A stretch of DNA of 64,000 nt, taken from contig NC_134478.1 of the NCBI RefSeq assembly GCF_964194025.1, positions 43,276,001-43,340,000 of the forward strand. The letters run 5' to 3'. The position numbers and the translations under genes are program-made. Source of the stretch: Convolutriloba macropyga. Taxonomy: Eukaryota. Below, one piece after another: positions 1 through 64,000 of the stretch; position 1 is the stretch's first letter, and each line of letters starts with the position of its first letter. Below the pieces are notes generated by a model. It was not told the DNA's origin and made no database searches. It worked only from the letters and a program-made list of their open reading frames with translations.

Positions 1-13
1 TGCGTTTTGACAT

Positions 14-23
14 TGATTGACAG
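14..23 (+). promoter_or_regulatory. PBX-MEIS/PREP composite site TGATTGACAG
   Basis: Exact match to the canonical TALE heterodimer decamer. Confidence 0.35.
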
Positions 24-864
24 ATCATGTAATATATTGCTTTTGTTACTAAACTGTGACTACTGTGCTCAATTGTATAAACATGCTGGATCTATACCGG
101 TGGTTTTTGGCAAGCAGTCCAACTCGAAACAACAAAAGTAACTGGATTCGTGGTCGGGGTCTGGGGAGGGGAATAGACCAGCCAATGCTTGTGGAAACCC
201 TCCCTTCATTTTCGTAACGATTCTATTCTCGGCGGGAGGGTAACAGCGGTTGAATGACTAACAGACATAACAGACATTGGTAGACAGTTGAGAGAAGGTT
301 TGAATTAGTGCACGTTGCATACTGGGATTGATTAAATTGGCTCAAGTGACAGCTGGCTGTAACTTTTTGTCAGCAGTCGCTTAAATTTGTTGATTAGATT
401 TGCTAAAATTTACCTGATCAATCTAGGCTGCAAAATTTTAAAGACGTCAGCTTTAGGCTCATAAAATGTGTTTACAATTTAAAGCTGATCAGTTAACAGT
501 ATCTAGCAACGGGAGCGCGTCTTATGAATTGTAGCTATAGGATTTTCTTTTCGTTTAAAATATTCTTGAAAAGGGAAGGTTCCAAAAATGGCAAAAAACA
601 AAGGTGGAAGATGATTGGAAAAAAGACATGCAGTAGATCAAGTGATCTGTCTAATATATATTCAGTGGAAACCGAATATTAGTTCTTTTTGTAGCGCGTT
701 TTGCTGATGTTCTTATATGTGCGTTGACGTTAACATTTTTAGGGTCTTTCATTTTTTGCGGCCAGAGGTAGGTGCTCCTTTTTCTCTAGTAGTCGAAGAA
801 GCAAAAGAGGCTCTTGTATCAACTGAGGAATGTTTCGGGGCGGTCATGCTATGTTTCGGGGAGT

Positions 865-1005
865 GTTATCTTGTAAGAGTCTTGTGGAGATGTTTGGTTT
901 ATCTTTTAAAACTCTTGCATTTTTGGGAAGTTATCTTGCAAGATGATGCATAGTTTTGCTGGATTCTTGCAAGATCTTGCTAGACAACCATCGTTCGAAT
1001 AGGGT
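865..1005. repeat. TCTTGCAAGA palindrome-rich MITE-like remnant
   Basis: Several tcttgcaaga/tcttg variants clustered, ending cgaatagggta. Confidence 0.35.
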
Positions 1006-2409
1006 ATGTATGCATTTCATTATTATAATTGTTCGGGGTAACAATTGAATTGAGAGATAAAAGTACCTCTGTGTTTTTAGAATTGAATTAAATACAATTT
1101 AGCAAGTCAAATTAAAGTAGTACCTAGGGTTTTTTGTCGACTTTGATTTGATTAATATTTTTAATTTTCAAATTCTGTTGAAACACTTTATTAGCATCAG
1201 GTTTATCCCTTTGCAGGAAACCCGCATGGGACTATCAGTGACAAATCTGTTACGATATATGGCACTATCAGTGGTATTAATTATTAGGTCTTTTTGTGCA
1301 TTTTTTGTTCAATTAGATAATTTGCATCATTTTTCTGGTTGATTTGCTTTTAATTTTAATTCCCATAACTAAAACATTTGTGAAGCTGAAATTAACTTTG
1401 CTTGCTAATTGAAAGTAGTATGCTATTGAAAGTGAAGTTTAAGAAGTTTAAGCTATTGAAATAAGAATGTATTTACACTGCTCAGAATATAAAATTGTGA
1501 TTCCCATTGACTACAGAGCATTTGTTGCTTCTGATGGTAAATATTTTTTGTTTATTTAAGCTTTTTTTTTAAAAGAACTTTATTAATTGGTAAGTCTACT
1601 GATAAATAATTCAACTAAAATATCATTAGACACGTCTTGATTTTAAGCTTGTGATTGATAAAGAACATATGATGTGCTGAACTGAGCTATTTGAAGAGCT
1701 TAGTGAACATTGATGTCAAAATTTTAACAATGAGCAAATATATCTGGCGTCAAAACGTAAGAAGCCATTTGTTTTTATTGACACTTGGAACAACTTATCT
1801 TTTGAATCCAATTTCTTCAGCAATTTGACAGTTTGATTATATAGAGAAAGGCGCTGGATCTGGGATGCAATTGGACTAATTACGGGTCATTTTTCAATTC
1901 ATAATCCTTGGTTTAATTGTTTTTTTTAGGAACTAATATTTTGTGTTATTTGTTTCATTGACGTGATTCATTAACCTACCTGAACGGAAAAATTGAACTT
2001 GTTTATGACAGAGTTATTATTTTGCTGGAAATGGAGTTTTGCTGTAAACTTTTTAAAAGATAAATGGGACTTCGAAAAAATTATTGTTAGCTGTTGTTTT
2101 TTCTGAGAAAATTTGAAGTTGAATTAAATTATCATCTGGTCACTCTCAGATCAGATGCATTCTAGTCACAAAGTTCATCAAGTTTTTGCTTATGCGTTGG
2201 AACAGCTATTGCTGTCAGATGTTGAGTGGTTATTTGTTTTGTACTTTTTCTGGGGGCAGAAAAGCTTCGGAAGGTAGTTTTCGTGGTGAAATAACAATTT
2301 TCAACATGTTGCTTACTAGGATGCTTCCGTTTTCTGGCTCACGGACGTTTTATAAGTTGCTTGGTTTTATAAGTATTGCCAACAGCAACTATTGAAAACG
2401 GTGTTTCCT

Positions 2410-2660
2410 GTTTTACAATTCAAAGAATTTGAATTGGATTGGGGCGCTGTCTTTTACGACTCGAAGAGGAGTATTGGAGTGAATTTTGAAGCGGGAAATG
2501 AAACACGTAAAAAAATTTGGAGTGATTTTGTTGCTGAACAAAATGAAGAGTGGAGCGAAAAGAGTGGTTTTTTGTTCATGGCGGTGTTTTCTGGAGAGCG
2601 CAAAATTGAGGTGTGAAAAAAAGTTCTGTAAGCGAGCGAATTTTTTTGTTCACGTGCGGA
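2410..2660 (+). mobile_element. HINE-like family A, diverged 5' fragment
   Basis: Starts ttttacaattcaaagaatttg..ttggggcgctgtcttt as in the copies at 40314 and 44066(-). Confidence 0.6.
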
Positions 2661-3496
2661 ATTTAAGCAATTTTTTCCCTGAATTTTTTTTTGGTTAAGA
2701 GGTTTGGTTATGATTTGCTTTTAATTTTAAGCTGGGTTTGGTAGTGGTTTGAAGATTTCTGAAAATTTGTATGATTTTTGTGCTAATTCGGATGTTTTTC
2801 ATGTATTTTGCTGATTTTTGGGCTAAATTTTACGATTTTTTTTACTATTGTTCTGTTTTTCTGCCTCAAATGGGTATTGAAGATACCCCTATTACTTGAG
2901 CATTTTTTAGTTAACACGTGGTTAAAGTTTTGTGGATATGAAGCATTTTTTGTTGAGAAATATGACGAAAAATGTCGAAAATTGGAACTTTTCTTAATTT
3001 TTTGCAGTTTTTTGGTTTTTCTCTTCTTTAGACAAGTTTCTTAACCTATTATGACTTGTCTATTGTTTTGCGAGAATCTGGGTACCTTGTTGGCTGAAAA
3101 GGTTTTTTTTAGATTTGTGTGCTTTTGTAATATTAAAAAAATATAACTTTTTCCAGTTTTATAGTCAAAGTTGTTTGTAAGAGCTTATTTTTTCATGTTT
3201 TGGCTTCAAGTATTTTTAAAAAATCTCATGTGGTTTAAGTAGTCGCTAGTGGTATTGATGAAGTAATTGTGGCACAGATAGTTTTTTGGGTATCAATTTA
3301 TGACATAATTTGATCAGATTTTTTATCATTTTTGAATAGATTTGATTTTTTTTTTTACTTTTTTGTTTTATGGTTTTATTTCAAGATAATCGTAACTTAT
3401 TGAATGCACGTTTTGTCTAATGAGTAGTTGGATGGCATTTAATTGGATCTCCACTTCGAGTCGTTTCCGGAATTGTTCCGGCTATGTTTTTTCCTA

Positions 3497-3848
3497 AGAT
3501 CTTCACACATTTTCATGATTTTTGAAGTCGAATTGGAGTAGTGATTTTCGTCACTCCGAAACAGGAAGTGGAGCGAAAAAGCAAGTGGTTTTGCGGCGTG
3601 AATTTTTTTCCCTCTAAATTTAAAGTTGAGTGAGAAAAAGGTGTTTGAACAAAAATTCGCTCTAGTGGTTTTTTGTTCACATGCGGCAATTTCACTTTGA
3701 TTTTTACAGTTTTTTCGATTTTTTGGATCGGATTTTTTTTCTAAATGGTTTTCCCAATCCATTCATAGTCCGTTCTTGGTCTAGTTTTCTGTTTAGTCAA
3801 TGAATATTCTTTGAATTGTACGTCAGGTCTTGTCCTGCTATGTTTTTT
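3497..3848 (+). mobile_element. HINE-like family A, 5'-truncated copy
   Basis: Aligns with 40360-40710 and (reverse) 43507-44010; subterminal IR ttctttgaattgta 3807-3820 and hairpin cagg..cctg 3824-3837. Confidence 0.75.
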
Positions 3849-4415
3849 AATTTCGTAATTTTAATTTGGCGACTTTCTTATGAGCATGAATTTTGCAGTC
3901 ACTGTATGTGGAATGTGTGAGTAATGGGCCTCGCTTTAGATGTTGCAGATATGTACTATGGCAATACGATTGGGCCAGGTTTTTCTCGTCTTCTGAATCA
4001 GGTTGCTTGACATTTGTAGGGGTATTTTTTCTGTTATTCATTTGTGCCAAATGGCATATCGTGAAAACAAAAGGAACAAATTTGTGGTTTCGAAGAAAAT
4101 GTTTTGCAGAAATATAAATATTTTAAATCGATTCTTTCTGACAATCTGTTCAAAATAGATTATAATACATTTGTGTCCACTGTATAAAAGCGCCTTCTTC
4201 AGTCTATTATATCTGCCATTTTTTAGTCAATGAAAATCCGCTGTTATTTTTAAGAATTTAAGATACGGGCATGTTTTCATTGTTGCAGTTGGGGCTCCCT
4301 ATTTCTATTAATGGTCTTTTGTGACTTTTCTTTGAGTTTCTGAATATTCTAGTCAAGACAAACGTCTGTAATATGAAAATGATCATAATATGATTTTTGG
4401 TCGTTATTTTGACAC

Positions 4416-4425
4416 TGATTGACAG
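4416..4425 (+). promoter_or_regulatory. PBX-MEIS/PREP composite site TGATTGACAG
   Basis: Exact decamer ~1.5 kb upstream of the inferred TSS; near-match TGATTGACGT near 4934. Confidence 0.4.
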
Positions 4426-5251
4426 TAATGAAGTGGTTGCTGAGTGATTTTGGTGATAATTATCACAGTCTGAGGTCTTCGATGTGTCTTCACGCTGTCT
4501 TGTTATGTTCTCTGCTTTTCTCATACCAAGATAGACTTACATGCATTATTGTGTTCAGTGAATTCTGTGATTTGATTGGCGCAGAGTGAAGCGAAGCAAA
4601 ACTCGTTTCAGCGCTGTTTGTGATGAGCTGCGTAATTAATTAGTGATACCTACCTGAGCGAAATTGTATGTGCTTCGCTTAGCCGAAAGGCTAGAGTAGC
4701 ATAATTTTTTTCCTTTTTATTTTGTTTTCGATTTTCCGTATTATCTGCCAAGATCTGGTGTTTTTTTTGTCACAATCTGTTTAGTTTTTCCATTAAAAAA
4801 TCAAATTAATCCTTTCTTTCTTCGAAAATATGGGAACTGCAATTGAAGGCGCTGTAAAGTGCATCTTAACATCAAAATGATTGTTGAAACTTTTTCGGCT
4901 AATTATGAGTTAGTTTGACTGTGATTGCTGTATTGATTGACGTCTGAACAGTGTATTTGTGTATTATGCGTGTTGTGTGTGTTTAGGCGGAGAGCTGATA
5001 GTTTTAATTTGATAAATTGGTTAGAATTGATTTGGCTTCTAGTTTCGATTCGCTCTGGCGCTAGTTGAACTGCAGGGCTCAGGTAATTTACCTTCATTAA
5101 TTAATCTAATGCAGTGCATTAAGTCGAATGTCTATTTAGCTTCATTCTTATTCATCATTTTGCAGGACTTTACAATTCGCTCGTTCCATGAAATTGGCAC
5201 GTAATACAGATTTTCTATAATTTTTTGTATGCTTTGAAATATTTTAGAAAC

Positions 5252-5312
5252 GGGGGGGGGGGGGGGTGCAAAATTGCGTGGTGGTGGTGGTGGTGGGGGG
5301 GGGGGGGGGGGG
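5252..5312 (+). repeat. Poly-G/(GGT)n tract, G-quadruplex-prone
   Basis: G15, spacer, (GTG)n, G18. Confidence 0.85.
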
Positions 5313-5399
5313 CAATGAACGGGAAAGATCCAGATTTGCATACAATTGATCTCAAAAAATGCTAAACTCCCGAAAACTTTGCCGCGCCTTTTCACTTAC

Positions 5400-6000
5400 A
5401 TCGTACCTCAAGCGTAGGATAAGTTATGATTGATGACGGGTGTATGTGGTAACTTGTTTTATTGTTAAGCTCGGAAATGCTTTGTTTTTGACTACTGATA
5501 ACCAACCAACCATTTGTTCTTGGTTGCCATGAGTGTTATCGGCGGTTATCGGCTAATTAATTAATGTGGTTGTGAAATGGAGAGCCGAGTGATTATGGCT
5601 AATTTAGTTTTGGTTATCTAACCACAGACTGGAAGAGAGAAAGTTGGTATGGACCGGCTGGCATTTTGATAATAAATCATATCTCATTAATTATTAATTG
5701 GCATTCGAAACGACATCTATCTGTTCTACAGAACAAATTCGCCAATTGTACTTCTAACAGTCGTGTATGTGCAGTAAATACAATATGCGTGCATACATCA
5801 ACGTCTAATCAAAAAAGAGTGAGGCAAAAGAGAACTTTTTGACTTTTTTGTGGCTGAAACGAGCGTTATGAAAAGCGAAAATGAGTTTTGTTCTAACAAT
5901 AAATTTGTACCTTTTTTGTCATCGTGAACTGCAACTGTATGCATCAATACATTGACAGCCGAAGATTCGAACAAAAAAGCCACCAACGAATTAAGACTTA
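5400..6000 (+). promoter_or_regulatory. Putative fz5/8 proximal promoter region
   Basis: Immediately precedes the onset of ATG depletion; non-repetitive; TAATTAATTA-type homeodomain clusters near 5553 and 5686. Confidence 0.4.
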
Positions 6001-6398
6001 GCTGTTATTGATTATTATTTATAACTAATTTATAACTAGCAGAGGTATTAGCTGGTTAACTAGTTAGTAGTGCTGGTAGCAGCATAGTAGTAGAATTTGT
6101 GAAGAAAAAGAGAAGGTGGAGAAAGAACGTATTTTACAATTCTGTGCAAATATTAATTCATATCACTCACTTTCAGCTTAGTTTAATTTATAATCATAAA
6201 CTACAACTATTATTACTTAATAGTTTATTACTACCACTGAGGAGCAACAGAGAGAAAGAGAGAAAAGAGCACCGGCCAATTCTAAACTTGTCTCCAAATT
6301 GTCATAAATACCAAAATTTTGACAATTTCTCAAACTATTGATCAATTTTGAGGAAATTGTCAAATTTTTAGAAAGACAAGGAAAAATCGCTCATTTAA

Positions 6399-6512
6399 AT
6401 GTGTTACATTTTGCGTTTTGTTTCTAGGAATTGCATTATTAACACAAATTGCAAATCGTCTACTATAAAATTGATCACTTTCGAAAATCATTACCAGTAT
6501 TCTTACTTTTGA
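6399..6512 (+). other. uORF1 (37 aa, MCYILRFVSR...)
   Basis: First ATG in the depleted leader; weak context taaATGt; TGA at 6510-6512. Confidence 0.45.
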
Positions 6513-7292
6513 GTCTTGAAATTGGAGGTGTCTGGTTTATTCACGGTGTTTACATTTGTGTACATCTCTTGATTGCGATATTAATTGCCTTGTTTATTGT
6601 GGTACCTGCTGGCGGAGCGTCTTGAAATTAAGACAGCAGAGTTGTTGGAGCCATTAAGAGAAGCAGTTTTGAAAAGGGAGGAACATTTTTGGAAGCATTT
6701 TTGAGCAACTGATAGTCGCATCATCAATTCACGTTTTCTCAATTTCCCTGAGCCGCCATCTTGTCGACATTAATTGGAACTTCGACTACGTTTAGTCGAC
6801 TGAGATTTTTATAGTTGCCAATTATTGCTTCTGTGCGGAGACTATTTAAATTTCAAGCATCTCCGTAGCCCTCAGTTTTCCAACTGTTGAGTTAGTTACT
6901 ACTGTTCGAGACAGGAAGCGTTACGTGAACGAGTGAACGTAAATAAAAACAGACCGGGTTGTGGGGAAGAAAAACAACAAAATCCTTTCCCCGCCTTTTC
7001 TGCATCTTTTTACCGTTATCCACAAAATTACAGTTGCCTCAAATTTCCTTTGCCATCAGGTTTTCAAGCGTACCACGTTGCCAATAGCTATTGAGTTGAG
7101 AAGATACTACTTGAAAAAGTTGCCTGTGAACAGATAAATACTACACCCCTCCTTCTATTTTGTTCTTCCTTGTTTGTTACTATTGCGAAGACGCGCTTGT
7201 ATTATTACCCACAGATTGTTAACTAACCAGGGCTAGTTATTACGTGCACCGTTCATTATAATTCTCGGTTATTTGCTTCGCGTTTACTCTAA

Positions 7293-7334
7293 ATGCTGCT
7301 AGAATTGATGCTGATATATAGCTCCTATCGTTAA
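7293..7334 (+). other. uORF2 (MLLELMLIYSSYR; second in-frame ATG at 7308)
   Basis: Two in-frame ATGs, both with T at -3. Confidence 0.45.
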
Positions 7335-7698
7335 CCATACGTTCATCATTTTGCTGTTAAAATATCCCCGCGCGTTATACTTACTTCTGCTTTAGGGGGA
7401 GAGAAAGAGAAAGCTTTTCCATTTCAACTAGTGGTACTTCATTTTTCCCTCTCTGCCTCGATTCGCTTCTCTTAGCTGCTTTGTACTGAAGAGAGTTGCC
7501 CTCCTAGTCTTTGTAAAACAGCACAGCTTAACACACTGTGGTACTACTGCACAGAAAACAGCACAAAATTATCCTACTATTGCTGTCTTTTGAAAAATAT
7601 TCTCTATTTTGCCTCTATTTTGCATTTAGTGGGAAAATTTCAACATTTTCAGCAGCAGTAGCAGCCGAATACATTATCTTCGCACGCACTAGAGTTTT

Positions 7699-7786
7699 AT
7701 GCTATATGCTACTTACTTTTTGCATATATAACCTTTTCCAATTTTGTGGGGAAAACACAATTTTGAGTAAAAGTAGTGTTGTATAG
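7699..7786 (+). other. Overlapping uORF3 (7699-7731, 10 aa) and uORF4 (7706-7786, 26 aa)
   Basis: tttATGc and tatATGc, weak contexts, different frames. Confidence 0.4.
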
Positions 7787-8229
7787 CTCAATTTTGAATT
7801 TTGTGCTCATTATTTTTATTCCATCCTGCTTTGAGGGAAAATTTTAGAAAATAGAAAAATTTATTCCCAACTTATCTGTCGTGCTGACTCGCTCTGCCTT
7901 ACCTCTCTCCTGTTTACGTGTTTGCTTAGCCTATTGGGAGATTGTCCTATAGCATTCGAGTGCTTTCACCTTTCATTAATTCTCGCACTCTGATTGGCTG
8001 ATAAATTCGATTCAAATTCTCGCAGCGCCTATCAAAAATAGCCGAATAAATTGTATCTTTTAACATTGTAAATTTACACTGTGCGTTTATTTTACTACAC
8101 ACACTGTAAAAGAATTTTAACTTTTACTGGTTGAGAGAAATATCCTATCCTTTCTGTTTTTTAACAGAGCACACGCACACAGTAAAGATTTGGTTTGGCG
8201 TGGAATTATTGGTTGGGAAGCGGGAATAT

Positions 8230-8367
8230 ATGTGTAATATTTGTAATACTTTTCCTGCCTTTTCTATATATCCTCAGAGAAGAGAACAGGCTTGTAGAAA
8301 AGTAGGCGGCGATTGTTATTTCATTTTGAATTTTGCTCCGCCAGTTTTGCTTTGCTTCATATTATAG
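8230..8367 (+). other. uORF5 (45 aa, MCNICNTF...)
   Basis: tatATGt weak context; TAG stop ending 8367. Confidence 0.4.
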
Positions 8368-8442
8368 CAGCTACAGTAGCTAGCTAGTCACTGCTCTCTT
8401 AAATCGCCATAAATTGACGGCCCTTTTCCTCTATAATTCTAA

Positions 8443-8484
8443 ATGCCACTTATTTCTATCCCCACTACTACTACCACCAACTGA
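8443..8484 (+). other. uORF6 (MPLISIPTTTTTN)
   Basis: Last upstream ATG (taaATGc); followed by ~1.2 kb free of ATG up to the main start. Confidence 0.45.
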
Positions 8485-9671
8485 ACCTACACACACACTC
8501 GCAGAAACGCATAAACTACCAGCTAACAGGCATCATTGTTGGAACAACAACGACCTGTCCAAAAACGTTCCTTGTTTTCCTTGTTGGTAAACAAATTTAT
8601 TCATCCTGGTTGCAAGTATTGTTGAACTGCTATAATTACTTGACGAAATACCAAGAATATTTGTCACAAGAGAAAAGTCACCCGCGACTACTGTTCTTTA
8701 TTCAAACACTTTCTGTTGTTCTTACACTTCTCAAATATATTTGGTTACATTTACGAAATAAATTGACATCTTGGGAAAAAATTGATTGTTATTCGCACAT
8801 TGAATATTATTTCCGGTTTTTGTTGTGACACTTAGTGACAAAATTTGCGTTCACATTGATAACCAAATTTGTCGACAAATTTTATAGAATTTCGAGGATC
8901 AATTTTAATTCGGTTTGGCGGAAACGCAAAAATTTGTCACACATTTTGTGAAAGAATTGAAAAACGTCATATTACTCCATTACAATTGTTGAGTTATTTT
9001 ACTACCAGTTTGCTTCTGTTTAACCGATAACAAAACGTTCAGCAATTCGCGTTTAAAACAACTGACGCTTTAGTCAAAAGCTAATTTTCCTCTTTTGTTT
9101 AAATTTTCCGCCTTAGGACGGAGAAATTTACATTATTTCACTTCACTCTCACAGGGAACACAAATAATTACTATTGTTCGCTTTTGTGCTCAAGAATTTA
9201 ATTTGTGACAATTTTTCTAAAGCTCTAGAGTTCTAAAGCTAAAAAAATTGCGTGTGAGAGTTAACAAAACGGCGACTGACTTCCATCGACGGAAACTCAA
9301 AATTTGTTAGCAATATTGCAACCATTGGGTGAAGTATTGTGGAAATTGCTTCACTGTTTTGCCTGATATTTCTCCACTAATTACTGCTCGTTTTGCAAAA
9401 ATCCATATCGCTTTTTGTGAAGAGACTGAGAAAACAAATTCCGCCCCAAAAATTCAATACACATTTGGTCTATTTGCGTCAGTGATTTTACTTAGCTTAA
9501 TTCATTTGCTTAATTCGAGTTGTTTATCAATAGTTTAAGCAAAGAAAATATTGAAAAATTTACTTCCTTTTACAGTTGCTCATATTATACAAAACCAACT
9601 TTGAAAAATCAATTTTTATCTAATTTGTCTGCCGGAAAGTCTGAAAGATTGAAGGAAAATTTAATCACAAA

Positions 9672-11333
9672 ATGTTGACTCGAAAACCAAACTCAAACGT
9701 ATTTTCATTTCTAGTTTCTCTGTTGTTATTTATAACTTCAGTTCGAGCGATTAAAACGAGCGGACAGTGCCAAGAAATCACTGTTCCTATGTGCAAACAA
9801 ATCGGATACAATGCCACTACATTTCCAAACGAGTTGGATCACAACACCCAAAATGAAGCGGGAATGGAAATTCACCAATTTTGGCCACTCGTGGAAATCG
9901 GGTGCTCAGACCAACTCAGATTTTTCCTCTGCTCGAAGTACGTTCCCATTTGCCTGCCGAACTTTTCCAAGACTTTACAGGCTTGTAAGAAAGTTTGTGA
10001 AGTTGCGAGGGCGGGATGCGAACCGGTGATGCAACATTATGGCTTCGAATGGCCGGAACGATTCGATTGTGATAAGCTGATTACGAAAGAAGAGTCGCTG
10101 CTGGAAGAAAACAGACAAAAGAACTTGATGTGCATGCAGGATGACCACCTGGATGACTCAGATCCGGTTCTTCCTCCAACCAAGATCGAAGGGAGCAAAC
10201 CTCCTGGAAACGAAATTCCAGAACCAATTGGCCCAAAACTCGGTCCAGAGTGCTGCTCGTGCAATTCGCCATTTAAGAAATTGACGGGGACCTCGCCCTA
10301 CTACAAGCTCAATGTCACAACTGGATTGATGTCAAACTGTGCGATGTCTTGCAAAAGTCCTCACTTCGATGACAACGAGAGGAAGTTCACCCCAATCTGG
10401 TTGGGAATCTGGTCTTGCCTATGTTTTGTATCAACATCCGTAATGGTGCTCACTTTCCTAATCGATATGTCCAGATTCAAGTACCCAGAACGTCCCATCA
10501 TTTTCCTGTCCGGCTGCTACATGTTCGTTGCAATTGGTTTCATGATCAGACTAGTCGCTGGACACGAAGCGGTTGCATGCAACGATGAAATAATTCGATA
10601 CGATATTAGTGGTCGCCCGCCGTTGTGCATAACCGTGTTCATTCTCACATATTTCTTCAGTATGGCCAGCTCAATTTGGTGGGTAATTCTCTCCCTGACC
10701 TGGTTCCTAGCGGCTGGACTCAAATGGGGCAGCGAGGCAATTGCAAACTACTCATGGTGGTTTCATCTCGTAGGATGGGTTATACCGACAATTCAAACAG
10801 CAGTCGTTATTTTCACCAACAGCGTTGATGGAGATCCGGTATCTGGGATCTGCTATGTTGGCAACCAGAGCATTGAAAACCTTCGATTCTACGTCCTGGG
10901 ACCCCTGATCGTCTATCTTTTCACGGGCACTATGTTTCTGTTGGCTGGCTTCGTATCATTGTTCAAAATCCGACATGTTATCAAGCGTGGAGGAACAAAC
11001 ACGGAGAAATTAGAGAAGTTAATGATGAGAATTGGTGTGTTTTCGTTTTTCTACACAGTTCCCGCAGCTGTAGTCATTGCATGTTACTTCTACGAGCACA
11101 GATATAGAGTAGACTGGGAAAAAAGGGTAACGTGTCCGTGCGTTGGCAGGAATTACCCCACGCCAGAGTACTTTGTCTTTGTTTGCAAATACTTTATGCT
11201 GTTAGTGGTTGGAATCACATCAGGTTTCTGGATCTGGACGAACAAGACCATCAACTCCTGGCTGCAATTCGGATCTAAGATCTTGGGAGGTCGAGGAAAC
11301 AATGTCCCGAAGGTTCCCATGACCCATGTCTAA
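9672..11333 (+). CDS. fzd5/8: Frizzled-5/8 Wnt receptor (uninterrupted CDS, 553 aa)
   Basis: Signal peptide; cysteine-rich domain CQEITVPMCKQIGYN..EAGMEIHQFWPLVEIGCS..FFLCS..C..GFEWP of Fz5/8 type; 7 TM core (FKYPERPIIFLSGCY, YFFSMASSIWWVILSLTWFLAAG, GDPVSGICYVGN, LEKLMMRIGVFS); Dishevelled-binding KTxxxW motif (KTINSW); PDZ-type C-terminus -MTHV, like FZD5 -SHV; start in cacaaaATG context. Confidence 0.97.
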   Translation: MLTRKPNSNVFSFLVSLLLFITSVRAIKTSGQCQEITVPMCKQIGYNATTFPNELDHNTQNEAGMEIHQFWPLVEIGCSDQLRFFLCSKYVPICLPNFSKTLQACKKVCEVARAGCEPVMQHYGFEWPERFDCDKLITKEESLLEENRQKNLMCMQDDHLDDSDPVLPPTKIEGSKPPGNEIPEPIGPKLGPECCSCNSPFKKLTGTSPYYKLNVTTGLMSNCAMSCKSPHFDDNERKFTPIWLGIWSCLCFVSTSVMVLTFLIDMSRFKYPERPIIFLSGCYMFVAIGFMIRLVAGHEAVACNDEIIRYDISGRPPLCITVFILTYFFSMASSIWWVILSLTWFLAAGLKWGSEAIANYSWWFHLVGWVIPTIQTAVVIFTNSVDGDPVSGICYVGNQSIENLRFYVLGPLIVYLFTGTMFLLAGFVSLFKIRHVIKRGGTNTEKLEKLMMRIGVFSFFYTVPAAVVIACYFYEHRYRVDWEKRVTCPCVGRNYPTPEYFVFVCKYFMLLVVGITSGFWIWTNKTINSWLQFGSKILGGRGNNVPKVPMTHV

Positions 11334-12091
11334 TTTGGGACTCTTCAATCGGCAAACAATAAATGCAAATTCAACCCAAACTCAAATGGTGCAAAAAAAC
11401 TGAATCGAATTTTTGTTTTCAAAACAGATTTCAAAACAGAACTTAGAATGAGTTATTCTTTGACACAAATCAGCTCAAAATCTTTGGACAGAATTAGAAA
11501 AGCACTCCAAGCACAGATGGAGAAGTTTGCTACGATGCTCGGAAGCGAACCACGTTGGAATCGAAAGCGATCTTGCTGGAAGATTGTGAAGAAGAAATGA
11601 AAGAAGCGAGCATCGAATTTTGTTAGATTACTGATTTTAATAGAAAACTTGAATCGACTCTTAGTTTGTTATACTAGTTTACTGCTTATTTTTGTTGTTC
11701 CTTCCTTATTTTATCCCTTTTCCATGCCAATTCTTTCTATCTCTTAAACAAACAGGGTTTAATAAACAAACAATAATAGCTTCAGTTTACTAGCTCGGAA
11801 TCATCAAAATAACACGTGATCAAACTTGAACGAACGTGGCCGATCGTGAACGAAGTTATAATTACTAATCAGAAGTTTTATTATTTCAATTCAATTAAAG
11901 ACGGACGAATCCAATCAATCAAATTGGTCGAAACAACTCGACTGGACTTAACCAAATTCTCGAGATACAGGGTACCAAATTATATATCTCAAACTCGCCA
12001 GATCTCCAATATCTGGTGTCAACAAAAACAAACAAAGACTCAAAACTTGACCATTCAATGCTGATTTATAACATATGATGAACTTAATAAA
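11334..12091 (+). terminator. fz5/8 3' UTR with candidate polyadenylation signals
   Basis: AATAAA at 11358, 11761 and 12086; which one is used cannot be determined. Confidence 0.4.
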
Positions 12092-15000
12092 TTAGTCTAT
12101 ATATTAATATAATTCGATGTTAGTGATTGAGAGGATATTTTTATTTTGATTCAATGTCATTTCGTAACTTTCTTTTGCCGACTCTTAACACACATTCTAC
12201 TTTGCCATCGTTAGAAAAAACTGGGATTACGAACTTCCATTTCAAACTTCAATAATTTTGTGTTCCTGCGAATTTGCTGCAAAATATCATCGAGTTGTAT
12301 CATTACATTAATAGAAGCTGCTTTTGAAAAGTTTAACCTGGCACCTATTATGATTTTTTGAAGGCTGCGGCTTAGAATACTGAACAAAGTAATCTTGTAC
12401 TTTTTTATGAACCATTGTTGAAATTATTTTTAACGTGGGTTTGAGCATTTATGTTGTGGCTTCTATGATGTACTGGTTGGGCTGTGGTGAGTGTTAATGA
12501 TAATTATGGAGAACAAGTTGCCGATAGATTGGGGGGTTATATTGGCAACTGTTACAACTTTCAAAGGACTAACTTGTGATGAAATTGATGTTGAGTCTGT
12601 TTCTGCCGATGCTCCTTTTTGGTCCTCCTCCTCCTTTCCTTGCACTGTGCATAGTTAAATTGATCATACTATTTTGCATATTTCATATATTCATTTTATA
12701 TTTTGCTCACTTTCGACAATGAAATTTAAACTTCACAAATTCTCTCTCTTCCTTCTCTACATCTCTCACGCTTTCTTTCTGCTTATACAAAAGAATTTTC
12801 GACAGTGCAAGAAATTGCTCAGTTTCAATACCGGGATCGTGTTTAATTCCCCAAAAAATCAGTAAATCACAAGTTTAAGGATATTAACAAATTTAAGACT
12901 TTCAAGCTTTTTTGAACAAATCATTGTTTCGTACATTCTTAGTATGACACAAATGAACGCTAGGCAAAAACAACTTTTCTTTTTCTATTGATCATTTTAT
13001 AATGCCGTTTATAACATAGCTTGACAATCAAAGTGGTATGAAAGTGTGTGATAACGGGACGACCCGTGAAGTTCCAGTGAATTTTAAATGGCATGTAAAG
13101 TGACGGTTTTACTGAATTTTGAAAAATTTTTATCGACTTCATAAAATTTAGTTGATGGCCATGGTAAAACTTGTTTTCTTTTTTGGAATCCAAGAATTTC
13201 AATTTCCAAATTTTTCAAAGTCTACTTTGCTACTGGACATTTGACCTGAAGGGTTGAACGTATTGTTGGTCAACCCCAGCTACTATAAAATGGTCAAGAA
13301 AAATTTGTCAGATGTTTTTATACAGTACTTAGTTGTTCAGCCGTAATTTGATAGTTGTCTCTGTATTCAAGTTTCGAACTTCTATTCGTTTTGCCTGAAG
13401 TATCCCATTTCAATTTTTGATAGAGCTTCATTCTAGAGACTCATCACTCATTATTGTGGGAATTAGTGAGAGAACGAATGTATTCATTTTTTAGTTTAGA
13501 TTTTCGTACAATTTAGCTTTTGTAGATATTTTTAAAGAAATTTTCGGCCTTTGTTGTCGGTAAAATTATAAGATCATTTAGAACAAACAGATTATACGAA
13601 AAGATTGTTATGCTCTCTCGAGATAAAATTTAAACAAAAATCTTTGTTTTAGGATGCCTGACTTTTCTCGCGATGATTAAGGCCTCTTTTTAGATAATTG
13701 CTGGTGTTAAATAATTTACACATGCGCAAATTTGTAAATATATAAAAAATTGGGTCTTGGCGAAGTTCAAAAATTACCTCTTTGATACTATTCTGCAATG
13801 TCCTGTACCCATATTTTGCCCTTGAGAGGATTGTATTAAGAATCGTTTCTTATATTTCAGGAAATTCGTTTCCTGAGTTTTATTAATAATCCGTAGACAC
13901 TGGTTCGAGACTGATTCGTTCCGTTATCTTCATTTTTACTTTTACAAATATTAAAATTTTGTCCTTTTGAATCAGAAATCTCCGCTTTGACCGAATTTCG
14001 CAATATTGTATCTTTCTCTAATTCCAGTGTAGTTGAATAAAATTCCTGTGAATTATTTCATTTAAGGGGACTTTTATTCTACGGAATGAAGTTTACTGGC
14101 GAGCGTCAGTTTTATTCAACGAAACTGTCACCGTTTAAATCTTGACAGGCTGTTTGTTCGTTTTAAGAGAATCGTGTCCATGAAATATTCCGTAGTTGAC
14201 TGCATTCACTAGAGCCTACACTAGAGTATGTGTGCGATGTATTAGCTATTTCTGTAATCTGAATATGGTTGTGTTGTGCGGATATTACTTCAAATTTTGT
14301 GATGAGCAAAGGTTATGTTGCATTTTAGTATATATTTTGAACTTTATCCATGCGATGAATACGAATGATTTCATCAATGGATTATTTTGTAGATATTTGA
14401 CTTGGTTGAAGTTGCGTTTAGTTGAGTTTGCAAGAGTTATAGAACTTGTTTAACTATAAACTAGTGGAGTTTGTGTGGTGGTGGTGTGGTGTTAGTTGTG
14501 CGTCGATCATAGATAGGCTAGGATTAGCCACACAACTCAGACTTGACGACTCTTTATTTACTCACAAATCACAGCCGGGTTGTCTTAGAACACTCTCTCT
14601 TCAGCACACACCAACTAACACAGTCATGCCTTGGGCAAATTTGAGTTGAGATTGGGACATTGTGCGAATGTTGTGTGCAAATTTGCATATCTTGATTTGC
14701 CAATCCATCAACATAATTGACAGCTAATCAGCACAATTGAGCAAATCTCTAAAGAGATACACTAAATGTCAACTTGCTTCAAATTGATGGTGGTGGCGGT
14801 GGTTGTCATACTGGTGACTTTTGCGATGGTACGAATTATAGCATGTGCTCTGAAATACACCATCTCTAGGACTCCAGGCATCGTTGATCTTTTAAGGAGA
14901 TTAACGGATCTTCACAAAGTGGTTGATGTTTGGGACTATTTTCAGAAATTGAAATGTGTCAACGAGAAAGTGCAAGGAGATAATGTATGAATGATGTTCA

Positions 15001-15222
15001 CTGAAATATCGAATATGCTAACAAAGTTGATATTGACGTTTAACAAGCAGACGCCGGTAAAGCATTTGAAGTGAGGGGTGGGTGGACCAACGAGGGCTCC
15101 TCTTAATGACCTTGTTCTGACATTTCCTCAAAAAATGAACTGTTTTTCTCGAGTGTGAAAAATGTTTTTGAAATCTAGATTTCTCTGCAGACGTTCCTGT
15201 AATGTTCCCTAGCTTTAAGAAA

Positions 15223-15270
15223 AATAGGAGGGCCGGCTATTTGCGTTCGCACATATTGTTCCAACCGATC
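15223..15270 (-). mobile_element. HINE-like family B, 3' end
   Basis: Reverse strand reads ggttggaacaatatgtgcgaacgcaaatagccggccctcctatt, matching 30626-30670. Confidence 0.65.
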
Positions 15271-18260
15271 ATGTGCCAAACAATTTATCAAAACTCGAGA
15301 ACGTAAGTTTTATCCAATACGGAAATCTGTAGATTTAAATGCAATTTTGGCCATATCGACCGTTTTTTAAGTTTGACCATTAACACGTCCTGCAATTGTA
15401 AGACAGCTTAACTTAGATGTGACAAAAACCAATTTTTTCTGAGTTACTGAAGTGAATGAAAAAAAAAATCAAAGCAGAAAATGAAGAGCACAGTAACGAA
15501 TTGCTCTCATTCAGTCGACTGTCGTAAGATTGACTCTCAGTCGCCTTGGGGAGACTATACTTGCTGAGTTAGTAGCAGAAAAGTGGGGCTTGTCTGTCTT
15601 TTTTTCATATATAAGAGAAATGAGACCGAAAAACGCAAAACCTGTTTTATGAAATACAGGTTTTAAAATTCTGACTATAATGAAAAATTTCTTTTTGCAG
15701 GCTTTAACGCCTTAGTTTCTCATTCAATGTTAAAAATTTAGAGAAAACCGATTAACCTATATATTGGTAACATATTATGATGAAAGTTGATACTATGAAA
15801 CTTTTTGGAATACTAAACACACATCCTATCTTTCTCTATTGTCCTGCGGATAAATGTTTTTTGCTTAATACCTTAACCTCTATGCAGCTTCCTTTTTTTG
15901 AGCTTACTGCATCACGAGACGACTGTTGAACAGAAGGATAGAATTTGAATCTGAAATATATGCACTTAGTAATCGCGCATGGTAATTTGGTATAAAAGAA
16001 TTGCTCTTTTCATGAAAAAAATTACTCTGTGAATCTCATCGTTGTTTGCTACTTCTAGTTTTGCGACCAATCAGTTGGAAAAATAAGGAACACATCTATG
16101 ACGAATCTCTGATTCGCCGAATCCTAAATATCCTTTGATGCTTATAAAATTCATAATTGATATGTATTTAAATTGATATAAAGCAGTATAATTATTAACC
16201 AATCAGAATGTAGTATAATTATATCTAAAAGTGCTGGAAAAAAGAATAAATAATATAAGAGAGAGAATAGAAACTGGATAATAATATAGTTGCATTCCAA
16301 GATTCTGTTTTCCTAGTCGGTTAGATTTGGGGATTTGTAAGCTAGAACCCGTATCCGCTGGCTGAAACAAGAAATTCAGTCTACCGCCATTATAACATCT
16401 CTATAGTTATTTAGTAATCCAACGTAATCGGAAATTGATGGGAAAATATCTTAGCTTTCCGTGTATTTTTTTTTCATGATTACAATGGCTGTTAATTTTT
16501 TTGACATTTTAGTGCCATCAATTTTTAATCACTAGAAGACATAAATTTCGTAGGGGATTGTATCAAATATTTTTTCCAACGATAATCTGTTCAGATATTT
16601 TATTGGCATTCTAGAATTTCCATTAAGTTTCAATTGCAGAAAATCTTTTTTTTTCGTATACCTGGCATAACGTTTCAGATTATGAAAGAAATTGTAGATT
16701 TTCAAGTTATATGTTTGGATGTTTTCTTGTGTTTCTGATCCTCATGTTCAGTGACTGCTGGATTTTTTGGTTGAGTAAGGCTTCCATTTAACAAAAATGT
16801 GTCTTCTGTGATTTCTTTTGGATATTATTGGAGCAAAAAGATAATTAGTTGCACATCGTCTTTTCGTCTTCGATTTTTTCTGACGTCCTAATTGTAACAG
16901 TTACGCTGAATAGTTTTCATTACTTAGTGTATTACCCAGTAAAATCAAGACTGCTGAGGTTTTAACATGAAACTAAGAATCTTAAGACTCTGATCATTTT
17001 CAGTTATTGTGAAATCTTACTGTCTGTTCATTCTTTTAAGTTCTTTCGATTTGCTGTAAAGTTTGCTTTTTTTTCAAGTGAATAGGTTTTAGTTGGCACA
17101 ATTTGGTAATGTTGTTATTTCTGTAGGATGCGTAAATAAGTGAAGTTTCGTCTGAAGAAAGCTTCGAATAATTATACTTAAATGGGAATACTGCAATTTG
17201 TTCAGTTTCCTATGTCGCCATAGCATTGTGGTTTTATAATGTCCGTTATTTCTAAATCATTTCGAGTATTCGAAATAATTTGAAAAAGAATTTTTGCAGC
17301 TTTTATAGCACTGATAACTCCTACTTAGTTACTAGGTTGATTTTGGTTGGCTCACCTTTCGAAAGAGCGCGCCTGGCAAAAAGCACGAAAAAGTGGTTTG
17401 ACTTTGAAAATTGTTTTTTTTCTTGTCCAGTACTCTATATCTGCACCACAGACCTGTCCTCCTGGCTTCGGAAACTAAGAAATTTGAAAATTCCGATGTT
17501 AAAAGAGTCATGTCGGCTCTTATTTGTTTCGCGACCCTTGAAAAGATTTTCATTTAAATAGATTCCGTGGTTTATAAAATACTTGAAAATGAGAGAGCTT
17601 TTGCCATTGTGGGTTTGATGGGAATTTACTGCAGATGCGGAAACGCACTGAAATAGTACTAATAGATGAGTTTTATTACAAGGAAGAGAAGTGAAAACGT
17701 TTCTTTGATTAAAGCTTAGTTTCTAATTTGAATTTCGGTTCTTTCAAAATGTGGCTTTCGATTTGAAGTTTGAGTTGAATTTGTATCTCTGGTAAAGAGG
17801 AACCGAGTGAGCATTTGTTAATAAGTAAAATTTAAATTTGCTGCTTCTCGGATCTTCGTTTTTAATATCAAATTTAAGACAAATTTGCGGGAAATTGTGG
17901 TCTCATGCTTTTTAGCTATGATGTGTTTAGTTCTTCTCAAAAGTGTCCGAGTTTATTACAGAACGATGGTTGGTGTTCAATACTTATACATCCGAAATCT
18001 TTTGTGTAAATGTTTCAAAAATCATAGGAAGTGATTTTAAGTAGACTTTTAAGTGATGTTCATTAAACGGTTGTTTTTAGTCGCTCTCAAAAATTGTTTG
18101 AAGCAATTATTGTTAGGCGTTTTGTTCTAGAACATACTTTTGATTTCACTTCTTGTGCGACTTTTTCGTGCTTCACTTCTTGATTTTAGCTTGACCTAAT
18201 TTGCTCTTGTTCAGAAATTTTTTCCTGTTAAAATAAAAGCGATTGTAAGAACGGTTACAA

Positions 18261-18670
18261 GGTCTTGATAGCCGAGTGCTGAATGCTTTAATCTATTATG
18301 CTGGAGGGTAGAAGTTTGAACCCCTTATTGGTCTGATATTTTTGCATGCATGAGAATTCGTAGACGACAGCCACTCTGAATTAAATTTCCCGCCTGTCAT
18401 TTTACAGCAAATTTTCCGACGTTGGTCGGTTTGTCTGTAAATTCACACGTGATTCGTAGACGTTCATAAATTTTGGTCTGAAATTTTTTGCGTGTAATTC
18501 CAGTGGCTCAATAAGATCAATTTCATTTTTACAGCAATTTTTCCGAAGTTGGTCGGTTTGTCTGTAAATTCTCATGTGATTCGTAGACGGTCATAAATTT
18601 TGGTCTGAAATTTATTATTGCTTGAAATTCGAAGTGGCTCAATAAGATCAATTTCATTTCAGACCTACAA
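18261..18670 (+). mobile_element. Degenerate tRNA-derived SINE-like head followed by ~127-bp tandem repeat (2 copies)
   Basis: A-box-like tagccgagtgc (18269) and B-box-like agtttgaaccc (18313) at tRNA spacing; repeat units start near 18398 and 18523. Confidence 0.45.
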
Positions 18671-20820
18671 TTTTACCAATTTTACTTTCGTATGCAATGT
18701 TGAATTTTACAGACATCATTTTTCATTTATACGGGGGTGATTTCGCGTTTTAAAGTTCTAAGTTTTCTGTCTTTTCGGAGCAAGAGGAGACACTGGTCCT
18801 GTTTTCCCAGTATTTTTAATACATATGCGAGAACTGTTTTTCAATTTCAATAAGCTCCCGGTTTCAAGTTCTTTTTCATAAAAAATAAAAGAATAGATAC
18901 TGATAACAATTAATTGGAGAAATCTTCTACTTTTCGTGGACTATTCTGTTTAATTCTCCTTATCAAATTTTTGATTTCGCTTTGTTTCCCACGCTAAGAT
19001 GACCAAAAAATTGTATTAAAGATTTGCTTGTGGAGAAATATAGAATGAAAATACCCGATGAAAAAAAGATACAACTTTCGTCAACGTGCGCAGCTTTTTT
19101 TGAACTTTTGCAAATTTTATTGGTCACATCTAACAAAATATGTCAAAGCCGAACGATTTTCTATAGGAATTTTACGAAAAACTTTTGAACATGTAACCCC
19201 AAATTGATTGATGACCTCCCTAACTATCACACCAAGTCAGTGCTCAAGAGTGTCACAGAAATTTGAAAATAGTGCAATTCGACATCTGATTTCTCATTTT
19301 CACAAAACCAAAAGAACACGGGAAAAGGTTAGTGTTCAGGTCAGATTTTCATTCGGGTTGTATCCAGCTTTGTTTCTATAGCTTTAATAAACTATAGTCT
19401 GCTTTTCAGAATATTTCAATGTGTCTGTCCGATCATTTCTGCATGCAAAATTTCTACATAGCCACTCAGATTACGCAACGTAAGTAGAACTACTGTCATT
19501 CATTTTTCTCAGTTATGCGGTAAATGACTTCTGACGTAACAAAAATTTTCGTTTTGTAGATATTTTTACATCAATTGTGCTATTTTTTCCCATGCTTGTT
19601 AATAATAGATAGATTTTGAATAAGATATAATTTGTAAATGGACGAGATGAGCTGATGAGACCTTGGTCAATTTTGACGATATAAGAGTTGTTTAATAGCC
19701 GCCGTCAGCCTCTCAATGACTATTTTTAGGCGCTCTTCTTTTTTCAGCTCGCTTTAACTTTTTATCACGTTTTACATAGGTCACGATTTTCACCCTTGTC
19801 TTCTGACTTACCTCACTCACTGTTTCAACTGAATGGATTTTAAATTCTTTCATGTATTAAATTACGCAATACGGTGAATGCTGTCAAAGTCAAAAGAGAA
19901 GTCGAAAGAAACGAGGTAAACAAAAAGATTTCTCATTAAGTCATACTACAGTAGGTTATCGAAGTTCATTAAAGCGATTGTTAGCTGGCATTTATGTTAC
20001 GCTTAATGGCCTTCAGTTTAGAAGCTGAACTAAGTGTAATTTTAAAAGTCATTTTAGATAGGAAATCATATGAAGTTAGTTTTCAAAAGAATATCAGTCC
20101 CTCTAGTTTGCGAACTTTATGCTTCTTTGAATTTCAACCTTGCTCACTTTAAATTATTATTAAAATGTTATGGTAATTATTATGGTCCGATTTTTGTCAT
20201 TGTTGCTTTCAGTTTTAATTAGAACATGAGAATCCTCAATCAATAAAACAATCACAATGATCGTTTAAGTCTGCGGATATAAGACACAGTGAGGAAGATT
20301 GGTAGTGTGCATACTCACATAATGTTTGAACATATCAAATAAACAACATTTATCAGAAAGTATCCTGGATTTCCTTGTACATAGTTAACTTCATTATACA
20401 AATTATCATTGGGCAGAATAACTGTTGCAGTCTCCTTTTCTAAAAATAAAACTAGGAAACGTGATTTGAAAGTAAACATCAGTTTTTTTCATCGTCGGGC
20501 TTTTCAGTAAGAACATTGATACATATCCGGAATACATTCAGAAAATAAATGGTAAAATTTGCTATTATAAGTAGTCTTTGGTGACCTTCGGCAGATAAAT
20601 TTCTGCTCATAGTCTGATGGAGACACTGTTCTCAAATGAATTAATTTTGGTAAAAGCCTTGCAAGTGACCTCTTAAAAGAGTAATCAGGTTCAATTTAAA
20701 AAATGGGGCAAATTAGTCAAACACAATTTGAAAATTGGTATACCGATGATATGGGAAACTAGAGAATAAAGTTTGTTTTTGGACAAAGGTTTGGAAAGTG
20801 CATAGCAGAGAAAGACTTTT

Positions 20821-21320
20821 TAATAGTCGCAAAGCGATTGCTGAGGCTATTATTGGCCTTTTTCTTGGTTTTTTTCATCGTCAAGGTTTTTGTTTTGACC
20901 ATATGACGTCACAATCACCTCAAATTTGTTTTTATTCATTTGTTCAAGCAATTGCAACTGAATTACATGCATGACGTCATTTTTCACTCTTAGAGTAGAT
21001 AATTATTTTGTTTCTTTGCGGGAATTATGTTTTTTGTCACAAGTGTTTTCCCTAACTCTCAAAATTGACTTCTTCACTCTGAAGTTGACTTTTCTTCACA
21101 TTAATTGAAAGAGCAGGTCAATTTGAGGGAAATTGAAGGATATTTGAGGGCAGCTAATAGAAGCAGCAATAAGCTAAACAGAATCCTAATCAAAATATAA
21201 CATCGGAGTATTAAAAAACGAAGTTTCATTTTTGGTCTGTTTCTTTTACTATCTTTTTTATACTGCAGGTCCACAAAGGTATTGCAACCATTTTCTGGAA
21301 ATCTGCCATCTATGTTTAAC
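20821..21320 (+). repeat. Dispersed repeat family C (uninterrupted copy)
   Basis: Homologous to 40265-40312 plus 40709-41140 (catatgacgtcacaatcac, gaaggatatttgagggcagct); fragment also near 36415-36500. Confidence 0.8.
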
Positions 21321-23280
21321 TATAGACGTTGGGAAATTTCATGAAGTTCGACTGTTTTTGGTAGACCAAAATGAGCAGATATCAAGAATAGTTAGTGGCA
21401 TTATAAATGATTATCTTAGAAAAATTTTACACTATATTTAAAATAACTGAGTTCTAAATAGACTTTGAAAGTCGCTATTCTTTAAGTAAAAAAATCCGAA
21501 AAAGCAAAAATTGATAGAGGACTATTGTATATAGTTTAGTGAGAAAGAGGAAGTTGTGAGAGCTGTTAGAAAAAAAAGAAAAAAAAAGCTGAGTGTAAAA
21601 ATTATTTCAAAGTTTTACTTTGAAAGGGCTCCTTCAGTAAAATCAAGGAGAGATACTAAAATAAATTCTCAATTAAATCAATGAAAAACTTTTGATTCGT
21701 ATCTTTTTTGCCGTATTCTAATAGGTTCTATAGCTGTGGTAAAAACAAAGTGGACCTGCTGAAAAACTGCTGAAAATTTTGTTCCATGTTTGTTAATAGG
21801 AAAATTTTAAAATTTTTCCAAAAGCAGTTTTGAAATTATGCAATAAAGAAGATATTGAAAGAGGTTGACATAGGCTGACAGCATTGGAAATGAGACAGGG
21901 GTAAAATGTCAAAAACCTTTGATCAAAATTTTCCCCATGAAAAAAATATGAAAATCTGTATAAACTGTAGATTCTGGTTTTCAGAGCTTTCCAATGATAC
22001 ACCACTCGTTTTGTCTCAGCATTACGTATCGACAGGCGGAAATTAACTCAACCAGAAAAATCCATAATGTTTTAACCACCATTTCTTTACCAAGCTTGGA
22101 ACAATAATAACTCAGCTGAACATATTCTGATTATTAAAATCTTTAAAATGTGCAATGATATATCCGTAATTTAATTAGTATAAGCACATTGAAAGAAATT
22201 TCAAAATTTTCGGATGAAAAAAATTAAGTCTTTTCTTGCTCAATTTTTTATTGGTAATTCATGAATTACCAAATCTGTTTTTTTTTCGAGCTGTTCCCTA
22301 AACCTTTTTTTTTCGTTTCAGTTTTCCAAGGACTCTTGAAGGACTTTTGCATCTTTCTGCAGAAGATTGGGCAAAGTTGGCTAGACAAATCAGTCGGTAA
22401 AATTCCTAACGCCCAGATAAATTGTTACCGATTGGATTTTTCCTCTAATTGATTGATGACGGCTCATAATTTTATTCCTTTTAACTTGCTTTTTTTAAAT
22501 TGTAGATAATCTAAAATCTCAAAATAGGGGGAATTTAATGATCACTTGAAGCAAAAAAGTGAATGCTACTCAAGAAGTTGATTCAACCCACAGTATCTAT
22601 TTGCAATTTACCAACTGTTTTGTGTTCTATAGTATTGTTGTGTATATAGTATAATCTTGGAAATGGAGTATTTTTAAGCGTTTTTTTATTCGCACGTTTG
22701 TTTCTGTCATATTTTGGAGAATGCATTTTCACAGAATGCAGTTTGAATGGTCCAGCTCTTAACTTTGCGAGAGACGCAAAAACTTTGGTCAATGGATCTC
22801 GAAGACAACAGTGAACACGTTCAATGGCCCGCTTTATATTCATTCAACTACGTTCATATCTTGCTATGAGTTCAATGCTTCCAATTAGGAAATAAATGAA
22901 ATTAGAAAGAAAGTAGTTTTCTTAACGAGCCTTTATTGATTCCAACTTTTTCTCACTCGTCATATTAAAAGTAAAATTAAAAACAAAACGTTTTGAAGTT
23001 GAAGAATCGGAACTGGATGCTAGGATAAAACATTAAAGACAGTAGTCTTATTTCTATTGTGAAATCCGGCTATGTTGGTATACTTTATGGCTAACTTAGG
23101 TTTTACAGTGGGTCTTTCTCCCGCCCATGGCGAATGCTTGTCCATCTTTTTATGATGTTCTATAATGGTTCCATTGTTCTCTAAGCAAAATTTATTGCTA
23201 CAAATTGAAAAGATATATATCAATTTCAGCTTTATTGTTTTTGTGTTAGTGAAACTACACTGGGTCGCGCCGCGAGACAC

Positions 23281-26200
23281 TGAACTGCAAAAACGGATAA
23301 ATTTTTAATCAGCGAGATAATGTCTTTGAGAAGTGTACAATCGACAAGGTTCTTTTCAGAATATAAGTATTAAAAAATATTAAATAGTTAGTGTCTGAGC
23401 TGTTTGTGTTATAATTGTTTCGACATGCTGTGGCTTTTTTATCCCAAAATTGACTACAAAACAGTATGAAAAAGAAAATAAAATGCGTATTGAGTATTCT
23501 GAAATGAAACGGATTCTAAAAAGGCGCCTTTCGTCTGCAATTCTACAATGATACTTCCTTCTTCTGCTTCTGTTTGTTTATTATCCAACCGCCCCTACCC
23601 CACCCCACCCTAAATGTAATAATGCACTTTATTATTCTATTGAATTTATGTGTTTCCTTAAATCTCTTGTTAAGTGGATAAATGTTTGCTCTCATAAAGC
23701 GTTTTGTCTAATCTTATTAGTACAAGTGGCGTCAGTGTGATTGATCATTTTTGTCTCAGTTGGGATCCAAATATGTTTCACCAGACGGTGGCTTGGACAG
23801 GGGGAGTGTTTTATTATGTCTGTCTGTATTTTTTGCATTTTAATGTATAAACAGGACAAAGTCAATTCTAAATTTTTGTAGCTATTTGTATTGTTGAGAA
23901 TAAAAACAATATGACAATGCACCATAACGATCCTTAGGGTCCAAATGTGTATTATTTTTCTTTTCAGATATTGAGTCAGCGATGGTCTGATTGTTACTAC
24001 TTAGAAATTGATGTCAATAAGAATGAGTCTTTTCTTGCTCTAAAAATGAAAACATTTCTACCGCTTATTTGTCCTCTGGGGCTTTTTTATGAACCAATGT
24101 ACATTTTTTTAGCTGGTGGTTGCACGAAAAACGTTGCCAAGTAAAACTTGCGCTCTCCATGATTCAAATGTGCTAGTTTTTGTCTCCAAATGGTGTATCA
24201 GCACCGTTTTTACTACCCTAAGTAATGCACTGGGAATACATTTTCGTTTTTGACGAAAACTGTCGCCAGAAAACAATTCTTGAGGTTATTAATTGTTGTG
24301 TCGCCACCAAATTTCAATTTTTGTTCAGACTTACGAAGCCGGATGCTGATTCTTCTTGTCAAAACAAAATACATGGGGATTAGATAATAGGCAAAACTAG
24401 CGCGAAAACAATCTTTTCTAGCCATTCGACTAAAGCTTTGAGGAAATTAGGCGTATAACAATTGAAAGACTTGAAGGAAGTACTTCAAAATCTACATACA
24501 AGTTTGTAGAGATAACATGAGTTGTTAAGGAACATGTAAGTTTGTAAAATAATGGATTTTGAAAAAATTAACAGGGAAAGAACCGCGAACGTTCTCTCGG
24601 TTTTAATGCAAAGAGCAATGTAATGTATGAAAATGTTTTACATGTTAAAATTAATTAAAATGAAGCAACGGATAGTTAATTTTTTTATAAACATTGAATG
24701 TTGTTAACAAGAATGCGGATTATAACAATTCGTGTGAATCTTTTGTCGTCACCCAAATTCAATTGTCATTCAAATATATGTTCAAATGAGTTTTTGTTTT
24801 GCCCAGTCAAATTTGGAAAACCTATATGCAATACGGTCTGAGTGATATCAGCTGACAGATTGTTGGTCAATCAAGTGAGTTTTTTTGCTTGGTATCCGTC
24901 CTTTTTTATCTATTCAACACGAAGGAACAATATTCCTTCTATTCTTAGACGTTTTTGAACAGTGCTCAAATCAACAGTGTTTGCGAACTCTCTTCCATTT
25001 AAAGCTCACTTTGGTGAATTTGTAGTCATTTTTCCTGTTCTGCTAATTAGAAATTTTTCGCCTGAATTTAATTTTTCATGCAAATCTTTGACACTTGACT
25101 GCTCGATTGGTCAAACTCTGTTCAACGATTGATTAAATTCTCCTCAAGTTAGTGCCCTGCTAGAAATCATGATTGAATGCTGGCCCTGGTTTGTGCAATC
25201 TCTTGTGAGATTATAGAAAACGCTCAGCATCTTTTTGGTCTGAGCAATAACGTTATTTCTTTCCAACAGTTAAGGTATCAATAGATACGAGATGGTATGA
25301 TATATTGATTAACATTCAAGGTTTTTGTAAATCAATATTAGCTTGAACTGCAAAAACGGATAAATTTTTAATCAGCGAGATAATGTCTTTGAGAAGTGTA
25401 CAATCGACAAGGTTCTTTTCAGAATATAAGTATTAAAAAATATTAAATAGTTAGTGTCTGAGCTGTTTGTGTTATAATTGTTTCGACATGCTGTGGCTTT
25501 TTTATCCCAAAATTGACTACAAAACAGTATGAAAAAGAAAATAAAATGCGTATTGAGTATTCTGAAATGAAACGGATTCTAAAAAGGCGCCTTTCGTCTG
25601 CAATTCTACAATGATACTTCCTTCTTCTGCTTCTGTTTGTTTATTATCCAACCGCCCCTACCCCACCCCACCCTAAATGTAATAATGCACTTTATTATTC
25701 TATTGAATTTATGTGTTTCCTTAAATCTCTTGTTAAGTGGATAAATGTTTGCTCTCATAAAGCGTTTTGTCTAATCTTATTAGTACAAGTGGCGTCAGTG
25801 TGATTGATCATTTTTGTCTCAGTTGGGATCCAAATATGTTTCACCAGACGGTGGCTTGGACAGGGGGAGTGTTCTATTATGTCTGTCTGTATTTTTTGAA
25901 TTTTAATGTATTACCAGGACAAAGTCAATTCTAAATTTTTGTAGCTATTTGTATTGTTGAGAATAAAAACAATATGACAATGCACCATAACGATCCTTAG
26001 GGTCCAAATGTGTATTATTTTTCTTTTCAGATATTGAGTCAGCGATGGTCTGATTGTTACTACTTAGAAATTGATGTCAATAAGAATGAGTCTTTTCTTG
26101 CTCTAAAAATGAAAACATTTCTACCGCTTATTTGTCCTCTGGGGCTTTTTTATGAACCAATGTACATTTTTTTAGCTGGTGGTTGCACGAAAAACGTTGC

Positions 26201-27410
26201 CAAGTAAAACTTGCGCTCTCCATGATTCAAATGTGCTAGTTTTTGTCTCCAAATGGTGTATCAGCACCGTTTTTACTACCCTAAGTAATGCACTGGGAAT
26301 ACATTTTCGTTTTTGACGAAAACTGTCGCCAGAAAACAATTCTTGAGGTTATTAATTGTTGTGTCGCCACCAAATTTCAATTTTTGTTCAGACTTACGAA
26401 GCCGGATGCTGATTCTTCTTGTCAAAACAAAATACATGGGCGATTAGATAATAGGCAAAACTAGCGCGAAAACAATCTTTTCTAGCCATTCGACTAAAGC
26501 TTTGAGGAAATTAGGCGTATAACAATTGAAAGACTTGAAGGAAGTACTTCAAAATCTACATACAAGTTTGTAGAGATAACATGAGTTGTTAAGGAACATG
26601 TAAGTTTGTAAAATAATGGATTTTGAAAAAATTAACAGGGAAAGAACCGCGAACGTTCTCTCGGTTTTAATGCAAAGAGCAATGTAATGTATGAAAATGT
26701 TTTACATGTTAAAATTAATTAAAATGAAGCAACGGATAGTTAATTTTTTTTTCAAAACATTGAATGTTGTTAACAAGAATGCGGATTATAACAATTCGTG
26801 TGAATCTTTTGTCGTCACCCAAATTCAATTGTCATTCAAATATATGTTCAAATGAGTTTTTGTTTTGCCCAGTCAAATTTGGAAAACCTATATGCAATAC
26901 GGTCTGAGTGATATCAGCTGACAGATTGTTGGTCAATCAAGTGAGTTTTTTTTGCTTGGTATCCGTCCTTTTTTATCTATTCAACACGAAGGAACAATAT
27001 TCCTTCTATTCTTAGACGTTTTTGAACAGTGCTCAAATCAACAGTGTTTGCGAACTCTCTTCCATTTAAAGCTCACTTTGGTGAATTTGTAGTCATTTTT
27101 CCTGTTCTGCTAATTAGAAATTTTTCGCCTGAATTTAATTTTTCATGCAAATCTTTGACACTTGACTGGTCGATTGGTCAAACTCTGTTCAACGATTGAT
27201 TAAATTCTCCTCAAGTTAGTGCCCTGCTAGAAATCATGATTGAATGCTGGCCCTGGTTTGTGCAATCTCTTGTGAGATTATAGAAAACGCTAAGCATCTT
27301 TTTGGTCTGAGCAATAACGTTATTTCTTTCCAACAGTTAAGGTATCAATAGATACGAGATGGTATGATATATTGATTAACATTCAAGGTTTTTGTAAATT
27401 AATATTAGCT
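23281..27410 (+). repeat. Tandem duplication, 2 x ~2063 bp, near-identical
   Basis: tgaactgcaaaaacgg at 23281 and 25344; identical ORFs at 23947 and 26010; few SNPs/indels. Confidence 0.97.
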
Positions 27411-27544
27411 TTTTCCGTAAATTGCCCGTTGTTTGTTAGTCATAAAGAATTGAAAATGTTTTAACAGAGTTTTTCATTTTCTGAAATTTTCAGTTTTAGT
27501 CTCTTTTTTATAATCAGCGTAATGTGGTATTTGATATTAGGAAA

Positions 27545-27850
27545 GCCTTGCACGGAAACAATCTTTTTTAGCTATTCCATTAAAGCATGGTGGAAATTAA
27601 GCGTATACCAATTAAAACACTTAGAGGAAACACTTCAAAATCTACACGTAAGTATGGGAACTTACACATGGGAACATGATTTGTTAATGAGCCTGTAAGC
27701 TTGTAAAATTATGGATTTTGAAAAAATTTGGGAAAGAACCGCGAACGTTCTGTCGGTTTTAATGCGAAGGGCAATGTAAAGTTTGAAGTTGTTTATTATG
27801 GTAAAGTTAATTAAAATGATGCAATGGATAGTCAATTTGTTTTCTAAAAC
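27545..27850 (+). repeat. Older diverged copy of part of the 2.06-kb unit (~24395-24690)
   Basis: Shared gggaaagaaccgcgaacgttct..cggttttaatgc and flanks. Confidence 0.8.
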
Positions 27851-27855
27851 TTTGA

Positions 27856-30670
27856 TTTTTGGTCCGACCCACTGGTGGGGGCAGGAACTATGTACTCAAG
27901 CGGTTTTTTTTGTGCAGTCAATTTTGGCCGATCGATGTATTCATCATAGAGAGTTGCGAGTGGTATCATAAGAAAGTCCGCCGATCATAGAATATGGAAT
28001 TAAAGAGGCTTTTTGATTTTCGTTTTCACAGGGAGTCATCGAGGTATAAGTTTTTGTCAATAGTAGACGGACTTCTGTTGTTTTTACTCAAATTTTCTGT
28101 ATTTTTGAACAAATTTTAGTCTTTTTTTGCTAATATTTGTTAAAATTGTAAAAAATGTCATTGGTTTTACTTTTAAGGATAGGCTGGCTGATTGGTTTTA
28201 TCCGAGTCTTTTGGTTAACATGTTTGTATTTGAGACTTAAAATGGCTCATGATACGCTTTTTATTTCCAATTTTTTAACTCAACAATTGTACAAAATTCA
28301 TCCTTTAGTTTTGTTTTATTAATATACTTCATTTGCTTATTGATCTATTTTGCAAACATATGGGAAAATAAGTTGTTTTTGTGGATTGTACAGTAACACT
28401 AGGCTAGGTTTGGACTCATCTTTGATTCCTACAATCAATAATCATTCGGATTATATTGAGGCGCGATCTTTTTCAAATTATTTTTGTTTTTTGTTGATTA
28501 CTAACGGGAATAATTTGAAATAAATGCCCAATTGATGATACATCCTAATTTCAACAAAATGAGGTCAAATGATAAAATTCATACTGATTTTTCAGAGAAG
28601 AGCTGATAGGTTTTTAGGTTTTGACATTGTATTTTCGTAAACATTAATTGTTCTTTTGTTTTTCCTTCATTCTTTTTACAGCCTCGTGACCTCGTTTTAT
28701 TAAGCAGAGATGCAATTGGATTCCTAAGGAGCCATAGGTGAACCTAAACAATCATTTCAGTTGTAATCTACTGACTCTTATGACTTTGAATATATTTGTT
28801 TTAACAAAATGTCAGGCAAGTTTTGAAGTTTGCCAAGTTTTATCTTAGTTCTGTCCACATCTAGCATAGTTTCAATAGAAACAGGGCAAAACCTATTCCA
28901 ATTGAAATAAAAGAAATGCTTTTTAATATGGTTTTTTTGTAATAATGGTTTTGGCTTTCCTATTACGAAACTTCTTAAAAGTTTTGTGATCTTTGCATTA
29001 TTGCCTATATTTGAGGTTGTTATTTGTTCCATCTTCAATTTTTGGCATTCAAGACCCTCCAGTTGACATTGAAGGAATGCCTCTAAAGAACATTTTTAAA
29101 GATTTCAGCGAATAACCTTTAGTTTTAACGGCTGCGAAACCGTTCCCTTGCAACATTTTTCCCCCTAATTGTTGGTGTCAACGGCATATTCTTGACAATC
29201 GAAGGCCTTAATTGCATGTACGAATGTTTAAATGAATCTATTTACTGGTTTCAGTTTATAGCTAACGGTTTTTTTTACTTTCTGACAATTGCAAAGAAAT
29301 TTTATTTGTCCCCTTTGCCAGATTTTGCTCTCTTTGTCAACTATTAACTTAGCCTCATTATTGAAAGCTTTCTGTTGATCCCAACAATGTTAATATTTTT
29401 GCTGTTTATGTATTGACTGACGTCTCGAATTGTGAATTTTGCTTCAATAAGAATTACGTGAGTGTTCGATAGTGGTCAATATTTTCGTACTTTTGTCAGT
29501 TTTAAAGGACACTTTACAATAATGACCCAATTAAAATCAAAGGAGACCCAAACAAAAAAACAAAACCAATTTTATTTTAAAATTTTCAATTGTTGTCATT
29601 CAGTTTTAAGATTAGGATATACGCTGTAATTTTAATAAGTTGTTTGTAATTTTGAGTTTATCCGTATTTGTTGTTTTTTTTGTCTTATGCTTCAGTATCA
29701 CTGATAACGAGCACTTCTGTTTTTGTTGTAAGTTGAAAGCCCATGGTTTGTTTGAACTGTTGTAAATTATTTTAAAAAATCGGTGATTTTTTGAGCTTTG
29801 TCACTTTTATCTGTTAATCTCATTATCTAATATGTTTTATCTAATATCACCTTTGCTAATGAATTGGCCTTGTTGGTTTATATTATAATTTAATGTATAC
29901 TAGTGAATTGTATATTTGTTGTAAAATGTAGGAACCAACTAAATAAATTATACTATTTTTTTCTATCTGTCAGTTTTGTAGCTTGGACTCTGTAAAGACA
30001 GGAACTCTCTTCCTCTAGTGAAGCAAATTTTATTGGCATTTCCATAAGAAAATTTTGATTTTTGCATTTGTGCCCATTTCTAATATTTCGTCTCTTTTTA
30101 TTCCCTGCCACATTATCGCTATAAATGGGTGGCCCAATTGGCGTTCAAAAATTCTCAATTGAAAGTATTTAATGTTTTCCACGACTAGCCTATAGTTTTA
30201 GCGGTTGCGATGTCACTTGAAATCACTCATTGATAGTTTAGATATTCGGTTTATGATTATGAAATTCAAGGAAATGTTATTTATCTTTCTTATAAACAAC
30301 CAGTGTCTGGTTCAGGTTTCAGCAGCGAAACATTGAATTTCGATTTTTATAGAGGTTCTAAAATTCAAGCTTAGTTTAACATAAATGATATCAACGACAG
30401 TGATTTTTTTTTATATTTATGATGTTTCCAAAGTTTCAATAATCGGCTCGTTTTAGAAACTATATAACCACTATGGTGTGGGTTGGAGAGAGGGAGGGAT
30501 GAAGGTCTCATCGGCCCGATTATCCAGCATTAGTTTTCAAAGTAGTTCTTTGTATAACGATATGTGAAGTTAAACTTTTCTATCTCTTCATTTGGTGGAC
30601 ATCTAATTCAAAACGTGGATGAGCGGGGTCGGAACATTATGTGCGAACGCACATTGCCGCGCCTCCTTGT
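27856..30670 (+). mobile_element. Non-autonomous Helentron/Helitron2-like element (family B), ~2.8 kb
   Basis: 5' tttttggtccgaccc plus hairpin cccactggtggg; 3' subterminal IR gggtcggaaca (30626-30636), perfect hairpin atgtgcg-aa-cgcacat (30639-30654), end cttgt. Confidence 0.7.
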
Positions 30671-33600
30671 TGTTTTAACAGATGAATCACCAACTGTAAA
30701 ATAATCATGTTGGCCATTCTATAAATTATTTGGATTTATGCGTTCGTATGAAAAATTCAGGCATCTGTAATTTTTACTGTTAGAATGATTTTTTTTCTGT
30801 TGGTTGTCCGAACTCTCAAAATATGTGATGAAACAGCAGATGACCGAGTCGTTTTGCTTGTGTGAATGGGACACAAAAGTGACCTTATTAGTTCAGCTTT
30901 GTAACAAAAACAGTGGTTGTTTGTTTGATTTATTGCCTTGGAACACAATTTGTGGCTATTACAGGGCCAAGTTGTTTTTTCTTTTCATAAACTTTCTGTT
31001 TTCGAAACAGAATTTTGAAAGCTTTTGTCAGGTGTTTTTATCAGTTCGACTTTGGTTTAAAATAAGATATTCTTAGTACTTTTGTTGGACTTATTTTAGC
31101 TGAATTCTGTCAAATAGCTTTCTATCATTTTTGAATCCAACCATTCTCTCTGACGTTAATTAAGGTCAAAGTTGGTATTTTCGAAAGAGAATTTTGAAAG
31201 CTTTTGTCAGGGGTGTTTTTATCAGTTCGACTTTGGTTTAAAATAAGATATTCTGAGTACCTTTTTTGGACTTATTTTAGCTGAATTCTGTCAAATAGCT
31301 TTCTATTATTTTCGAATCCAACCATCCTCTCTGACTTAAGTTAAGGTCAAAATGGGTAAATTAAGGAAAGACTGTTCATACAACGAAATTGATTATAGGC
31401 AAAACTGAATTGATTTTTTTATGATTTCTTGTTTTCAATTTTGTTTGAATATAAACTGCAGCACATAAAGATTACGATGTTTGTGTTTTTGAAGTGAATT
31501 GTTTCTGTTGACAAGAAATAAATGCATGTTAACGTTGAAGGTTGATGATTTCAAAATAGGTTTGCTGTCATTTTTTGTTCACATAAGAGTCTCTCTCGCT
31601 TGAATGCTAAATTTAGGAGCAATTCATTGGTAGAGAGGAAGGTATTTTTTGATTTTTGATTGTTTCCTGTATTATTTTTGAAAATGACAGACCAAATATC
31701 AGTATTTTAAGAATGTCAATGAGACATCACCTTGATCTTCCATCATTGCATCACTCATTGATAGTTTAGATATTCGGTTTATGATTATGAAATTCAAGGA
31801 AATGTTATTTATCTTTCTTATAAACAACCAGTGTCTGGTTCAGGTTTCAGCATTGAAACATTGAATTTCGATTTTTATTATAGAGGTTCTAAAATTCAAG
31901 CTTAGTTTAACATAAATGATATCAACGACAGTGATTTTTTTGATATTTATGATGTTTCCAAAGTTTCAGTAATCGGCTCGTTTTAGAAACTATATAACCA
32001 CTATGGTGTGGGTTGGAGAGAGGGAGGGATGAAGGTCTCATCGGCCCGATTATCCAGCATTAGTTTTCAAAGTAGTTGTTTGTAAAACGATATGTGAAGT
32101 TAAACTTTTCTATCTCTTCATTTGGTAGACAATTAATTCAAAACGTGGATGAGCGGGGTCGGAACATTATGTGCGAACGCACATTGCCGCGCCTCCTTGT
32201 TGTTTTAACAGATGAATCACCAACGGTAAAATAATCATGTTGGCCATTCTATAAATTATTTGGATTTATGCGTTCGTATGAAAAATTCAGGCATCTGTAA
32301 TTTTTACTGTTAGAATGATTTTTTTCTGTTGGTTGTCCGAACTCTCAAAATATGTGATGAAACAGCAGATGACCGAGTCGTTTTGCTTGTGTGAATGGGA
32401 CACAAAAGTGACCTTATTAGTTCAGCTTTGTAACAAAAACAGTGGTTGTTTGTTTGATTTATTGCCTTGGAACACAATTTGTGGCTATTACAGGGCCAAG
32501 TTGTTTTTTCTTTTCATAAACTTTCTGTTTTCGAAACAGAATTTTGAAAGCTTTTGTCAGGTGTTTTTATCAGTTCGACTTTGGTTTAAAATAAGATATT
32601 CTTAGTACTTTTGTTGGACTTATTTTAGCTGAATTCTGTCAAATAGCTTTCTATCATTTTTGAATCCAACCATCCTCTCTGACTTAAGTTAAGGTCAAAA
32701 TGGGTAAATTAAGGAAAGACTGTTCATACAACGAAATTGATTATAGGCAAAACTGAATTGATTTTTTTATGATTTCTTGTTTTCAATTTTGTTTGAATAT
32801 AAACTGCAGCACATAAAGATTACGATGTTTGTGTTTTTGAAGTGAATTGTTTCTGTTGACAAGAAATAAATGCATGTTAACGTTGAAGGTTGATGATTTC
32901 AAAATAGGTTTGCTGTCATTTTTTGTTCACATAAGAGTCTCTCTCGCTTGAATGCTAAATTTGGGAGCAATTCATTGGTAGAGAGGAAGGTATTTTTTGA
33001 TTTTTGATTGTTTCCTGTATTATTTTTGAAAATGACAGACCAAATATCAGTATTTTAAGAATGTCAATGAGACATCACCTTGATCTTCCATCATTGCATC
33101 ACTCATTGATAGTTTAGATATTCGGTTTATGATTATGAAATTCAAGGAAATGTTATTTATCTTTCTTATAAACAACCAGTGTCTGGTTCAGGTTTCAGCA
33201 TTGAAACATTGAATTTCGATTTTTATTATAGAGGTTCTAAAATTCAAGCTTAGTTTAACATAAATGATATCAACGACAGTGATTTTTTTGATATTTATGA
33301 TGTTTCCAAAGTTTCAGTAATCGGCTCGTTTTAGAAACTATATAACCACTATGGTGTGGGTTGGAGAGAGGGAGGGATGAAGGTCTCATCGGCCCGATTA
33401 TCCAGCATTAGTTTTCAAAGTAGTTGTTTGTAAAACGATATGTGAAGTTAAACTTTTCTATCTCTTCATTTGGTAGACAATTAATTCAAAACGTGGATGA
33501 GCGGGGTCGGAACATTATGTGCGAACGCACATTGCCGCGCCTCCTTGTTGTTTTAACAGATGAATCACCAACGGTAAAATAATCATGTTGGCCATTCTAT

Positions 33601-34272
33601 AAATTATTTGGATTTATGCGTTCGTATGAAAAATTCAGGCATCTGTAATTTTTACTGTTAGAATGATTTTTTTCTGTTGGTTGTCCGAACTCTCAAAATA
33701 TGTGATGAAACAGCAGATGACCGAGTCGTTTTGCTTGTGTGAATGGGACACAAAAGTGACCTTATTAGTTCAGCTTTGTAACAAAAACAGTGGTTGTTTG
33801 TTTGATTTATTGCCTTGGAACACAATTTGTGGCTATTACAGGGCCAAGTTGTTTTTTCTTTTCATAAACTTTCTGTTTTCGAAACAGAATTTTGAAAGCT
33901 TTTGTCAGGTGTTTTTATCAGTTCGACTTTGGTTTAAAATAAGATATTCTTAGTACTTTTGTTGGACTTATTTTAGCTGAATTCTGTCAAATAGCTTTCT
34001 ATCATTTTTGAATCCAACCATCCTCTCTGACTTAAGTTAAGGTCAAAATGGGTAAATTAAGGAAAGACTGTTCATACAACGAAATTGATTATAGGCAAAA
34101 CTGAATTGATTTTTTTATGATTTCTTGTTTTCAATTTTGTTTGAATATAAACTGCAGCCCATAAAGATTACGATGTTTGTGTTTTTGAAGTGAATTGTTT
34201 CTGTTGACAAGAAATAAATGCACGTTAACGTTGAAGGTTGATGATTTCAAAATAGGTTTGCTGTCATTTTTT
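30222..34272 (+). repeat. Tandem triplication, unit 1348 bp (first unit has an extra ~180-bp internal duplication)
   Basis: atcactcattgatag at 30222, 31750, 33098; identical ORFs at 32315 and 33663; internal duplicate at ~31001 and ~31180. Confidence 0.97.
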
Positions 34273-35082
34273 GACAAGTACTGATTGGTTGCAAGTGAGG
34301 AAAGCCAAAAATAGGACCAGTTGTTGGCTTTGAAGGTTACTCTTAGTCGTTAAGGTAGAATTTTAAAGTAATTTAGAGGTTTTCTGTGGTTGATCGGCCA
34401 ATTTCACGTTTCCATGTATCAGTTATGGCTCCACTCACAGAACACGATGGACATATACAACGAACCATTTACATTTTTGGTTGATTGACTTTGAAAAGTC
34501 AATTGAATTGTCATCACTAGATAGAATATGGACGTGCTCGAGTAAAATTGGCACCCAATGAAAAAAAAAAATTCACGCTAATGTGTTAATTCATTTGCGC
34601 ATTGCTGTCTTTGATTTGAGCCATAAATTAAGCTCAAATGTCAGACCTAAGATGGTTTAACATTGACAATAGTAGTGCACAGTAATCGTGATCCGAAAGT
34701 TTTTGCGATTTGATTTATTTTTAATAATCGTTGTGGCCTCTTTAGAAAGAGAAAACAAATTACGAAAAGAGCTCTTGAGAATTGATTAGAATTACAAATT
34801 GTCCACCTACTGTGTGGGGGCTAATTGGGGCGGCCTTGTTTAAACTGACATTCATGATGAGTTTGGCCATTTGCTTGTGCTTAATGGAGCATAATGAATA
34901 GGTCTCTTTTAGTTTATTGTTTTCGAACTCAAGTAATGCTAATACTCTTTTCAATCTAATCATAAAAGTTGCGGTGTTGGTTAGCTCATAGGTATTGTAA
35001 TTTGATAAAAAGATGTTCTCGTGAGATAATTTTGATACAAAACATCAAAGGAACCCAAGTGCCCGTGTTTTCTGTGAAATCT

Positions 35083-35536
35083 TGTTCACATAAGAATCTC
35101 TCTCGCTTGAATGCTAAATTCGGAAGCAATTCATTGGTAGAGAGGAGGGTATTTTGATTTTTGATTGTTTCCTGTATTATTTTTGAAAATGACAGACCAA
35201 ATATCATTATTTTAAGAATGTCATCGAGACATCACCTTGATCTTCCATCATTGCATCAGTCATTGATAATTTAGATATTCGGTCTATGATTATCAAATTC
35301 AAGGAAATGTTATTTATCTTTCTTATAAACAAACAGTGTCTGGTTCAGGTTTCAGCAGCGAAACATTGAATTTCAATTTTTATTATAGAGGTTCTAAAAT
35401 TTAAGCTTAGTTTAACATAAATGATATCAACGACAGTGATTTTTTTTATATTTATGATGTTTCCAAAGTTTCAATAAATGGCTCGTTGTGGAAACTATAG
35501 AACCACTATGGTGTGGGTTGGAGAGGGGAGGGATGT
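35083..35536 (+). repeat. Slightly diverged copy of the sequence spanning the triplication junction (~31575-32030)
   Basis: ttgttcacataaga..tctctcgcttgaatgc through ggtgtgggttggagag. Confidence 0.9.
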
Positions 35537-38500
35537 TATTGCTATGTCAATTTATTGTTATAATAATTCGATAAAATCTATTTTTGTTGGCATAAAAATT
35601 TGATTGCAAAAATGTGGACAGAGATTTTCTCCTAAAATTAAATTAATCTGGCTTTGCTTGCCCAATTATCTGATGTGTTTTAATTTAGACTGAAAAATGG
35701 TGGGAAATTGAAAAGGAAAGCAATAAAAATGGGGACTTTGAGAAACTCTGAAGTCCCGAATTTAAGTAAAAATGTATCAATTCCTGCAAGTCTTCCGCTT
35801 TAACCAAGATGGTGGCATAAGTGGCGACCAAAGTTTGCGTGTTCAGTTGGTCTGTTGAAGACAACAGTTATTGTTACCCAATTTCAAAGAAATGGTAGAA
35901 TATATGGTCGAGACTGATTTTGCTGCCCTACATCAAATCGGAAGAACGCACGCTTTCTTTCATTGCTTTTTTGGAGCACATTTGAAGCTGGCTGCTATGG
36001 TTGGAGTAAAAATGATGGTGATAGATCGTTGTTAAATGTCTTGTTGCAAAACTTTTTTGTAAGGTTCCTTTCAAGTACTAAAAAGAAATTGCTCAAAATT
36101 GCTTTGAGTCACATAATTTTGAGAGCATCAATTATACCGTAATAGGTTACCTTCACCCGGGAAGTCAAGTGCACGAGAATGATGGTTTTCAATTTTTGAA
36201 GAGTATTGACGTTGTTCTCACTTTTATCAACAATTTTTTTTTCTGTTTCGACTTTCATTTTAACAGGTGAGATAGCTGAGTAAACTTCTATCGATTTTTT
36301 TTCGCTACGAGCTGTGGCGTCGTGCTCTCTTCAAATTTATTTTTTCCATGCACATGTGACATTTTCCACCAAATCTGTTGGATTTTTTTTTCGAATAAAA
36401 TATTTTCGTTCTCACGTGACTTTCTTCACTCTCAAAATGATTTCCTTTCTCTCAAGTTCATGTTTGCTTAATTAAAGTGGAAGAGTCAGGGTTAATTGAG
36501 GACTTGTCAAACTAGTTGTACGTAATTTACTGAACAGCTTTATATAAGTCTAAACCAATTGAAGAGTGCAGTATCTGGAGAACCTTTTTTTTTCGTTTTT
36601 TTTTAGTTTTGAATCTTTTGAAAAAATTTATTCTTTTTGGATTTTAAAAGTTTTCGGATAATTTAAACCATATACACTAAAGAAGTTTATAAATACGAAG
36701 AACGTTTGTTAGCTTTTAGTACGAAGACAAGGCTGCAATATTGGCTGATCTTTGTGCAATTTTGGTTTTTTGGATTTTCTGACCTTGGTGGACCATCTTT
36801 GTTTTCCGCTCTCATCATAAATTGAATTATCATTGCTAGCTATAAATTTTTTTGTTTCATTTTTTCTCTGACGATTTGGATTCTGACAGTAATAATGGAG
36901 CCTAGTATAGCTGTTCTGTGTAATTAATTATCTGTTAACTACAAGCTTGGTTTGCATCTCGCGTAAACCTTTATTTCAGACAAAATTTTAACCTTGCTTT
37001 GCATAAAGTTTCCTTTAGCTTTCAGCTTACTTATAATGTTTGTATTTTGTGTACTCCTTTTAACTGACAGTATATCAATGGAGTGTTGCTTTGGAAAAAC
37101 CGGCAGTGAGTTTCACTTGTCAAGCGATGCCAGATGCTGGAAATTGAAATAAGTCACCTCCCTCTTAGCACTTTCTTAAACTCACATACACGCAGTCAAT
37201 AACATCCCCCTCCCCTCACGCAGAGCTAGCTATTCTTGTACTATCAACATATGTCACTAGATTGTTAGTTTACTGAGCTCTTTTTTTCAATCCCAGTTTG
37301 TAGCATGTTAAGATGGATTTACTAATTGTAATGTATGCATGTGGTGTGCTTAATAAAGTTTGCTTTGTATTGATTTTCTGCCAGTGTACTTTATAATACT
37401 TTTAACATGATTCTCAATGAAAAATTATTTCATAAAGTGATAAACTGAATGATTTTCTTCTCAGTTTTAAATGATTTTCATATCATCTGTTGAGTTTTTA
37501 TTGTTTTTCCATATGCTTTGTACTAATAGAATTTATTTTTTTATTCGGTCAAGATGCTGTGAAGTATCATAAGTGATTTGCTATACGCTTCCCCGTTTTT
37601 AATAAAGATGTAATTTTAAAAGCAGTAGTTCTAATAAATGATAAATTGCAAGCAGGAACTGATTTTAGAGGTCATTCACCCGAGCTACTCAGCGGGAATA
37701 AATTTGTTAAAATTATGATTCGAGAAAGGCAAGTTATTACAAATTAATGTATGAGTGTGCCTTAATGCGGGCACGTACTTTCACAAGTCAATTAAGTTCA
37801 CAAAAATGAAAATTGCAACACAATGGAAATTTTTCCACCGTATTGAATTTTTGTTCATAACAATGGAATGATTTCACGTCAAGTAGGCTGTTTGCTCATG
37901 GATGCTTTTGTGACGTACGAGTTGAGTGTCTTTTTGGGCCAATTTAGCTGCCAATTAGACTGTCAATTACCACTTTTGCCATCTTACAAGGGCCAATTTG
38001 AGGCAGCTCCTGAACAATAGATAAAGTGCTATTAAGAAGCTCGAACGGGACAGGAATTCGCAACAAAAATTCGCTTCGTGATTTTGTACTATGGCTCTGT
38101 TCTTGTGGATAAATCTTTTCCATCAGTGAAACATGACTGAACTGTGAAGACGATTTTACCCTAATTGCCCGCTTTTAGGTAGCGTACAATACTTAGTCTG
38201 ATTACAACTCTTGTTGATAAGTTTCAGACATTTTAGTCCTTTTAAATGTGGGCCATCAGCTGGGTTTGAATCAATAAGAAACTTAATGTTTTGGCGACAC
38301 ATTAGAGACCTACTTCAGTCAATTATAATAACTAGAGCAGTGTGGTGCTCATGTTTAGTCATCGTTTTTGGATTGTTCAACTTGTCCTTTCGTTCAGCAC
38401 TCCTTCTTAAGGCTGAGCAGAACACCCAGAAAAACATCTGTCAGTTTTGGTTATTTCATTTTATAGTTAAATCTCAGTCAGCTTTGGTTAATGTTTTAGA

Positions 38501-39058
38501 CCTTAATATTCATTTTCATGCAATGGCTACAATATCAAAGTTTTTCAAATGATACTAGGAAAAAGTTGTTATATTATCATGGTGAGAAGTTAAATGAATG
38601 AGTTTAAGTGAACGTAACAATGTCAGCTCCTGGTTAATTATAAGCTTGCTCAAGAAGGGTAGCATGTCCGTGGCACTGAATGTTTCTGAAAAACATTCAC
38701 CTAGTAATCTGAACATGCCCTTAGATTCGCAAAACCGAGACGCAAAAGAAAATTCCTGTTTTTGCTTAGATATAAAGAAAAAGAAAGAATAGATAAAAAA
38801 GGTAAGCAGGTTTGCTAAATGATTTCAGTTTTACAGTGCAAATGGAAATAGTTTTATTAAAACAATAGAACTGGAAAGAACTTTGAAGCTCGCATCAATG
38901 CATTTAAATTTGCACGATGAATAAAGCAATCTTTTGCTGTACTTTTGTTTAACCCGCAAAATTTACGTCTGCAATGTGAGATTTATTGAAATGCCCCTGA
39001 AGTAGATTAATGGCCATTATGGTTTATGAACGCTGTTGAGAGAAATTGAGGTATGAAA

Positions 39059-39130
39059 AAATATTACTCAAAATTTGAAAAATATTGAGTAATATTTGAA
39101 AAATCCGTACTCAAAATTTGAAAAATATTT
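39059..39130. repeat. Small inverted plus direct repeat
   Basis: 13-bp stem aaatattactcaa/ttgagtaatattt; tactcaaaatttgaaaaatatt present twice. Confidence 0.7.
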
Positions 39131-40264
39131 GTTTTTGCGAGCTATGTTATTAGGGAGACAATTGTTAGTCTTCAATAAAGCACTAAATTATATTTTTAAA
39201 TAGATATTGATGCATATCCTTTAAGTATTTAAATTCATATTCGCCTAATTGCTACAAAGTTTTAGATTTTTTGGCTGATGACATCTCCAATAATTGTTTT
39301 TGGCAAATCGAGTTTACACCTCAAGGTCAAAATATCCTACGTCCTTCGAAGAGTTTGAATTGGGGAGCCCGTTTTTACGGTCTTCATAAACTTTGATGAT
39401 TTCTGAAGTCTTATTTGACTTTTTGTTTTGATCACTTTGAAACAGAGTTTGAAGAGATTGTGAATTGCTTTGCCACTGTAATTTTTAGCTCAAATGATAG
39501 AGTTAGCGGAAATTTTTTTTTCGATAGTATACTTTTATTTAGGTGCGCATTTTGATTGCGCTTTCATTGTTTTTTTAAATTTTTTGTTCATATTTTCTCA
39601 AAGTGGTATTTGTTTTGTGGTTTTATTTTTTGGTTAATGAAGTGCTGCGCATAGTAGTTGAAGACTTGTGTGGCTATTTTTGTTTTACTTTTTTTTCTTT
39701 TGCAAGGAAAATTTCAGTAGTCTGTGAAAACCACGCAGGATGTATTGCTGATGTTCTGATTAATTCTTTTGGTAAGAAGTGTTTCCTGCTATTTGTTTCC
39801 AAAACATTTTTTGATTTTAAGGAGTTGTTTGACTACTGATCTGTTTTTAAATTTGAAATAGAGTTGCTTGCATCTTTTGCTTTTGAACACTTTGTTTCTA
39901 AATGATTTAGGATAAAATTTGTCATTTTTATTCTTTTTGCTATTAGAAACGTTTGTGGCACCTTCTTTGTTATAAACCTCGAATCATGTTTAATTGCATG
40001 ATGTAATGAGATCAAGTTTTTTTAACCCGTAGCATTGATCTTGGTTAAGAATGTGTTTTTTGTTTCAATTATTTCCGTTAGTGGATATTTTGGCGGAAAG
40101 TGAATTTTTCTTGGCGAAGGCGACTCTTCGAGTTATTTCCGGAATACCTCAAGGTATTCTGTTAATTTGATTTTTAGGCTAAAACTGATTCCTTGATATT
40201 CCACTCAGTAAATGAATGTGCGCGCGTTACCTCTTTTGTTAATTCTTTTCGCGTGCATTTTTAT

Positions 40265-41140
40265 TAATAGCCGCAAAGTGATAGCTGAGGCTATCAATGG
40301 CCTTCTCTTTCGTTCTTACAATTCAAAGTATTTGAGTTGTATTGGGGCGCTGTCTTTAAAGATCTGTTCGCACATTTTCTAGATTTTTGCAGTCAAATTG
40401 GAGTGATGATTTTTGTCACAGCGAAACAGGAAGTGGAGCGAAGAAGGGAGTGCTTTTGCGGCGTGTTTTTTTCCTCTTATTTTAAAGTTGAGTGAGAAAA
40501 TGGTATTTGAACAAACATTTGCTTTCGCGCTAGTGGTTTTTTTGTTCACATGCGGCATTGTGACATTCATTTTTACTGTTTTTTCTACTTTTTTGGTTCT
40601 GATTTTTGTTCTAAATGGTTTTCCGAATCCAATCCTTGTCCATTCTTGGTCTAGATTTTAATTTAGTCTGAAAATTTTTTTAACTGTGTGTCAGGATTTG
40701 TATTTTTATGTTTTTTCCGTCGTCAAGATTTTTGTTACAATCATATGACGTCACAATCACTTCAAATCTGCTTTTTGTTCATTCGTTCATGCATTTTCAA
40801 CTGAATTGCGTGCGGAGAGAGTTTTTGTCCATTTGTGCCATTAATTTCTGCTCTGACGTGGTTTACCTCACTCTCAAAAATGACTTGATCACTCAGAAAT
40901 TGAGTTCTTCATTACTTTAATTCAAAGAGATGAAGTCAATTGAAGCGTGTCACTCTTGTTGAAGGATATTTGAGGGCAGCTCATAGAAGCAGCAATTAGA
41001 TAAACAGATTCTTAATCAAAATATGACATCCCAGCATTTAATAAAAAGAAGTTTCTGTTTAGTCTGTTTCTTTAACTATCTTTTTGAGGCTGAAGATCTA
41101 CGAAGATATTGCGGCTATTTTCTGGCAATTTGCCAGCTAT
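40265..41140 (+). repeat. Dispersed repeat family C, interrupted by family A
   Basis: Matches 20821-21320 on both sides of the insertion. Confidence 0.8.
40313..40712 (+). mobile_element. HINE-like family A copy nested in family C repeat
   Basis: Interrupts a sequence that is contiguous at 20821-21320. Confidence 0.75.
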
Positions 41141-41989
41141 ATTATCAATTATGTGACAGAAGCAGATTTTAGCCTAGAATGTTGCAGATTTTAGCTTAGA
41201 ACGTTGAAAAAACTGAAATTGATATTTCTATTCTTTATGATGGGAGACTTTAGAGGCTTGATTGATTTTTTTTAATATAATAAAATTTTGCTGTGTTTGA
41301 AACTGTATTAATTGAACAACCGAGAGCTGCTCTTCTACTTTGGCATAGATTTTACATCTGTGCATATGTGAAATGAGAGCTAGGCAGGTTTGGCACCGTC
41401 TATCTTTTGACCAATTAATTATTTACGCTTTAGTAGTGCTTCAAATGCAAAAATACTGAATATTTTGTGATTTTGATTTATATTTTGCATGTAAAGTTGA
41501 GTACCACAAAATTTTATGATTGAGGAATGTTACTTTATAAATTGGACCACTCTCGTGGGGTTATTGGTAGCACCGAGATTGTGTCATGATCAAACGCAGT
41601 TGCGCCTCGCCTCTTCTGTTTAATTCTTTTCCTTAATGCCAATGAAATGCGTTCCTAAGTTTAAGCTCACTTACAGATTACTTTTTAAAAGTTGCCCATT
41701 TATGCGACACTGACATGGACAGTTTACTTGGTAGAGGTATCGATAATTTTCGATTGGAATCATTGATGTACGCCACCTAAGTTTTAGCAATTTTGATCTG
41801 CTAAATCTACTTTTTAAACATTATCTAAAATGTTTTTGATTTGCTGAAGTAATAAGATTATTGAAGTCCAAAGTGGTGAATAGGTGTGTTTGGGGGTTGT
41901 GGGGTTGTGATGAGGGAAAAAATGAGGAGATGAGATAGATGAGAATACCTCTAGAGTGTGGCTTCCTGTGCAAAGACATTTGACTAATT

Positions 41990-42460
41990 AAACTTTCTCT
42001 CTCTTTCACCCATTCTCTATTTCTCCTTCTTTCTCTCTCCTCATCCCGTTCTCCCGTTCCGTCTTTCCTAGTTTCCTTCTCTCTCACCAACCCAACCCCC
42101 ATTTCCGCCCTCCCTCTCATCCCGTTTCCTCCCTTCCCCCTCTCTCCCTCCTATTACCCCACTATACCCTCGGAGACCACCCTCGCCGTCTCTATTTTCA
42201 TCATGCCAACATTACGTACCCCCACCAAGACCACCACCATTACCAAAGTGCCTCTGTGCTTAGTAGCCCACCACCGCCACCACCATACGCTCTATACCCC
42301 ACATACCCTTATCATCTTTAGCCTAGCCTATCTTACCATACTTTATCCTACCCTATCCCCCCACCCCCATTCCTACTTAGATATCCCCTCGTTTTCATTT
42401 CTATATATCTCTACACTTTTTAGTGTCTACACTATGTCCCTCCTTTCTCCGCCCTTTGGA
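41990..42460 (+). repeat. C/T-rich low-complexity tract
   Basis: Nearly G-free, with ctcc/cccc/cacc motifs. Confidence 0.85.
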
Positions 42461-43506
42461 AGACCGCTGCGTGAAATCTTAACCCTAAATTGTCACCACC
42501 CACATATTAAATTTGCATATCTTATGCCCATAGATATATGGACTAAGCCTTCTACTACTCCCTGCTCAAATTCTGCCTATTTGGGCTCACAATACACATG
42601 TTGTCCGTTTGGGAGTTTTGCTGCTCCATATTCTATCATTGCAAAAAAAATTAGCTGTGATAACTTTCAAGTGGCCCTGGATGAGTGATAATGATAGAAT
42701 AAATTGTACTAGAAAAAAATATTTATAATATAATTGGGATTCACTCGAAAATTCATTTTATATTGTAGCAACACTTGCAAACTGACTGACTTTTTAAATA
42801 GTACAACTTAATTGATGGACTGTGTTTTGGTGGAAAAATGCATCAATTTACTAGCATCAATCTCTATGCACATTGGTCATACTGTTAAACGAGTGGATGA
42901 TTTTCATAATGTTAATTGGAAAAAAATCCTCATTTTTTCCAGTGAGTGACCTTTTTTATTGAAATAAAGTATAGTAGTAATGCTTTGTTGTTGACATCTA
43001 ATATATTTTCAGATGCCAATGAATGTATCATGCTGATGTTGCCTGAGTTACCCTGGCTAAGACATCCAAGAGACCAAAAAGGTAAGTAGAGGTAAGACAT
43101 CATCCTGCGCTGGATGAGCAAGGCTTCATTTGACCTGGAACCATTAAAAATCGAATTAAAATTAATTTTCCTTTCAACCGTGGAGCTTATTTCCAAACGG
43201 GTAAATTTTGCTCCGACACATACTAATTCTCTCAAAATTTTCGTTTGAGTTGAAGCGTTAACGTTAGTTCAGAAGAGGTAGGTAGAGCTAATTTAGAGTC
43301 AACGGAGACCCGGATTTAAACTTTAAATTGAAATAAGTTAAGAAAATTTTTGTTCCTTTTTGACCATCAATAAACCCACTGGATAAAAAATATATAAACC
43401 TACTTACAATCCAAGAATTTTCAAAAACCTACAAATAATACAAAAAACACATAGAGCTGCAATTAGAATTCGTCTTATTCCGATTTGTCATTAGAAGTCA
43501 AACTAT

Positions 43507-44072
43507 AAAAAACATAGCATGACAAGTCCTGACGTACAATTAAATGAATTTTTATTGACTAAACAAAAACCTAGAACGGACTATGAGTGAATTGGAAAAA
43601 CCATTTCTAAAAAAAATCAGATCAAAAACAATTAAAAACACAAAAATCAATGCCAAAATGCCACATGTGAACAAAAACCACTAGCGAAAAATGGAATATG
43701 GGTTCAAACAAAAAAACTAGGCCTAGAATGAACTATGAATGGTTTGGGAAAACCACTTAGAAAAAAATCAGATCCAAAAAATCGAATAAACAGTAAAAAT
43801 CAAAGTGAAATTGCCGCATGTGAACAAAAAATCACTAGCAAGAAAGCAAAATTTTGTTCAAACACCCTATTCACATTCTACTATAAAATTTTAGTGAAAA
43901 CATTTCACGCCGCAAAACCAATGGCTTTTCGCTTCTTTTGCTGTTTCGGCGTGACCAAAATCACTACTCCAATTTGACTTCAAAAATCATGAAAATGTGT
44001 GAACAGATCTTAAAAAAAAGACAGCGCCCTAAAACAACTCAAATTGTAAAACTTCTTTGAATTGTAAAAAAA
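43507..44072 (-). mobile_element. HINE-like family A, full-length with internal partial duplication
   Basis: Both IRs present (44053-44066 and 43535-43548) plus 3' hairpin remnant; flanked by A/T runs. Confidence 0.75.
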
Positions 44073-46499
44073 AATTGGCTTTATGTATAGGTTGGAGGTA
44101 TATTATAGGTTCGTTTTGTATATATTGTTCTTCGATTTTTTTTGTTCATTACAATATATAATGTATTGGAAATTGTTAAATTTCTTGTCTCACTCGGCTA
44201 ATTTTGCTTGTACTAGGATGGTTCTGGAATTGCAAAGTAAAATAAAATTTAGGAAGAATTTGGATACTTAATATCAAACCTGGTTTTCGTGACGTCTTAC
44301 AATAAAGGTGATCGTAAACAATTTCGAAGACAAACAAACATACCAAAAGTAAGCAATCTTTCCTCTAGTTTAGCATGCTTGACATTCATCGAATGTCACT
44401 CTGCCCTTCTCGTTAAAACTTCTCATCCAGTTAAAACTGATTGCAATCGTCATCAATTTCTCCCAACAAATATAGTCCATGGTCTTCCTGACAATAGGCT
44501 ACCTGGAATCGGTCTTCTGCAGTAGATCGTACAGGTAGCTACAGTAGAGTGTACAATGAGTTTTGATACTTGAAAGCACACCTGGTTTTAGTGGTATTTT
44601 AAAGTGAAAGGAATTATAAACAACTTTGAACTTATTTTGATCACATGAAACCAACAAGCATGCCAAAATTAAGCAATCTTTCTTCTCGTATACTATGCTT
44701 GAAAATCATTCACTGAAACTCGGAAAGATTAAAAGTTTCATCAAGACCCCAGTTTTATGAATCATTTGCTGCTACACAAGCGGTGTCATCTAAATGTTGT
44801 GAATAATTGGATTAAGTTTGTCGGAAAGTGTTAATTCCAGAAAAAAAGTACTTCATGGTATTGATTATCAGCTACACTTTACTGATTTTTTTTTGCATGA
44901 ATACCATTAACAGTGGCTCGAGGTGATACCTACATAGAGATATTTTTCTTGACATTTTACTTGATATTAAATTGTTAGTGGAAAGGTGAAACCAGCTCTG
45001 AGAGAGCCAAGGTGCGCATGCCTGTGTGATCATGCATATTTGTCGTCTTTTTTTTTGAATACTATTTGGAGAGACATAGTTTTCTAATACGATTACTTGC
45101 GTTTCTATTTAGAGAAATTACTAAGATTCATTTCAAGATTTTACCGTGTTCAGCGGCGCGATGTCCCTAAAAGCTGTAAATGCGTTATGGGATAGTAAGT
45201 TGGCGTATTATTTGAACGAAATCTTGAAGCCGATTCTGAAGCAATTCTTCGAAGTCTCGTTAGATTGTTTTTTATCTTGTCGTATAGAGTTATCTCGCTC
45301 TAATCAAGAATTGGAAGCATCTTGTTTGTTTTTGAAGCTTCTTTTTTGTCAATTTTACAAGCTTTTCATTGTTTGAGTTATTCGTTACCAAGAAGATTTG
45401 TGCTAGCACGGACCAGTATAAAGACTAATTTGTTTTTATTGTTCTGATTATTTTGAATTGAGAATAGATTTTTCCTCTAAGACAGCAGTACGTTCCCAAA
45501 AAAGGAACTTGGCCGTGATGCCCTCCAGGATATGATGAACTATTCCTCCCACTCTCTATCCCACACTCAATTCAAGTACACTATGTGCTCTTAATTAGCC
45601 CACAATTCTTGCAAACACCTGAGGCCGATTTGAAGTAAGGGTTAATGTACTAAATACCTGCCTGGCTATCCTTGCGCATCAAGCTCCACTCTATTGGATT
45701 GTCCCTCAAAATGTCGAAATGTTTTTATTGCTTCTGTCACAATTGGCCTGCTCTTAGTCTTGTTGACTCTTTCAGCTCAATCAGCCCTCGCGGCTGTGTT
45801 TCTTCTCCCGTCAACATTTTTCCTGATTTTTTTTTATTCGTCGAATGATAACAATCATAAATTGTTCATTTATGTAATGGAAAAGATTTATGTTCATTTA
45901 TGTAATTGTTCATCAAGTAATGCAAAAGAAGTCCATTTATTGAGAACAAAAATATGTACATTGAAGTTGAACAGAAGAAGCGAGCACACCATTAGATCAT
46001 CAGTTGATCTGTTTTCAGCCGCATGGAATGTATAGAACATCCAATAACTGTTTGATTAGGAACACAAAAATCTATAATAATTGAATGATAATCATGATGG
46101 GTTTAAAGAAAAAAGAACAGTTGGAATATTGAGCTCAATATTTGTTATCCCTTTACCTTCCTCACTTTTGTAATAAACAGTGTTTTAGCTGGCATTAGGG
46201 GGTGGCTATAACGGAAAGGTTACTGTAATGAACTTGTATTGTGAATTAACTGGAACCGTTTAGATAAGGACGCAGGTCAAGTCATTATCAGATAAATGAG
46301 CAACGATGCTCTCACCACTTGTGCCAATTAAGTTTAATTTACTAATTGAATTCTTTTATGTACATGTCAATATGTGCTGACAATAGAAAAAGTAACTTTA
46401 TTGTAGAAAAATGTAGAATTCCACGTGCGTTCAAGTTGCTCTCTTGATTTCAACAAGCAAGACGAAAATAGAAACAAATTTTACACCGAATCTTGAGCA

Positions 46500-49400
46500 C
46501 CCTAGATTGATCCCCCACCAACTTTTTTTTGGCTGTTATCATATCAGAAGCAATGTGCACGTGAGCAAATCAATTATGTAGTGGTTCTTCAGCAGCTTGT
46601 GTGGACCTCAAACCGGTGAGATCTAACCAAAACGACCCCCGCCCTTGTTTTTTTTATCTGGTGGGATAAAAAAAACTTGATAGGCAATTGCGCATTCAAT
46701 GTTAACAATTATGAAAACTAGAGAAAGCAAGAAGGTTTTGTTAGCTGAGACTAACAATACTACAGAGCTTAGTCAGGGGGCAAAACAATGCAATATATCT
46801 TCGGGACTGACTCAGCAAATGAATAATTTAATAATTGATGACAACGCTTCCCGCTTTCAAGTGCCCCCCAAAACAACACTTTTCTACCCCGACAAAAAGG
46901 ATAAACTGTACCAGATATCTGTTATCGAACATCATCTTGGAAAAACTAAAATTAGATATGACCAGTGGGGACCGAACTTCGATGAGATGGTGTGCTCCAA
47001 ATCAATATGGGCCTACTCGCAATTTACGCCTTTACTGTCTAAAGTGAAAAAGATACCACGCGATTTAGCGAAGCGAATAGACGAGATTGTGCAATCCGCG
47101 AGTTCACCAAATCTAGCTACAACAGATATAAATCTAAATGAACTCCCAGATCTCGAAACCATCAGCAGTAAGCACATCCCTACCCTAAGGTTCATTCCTG
47201 TAAAGTTTCGGGTGAGATGGTCAGAATTACTAACATCCGTTATCGATGCTTGCATTTCAAACGCGCAATCGATAGAAAATTGGAAAAAACTCTTTGCAAT
47301 TAGCAAATGTGTTCTACGCCCGTCTAATCGTGGGGGCAAGAAACACAAGCAGCAGCAAGAGAAACAGTTGTTGAGCAGACTTGAGCGATGGAAATCAGGT
47401 GATTATGCTGCACTGTGGTACGAGGCGGCCTCAATGAAGCAGTCAAATAAAACTAGCAATGAGTCAATAGACGCCTTAGCAAGCCGCGCGAAATCTCTTT
47501 GTCTGCAGGGGCAGTTTGGGAGGGCAGCGAAAGTTCTGTCTTCTGACGGCGTCGCACCTGACAATGCTGCAACGTTGAATGAACTTAAAAAGCTCCACCC
47601 TAAGGAAGAGCAACCTGACCACCAATTTGATCAAGATGCTAACACGAACGCATATCAATTTGACGAGGCATCAGTATTCTTCCAAATCGAGTCGTTCTCC
47701 AAATTTACTGCAGCTGGGCCGTCGAAAATGTATCCCGAGCATCTGCTGCATGCAGTAAACTGCGGTGCCCCTGATCAATCAAAGCGAGCAATCACTAGTT
47801 TAACAAAATTTGTCAACTTAGCTAGCAGAGGTCAGCTTCCCGAATTCGTTGCTCCTATACTATGTAGTGCAACAATAACTGCATTGAAAAAATTGAAAGG
47901 TGGGGTCCGTCCTATCGCTGTTGGGGAAGTCATTCGACGTCTTATTGCTAAATGCATAGCTCGTGAAGCAAATTCAGATGCTGCTGATCTTTTTAACACA
48001 AAACAATTGGGGGTAGCAGTCAAGGGTGGTGCTGAGGGCATAGTACATGCAACAAGAGTTTCCTTTGAAAAACTGCAAAGGTCAAAAGATTCCGGAATAT
48101 TGCAGATTGATTTCAAAAATGCCTTCAATTCGGTAAAAAGAAGCAAGGTTTTGGAAGCAGTCGCAAAATTCTTACCTAGTGTTGCCCCTTTTGCGACTTT
48201 TTGCTACTCACAACACAGTCATTTGCATTTTAACAACACATACTTAAGTAGCCAATCGGGAGTTCAACAAGGGGATCCTTTGGGGCCGCTTTTGTTTTCA
48301 CTAGCTCTGTGGCCAATCATTAAAGAAATTGAAACAAAATTACCAAATCTAGTACAGCATAATTGGTATTTGGATGATGGCATCCTTGCTGGTACCCACC
48401 AACAACTTTGCACAGCATTGAATTTGTTGACAAATTTGGGTGAAGGATTCGGCTTAGAGCTCAGAATAGAAAAATGTGAGCTCTGGTCACCCGTTGATCT
48501 GAACGCTATAGATAACAGAGTAAAAAGAAATAGCAAAGAAGGACTTGAGATCTTGGGCGCTGCCATCGGCAATCCCAGTTTTGTTGCTGCATCTTTGAGA
48601 AAAAGAGTCAACAAAATAGAAAAACTGCTCGACAACTTGGCGTACCTAGACGACCCACATTGTGCGCTTGGAATTCTTCGAAGCTGTCTTGGTGCCCCAA
48701 AGATGGTATATTCCCTGCGATGTAACACTCCATCTGACGAATCCTCTGTTATTTTGCAGGATTTTGACAAGCTTCAGAGAACAACATTTGAGAATATGTT
48801 AGGCGCCCTTATAAGTGACAACGCTTGGAAGCAGGCTTGTCTACCAATAAGCAAAACTGGCGTTGGAATTAGACAAGCAATTGACCAATTGAAAGCGGCG
48901 TTTGTTGGGTCAGTATCGCAGGCAGACGCTTTAGTGGAACAAATAACCGGTGAGAAAATTACAAACAATCAAATTTTCAAAGAAACAGTGGAAGAACTGA
49001 AGAATCTAGAAATTAGCCAATATACGCAACACAAGATTCAGGAGGCACTTGACGATGCTGCTTTGTCTGACCTTCTTGGTAATCAGACTTCAAATCGGGA
49101 GAAAGCTCGTTTGCTTTCACTAACGTTGCCTCAATCTGGTGCCTGGCTTTCCGCACCTCCAATCCCTAGTCTGGGCCTTCACATTCAGCCAAATGAATTC
49201 AGAGCCGCATTGAAGTATCGGATTGGTGTTCCGTTATACATTGAGGAACGAAAGTGCCCTTACTGTCAAAACGGCAGACTGGACAAGCTGGGTGATCACG
49301 CTTTAAGCTGTCATGGTCGGGGGGATATGATATCGCGGCACGATAGAGTGAGGGATAGAATATTTGCTGCTTGCTCGACCGCAAACTTATCACCCGTCTG

Positions 49401-50231
49401 CGAACAGAGAAATTTGATTCCAGATAATAACTCAAGGCCAGGAGACATATACTTGCCCAGCTGGTCAGCGGGACAACCATCTGCGTTAGACGTAACCATA
49501 ACTTCCCCACTGCAGCCCAGTCTAATTTCAGATGCGGCGAGGAGGTGTGGTTTTGCTCTGACAAATGCTGAAGATAGGAAATATGAACAATATGCCCAAA
49601 AATGTGCCGAAATAGGTATCCAGTTTGTACCACTCGCGTTTGAATCTTTCGGGGGCTTCTCAGATTTGGTCCGAAAAACTTTGAAACGTATAGCCTTGCT
49701 TGCCGATAACCGAAACTTTCAACCAGCTGGTTTATCAGTTGCCTACAATCGATTATCTCAAGGAGTCTCAGTGACTCTAATGAGAGGTTCAGCCACAATG
49801 CTGATCGCCAGAGATCCCCTGTTATGAGGCTCATTCCTGCGACAACACCTTCAGCCCCACAATAGTTAATTTACAGTATTGACTCACCCAATTTTAGTTG
49901 CCCAGTTATTGCTGTGCGCGAACTTGTTTGTCACCCAATGAGTGGGGACAATGCTCATTTCTTCTGTTCAACCCGATTGTGTGGGTTGATTTTGATGAAA
50001 TTTTGAAGACCCGATTGTGAGGGTTTCTGGGAACAAATAAAAGCCAAATACTCAATTGCGTGGGCGCCATGGTGATTTGTGGGCACAAGGTTGATCGCAA
50101 GAAAACTTTCTGAGAATTGACTGAACTTAGAAATGATTTAAACCATGATTTCCCCAACCAAGCACACCTTAAATTTATGATTTTTTTGTTGAAAAAAAAA
50201 TTTAATAAATAGAGCAAAAATTATTTATTAA
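46500..50231 (+). mobile_element. Apparently full-length CRE-like retrotransposon (ends approximate, no TSD recognised)
   Basis: Intact ORF, structured ~400-nt 3' UTR ending in an A-rich/AATAAA region near 50192-50231. Confidence 0.75.
46699..49827 (+). CDS. CRE-clade non-LTR retrotransposon polyprotein: RT + CCHC zinc knuckle + restriction-like endonuclease (1042 aa)
   Basis: RT motifs AGPS, RPIAVGEVIRRL, QLGV..GGAE, IDFKNAFNS, GVQQGDPLGPLLF, YLDDG; GAWL; C-x2-C..H-x3-C; RHD; RPGD..LDVT..K (PD-D/ExK); FVPLAFESFG. Confidence 0.95.
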   Translation: MLTIMKTRESKKVLLAETNNTTELSQGAKQCNISSGLTQQMNNLIIDDNASRFQVPPKTTLFYPDKKDKLYQISVIEHHLGKTKIRYDQWGPNFDEMVCSKSIWAYSQFTPLLSKVKKIPRDLAKRIDEIVQSASSPNLATTDINLNELPDLETISSKHIPTLRFIPVKFRVRWSELLTSVIDACISNAQSIENWKKLFAISKCVLRPSNRGGKKHKQQQEKQLLSRLERWKSGDYAALWYEAASMKQSNKTSNESIDALASRAKSLCLQGQFGRAAKVLSSDGVAPDNAATLNELKKLHPKEEQPDHQFDQDANTNAYQFDEASVFFQIESFSKFTAAGPSKMYPEHLLHAVNCGAPDQSKRAITSLTKFVNLASRGQLPEFVAPILCSATITALKKLKGGVRPIAVGEVIRRLIAKCIAREANSDAADLFNTKQLGVAVKGGAEGIVHATRVSFEKLQRSKDSGILQIDFKNAFNSVKRSKVLEAVAKFLPSVAPFATFCYSQHSHLHFNNTYLSSQSGVQQGDPLGPLLFSLALWPIIKEIETKLPNLVQHNWYLDDGILAGTHQQLCTALNLLTNLGEGFGLELRIEKCELWSPVDLNAIDNRVKRNSKEGLEILGAAIGNPSFVAASLRKRVNKIEKLLDNLAYLDDPHCALGILRSCLGAPKMVYSLRCNTPSDESSVILQDFDKLQRTTFENMLGALISDNAWKQACLPISKTGVGIRQAIDQLKAAFVGSVSQADALVEQITGEKITNNQIFKETVEELKNLEISQYTQHKIQEALDDAALSDLLGNQTSNREKARLLSLTLPQSGAWLSAPPIPSLGLHIQPNEFRAALKYRIGVPLYIEERKCPYCQNGRLDKLGDHALSCHGRGDMISRHDRVRDRIFAACSTANLSPVCEQRNLIPDNNSRPGDIYLPSWSAGQPSALDVTITSPLQPSLISDAARRCGFALTNAEDRKYEQYAQKCAEIGIQFVPLAFESFGGFSDLVRKTLKRIALLADNRNFQPAGLSVAYNRLSQGVSVTLMRGSATMLIARDPLL

Positions 50232-51626
50232 GCAGGTTTATGGCAAAATATTGTTGCTAAATATTTCATAAGTATTTATATGGAAAATTACAGTGCTCAT
50301 TAAAACGAGCGTTGTATACATTCAAGCTTAGTAACCCTGGAAAGTTCGTCAGATTTTGAAGAATGAGACACGTTCTTATTTAATGGAATGATATTATAAT
50401 CGCAAAAATTTGGGTTCTTTTCTGTTTTTATCCTCTGAGATCTCTCCTGTTCGTATCCGTCCTTTTAAAAAAGTGTCTCTTAAATACCAAAAAGGACATT
50501 TTTGGGGTGGGGTGCGAACAGACTGGATACCTAGGAATAGGGGGAGGGGTATTCGACTTAAGCGTTTTCCCAGCCGATTTCTGTTTAAGGAAAACTGACA
50601 TTTACAATTGAGAACAATGGTTTGAATTTGAAGAGAAAAAGGTTTGAGACAGTCCGAAAATCAATGAACAGTCCAAGATGAGAGTAGTTTTGTCTTCCTT
50701 TAGTTTTAGCAAACAATGAAGTCTCTTCTAATCGAACATGTTTATTTTTCTATGCATTATTGTGCCACTTCAAGTGGCGCTCTTAAGAGACCATTCGAAA
50801 TAGATTCGCAGACCTATAAACAATTAGAGTTTTACAGCCTCGCGGGAATGGAGCAACTGGCTTTTTTAAAATTAACGGAATCCTTTTGTCACTAAGTATT
50901 TCAGAAGGCGTCCGTTCCTGGTTACACATTCAATTGATTTTGTCTGCTGAAGAAACTTGAAATTACACAATTTTTGTAAAAATTTCAATAGTTTTCTGTT
51001 CGAATACGTTATGTTCCGTTTTCTATCACAACAATGGAAATGATCGTTATAGAAAAGAATTATGAAAACACGCAGCTTGAACTAGCGTCCGAAAACTTCA
51101 ATAGACATACTATTACACAAGCAATTTTATTCAATGGTGTTTTTTTCTGTAAAATTGCTGACCTGCGAATAACTTCGAACTGTCAATTAGCTCAAGGATA
51201 AATTAGTTTTAAAATTAAATAAAGGATATAACTTATTCGTAATTGGAGAGTAGTAAAATGAAGCGCGGTAATTTGCGTACTCTTTTGTTTTGAACCCATC
51301 GAAATTTTGCTCAAAGAGCAAAGAAGCTAATCTTAGGCAAACAGATTTTTTCATTGCTTTCAAATTTGGTGGATCAATATGTAAAGAACCTTGTACTAGT
51401 TTCCAAGTACTAGTATTTATCGTGGCAATTTATGTTATGAGAACAGAAAATTTTTAATTATATTGCTGTGTTGGTCAAAAAATTGAAAACAAGATCACGA
51501 TCACAAGACTTTCTTTGAGATTTCATAGCAAACATCAGCAATTTTCTCGCGTTTTTGTGAAATAATTTATTAATTCCACAAGGTTACCAACGTAAATCAC
51601 ATTCGCACATGACCAACGTAAAACAA

Positions 51627-54189
51627 CGTTCGCACATGATGTTCCGACCCGAGCTGATCTATATTTTTGACTTAATTGTCGAGATAACCAAAAATAGATG
51701 TTTGAGTTTAAAAAAATCGTTACACAACCAAACTACTAATTGCGTTACATAATGCCGTGCCTCATTACAGCGGCTTACTGGATCTGCCCATAGAAAGACT
51801 ACAAGAAAAAAAACAAACAAAATAAGCAAAATTAAAAAAATTAACAGGAAAGAAACTCAATATCTAAATGTAAAAGCACCTAATAAACAACGTCAAATTG
51901 CAATCAGATAAAACCTTAACTGCGCAAATTTTTCTTTATCTAAAAAATACAGCAGATGGGACTTTTCCTGATTGAGACCAGGTATCAAGTAAAAAGAAAA
52001 TAATAATCAGGCGAAATTCAAAAATCTATCAACATTTTTGAAATCAAATAATTTCAAACGTCTTAAAAATCTTTATCTTTTAATAAAATAATTCACGATA
52101 AATTGATTAAAAAGTAAATACGAAACTGATAGGGCCTGTCTCTGGTTAACCTAAGCCATAGAAACGGACTAAGGATGCAGAAAAACTAAGAAGTTACAAA
52201 CAATCCGCGAAAAGACAAACTAATTGAAGCCATTAAAATCATGAGCTATTATCTGAATATTGATTTTTTTTCAAGTGCTATCGATACTAATTGAGCTAAA
52301 ATTATACTGAACAAATAATTAACTTCACTTGGGCCTGAGCTGAAAATAATTGGGCTCTGATATTACGCGAATGTGGTAAAACAAATATTGACCACTCACA
52401 AAACGTTTACGAAAACGCATATTGTCCCAAAAAAAACATCAGTGACGACATAATATCAATAAGAACTTTAATCTTTGAATTACAAGGAATTGGATGGCTA
52501 CTCTCATTGATGAGAACAAGTTACAAGTTGATGAAAAAAGAAGAACAAAAATTGAAATAAAAAAATTTGAAAACGAATCATATCATAAATTCTAGAATAT
52601 TCTAGAACGAACTGACTACAAAGAGTAATATTATTCATTCAATTCTCAATTAGAAGCTTATGAGACTTCTCGGCAATTTACGACTACATAAAGAAGAAAA
52701 ATACAAAGAACGACAAACTTTAAAAAAATCAGGGAAAAGTGTCGAAGCCATTAAAGCCAATAAAGTTTTCAGTACAAACGTTTTTTTCAAATAATTTCAA
52801 ATTCAGAGCAATAGGATTCTTCTTTTATTTATAAGATTACGAAAAAAAATCAACAATTATTAACAATTATTTTGAAACCACAAAATCTTTACAATTAACT
52901 TGAAACCACGGAGATCACGAAAAAAGCCATAGTATCAACGCCATTAAATTCAGGACCTTCAATGGAAGTCAATAAATACGCTAAGTTATGCCTCAATGGG
53001 ACGAAAATGCTGTTTTCGGTTCACCAGTTATCCATAAGACATCAGAATAAGTCCTATGACTACGAAAACAATAACAAATACAGGCAAAAATTTTAAAAAA
53101 AAATCAGTAGTAAAGTGCGATACAAAGTGTCGAAGCCATTCAATCCATAAACTTTCTCTGAAAACTTTGTCCATGATTATTTTGACGTCTTCTCTGAGCC
53201 ATTGGGTACTATCAATTTTAGTATAATGTGATAAGATTTCAAAGGGAAGCAAAATTATGAAAAAAATTATCCAAAAATTTTTAAAAATATATGAAAACTC
53301 ATAAAACCAATAATTGAAAATAAAACCGCTAACCAGGTTAATTTTGGATGCAGTAGAAAGAGAGGGTGTCTTGTCATTACTGAGAGTGGCTTAGCTTCTC
53401 AAAACTAAATTTAAGATAGAGTGACGTTCAAAAAATTTTTAAAAAATTTATTTTCAATGTCTAAACAGCCATTAGCTGTCAAATCAGAGCACTAGATAGG
53501 TTCAATTATGGCTCATTAGGAAGAATATTGCACTTTTAGGCAATGTGTCTTTGTCATAGGACTTCAAAAGTTCAGAACAATTCCAAAAAGAAAATCAAAT
53601 TTTCAGTAAGAATTACGAACACTCACAGCCGAAGCCAAAAAAATTTGAGCAAGTTCTTGAATGCTAATTTTCTCTTCATTGGACCGTAAATGAGGTTTGT
53701 CATTAACGGAACTATGAAAGCTGAGTATTGTCTTAGTGAAATAAAAAAAATGTTTAAAGTATTCTAAAAAAAACAGCTCTCAGATAGAATTCGATTTTTT
53801 TAATAGTAAACTTCCTATAAACTAGTCTTTATGATCGCATTTCATCTATTAGGAACACCAATTTGGTGCATTTTGTGGCGTGAAATGTAAATTTGAATTA
53901 AAATTTTTTTAGAAAGAAAGTTAATTCGAGCAAAAATTACGATAAAAGTGAATAAAAGTGAACCAAATATCCTTTGTTCACATGAAAATTTAAACCTCGA
54001 TAACTCCTCGAAAAAAGCGAAATTAAAACAAATCTTTTTAATTTTGAATGCTACGCTTGACGAGCTTTTTAATGATACCACTCACATTTCTCTACGATGA
54101 AAATATCGATCGGCCAAAATTGTCTGAACAAAAAAAACCAGCTGAGTATATAGTTCCTTCCCCCTCAAGAGGGGTCGGAACAACAAAAA
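51627..54189 (-). mobile_element. HINE-like family B, second copy in reverse orientation (~2.55 kb)
   Basis: tgttccgaccc at 51640 and ggggtcggaac at 54171; ~110 bp of 3' end and ~200 bp of 5' end align to 27856-30650; local A/T skew is reversed. Confidence 0.7.
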
Positions 54190-56794
54190 GAATCTTTACA
54201 GTCTAGTGTAAACCATTGAAATTGAATGGCATCTTCGTTTTTTGACCATCAATTTAAAGCTGATTGAAGTAGTGCGACCTCATAACAACCTTACCAATAT
54301 GACACTCGAAAATAGGCATAGGAAAGAACCAAAATAATATAATCTGAATCGGTTTCTAAAACAAATAAATAGAAATTCATGAAAGGGAAATTCTGACAAA
54401 ATGTGATGATTAATTTGAGATTGAGAAAAAAATGGAACGCATAAAATGCATACCTGGCTCTTTTTCTATGTCTATGGCTTCTATAGCCGATCTGCAGCGT
54501 AGTGTGCTTGCATTCATCATATATCCTTACATCCACAATAATGTTTTGTTTCCTACCACTAGGAATTTTAGAGCAGGTTGAAATATTAGCGGTAGAAAAA
54601 GAAAAAAGTCGTAAATTATTTACCATTCTTTTGAAACCCACGGATTACAATTAAAAGTAATTTAAATTATGAGAGTTGGTTTCTAAAAGGTTTATACATT
54701 GGAGCAAGATGTATGTAGTATGACTTTAGATTTTCTTAAAAAAGGGTTATAAAAAAGAGGATGTTTTTATTCCGGGAATCCGCCATTTCTGTGGAAAAGC
54801 ACTTATGGATGCACACTGGTCTTGATTTTTGAATTGAGTACAACTTAAAGCAAACCAAATAGATTATTTCTTTCAGTGTTTACGTTACAAATTGAAGACT
54901 ATTCATGGCGTTTTTCATTCAATATTTTTCTCACTGAAAAACAGACGTTTTTGTATATCATTTAACGGAAACTGGTGGATTATGGTGTATGTTGATTTTT
55001 ATGTCAATCAATTATTGATCAATTGGAGAAAGTATCTTCAAAAGTCAACTAAAGATCAATTGAGAAGAGCACAGCAGTGTTGAAAAATAGTAAATTATTT
55101 CTTTTTTCAGTTTTTTAGGATGTTTTTTAGAAAGTTTCCATCAATGGTCAATTCAACTAACAGTCAAATTAAACCTCTTAAGTCGAGGTCATGGTGTTGG
55201 AAAGTGGTTTTATTTTGCAGTAGTAAAAAAAATTCTAAGTGAAACATTTTAATTATTTGAATTGAAAACATTGACGGGACTCTAGTCAAGTTTCCGTTAA
55301 ATCCGTCAGCAGACCAAGGTGATTGTCAACCAATTTAAGACCAACTGGTTAACGCAAGCATCAAATTGAATTTGAAGTCTATATATTCAAATATCTTTAA
55401 AAAGAAAAAAATGTATGTTTTTTGTTTTTTGCGCAAATGGATATTTTTATCTAATATAATTAGATGACCTTTATAGAAAAATTTTAAAAGTTTTAGTGTG
55501 CATTTGAACCCCATAAAATCTATAGACTGCTTGCAAGGTTTAGCGTGATTTGGCTCAGCGAAAAAAATTCTTTTCCAAAAAAGTTTCTGATCGTTTTTTT
55601 ATTTAATCAAAACAAAAACAGACTGTTTAATACTACCTGAATTAAATCAGTGGTCTACAAATCAGAGGCCATGCTTTGCACACAAAATAGTTTTCTCAAG
55701 AAGCGATGTAAACCAGCAAAAAGGTGAGCATATCTTTACTTTTTTCCTTTGTCTTATCGTCGTTCTCTATAAAAAGTGTTTCCTCTAGTTTTCGTGTACT
55801 TGAGGAGTACAACAATTATTCACCTGGATTAAACTACGGGCAACTATAAGGTACTATTTGCTTTTAAATTTTAGTTTGAGAGTTCAATGTAAAATGCAAG
55901 AAATTAGAAAACTTTCCTTTGTAAACTTTTAGCGTCTATTGTGCTCTGTCTACTGTTCAAATTTCTGTGCTTTGATTTCTTCGGAATAATGATCACCCAC
56001 ATGAAGTTTTTAAAAATTTAGCAACTTTGTGAAGCCGACTGAAAGAAGCTATAAAGTTTGTAAAAAAGCCTTAATTCTTTACTCTCTTAAATTCTTGTTT
56101 TTTTTTCAAAATGTTATCACAACTAAATTATTAGCCGCTTTCTTTTCCTTCTTTCTTTTCTTTGCTTACCTTTCTTTGTTTCAATTTGTAGTTTTTCGTA
56201 AAAATGAATAGCAGCCTTTAAAGTTTACAAAATGATGTCTCTTTTTTTCGCTGCGATGCGTAAAGAGAAAAAGAATTTGACGAACGATTAAGAAAAGTCG
56301 CCCCTTTTGGAACAAAGTATAAGAATGCGTGAAATCATAATTATTGGGTTGTGCCAAACAGTTTTTCTACTGTTACTGACGGATAAAAAGTTAAGACGAG
56401 GACATAATTCTGTAATATTTAGCCTTATATGTCATAATTTTATCATAATAGCGTAATTTTATGAACAATATTATATTGGTGAACGACATTGGGTAAAAAT
56501 AGTCTAGTGTTCACAAAAGTGTAAAACCCCGAAGATCTGCAAAAAAGCTATCTTCAAAAAAGATTGCATATCTTTCTTCCACGCTTGACGGGTTTTTGAT
56601 GATACGGCTCATATCTGTCTACGTGAATTATGTACCGGTGAGCTGAATATATAGTTCTTCCCTAACTGTAAATAGAGTGTGAGCAAAAATTGAGCTTGAT
56701 AGCTACGGAACTGGAAACTAGGAATGATGAATAGGAAAGCAATGAGATTTCTGGAGTTATTTGCCATCATTTGTAGTTGCCCTTATACAAAGTT

Positions 56795-57010
56795 CGGTGC
56801 GGTTCTTGGATCCTCTTGCACTTTGAATCCTCCTGCTCGTTGGATCTTCTTGCGCTTCAGATCCTCTTGCGTTTCCGTAGCGGTTCGAGCTGTAACCTCA
56901 CGCACACAGCTGAGTGGTCAGATAATCTATAGCCCCCCATAATGGGGCTATAATCCCCCATAATTAAACCATAATGGGGCTATAATTTCATGGGGGAGCT
57001 ATAATGGGAA
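56795..57010. repeat. Short-motif cluster: gatcctcttgc-like x4-5, then ccataatggggctataat repeats/palindromes
   Basis: Directly visible; tatagcccc..ggggctata stem near 56928-56952. Confidence 0.7.
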
Positions 57011-57303
57011 AGACCCGAATTTTGAACTGAAGTTAGCTGAGTCACGTAATCTTGCTTGAGACAAACTTTGCGAGCTTTGAAATTTGGTACTGTATATAGC
57101 ATTCTAGAATCTGGCGCTACAGAGATCTGTCTGGTATTATGAAATTTGCACTTGTCCCTGCTGCAAGTGGTATATTTTAACCACGCGATTTGATTTGTGA
57201 TAAGTGATAAGTTTCCCTTATTCGCTATTTTGGCTCATCAACTAAGTTGCGTGCTCTTTAATCTGAGCACTTTGTGCACTCGCAGTTAGTCTACATGGAG
57301 CAA

Positions 57304-57440
57304 TTTTTGTTCCGACCCTACTTGTGGGAGGGAGGAACTATTTGTTCAACTGGTTTTTCTCTGTTCAGTCATTGTTTTCCCATCGATATATTTTTGTAGA
57401 GTTGTGAGTGGTATCACTATGTGAATTTTGAGTTCTGGCC
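57304..57440 (+). mobile_element. HINE-like family B, 5' end
   Basis: tttttgttccgaccctacttgtgggagggaggaacta..gagtggtatca. Confidence 0.7.
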
Positions 57441-58319
57441 GTTGTTGTTTTGTTGCATAACCCTTCGAGCTCATTTTTAATTTCTTCATGAGTCAAAAAT
57501 AGGGTATATCTAGAAGAGTTTCGGAGTTTATTCAGGATTTTTTCAGTTTTTTTTATGTGCGCAATATGTGGGTTTAAGTGATTTGATAATTTTTTTTGCT
57601 TCAACACGCCTTTGCTAAGTGTCAACACCTAAAAGGAAACAGCTGATTCACGACTAATGGTTATATTGCTTGAGTGACCTCCACCTGAGTTTTCATTTTC
57701 ATTGTAGATTTTTAAGTGAGTGCGGGGGTTATTTTTCTAAACTTCTACACTCTCTTATACTTCTAAATTCAGCTGATGGTGTGATGGAAAAGAAAGAGAG
57801 GTCAAGCAAGCTGAATGATGATGATTTTGTTTCTTGAGAGATTGTACTATTTGAACATGAGTTTGAAAACAGGATAATTATTGATTTCTGGATTTCATGT
57901 ATTTCCTAAAATTAGTTGTTTACTTGATAGAATTGTCTTACAAAATTTGAAATCGCAGATTTGATTTAACATCTGTTGTTCCTTCTGTACTTTGTTCAGT
58001 GTTTTTTCTAGTGAAATGGAGAAGCCTGGCCTCACTGGTTTTAACCAATTTTTGTATACACATATGTCCTTCTTTAAGAATCTATGAAAGGTTTAATTAC
58101 AAAATATGAACTCCAAAGTCTAGCAAATGCGATATTTGCCTTAATCGTATATAGATGTTATTTTTTGTTTTAGTGTACAGGCAACTATTTTGTTGACTTC
58201 GACACTGACTGTTTTCATTAACATTTTGTAAATTTTCATTTTTTAATATTACTAAGGACCGATACTGAGAGGTATATTCTATGGTTGAAGGTCTTGATTA
58301 ATTTGAAATTATTTTGCTA

Positions 58320-60895
58320 CCGTATACATTTGTTACCGTCTGAGTAATGAAAATTCACATCGGTTGCAGTAGCGGCATAGGGAAGATTACAAATGTCTCG
58401 AATTAATAGCTAATAGTTTTTATATACGACATAATAGTTATTTAAATTTTGTTTGTATTTATTTTTCTTGTTTTGCCCTTTAGTCCCATTAATCAAAGTT
58501 CCATAAATCAATTATGAGGATATCAACAAGATAACAAGATTTATTTTCCATTGGTCTCTAATGATTGATGCCATTTTATGATGTGAACATTTAGAGAAGT
58601 TGTGAGTTTTGTCTATTTCGTTTTCCAATTCTTTTGTGCTGACTTCATTATTTTCACATGAATTAATCAATTATTTTCATTGCTGGCAATGCAATTGTTT
58701 ACCTCAACGGCCATTTTTGAAACTTCTGTTTCTGTTCATTCTAGAATGAATGGGTTACATGTTTTCTTTCAAAAGCAATTACAGGTTTTGGATTATCTTT
58801 TGCCTATTTCTTTCAAAAGTAATAACCGATTTCGAATACCTTTGACCTTCAGTAATGCATTGTTGACTCGTGAACGCATATCAATTACCAGGTTTCCTAG
58901 CTGCTTCGTGCTCATACTCACTCCTATGTGCTTGTGTTCCATGGTTTCTGATTTTTGGCTTTAGGTGTTCTTTTCTGTATGTTTATTACAGTCTGAGTAA
59001 TTAAAAACTTTCAGTAGTGACATAAGAGAAGCTTATAAATATCTCGAATTGATTGCTAGTAGTTATTTTATCTGACAAATTTTCAGTTTGATTTGCAGTT
59101 ATTGTCGTTGTCTTGCCCTTCAATCTAATTTATTAAAGTCGATAATGTTATCTGAACGTAGATTTATTTTTCAGTTGCTGGCTAATAATTGATTCGAGAT
59201 TGACGCCAATTTTTGTGAATATTCGGAGAAGTTATGAATTTTGTCTATTCGTTTTTTGATGGTTTTTGCTAATTTGGTTCTTTTCAAATGGCCTTATCAT
59301 TTATTTTCATTGCTGACAAGTCCATTTGTAACGAAACAAATCAGCAAAAATCATGGCATAATTGAAAATTCTGATTGTGTTCTTTCTACAAGGAATGGGT
59401 TTCAATTTTTGTTCCAATGTATTTACAGATTTCGGAACAAGTTTTAAACTTAAGCATTGTATTGTCGACTCATGATTGCATCTCTTTAACAAGATATCCT
59501 AGCTGATTTTTACTCAATCCTGTGGTTGTGCTCCGTGGATTTTGATATTCGGCTTTAGACAATCTTTCTGTAGGTTTGCTACAGTCGTCAGTAATGAAAG
59601 ATCTGATTGTTTGCTGTAGTGGCATAACAGAAGCTTACAAATGTCTCGAAATAATTGCTAGTAGTTTTTATGTCTGACAAATTTTGAGTTTTAATTGCAG
59701 TTATTTTTGTTGTGTTGTCCATCAGTCTCATTTATTGAAGTTTCATAAATCGATAATGAGGATATCTGAACTAAGGTTTTTTAAATTGGTGGCTACTGAT
59801 TGATTTAATATTGACGCCATTTTGATATGTGAACATTTGAGAAGTTTTAATTTTTGTCTATTTGGGTTTTTAATATATTTTTTTTTGAATTTGGTTCTTC
59901 ACCAAAGGACTCCTCATCTATTTTGATTGATCACAAGTCCAATTGGTATACTCAATAGGCATAATTAAACCTGCTGATTGTGTTCATTTTACAGCCAATC
60001 GTTTTCAATTTTGTTTTGAAATCAATTACAGATTTTGGATTATCTTTTGTCTGTTTCGTTTTTCAATATATTTTCCTAATTTCGTTCTTTACAAATGGAT
60101 TTTTCTTTTATTTTGAATGCTGATTAGTGCAATTGGTATCCTCAACAGGCACAATTGGAATTTTTTGTTCATTCTAGATCTAATGGTTTTCCTTTTTGTT
60201 TCAAAAGTAATAACAGATTTCGAATTACCTTTGCCCTTCAGTATTGTATTGTTGAATCGTGAACGCATATCATTTACATGATTTCCTAGCTGCTTCATGC
60301 TCATACTGACTCCTATGTGCTTTTGTTCCGTTGTTTCTGATTTTTGGCTTTAGTTGTTCTTTTCTGTATATTTGTTACAGTCTGAGTAATGAAGGACCCC
60401 ATTGGTTGCAGTAGTGGCAGAAGAGAAGCTTATAATGTCTCCAATTGATAGCTAGTAGTTTTTTGTCTGGCAAATTTTGAGTTTTCTTTGCAGTTATTTT
60501 TGTTGTCTTGTCCATCTGTCCCATTTATTGAAGTTTCATAAATCAATAATGAGGATATCTGAACTAACATTTTTTAAATTGGTGGCTAATGATTGATTTA
60601 AGATTGACGCCATTTTTTTGTGTGAACTTCTGGAGAAGTTTTGAATTTTGTCTATTTGGTTTTTTAAAGTTTTTTTGTTAATTTGGTTCTTTACCAACGG
60701 ACTCTTCATTAATTTTGATTGCTGACAGGTTCTATTTGTTTACTCAATATTTGTTATAAGCTGTATTAAAACTGCTGATTGTGTTCATTCTACAGCCAAT
60801 CGTTTTCAATTTTGTTTCAAAACTAATAACAGATTCTGGAATTAGTTTTGCTCTTCAGCGTTTTATTGTCGACTCATGAATGCAGCTCATAAACA
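58320..60895 (+). repeat. Degenerate tandem array, 4 units of ~600-800 bp
   Basis: gtctgagtaat..cagtagtggca..gaagcttayaaatgtctcgaa anchors near 58338, 58991, 59584, 60380. Confidence 0.9.
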
Positions 60896-63529
60896 ACCTT
60901 TTGATAAGCTTCAAGGCAGACATGAATTACTTCAATCGTGAATAATCTGTTTCTTTGGAATTTTGGAGAAAAGACAAGTACAAAGCTGTTGATGAATTGA
61001 AACTATCCAGAGGTTCTGTACATGATCTTGATTATATAGCATGGAAACACATTTTTGGATGAATTGGTTTTGTTTTCTCGATGTTGACTTCTAAGTGAGT
61101 ATAGAGAGAATTCTCCATACTTCTGGGCTCAATTTTGGTTATTCACTGGATAAAATGGTTTTTTTTTCTACTTGAGAAAATGCATTATATTTGACTTCAT
61201 GTTCGTAGCTTCGTTTGTTCGAGTATTCATTTGATCTCACTGGACTAAACCTCGCGGTTAATACCAACTTTTTAAAAGAGGAGTTGCTGTTAAAGAATAA
61301 TCTAGATCCGCAAGTTCTTAAATTAAAAATTCGATGAGAGAAAGTGTTCTCATCAGTTTTTTTTCTTTCTTTTTCAGAAGGCAAATCTGAAGGTGGATTA
61401 TTTGACCTCCTAATGATTTTATGAAGCATGAACCAATTATTTCGAGAAGCCAGATTAATTTTAGCAGTAGGCTATGAGGTTTCGCCTTCTTAAATGAGTA
61501 ATAACCTAATGTATGTATTAGTCTTGTTAGCTTATTGTACTTGCTTGTGTTGTCACAATATTGCCTATTGGGAGAGGTTTTTGAGTTGTTTATGAGGGCC
61601 CATAAAGTATTGTGACGCCCGATTTGTCTCCAAGCTAAGCACTGCTATTGATAGATACGATAAATTACTGGCTGAAGTTGTCTGCTTTTAAATTTATGAC
61701 ACACTCTTAATTTGAGCTCCCGTTTGCCATTTGAATGCAGAGGCAGACGTGTTTTTAAGAGGGGCTATTTGAACTGCAATTGACCCGTTATGAAGTCGAA
61801 AAAAATGTCGGAGTGATAAAATTTTATTCCTGTTAACCAAATTTCTCGAAGAAACAGCATTGAAAGATTTATCGTGACTATTTTTCCTTAGTGGTTGTCC
61901 CTGAGTTGTAAATCTTGTAGTAGTGGTCTATAAAAACAGTTGGTGTATTTACAGGAATTTTTTATTTTTTTATCCCGAACGAACGTGTAGTGTATTTCTG
62001 GTACATCGGCATGGTCACTATCTAATTTGTTGAGCTCTAATTAAAAGTTAAATGTAATGATTACTGAAGAAAACTTGAGTAACCGTTGACTAATACTTTG
62101 AGTTCAATGATTCATTATAGGGCTCAGTTTAAACCACAAAAACCAGTCCTATAGCTCAGGTTTTAGATAGACCTCTTTTTGATTCGTTCCTTCTAAATTA
62201 AATTTCTTGAAGATGAAGCATCTTGATAATGGGAACTTCTGGTGTTGTTTCGGTGTAGGGCGAAAATAAGTCAATTTCGACGTTGATAGCCAGTCCTGAA
62301 AGGATCGAATTCAAGTCACAAAGATCGTTTTGTATGCTTTGTTTTGGTTTGTTTTAAGATTTTAGGGCGATGAAACTGTTAAAATGAAAGTGAAACAAAA
62401 CATTTTTTTCAAACGTGTTCAACGGAAATGTCAGGTAAGCTGAAGTTTTTTGATTTTGACGAATTGTTCCAAAAGAGAATTCAAGTTCTTAAGTTACCCA
62501 AGAATGAAATTCCAAGTACCTGACCTAGATTTTCTTAATTCGTCAGCGAAAAAGTGAGTATTCTCTTGCAGATATTTGGTGACGCAACGTTCGAAAGAGG
62601 CAACTTGCAAATCCAATTTTTCTTCTTTTATAGAAGTTAGTTGTTCGAATTTACGCCTAACGTTGAAAAAATATTGTTGTACTGCACCCCATGATATCAT
62701 TCCAACACACGTCCTGAAAGTTTTGTTTTGTTAACAGGCGTGTTTCCATCTTTAATGCAGGGAATATTGATCCCTCTTTGAAAAACGACAAGAATGAAAT
62801 TGAAAATTATAGACCTGTTAACCAATATCCGAAAAGTTTTAAAATAGTCGAAAATTGGATTCTTGATTAAATGGTTGATTCCTTCGATTGGAGTTTGTTA
62901 TGGCCGCCATTTCAAACTGCTTATCGTGAGAATCATTCAACTGAAGGTTATTGATTTGAGAGAGTGACCGATGTTTTGGCAAGAAGGAAGCTAGTACTTT
63001 ATACCTCTTGATTTGAAATCAGCGTTTTATACGGCCGATATTATTTTCTTATTCAAAATATTGAAAGCTTGGCTATCAAGGCTCAGGCTTTCAACTTTTG
63101 AAATGTTACCCGAGATTTCGCAATTGGAGATTCGCTGTTGAAAATGAGTTTGTAGGTTGTTTGAAAATGAAGCCGGAGTTCCGCTGAGTTCGATTTTTGG
63201 GGTCAGGGCTGTTCTCAGTGTATTTGACACCCTTTTATGGGTTTTTAAATGCAATTAGTTTTATGCATCATTTCTATTTCTATGCAGATAACAAGAAATT
63301 TATGTATGAATTAGACTTCAAGATTACGTCCGTAAGATTCATTTTTATTGTTTTGTGCAAGATCAAGTGAGTAATTAACAATCGCAAAAGGGTTATATTT
63401 GTTTTTTTTTCGCAATCGTAATTCTGGCATTCCGTCTGTTGACTGCTCTTCTTTACTTGGAATTGAGTAGTCATCAAGATGTTCGATAAGCTTATATACA
63501 ACTACGAAAGTTCCATACGAACTTCCTTC

Positions 63530-63705
63530 CAGTTTTAACGGCTGCGAAACCGTTCTCTAGCAAATTTTATTAGAATTTTCTTACCTCTAAATGTTAATCT
63601 TGTTTTGTCGTACTTTTTATTTGCGAGAACCAAAAACCTTAATTCTCCCTATGAAGGTTCAAGTAAATCTATTTACTGATCTCGGTTTATAGCTATCGGT
63701 TTTGG
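63530..63705 (+). repeat. Dispersed copy of sequence internal to family B element (~29120-29272)
   Basis: agttttaacggctgcgaaaccgttc and aatctatttactg..gtttatagcta.cggtttt shared. Confidence 0.75.
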
Positions 63706-64000
63706 TGGGTTTGAATTAGGTTTTTTTTAGAAAATATTTTTGTACTTCCAAATTTTTCTCATTGTCAACAATTAACGTAGTCTAATTTTTGGCACAGCTC
63801 ATTAACGTTCTGTTGGTCCAAACAATTTGCGCTCTTCGTTATGTTTTGATTGACGTCTTTAGAGCTTAGAAGTGTGTTTTCATAAGAATTTCGGTACTGG
63901 TCAATTTTGGTAATTATTTTTCTTTCGTCTCTTTCGTAAAGACCGTTTTCAAGGAAGTTATTTAAAATAAAAAGATACGGAAATGCACAATTCAAATCTT

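What the first reader, a model, noticed from the sequence alone, without database searches (positions are those of the whole stretch)
5942..9671. Giant (~3.7 kb) AUG-purged 5' leader on a Wnt receptor mRNA
Seen: by manual count only 7 sense ATGs in 3730 bp (6399, 7293, 7308, 7699, 7706, 8230, 8443) and none in 8446-9671, versus 14 in the 541 bp just upstream. The antisense triplet CAT stays frequent, so the effect is strand-specific. The region lacks the repeats that fill the rest of the window. Known: scanned 5' UTRs are selected against upstream AUGs, while introns and promoters are not; typical animal 5' UTRs are a few hundred nt. Inference: a continuous exonic leader over twice the CDS length, with a TSS near 5950-6050, implying a dedicated translational-control platform. 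I cannot tell whether such leader gigantism is already reported for this lineage.
Basis: partly seen in the sequence, partly recalled or inferred. Interest (0 to 1): 0.9.

Follow-up and report, generated by a model that had tools for sequence, protein, structure and literature searches.

The report
Giant AUG-free leader on acoel Frizzled-5/8
The Frizzled-5/8 Wnt-receptor gene of the acoel worm Convolutriloba macropyga sits behind about 3.6 kb of sense-strand sequence almost cleared of ATG, a pattern kept in at least four other acoels while the sequence itself diverged, so it is very probably an unusually long 5' untranslated leader that ribosomes must scan from end to end.

Summary
Window 5942-9671 holds 7 sense ATGs against 54.6±5.8 in dinucleotide shuffles, while CAT is normal (58 vs 62). 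ATG is the only outlier among the 64 trinucleotides. The desert ends at the start codon of an intronless Frizzled-5/8 ORF (9672-11333).

The genome is Convolutriloba macropyga, an acoel, chromosome 11. Orthologous loci in Symsagittifera roscoffensis and three unnamed acoels carry the same strand-specific desert of 2.7-4.25 kb (ATG observed/expected 0.13-0.17). Only one block of about 45-90 nt aligns across all five. The 3' UTRs of the same genes are not depleted (o/e 0.85). Fzd5/8 loci of a hemichordate, an annelid and a nemertean have no multi-kb desert.

Of the 27 surviving uAUGs, 24 have a pyrimidine at -3, and all six main AUGs have a purine there.

A 6.56-kb contig from a relative begins about 50 nt after a conserved TATA box, ends at a conserved 3' terminal block, and is collinear with genomic DNA. 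It therefore looks like a full-length unspliced mRNA.

Verdict: a conserved, scanned 5' leader of about 3.6 kb. No direct RNA evidence exists for this species, and any regulatory role is untested. It is a new extreme variant of a known kind.

The parts
5673..5738 (+). Conserved block upstream of the desert, a candidate promoter-proximal element. It contains TAATTA-type and GATA-type motifs.
   Evidence: 76% identity over 66 nt with S. roscoffensis L001 7008-7072 (L011 7019-7083). In both species it lies about 200-300 nt upstream of the point where ATGs disappear.
6018..6036 (+). Two TATA-like elements (TTTATAAC at 6018-6025 and 6029-6036). The predicted TSS is about 6040-6070.
   Evidence: Read directly from the sequence. 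A weak alignment places these opposite the TATATAC box of L009/L010, which lies 49-51 nt before the first base of contig L002. The ATG change point at 5942 puts the 5' end within roughly 150 nt downstream. This part is inferred.
5942..9671 (+). Sense-strand ATG desert, read as the 5' untranslated leader of fzd5/8. The transcribed part is probably about 6055-9671, or 3.6 kb.
   Evidence: 7 ATGs against 54.6±5.8 expected, with CAT normal. The change point is, and observed/expected is 0.13.
6399..8445 (+). The seven surviving uAUGs (6399, 7293, 7308, 7699, 7706, 8230, 8443). All have T at -3 and none has G or A at +4. Their uORFs run 8-45 codons and all end more than 1.1 kb before the main AUG.
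7497..7538 (+). Conserved leader block shared by C. macropyga and S. roscoffensis.
   Evidence: 91% identity over 43 nt with L001 8311-8353.
7926..7999 (+). Conserved leader block shared by C. macropyga and S. roscoffensis.
   Evidence: 75% identity over 77 nt.
8296..8447 (+). The most deeply conserved leader element. The cores 8301-8343 and 8396-8422 are the only part of the leader that aligns in all five acoel species.
   Evidence: No convincing compensatory base pairing was found; the GGCGG/CCGCC stem is broken in L002 and L009.
9153..9187 (+). Conserved leader block shared by C. macropyga and S. roscoffensis.
   Evidence: 83% identity over 35 nt.
9560..9575 (+). Acceptor-like polypyrimidine tract plus CAG, 97 nt before the AUG. 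It may be an optional cis- or trans-splice site.
   Evidence: It is one of five such sites in the leader. A similar site lies at -70 to -102 in four of five species but is missing at the homologous place in L010. Whether it is used is unknown.
9672..11333 (+). Intronless Frizzled-5/8 coding sequence of 553 aa. The start context is cacaaaATGt, with A at -3.
   Evidence: Pfam Fz 1.5e-30 and Frizzled 1.3e-120. Best named hits are Fzd5/8. It groups with Hofstenia and three other acoel proteins with support 0.998.
11334..12743 (+). Predicted 3' UTR with normal ATG density, which serves as an internal control.
   Evidence: 23 ATGs against 28.7 expected. The 3' end is inferred from the conserved terminal block.
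12635..12741 (+). Deeply conserved 3'-terminal element. Conservation stops at TTCACAA-TT in all five species, which is where contig L002 ends.
   Evidence: 90% identity over 107 nt with S. roscoffensis, and it also aligns to L002, L009 and L010.

Best explanation
Window 5942-9671 is the 5' untranslated leader of the intronless Frizzled-5/8 mRNA of the acoel Convolutriloba macropyga. It is probably transcribed from about 6055.

The proposed mechanism is as follows. Transcription starts shortly after TATA-like elements at 6018-6036. The roughly 3.6-kb leader stays in the mature mRNA as one essentially unspliced exon. 40S subunits that load at the 5' end must scan all of it to reach the AUG at 9672. 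Selection has therefore removed upstream AUGs along the whole track. It tolerates only a few, in poor contexts (pyrimidine at -3) or heading very short uORFs, which allow leaky scanning or reinitiation.

What is shown:
- The depletion is ATG-specific and strand-specific.
- It ends at the start codon and is absent from the 3' UTR.
- It is conserved in five acoels despite sequence turnover.
- Surviving uAUGs have weak contexts.

What is inferred:
- The exact TSS.
- That the leader is a single exon in this species.
- That translation depends on the 5' end.

What is speculative: that the leader is kept because it carries control elements. Candidates are the conserved block at 8301-8422 and the sense-only YTGCCT motif.
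For: 1. ATG count is 7 against 54.6±5.8 in shuffles, with CAT 58 against 62. ATG is the unique outlier among trinucleotides.

2. The ATG density change point is at 5942, and the desert ends exactly at the Fzd5/8 AUG.

3. Orthologous acoel loci show the same pattern, with CAT as expected everywhere. Using TSS estimates: S. roscoffensis 5 ATGs vs 36 expected over 2.7 kb; L009 9 vs 52 over 4.07 kb; L010 7 vs 46 over 4.25 kb; L002 8 vs 49 over 3.77 kb. The total is 36 vs 236.

4. Only one block of about 45-90 nt aligns across the deeper split. The constraint is therefore on the absence of ATG, not on the sequence.

5. The 3' UTRs of the same mRNAs have observed/expected 0.85, which argues against a transcription-linked mutational bias.

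6. Only 3 of 27 residual uAUGs have a purine at -3 (binomial p=1.8e-4 against 0.45). Two of those three head 2-3 codon uORFs and one heads a 51-codon uORF. All 7 in the window have T at -3. The six main AUGs all have a purine at -3.

7. Fzd5/8 loci of Ptychodera, Owenia and Tubulanus lack a multi-kb desert.

8. Contig L002 starts 49-51 nt after a TATATAC box conserved in genomic L009 and L010. It ends 2 nt after the last conserved base of a 3' block shared by five species. It is collinear with genomic L009, where the largest extra stretch is 122 nt. It therefore behaves like a full-length 6.56-kb mRNA with a 3765-nt unspliced leader.

9. Depletion is almost as strong distally (2.3 ATG/kb) as proximally (1.1 ATG/kb) against a background of about 13-18/kb. 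This fits one distal start site.
Against: - No RNA data for C. macropyga could be consulted.
- The RNA origin of L002 is inferred only from where its two ends fall. Its SRA metadata could not be checked.
- Acoels use SL trans-splicing (30% of genes in S. roscoffensis, PMC9911081). An acceptor-like site sits at -70 to -102 in four of five species, so some or many transcripts may be trimmed.
- The TATA and TSS assignment in the window rests on a weak alignment.
- The leader shows no unusual RNA folding (mean z -0.44) and no Rfam hit. Nothing positive therefore points to a structured control element.
- Whether such leaders are gene-specific or common in acoel genomes was not testable here.
Confidence: 0.78

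Rival explanations
1. The 3.7 kb is a zone of several alternative promoters or start sites, with the conserved blocks acting as internal promoters or enhancers. Most mRNAs then carry much shorter leaders, and only a minority isoform includes the distal part. The desert would be the union of many ordinary leaders, a stretched version of the ATG-desert logic for dispersed promoters.
For: Collinear conserved non-coding blocks lie inside the region. Residual uAUG density is about twice as high distally as proximally, 2.3 vs 1.1 per kb. The ATG-desert concept for multi-TSS promoters exists in the literature (PMC5580651, PMC2672154).
Against: Distal depletion is still about 6-8 fold, so the longest isoform must matter to fitness in every species. 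The upstream boundary is sharp and is associated with TATA-like boxes. L002 looks like one continuous transcript reaching the far boundary. Published ATG deserts are reported around TSSs, about 1 kb on either side, and are typical of TATA-less promoters.
Confidence: 0.12
2. Most of the region is an outron or 5' intron removed by SL trans-splicing or cis-splicing at the acceptor-like site about 97 nt before the AUG. The purge is then maintained only because a fraction of unprocessed or alternatively processed transcripts is translated. This could work as a splice-controlled switch between a short efficient leader and a long one.
For: An acceptor-like polypyrimidine-CAG lies at -70 to -102 in C. 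macropyga, S. roscoffensis, L002 and L009. SL trans-splicing is established in acoels (PMC9911081) and was noted for this genome by earlier scan notes. Strong donor-like GTRAGT sites are absent from three of the five leaders.
Against: Discarded outrons should accumulate AUGs freely; removal of such elements is the proposed '5' UTR sanitization' role of trans-splicing (PMC3795323). Here AUGs are purged over the whole length. The site is not conserved at the homologous position in L010 and does not align between the two closest species. Five to eight such sites occur per leader by composition alone. L002 runs unspliced through its own -84 site.
Confidence: 0.08
3. The cause is not translational: chance, a mutational or compositional bias, avoidance of a DNA motif, or a constraint on the opposite strand.
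For: The leader is somewhat pyrimidine-rich with C>G. GAT is also lowish, at observed/expected 0.52.
Against: The z-score is about -8 and no shuffle fell below 36 ATGs. Only ATG is strongly depleted. The 3' UTR of the same transcript is normal. The desert ends exactly at the start codon in five species. Leftover ATGs are biased to weak initiation contexts, which no DNA-level cause predicts.
Confidence: 0.02

Closest known systems
Ordinary uAUG-depleted 5' UTRs of cap-scanned eukaryotic mRNAs (selection against upstream AUGs; Kozak context rules; leaky scanning). From general knowledge.
   Same: The depletion is sense-strand and ATG-specific and stops at the start codon. Leftover uAUGs are in weak context or head short uORFs. 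The 3' UTR is unaffected.
   Different: Scale and depth differ. The leader is about 3.6 kb (2.7-4.25 kb in relatives), where typical animal leaders are a few hundred nt. Depletion is about 7-fold and is kept across deep acoel divergence while the sequence itself turned over. I found no paper describing such a leader.
ATG deserts around dispersed, mostly TATA-less promoters (Lee et al. 2005, as summarised in PMC5580651 and PMC2672154)
   Same: ATG is scarce in a region near the start of a gene, and the explanation offered is that one protein is still made whatever the start site.
   Different: Those deserts are reported about 1 kb on both sides of the TSS and are typical of TATA-less promoters. 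Here the desert lies wholly downstream of TATA-like boxes, is 3-4 kb long, AT-rich and strictly strand-specific, and has a sharp upstream edge.
Long leaders of developmental-gene mRNAs thought to use internal ribosome entry or shunting (for example Antennapedia/Ubx, some Hox genes, plant pararetrovirus leaders). From general knowledge, not tested against those sequences.
   Same: A developmental regulator carries an unusually long leader.
   Different: Those leaders tolerate many uAUGs because ribosomes bypass them. Here the whole track is purged, which argues for linear scanning. There is no Rfam IRES hit and no excess folding.
Outrons of SL trans-spliced genes and the '5' UTR sanitization' idea (PMC3795323)
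   Same: The lineage has SL trans-splicing, and an acceptor-like site lies about 100 nt before the AUG.
   Different: Sanitization predicts that the discarded part can carry AUGs. This region is purged instead, so it must reach the ribosome in a functionally important share of transcripts.

Membership tests
Scanned, uAUG-depleted 5' UTR | Sense-strand ATG depletion confined to the stretch between the mRNA 5' end and the start codon | tested here: met
   7 vs 54.6 expected with CAT normal. The change point is at 5942 and the desert ends at the AUG at 9672.
Scanned, uAUG-depleted 5' UTR | Depletion absent from other parts of the same transcript (3' UTR) | tested here: met
   3' UTR observed/expected is 0.85 across five species, against 0.15 in the leaders.
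Scanned, uAUG-depleted 5' UTR | Residual uAUGs biased to weak initiation context or short uORFs, with the main AUG in a good context | tested here: met
   3 of 27 uAUGs have a purine at -3, against 6 of 6 main AUGs. All window uAUGs have T at -3.
Scanned, uAUG-depleted 5' UTR | The region is transcribed and retained in the mature mRNA, contiguous with the CDS | tested here: inconclusive
   There is no RNA data for this species. In a relative, contig L002 has both ends at transcript-like landmarks and is collinear with genomic DNA, but its library type is unverified.
Scanned, uAUG-depleted 5' UTR | A promoter or TSS at the upstream edge | tested here: inconclusive
   TATA-like elements lie at 6018-6036. 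A conserved TATATAC box lies 49-51 nt before the L002 start in L009/L010. The alignment to the window is weak.
ATG-desert promoter class (Lee et al. 2005) | ATG depletion on both sides of the TSS (about ±1 kb), typically in TATA-less promoters with dispersed start sites | tested here: not met
   ATG is above average just upstream of the boundary (14 in 541 nt). The desert is one-sided, 3-4 kb long, strand-specific and follows TATA-like boxes.
SL trans-splicing outron | A conserved trans-splice acceptor shortly before the AUG | tested here: inconclusive
   An acceptor-like site lies at -70 to -102 in four of five species and is absent in L010. Five to eight such sites occur per leader.
SL trans-splicing outron | The discarded segment is free of translational constraint, so AUGs are at background level | tested here: not met
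   ATG observed/expected is 0.13-0.17 over the whole segment.
IRES or shunt-type long leader | Many uAUGs tolerated; structured entry element | tested here: not met
   uAUGs are purged. There are no Rfam matches at gathering score, and mean fold z is -0.44.
Frizzled 5/8 receptor (the gene served by the leader) | N-terminal Fz cysteine-rich domain plus Frizzled 7TM region; orthology to Fzd5/8 | tested here: met
   Pfam Fz 1.5e-30 and Frizzled 1.3e-120. Top named hits are Fzd5/Fzd8. There is an acoel clade with Hofstenia. The S. roscoffensis orthologue is named frizzled-5-like in RefSeq.

The most novel reading that the evidence does not exclude
Acoel fzd5/8 mRNAs are obligatorily translated by 5'-end-dependent scanning across 3-4 kb. 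That would be the longest naturally maintained AUG-free scanning track described. It has been kept since before the split of Convolutriloba/Symsagittifera from the L002/L009/L010 lineage, in animals that could trim it by spliced-leader trans-splicing.

On this reading the leader is retained because it is an RNA-level control platform. Candidate elements are the deeply conserved block at 8301-8422, the sense-only YUGCCU motif, and a UAUUUCAU core shared with the conserved 3' terminal element. It may also be one example of a wider class of giant purged leaders on non-trans-spliced developmental genes in acoels.
Probability: 0.3. Interest if true: 0.8.

Novelty: new variant of a known kind. Interest (0 to 1): 0.66.

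Why it matters
Every random ATG gained in a leader is a potential hazard, so leader length is thought to be limited by this mutational load. A leader of 3-4 kb kept about 7-fold depleted of ATG in five species, while almost all of its sequence changed, means two things. Selection is acting on thousands of individual sites. Ribosomes really do traverse the whole stretch in vivo.

That gives a natural test case for three questions:
- How far scanning can go.
- Why a lineage with trans-splicing keeps a long leader on a key axis-patterning receptor.
- Whether ATG deserts can be used to annotate transcript starts in unannotated genomes. This genome has no published annotation yet.

If similar leaders mark other developmental genes in acoels, it would point to a lineage-wide layer of translational control.

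Tried and rejected
- Rfam at gathering score over the whole window, and at E≤1 over 5500-11600, gave only sub-threshold chance hits.
- Sliding 150-nt folding z-scores showed the leader neither unusually structured nor unusually open.
- The S. roscoffensis spliced leader from PMC9911081 has no copy in the window or in any locus, and L002 does not begin with it. The first fuzzy search timed out.
- A metagenome scan with the protein found nothing.
- Looking up SRR19329409, ERZ25071366 and 3300060324 in papers, and in the supplements of the acoel phylogenomics paper, found nothing. The library type of L002 stays unverified.
- L004 vs L005 was meant to give within-species polymorphism, but they are the same sequence apart from two gaps.
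- A stem in the conserved leader block (GGCGG/CCGCC) is broken in L002 and L009 without compensation, so I do not claim an RNA structure.
- A miR-124-type seed match (TGCCTT) is not enriched, at 7 vs 4.7.
- Whether other genes have such leaders could not be tested. The window and all fetched flanks contain no other host gene, and I had no way to fetch other genes of this genome.
- The Lee et al. 2005 paper itself is not held, so I used secondary descriptions.
Full report
**Observation.** Window 5942-9671 (3730 nt) has sense ATGs only at 6399, 7293, 7308, 7699, 7706, 8230 and 8443, and 58 CATs. The 541 nt upstream have 14 ATGs. In 2000 dinucleotide-preserving shuffles of the region ATG averages 54.6 (sd 5.8, minimum 36) and CAT 62.1. 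Under a first-order Markov expectation ATG has observed/expected 0.13 and is the single strong outlier of the 64 trinucleotides; the next is GAT at 0.52. In 1-kb bins the four bins from 6001 to 10000 have 1, 4, 2 and 5 ATGs. Every other bin of the window has 8-28. The three longest sense-strand ATG gaps of the window are all inside the region. A two-rate likelihood change point falls at 5942.

**The gene and the organism.** The desert ends at the first codon of an uninterrupted ORF (9672-11333, 553 aa). It has an Fz cysteine-rich domain and a Frizzled 7TM region, and its best named relatives are Fzd5/Fzd8. The exact protein is encoded on OZ077309.1 of GCA_964194025.3. That is chromosome 11 of the acoel Convolutriloba macropyga (PMC13650328). 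The genome note says annotation is still to come. In a tree of the 120 best hits the window protein groups with three unnamed proteins and then with Hofstenia miamia, with support 0.998. The close relatives are therefore acoels.

**Comparative test.** I fetched the orthologous loci.
- L001, L011 and L012 are Symsagittifera roscoffensis. L001 is 99.4% identical to L011, and the RefSeq name is frizzled-5-like.
- L002 is a 6562-nt Logan contig from SRR19329409.
- L009 and L010 are genomic ENA contigs of two species close to L002.
- L003 is a short JGI contig.

Every one shows the same one-strand desert directly upstream of the start codon. Change points lie at -2990 (S. roscoffensis), -3795 (L009) and -3980 (L010); L002 runs off its contig. 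Using the TSS estimates described below, ATG observed/expected is:

| Species or locus | ATG o/e |
|---|---|
| C. macropyga | 0.13 |
| S. roscoffensis | 0.14 |
| L002 | 0.16 |
| L009 | 0.17 |
| L010 | 0.15 |

The total is 36 ATGs against 236 expected, while CAT is as expected in all five. The sequence itself is not conserved. C. macropyga and S. roscoffensis share five short collinear blocks. Across the deeper split only one block of about 45-90 nt (window 8296-8343 plus 8396-8422) can be aligned. What is conserved is therefore the absence of ATG, not the sequence.

Fzd5/8 loci of Ptychodera flava, Owenia fusiformis and Tubulanus polymorphus show no multi-kb desert. Ptychodera has an ATG-poor zone of about 350-500 nt, as expected for an ordinary leader.

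**Is the cause translational?** Three results say yes.
- The predicted 3' UTRs of the same genes have normal ATG density (90 vs 106 expected, o/e 0.85). A transcription-linked mutation bias is therefore not the cause.
- The surviving uAUGs are not a random sample. All seven in the window have T at -3 and neither G nor A at +4, as an earlier scan note also said (s1-254636). Over six loci only 3 of 27 have a purine at -3 (binomial p 1.8e-4 against a purine share of 0.45). Two of those three head uORFs of 2-3 codons and one heads a 51-codon uORF. All six main AUGs have a purine at -3 within an AAATG-type context.
- All uORFs end long before the main AUG.

This is the signature expected if 40S subunits scan the whole stretch and must not be captured on the way. 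It argues against internal entry or shunting, which would leave bypassed AUGs unselected.

**Transcript ends.** L002 behaves like a full-length mRNA contig.
- Its first base lies 49-51 nt downstream of a TATATAC box that is conserved, with the surrounding 50 nt, in genomic L009 and L010.
- Its last base lies 2 nt beyond the end of a roughly 90-nt block conserved in all five species. After that block the four genomic sequences lose all similarity.
- Over the whole leader L002 is collinear with genomic L009. The largest extra stretch in L009 is 122 nt, inside a diverged segment.

If L002 is RNA-derived, that species makes a 6.56-kb mRNA with an unspliced 3765-nt leader. I could not verify the library type, so this step is inference from two coincident landmarks.

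By homology the window's mRNA would end near 12743, since the conserved block is at 12635-12741. It would start near 6040-6070, after TATA-like TTTATAAC elements at 6018-6025 and 6029-6036 (weak alignment). That gives a 5' UTR of about 3.6 kb, a CDS of 1.66 kb and a 3' UTR of about 1.4 kb. A block conserved with S. roscoffensis (5673-5738) lies 200-300 nt upstream of the desert edge in both species and is a candidate promoter-proximal element.

**One start or many; spliced or not.** Residual uAUG density is 1.1/kb in the proximal 1.1 kb and 2.3/kb further out, against a background of roughly 13-18/kb. Selection is thus nearly as strong at the far end, which favours one distal start over a spread of internal starts.

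Acoels use spliced-leader trans-splicing: 30.2% of S. roscoffensis genes, with the leader sequence given in PMC9911081. Earlier scan notes report it for this genome. An acceptor-like site lies 97 nt before the AUG (9560-9575). Similar sites lie at -70, -84 and -102 in three relatives, but L010 lacks it at the homologous place, and it does not align between the two closest species. Five to eight such sites occur per leader.

Occasional trimming cannot be excluded. Routine trimming, however, would remove the reason for the purge. The '5' UTR sanitization' idea holds that trans-splicing removes such elements with the outron (PMC3795323). I rate this rival at 0.08 and the multi-start rival at 0.12.

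**What the leader might do.** Nothing here shows a function beyond being traversed. Rfam finds nothing, and folding z-scores are unremarkable. Two leads remain.
- The deeply conserved block at 8301-8422 could be a DNA enhancer or an RNA element. No compensatory pairing supports a structure.
- The sense-only motif YTGCCT is enriched in the three leaders tested. TTGCCT occurs 17 times against 4.8±2.0 in shuffles, and TTGCCTG 9 times against 0.9, while the reverse complement of TTGCCT occurs once.

The claim of a 'dedicated translational-control platform' is therefore open.

**Comparison with the known.** Depletion of uAUGs in scanned leaders is textbook knowledge. What is unusual is the length (2.7-4.25 kb), the depth (about 7-fold) and the conservation across acoels.

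Published 'ATG deserts' concern dispersed, mostly TATA-less promoters and about 1 kb on both sides of the TSS. This case is one-sided, strand-specific, AT-rich and follows TATA-like boxes, so it does not belong to that class. Full-text searches for ATG or AUG deserts, AUG-free leaders, and acoel frizzled UTRs found no prior description.

I rate it a new variant of a known kind.

Noticed in passing
window 12635-12741; L011 12461-12563; L002 6472-6562; L009 about 8680-8769; L010 about 12690-12773: A 3'-terminal element of about 90 nt in the fzd5/8 mRNA is conserved in all five acoels (90% between C. macropyga and S. roscoffensis). Conservation stops abruptly at TTCACAA-TT. Its core TATTTCATATATTC shares TATTTCAT with the deeply conserved leader block at 8301-8343.
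   Followed up: partly
window leader; L001 7320-10000; L002 1-3765: The sense-strand motif YTGCCT is enriched. TTGCCT occurs 17 times against 4.8±2.0 in shuffles, and TTGCCTG 9 times against 0.9. The reverse complement of TTGCCT occurs once. This could be an RNA-level motif or a composition effect.
   Followed up: partly
L002 249, 631, 934: Three of the eight uAUGs in L002 are start-stop elements, meaning ATG directly followed by a stop. All three lie in the first 1 kb of the leader.
   Followed up: no
L002 54-125; L009 about 1960; L010 about 5800: A uAUG about 54 nt from the predicted 5' end (cattaATGyTT) is conserved in L002, L009 and L010. The length differences between L002 and L009 within it are multiples of three, so it may be a conserved uORF.
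   Followed up: no
L001 9294 / L011 -701 vs L012: In S. roscoffensis the uAUG with the longest uORF (66 codons, C at -3) is present in two assemblies and absent in a third. It is therefore polymorphic.
   Followed up: no
L001 9995-10003: The S. roscoffensis gene call used for L001 starts 6 nt downstream of an in-frame ATG in good context. RefSeq's 558-aa protein uses the upstream one.
   Followed up: yes
window 46699-49827: A 1042-aa ORF has a reverse-transcriptase domain (RVT_1, 7.5e-17), so it is a retrotransposon. An earlier scan note calls it CRE-like.
   Followed up: partly
window 24000-34000 and 58000-61000: These stretches are almost fully covered by intra-window repeats. By contrast 4-18 kb, which includes the whole fzd5/8 gene, is unique within the window.
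   Followed up: no
window 6242-6392: A local inverted repeat built on ttgacaatttc ... gaaattgtcaa-type arms gives fold z of -2.2 on the plus strand and -3.7 on the minus strand. AATTTGTCA/TGACAAATT-like words also seemed, by eye, to recur in 8780-9320.
   Followed up: no
window 5300-5313: A run of at least 13 G lies about 640 nt upstream of the desert edge.
   Followed up: no

Follow-up and report, generated by a model that had tools for sequence, protein, structure and literature searches.

The seven ATG triplets that remain in the 3.7 kb upstream of the Frizzled 5/8 (Fz5/8) coding sequence (CDS) of the acoel Convolutriloba macropyga all share one weak start context, with T at position -3 and a pyrimidine at position +4 (T-3/Y+4). 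In our opinion, these upstream ATGs (uATGs) are best understood as the survivors of a filter, a reading to which we assign a probability of about 65%. Positions 5940–9671 of the window (the whole 64,000-nucleotide stretch of DNA analyzed here) would, according to this reading, constitute a leader that is scanned by ribosomes and in which selection against AUGs is graded by context, while the uATGs themselves would not be maintained as regulators. The context bias turns a bare count of ATGs into a mechanism-specific signature: if selection acts through start-codon recognition, scanning ribosomes must have access to the 3.7-kb stretch.

The identity of the gene downstream of the leader is well defined. 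The encoded protein contains the Pfam Fz cysteine-rich domain (PF01392) and the 7-TM Frizzled domain (PF01534), and its C-terminus reads T-H-V. Among named proteins, it best matches frizzled-5, frizzled-8, and Fz5/8 from many bilaterians, with 53–56% identity. The coordinates of the CDS and of all leader features are collected in Table 1.

Table 1 Features of the Fz5/8 locus, in coordinates of the window
Feature	Position	Strand	Evidence
ATG desert, putative unspliced 5' leader of the Fz5/8 mRNA	5940–9671	+	ATG count, trinucleotide O/E, change-point
uORF 1, taaATGt, 37 codons	6399–6512	+	ATG listing, ORF translation
uORF 2, taaATGc, 13 codons; nested in-frame uATG at 7308 (ttgATGc, 8 codons)	7293–7334	+	
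uORF 3, tttATGc, 10 codons; copy 1 of a 7-nt tandem duplication, TATGCTA	7699–7731	+	
uORF 4, tatATGc, 26 codons; copy 2 of the 7-nt duplication	7706–7786	+	
uORF 5, tatATGt, 45 codons; ATG polymorphic, without counterpart in the closest relative	8230–8367	+	
uORF 6, taaATGc, 13 codons; within a block alignable to the closest relative, where the triplet is ATT	8443–8484	+	
Conserved 41-nt leader element with GGCGG ... CCGCC ends, in all three species	8302–8342	+	
Second conserved leader element, 27 nt, in all three species	8396–8422	+	
Frizzled 5/8 CDS, single exon, 553 aa, start aaaATGt	9672–11333	+	ORF, Pfam, orthologue identity

The first line of evidence is the depletion of ATG itself. On the plus strand, positions 5940–9671 contain 7 ATGs against about 66 expected from the background of the rest of the window, an approximately 10-fold depletion, while the count of its reverse complement, CAT, in the same interval is normal (59). 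When all 64 trinucleotides are ranked by their observed-to-expected ratio (O/E) in this interval, ATG is the most depleted at 0.13, and the next one stands at 0.52. The preceding positions 5000–5939 carry 20 ATGs on the plus strand, and the desert holds the window's three longest gaps without an ATG. The depletion is uniform over the entire 3.7 kb and is found on both sides of each uATG. The stretch is present as a single copy in the 1.18-Gb genome and is, for this reason, not a transposon leader; no dispersed repeat tying the uATG sites together was found in it.

The 3' limit of the desert is the main ATG at 9672 exactly, and a simple change-point estimate places the 5' limit between 5940 and about 6127, the last ATG at normal density being that at 5939. 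The sequence TTGACAG ends at 5957, shortly past this ATG. The 5' limit of the leader may be either a transcription start site (TSS) or a spliced leader (SL) acceptor, and this true start most likely lies within 5940–6127. Compared with 22 other genes of the genome, in which the nearest upstream ATG is found at a median distance of 83 nt and a maximum of 450 nt from the putative start, the Fz5/8 leader is exceptional in its length.

A full listing of plus-strand ATGs from 5000 to 9800 bears out the description given in the initial annotation: seven uATGs, all with T at -3 (7/7) and C or T at +4 (7/7), and a main start with A at -3. The same holds for the six uORFs of 10 to 45 codons that they open, none of which overlaps the CDS; the last of them ends 1187 nt upstream of it, in agreement with the distance of at least ~1.19 kb that had been claimed. 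It should be noted that the lack of ATGs in the last ~1.2 kb of the leader is only marginally unusual (P 0.06).

The initial annotation had also held that the weak context is evidence separate from the ATG count, and the bias proved to be real against each of three nulls. T-3/Y+4 makes up 16% of the 1041 other plus-strand ATGs of the window and 15.5% of the 58 ATGs on the minus strand of 5940–9671; among the 618 triplets of that interval that differ from ATG by one substitution, its share is 19%. Against these frequencies, 7 uATGs out of 7 correspond to P of about 2e-6 to 8e-6. The exact pattern was defined post hoc, and for this reason a weak class fixed beforehand from Kozak's rule (pyrimidine at -3, any base but G at +4; null frequency 0.40–0.42) was tested as well. 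All seven uATGs belong to this class (P ~0.002). Some of the uATGs share sequence: those at 7699 and 7706 lie in the 7-nt tandem duplication, and those at 7293 and 7308 both read ATGCTG, so that perhaps only about five independent events are represented. Five such events at a null frequency of ~0.18 still give P ~2e-4 by hand arithmetic.

The third line of evidence is the order in which contexts have been purged. Pooled O/E is 0.02 for ATGs with a purine at -3 and 0.05 for those with a pyrimidine at -3 and G at +4; it rises to 0.15 for T-3/A+4 and 0.17 for C at -3, and reaches 0.39 for T-3/Y+4. Taken alone, the window has 7 T-3/Y+4 ATGs where 10.8 are expected (P 0.15) and none in the remaining classes, for which ~55 are expected together. 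The ranking of the classes agrees with that of context strength in reporter experiments, as expected if purifying selection is proportional to the efficiency of initiation; the contrast between purine and pyrimidine at -3 is the strongest effect measured there (PMC4299517). T-3/Y+4 AUGs are nevertheless not fully invisible, given that in the relatives described below this class is depleted too, with 2 observed against 8–10 expected.

Whether the species itself disfavors T at -3 at genuine starts was assessed with 23 putative main starts, namely those of 22 genes of the Ras, Arf, and E2 families together with Fz5/8. The genes were taken from whole-genome matches beginning at the first positions of the Pfam profiles, and a start was kept if it was the only in-frame ATG or if the N-terminal sequence backed it, as with the MG start of Arf. 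A purine occupies -3 in 14 of the 23 and T in 5 of the 23. The weak class accounts for 4/23 against the null of 0.41 (P 0.015), T-3/Y+4 for 0/23, and the difference from the uATGs (4/23 versus 7/7) is significant by Fisher's test (P 1.6e-4), with the qualification that the sample is small and heuristic and that G at +4 is confounded by the second amino acid. Thus, weak contexts are avoided at main starts in this heuristic sample, a result with which the scanning proposed in the initial annotation is compatible.

Three closer Fz5/8 orthologue loci, with 83%, 75%, and 68% protein identity, were available for comparison. In the closest of them (L002, 83%; a genomic contig), ATG density is normal farther away than ~3.0 kb from the CDS, and the ~3.0 kb directly upstream of the CDS contain only 6 ATGs. 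Another locus (L001) is a Logan contig of 6562 nt, of which the first 3765 nt precede the CDS; this upstream part contains 8 ATGs, with ~50 expected, alongside 72 CATs. The remaining one (L003) offers just 497 nt of upstream sequence, with 2 ATGs. No comparable desert was found in the distant Fz5/8 orthologues L094–L098 (51–53% identity). A metagenome scan with an alignment of the four proteins returned only distant matches to the Fz cysteine-rich domain, at 35–58% identity, and no additional acoel leaders.

The context bias recurs in these relatives in part. For this comparison the hypothesis had been set beforehand. Among the 16 uATGs of the three loci, 13 have a pyrimidine at -3 (P 0.004–0.018), 9 have T at -3 (P 0.02–0.04), and 12 fall into the weak class (P 0.002–0.016). 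Enrichment of pyrimidines at +4 was not seen among the same 16 (9/16; P 0.16–0.69). The -3 bias is thus a lineage-wide property; the +4 bias is specific to the window and partly a product of small duplications. At -3, the main starts of the four orthologues carry A, G, A, and A.

The positions of the uATGs, which the initial annotation had proposed to compare among related species, are not conserved; what recurs is the -3 pyrimidine and not the pyrimidine at +4. The leaders align between species only in short islands. The ATG at 8443 falls into such an alignable block and is replaced in the closest relative as given in Table 1. The peptides and lengths of the uORFs of the window and of the three relatives are unrelated. 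The distance from the end of the last uORF to the CDS, which is 1187 nt in the window, is 500 nt in L002 and 80 nt in L001.

Variation among individuals of the species extends this picture. The sequence of other individuals was obtained as genomic contigs from four runs, with even depth across the upstream flank; these contigs yielded polymorphisms and no transcript end, joint, or SL. In two of these individuals (labelled X3 and X4, elsewhere S2 and S3), a G>T change at 8232 converts the triplet at 8230 into ATT, and both also have 2 nt inserted after 7296, which shifts the frame of uORF 2. None of the 23 SNPs and 4 indels recorded creates an ATG, yet only 1.3 such changes are expected, as 5.5% of substitutions would do so.

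These observations can be accommodated in a simple mechanism. The interval 5940–9671 would be one continuous 5' leader of ~3.6–3.7 kb that is retained in the mature Fz5/8 mRNA; it is the ATG signature that suggests a transcript of this kind, with its 5' end near the edge of the desert and its leader free of introns, forming one exon. The 43S complexes would enter at the 5' end of the leader and scan. Any AUG capturing a 43S complex would lower the output of the receptor or lead to decay of the message, and would be removed by purifying selection. The strength of this selection would scale with how well the AUG is recognized, so that AUGs with a purine at -3 or G at +4 would be essentially eliminated, and T-3/Y+4 AUGs would be mostly bypassed by leaky scanning, remain nearly neutral, and drift in and out of the leader. 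The seven uATGs would accordingly be filter survivors: young, unconserved, partly polymorphic, and not individually maintained. Ribosomes that do initiate on them would translate 10 to 45 codons and may then resume scanning. By analogy with the general scanning model (Kozak) and the -3 effect reported in PMC4299517, both leaky scanning and reinitiation are plausible here. The proposal of the initial annotation that ribosomes scan the whole leader is supported by evidence of an evolutionary kind, namely, the context bias, the strand-specific and graded depletion, and its recurrence in relatives.

The explanation that comes closest to the preferred one, although we consider it unlikely, is that individual uORFs turn over while stabilizing selection acts on the total load of weak uORFs, keeping Fz5/8 output damped or responsive to stress. 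The similar numbers of uATGs in the three long leaders (7, 8, and 6) would fit such a load, but leaders of similar length would reach equal numbers under mutation-selection balance as well. Further support could be sought in the mini-uORF that, in each of two relatives, starts 5–7 nt before the conserved 41-nt element, and in the compensated birth-death turnover of uORFs described for Drosophila in PMC13019311. Against it, the tolerated class numbers 7 with 10.8 expected, so that there is no excess to explain, and one of the uATGs is still segregating.

It is distinctly improbable that the uATGs lie outside the scanned mRNA altogether, either before a TSS or SL acceptor or inside short leader introns, and that their pattern is a coincidence or an effect of duplication. 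One reason to consider this is trans-splicing: in Symsagittifera roscoffensis, ~30% of genes are SL trans-spliced, and the published 32-nt SL of that species (PMC9911081) has 1748 matches in the genome studied here at no more than one mismatch, with 0 for the reversed control. The published SL is absent from all loci retrieved, including the 5' end of L001. An outron discarded by trans-splicing would escape an ATG purge, and the desert therefore implies that the mature Fz5/8 mRNA would keep the whole 3.7 kb. The uniform depletion of ATG around every uATG likewise leaves no room for sizeable introns. The shared origin of 7699 and 7706 in one 7-nt duplication and the common ATGCTG of 7293 and 7308 also speak for this explanation, yet it predicts no context bias, in conflict with P ~1e-5 in the window and with the recurrence of the -3 bias in relatives; the estimate from five independent events, given above, stands against it as well.

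The initial annotation had gone further and interpreted the uORFs as a tuned rheostat on Fz5/8 dose. In its strict form, this interpretation holds that these six uORFs are a maintained device that sets receptor dose by leaky scanning and by reinitiation across at least 1.19 kb, and we regard it as hard to sustain. In its favor stand the uniformly weakest context and the short uORFs distant from the CDS, which would favor reinitiation under the general scanning model. However, relatives share neither the positions nor the peptides, lengths, or distances to the CDS, and two other individuals lack the ATG at 8230 and have an indel that shifts the frame of uORF 2. The long tail that would permit reinitiation is statistically marginal, and in relatives the last uORFs end 80 and 500 nt from the CDS. 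Moreover, the T-3/Y+4 class stands at about its neutral expectation, as the residue of a filter should, and this is not what tuning predicts. The rheostat claim is consequently not supported. Composition alone is the least credible explanation of all: the T-rich, G-poor plus strand of the leader (35% T, 17% G) could make T-3/Y+4 the commonest context, but same-strand nulls from the same stretch (triplets one substitution from ATG, ATH, BTG, and AVG) yield the pattern in only 10–22% of cases, and the minus-strand ATGs stay at the frequency given above.

The context bias does not demonstrate uORF regulation of Frizzled dosage. It does provide, from a single long leader, a cheap, annotation-free read-out of the start-context hierarchy of a non-model species. 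Since about one third of the mRNAs of this animal are trans-spliced, and since Fz5/8 orthologues in other animals have leaders of ordinary size, a giant scanned leader would not have been expected here.

The conserved blocks and the length of the leader deserve, in our opinion, at least as much attention as the uATGs. Consensus folding of the 41-nt element gives 11 pairs, and no compensatory changes or covariation were found in it. An Rfam search of the leader returned nothing near any gathering score, and sliding-window folding revealed no structural difference between the leader (mean z -0.30) and its flanks (-0.31). We tentatively suggest, as a possibility that falls well short of the reading favored here, that in this acoel lineage the leader of Fz5/8 is among the longest known in any animal to be strictly scanned (3–3.7 kb, kept clear of recognizable AUGs across at least three species). 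Its residual uATGs would then serve as a natural read-out of the start-selection rule of acoels, in which a T-3/Y+4 AUG is effectively invisible, and the two conserved blocks, which adjoin mini-uORFs in two species, would be the real elements of translational or localization control.

Several known systems resemble the Fz5/8 leader in part. Delayed reinitiation of the GCN4/ATF4 type also involves several short uORFs on a long leader, and how far away the next AUG lies governs reinitiation there. In GCN4 and ATF4, uORF positions are conserved, and the inhibitory uORF of ATF4 overlaps the CDS. Unlike these, the Fz5/8 leader has no conserved positions, fixed spacing, or overlap with the CDS, and one of its uATGs is polymorphic; a device of this type is ruled out by the unconserved uAUG positions and by the spacing of the last uORF (1187, 500, and 80 nt). 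A uORF encoding a conserved peptide (CPuORF) is ruled out by the unrelated peptides of the window and of L001, L002, and L003.

Long leaders of the IRES type (Antp and Ubx; the Hox a-cluster) share with the present one a kilobase scale and a position on a patterning gene, and they tolerate many uAUGs, since the ribosome enters internally. In the Fz5/8 leader, by contrast, AUGs are purged and the purge is graded by context, which is the signature of linear scanning. An IRES-bearing leader was rejected on these grounds, together with the lack of an Rfam match, folding like that of the flanks, and a 41-nt block without covariation. The ATG deserts of human core promoters, which surround the TSS over ~1 kb and are not known to be strongly strand-specific, are likewise local depletions of ATG near gene starts. 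The Fz5/8 desert differs from them in being one-stranded and 3.7 kb long, in ending at the main ATG, and in being graded by context.

The closest parallel is genome-wide selection on uAUGs. Depletion of uAUGs has been documented across 478 eukaryotes (Zhang et al. 2021; PMC7889888); in every species uORFs have lower Kozak scores than CDS starts, and invertebrate uORFs score below neutral AUGs of the 3'UTR as well (PMC7889888). The Fz5/8 leader shares with that pattern the depletion, the contexts poorer than those of main and neutral AUGs, and uORF peptides that are mostly unconserved. It differs in that it represents one gene and not a genome average, in that its leader measures 3–3.7 kb, and in that the purge is near-total in all contexts but one. 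Thus, the leader of Fz5/8 can be viewed as a clean single-gene instance of the published uAUG rule, realized on an unusually long leader.

Two short blocks in the inferred unspliced 5′ leader of the Fz5/8 gene are better candidates than the uORFs for control elements, whether these act at the RNA or the DNA level. Both are near-identical in the window and at the Fz5/8 loci of two related species (L001 and L002), and outside them the leader is unalignable among the three. The ends of the 41-nt block read GGCGG and CCGCC; comparison of the three species revealed no compensatory changes within it, and it has no match in Rfam.

Positions of leader-associated features in the window and at two related Fz5/8 loci
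Feature	Window	L001	L002	Remark
Block 1, 41 nt	8302-8342	2315-2355	8848-8888	Near-identical in three species
Block 2, 27 nt	8396-8422	from 2363	from 8947	Near-identical in three species
Mini-uORF		2308-2325		5 codons, weak context
Mini-uORF			8843-8851	2 codons, weak context
Palindrome, 57 nt	6313-6369			Near-perfect, arms 87% complementary
66-nt block	5673-5738		7008-7072	76% identity

In both relatives a mini-uORF begins 5–7 nt 5′ of the 41-nt block, at slightly different offsets, and the matching site in the window holds TAG. The sole window uORF that reads through this block is the polymorphic one at 8230.

In other individuals the leader differs from the reference at 6.2 sites per kb. Over the initial 1.2 kb of the CDS (9672-10900) the figure is 9.8 per kb, from 12 sites that include a change within codon 2, 9676 T>C. 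The leader is thus no more variable than coding sequence, even though it fails to align between species.

Upstream ATG density is ordinary at three more distant Fz5/8 orthologue loci of 51–53% identity (L094, L095 and L097), at one of which, for example, 28 ATGs lie within 2832 nt. It would seem from this that the giant leader purged of ATG is confined to the clade comprising the window species and the two relatives.

The palindrome of the early leader lies directly 5′ of the first uATG; a whole-genome search with the leader gave a single second match, and this was the palindrome. The 66-nt block is located, in both species, at the 5′ edge of the ATG desert or just beyond it, a position from which it could be a promoter-proximal element or could mark the start of the leader.

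After ATG, the trinucleotide most depleted in the leader (5940-9671) is GAT, with 27 occurrences against 63 expected from background and 52 under a dinucleotide model. ATT, TTG and GAG are enriched, and overlap with ATG explains this pattern only partly. On a larger scale, window positions 1-6000 and 14000-42000 are long stretches in which the + strand is G- and T-rich, its GC skew being strongly positive and its AT skew negative, and the sign of the skew flips near 42–44 kb.

The 32-nt spliced leader published for Symsagittifera roscoffensis, allowing at most one mismatch, has 1748 matches in the assembly containing the window (572 forward and 1176 reverse), far above what is expected for spliced leader RNA genes alone.
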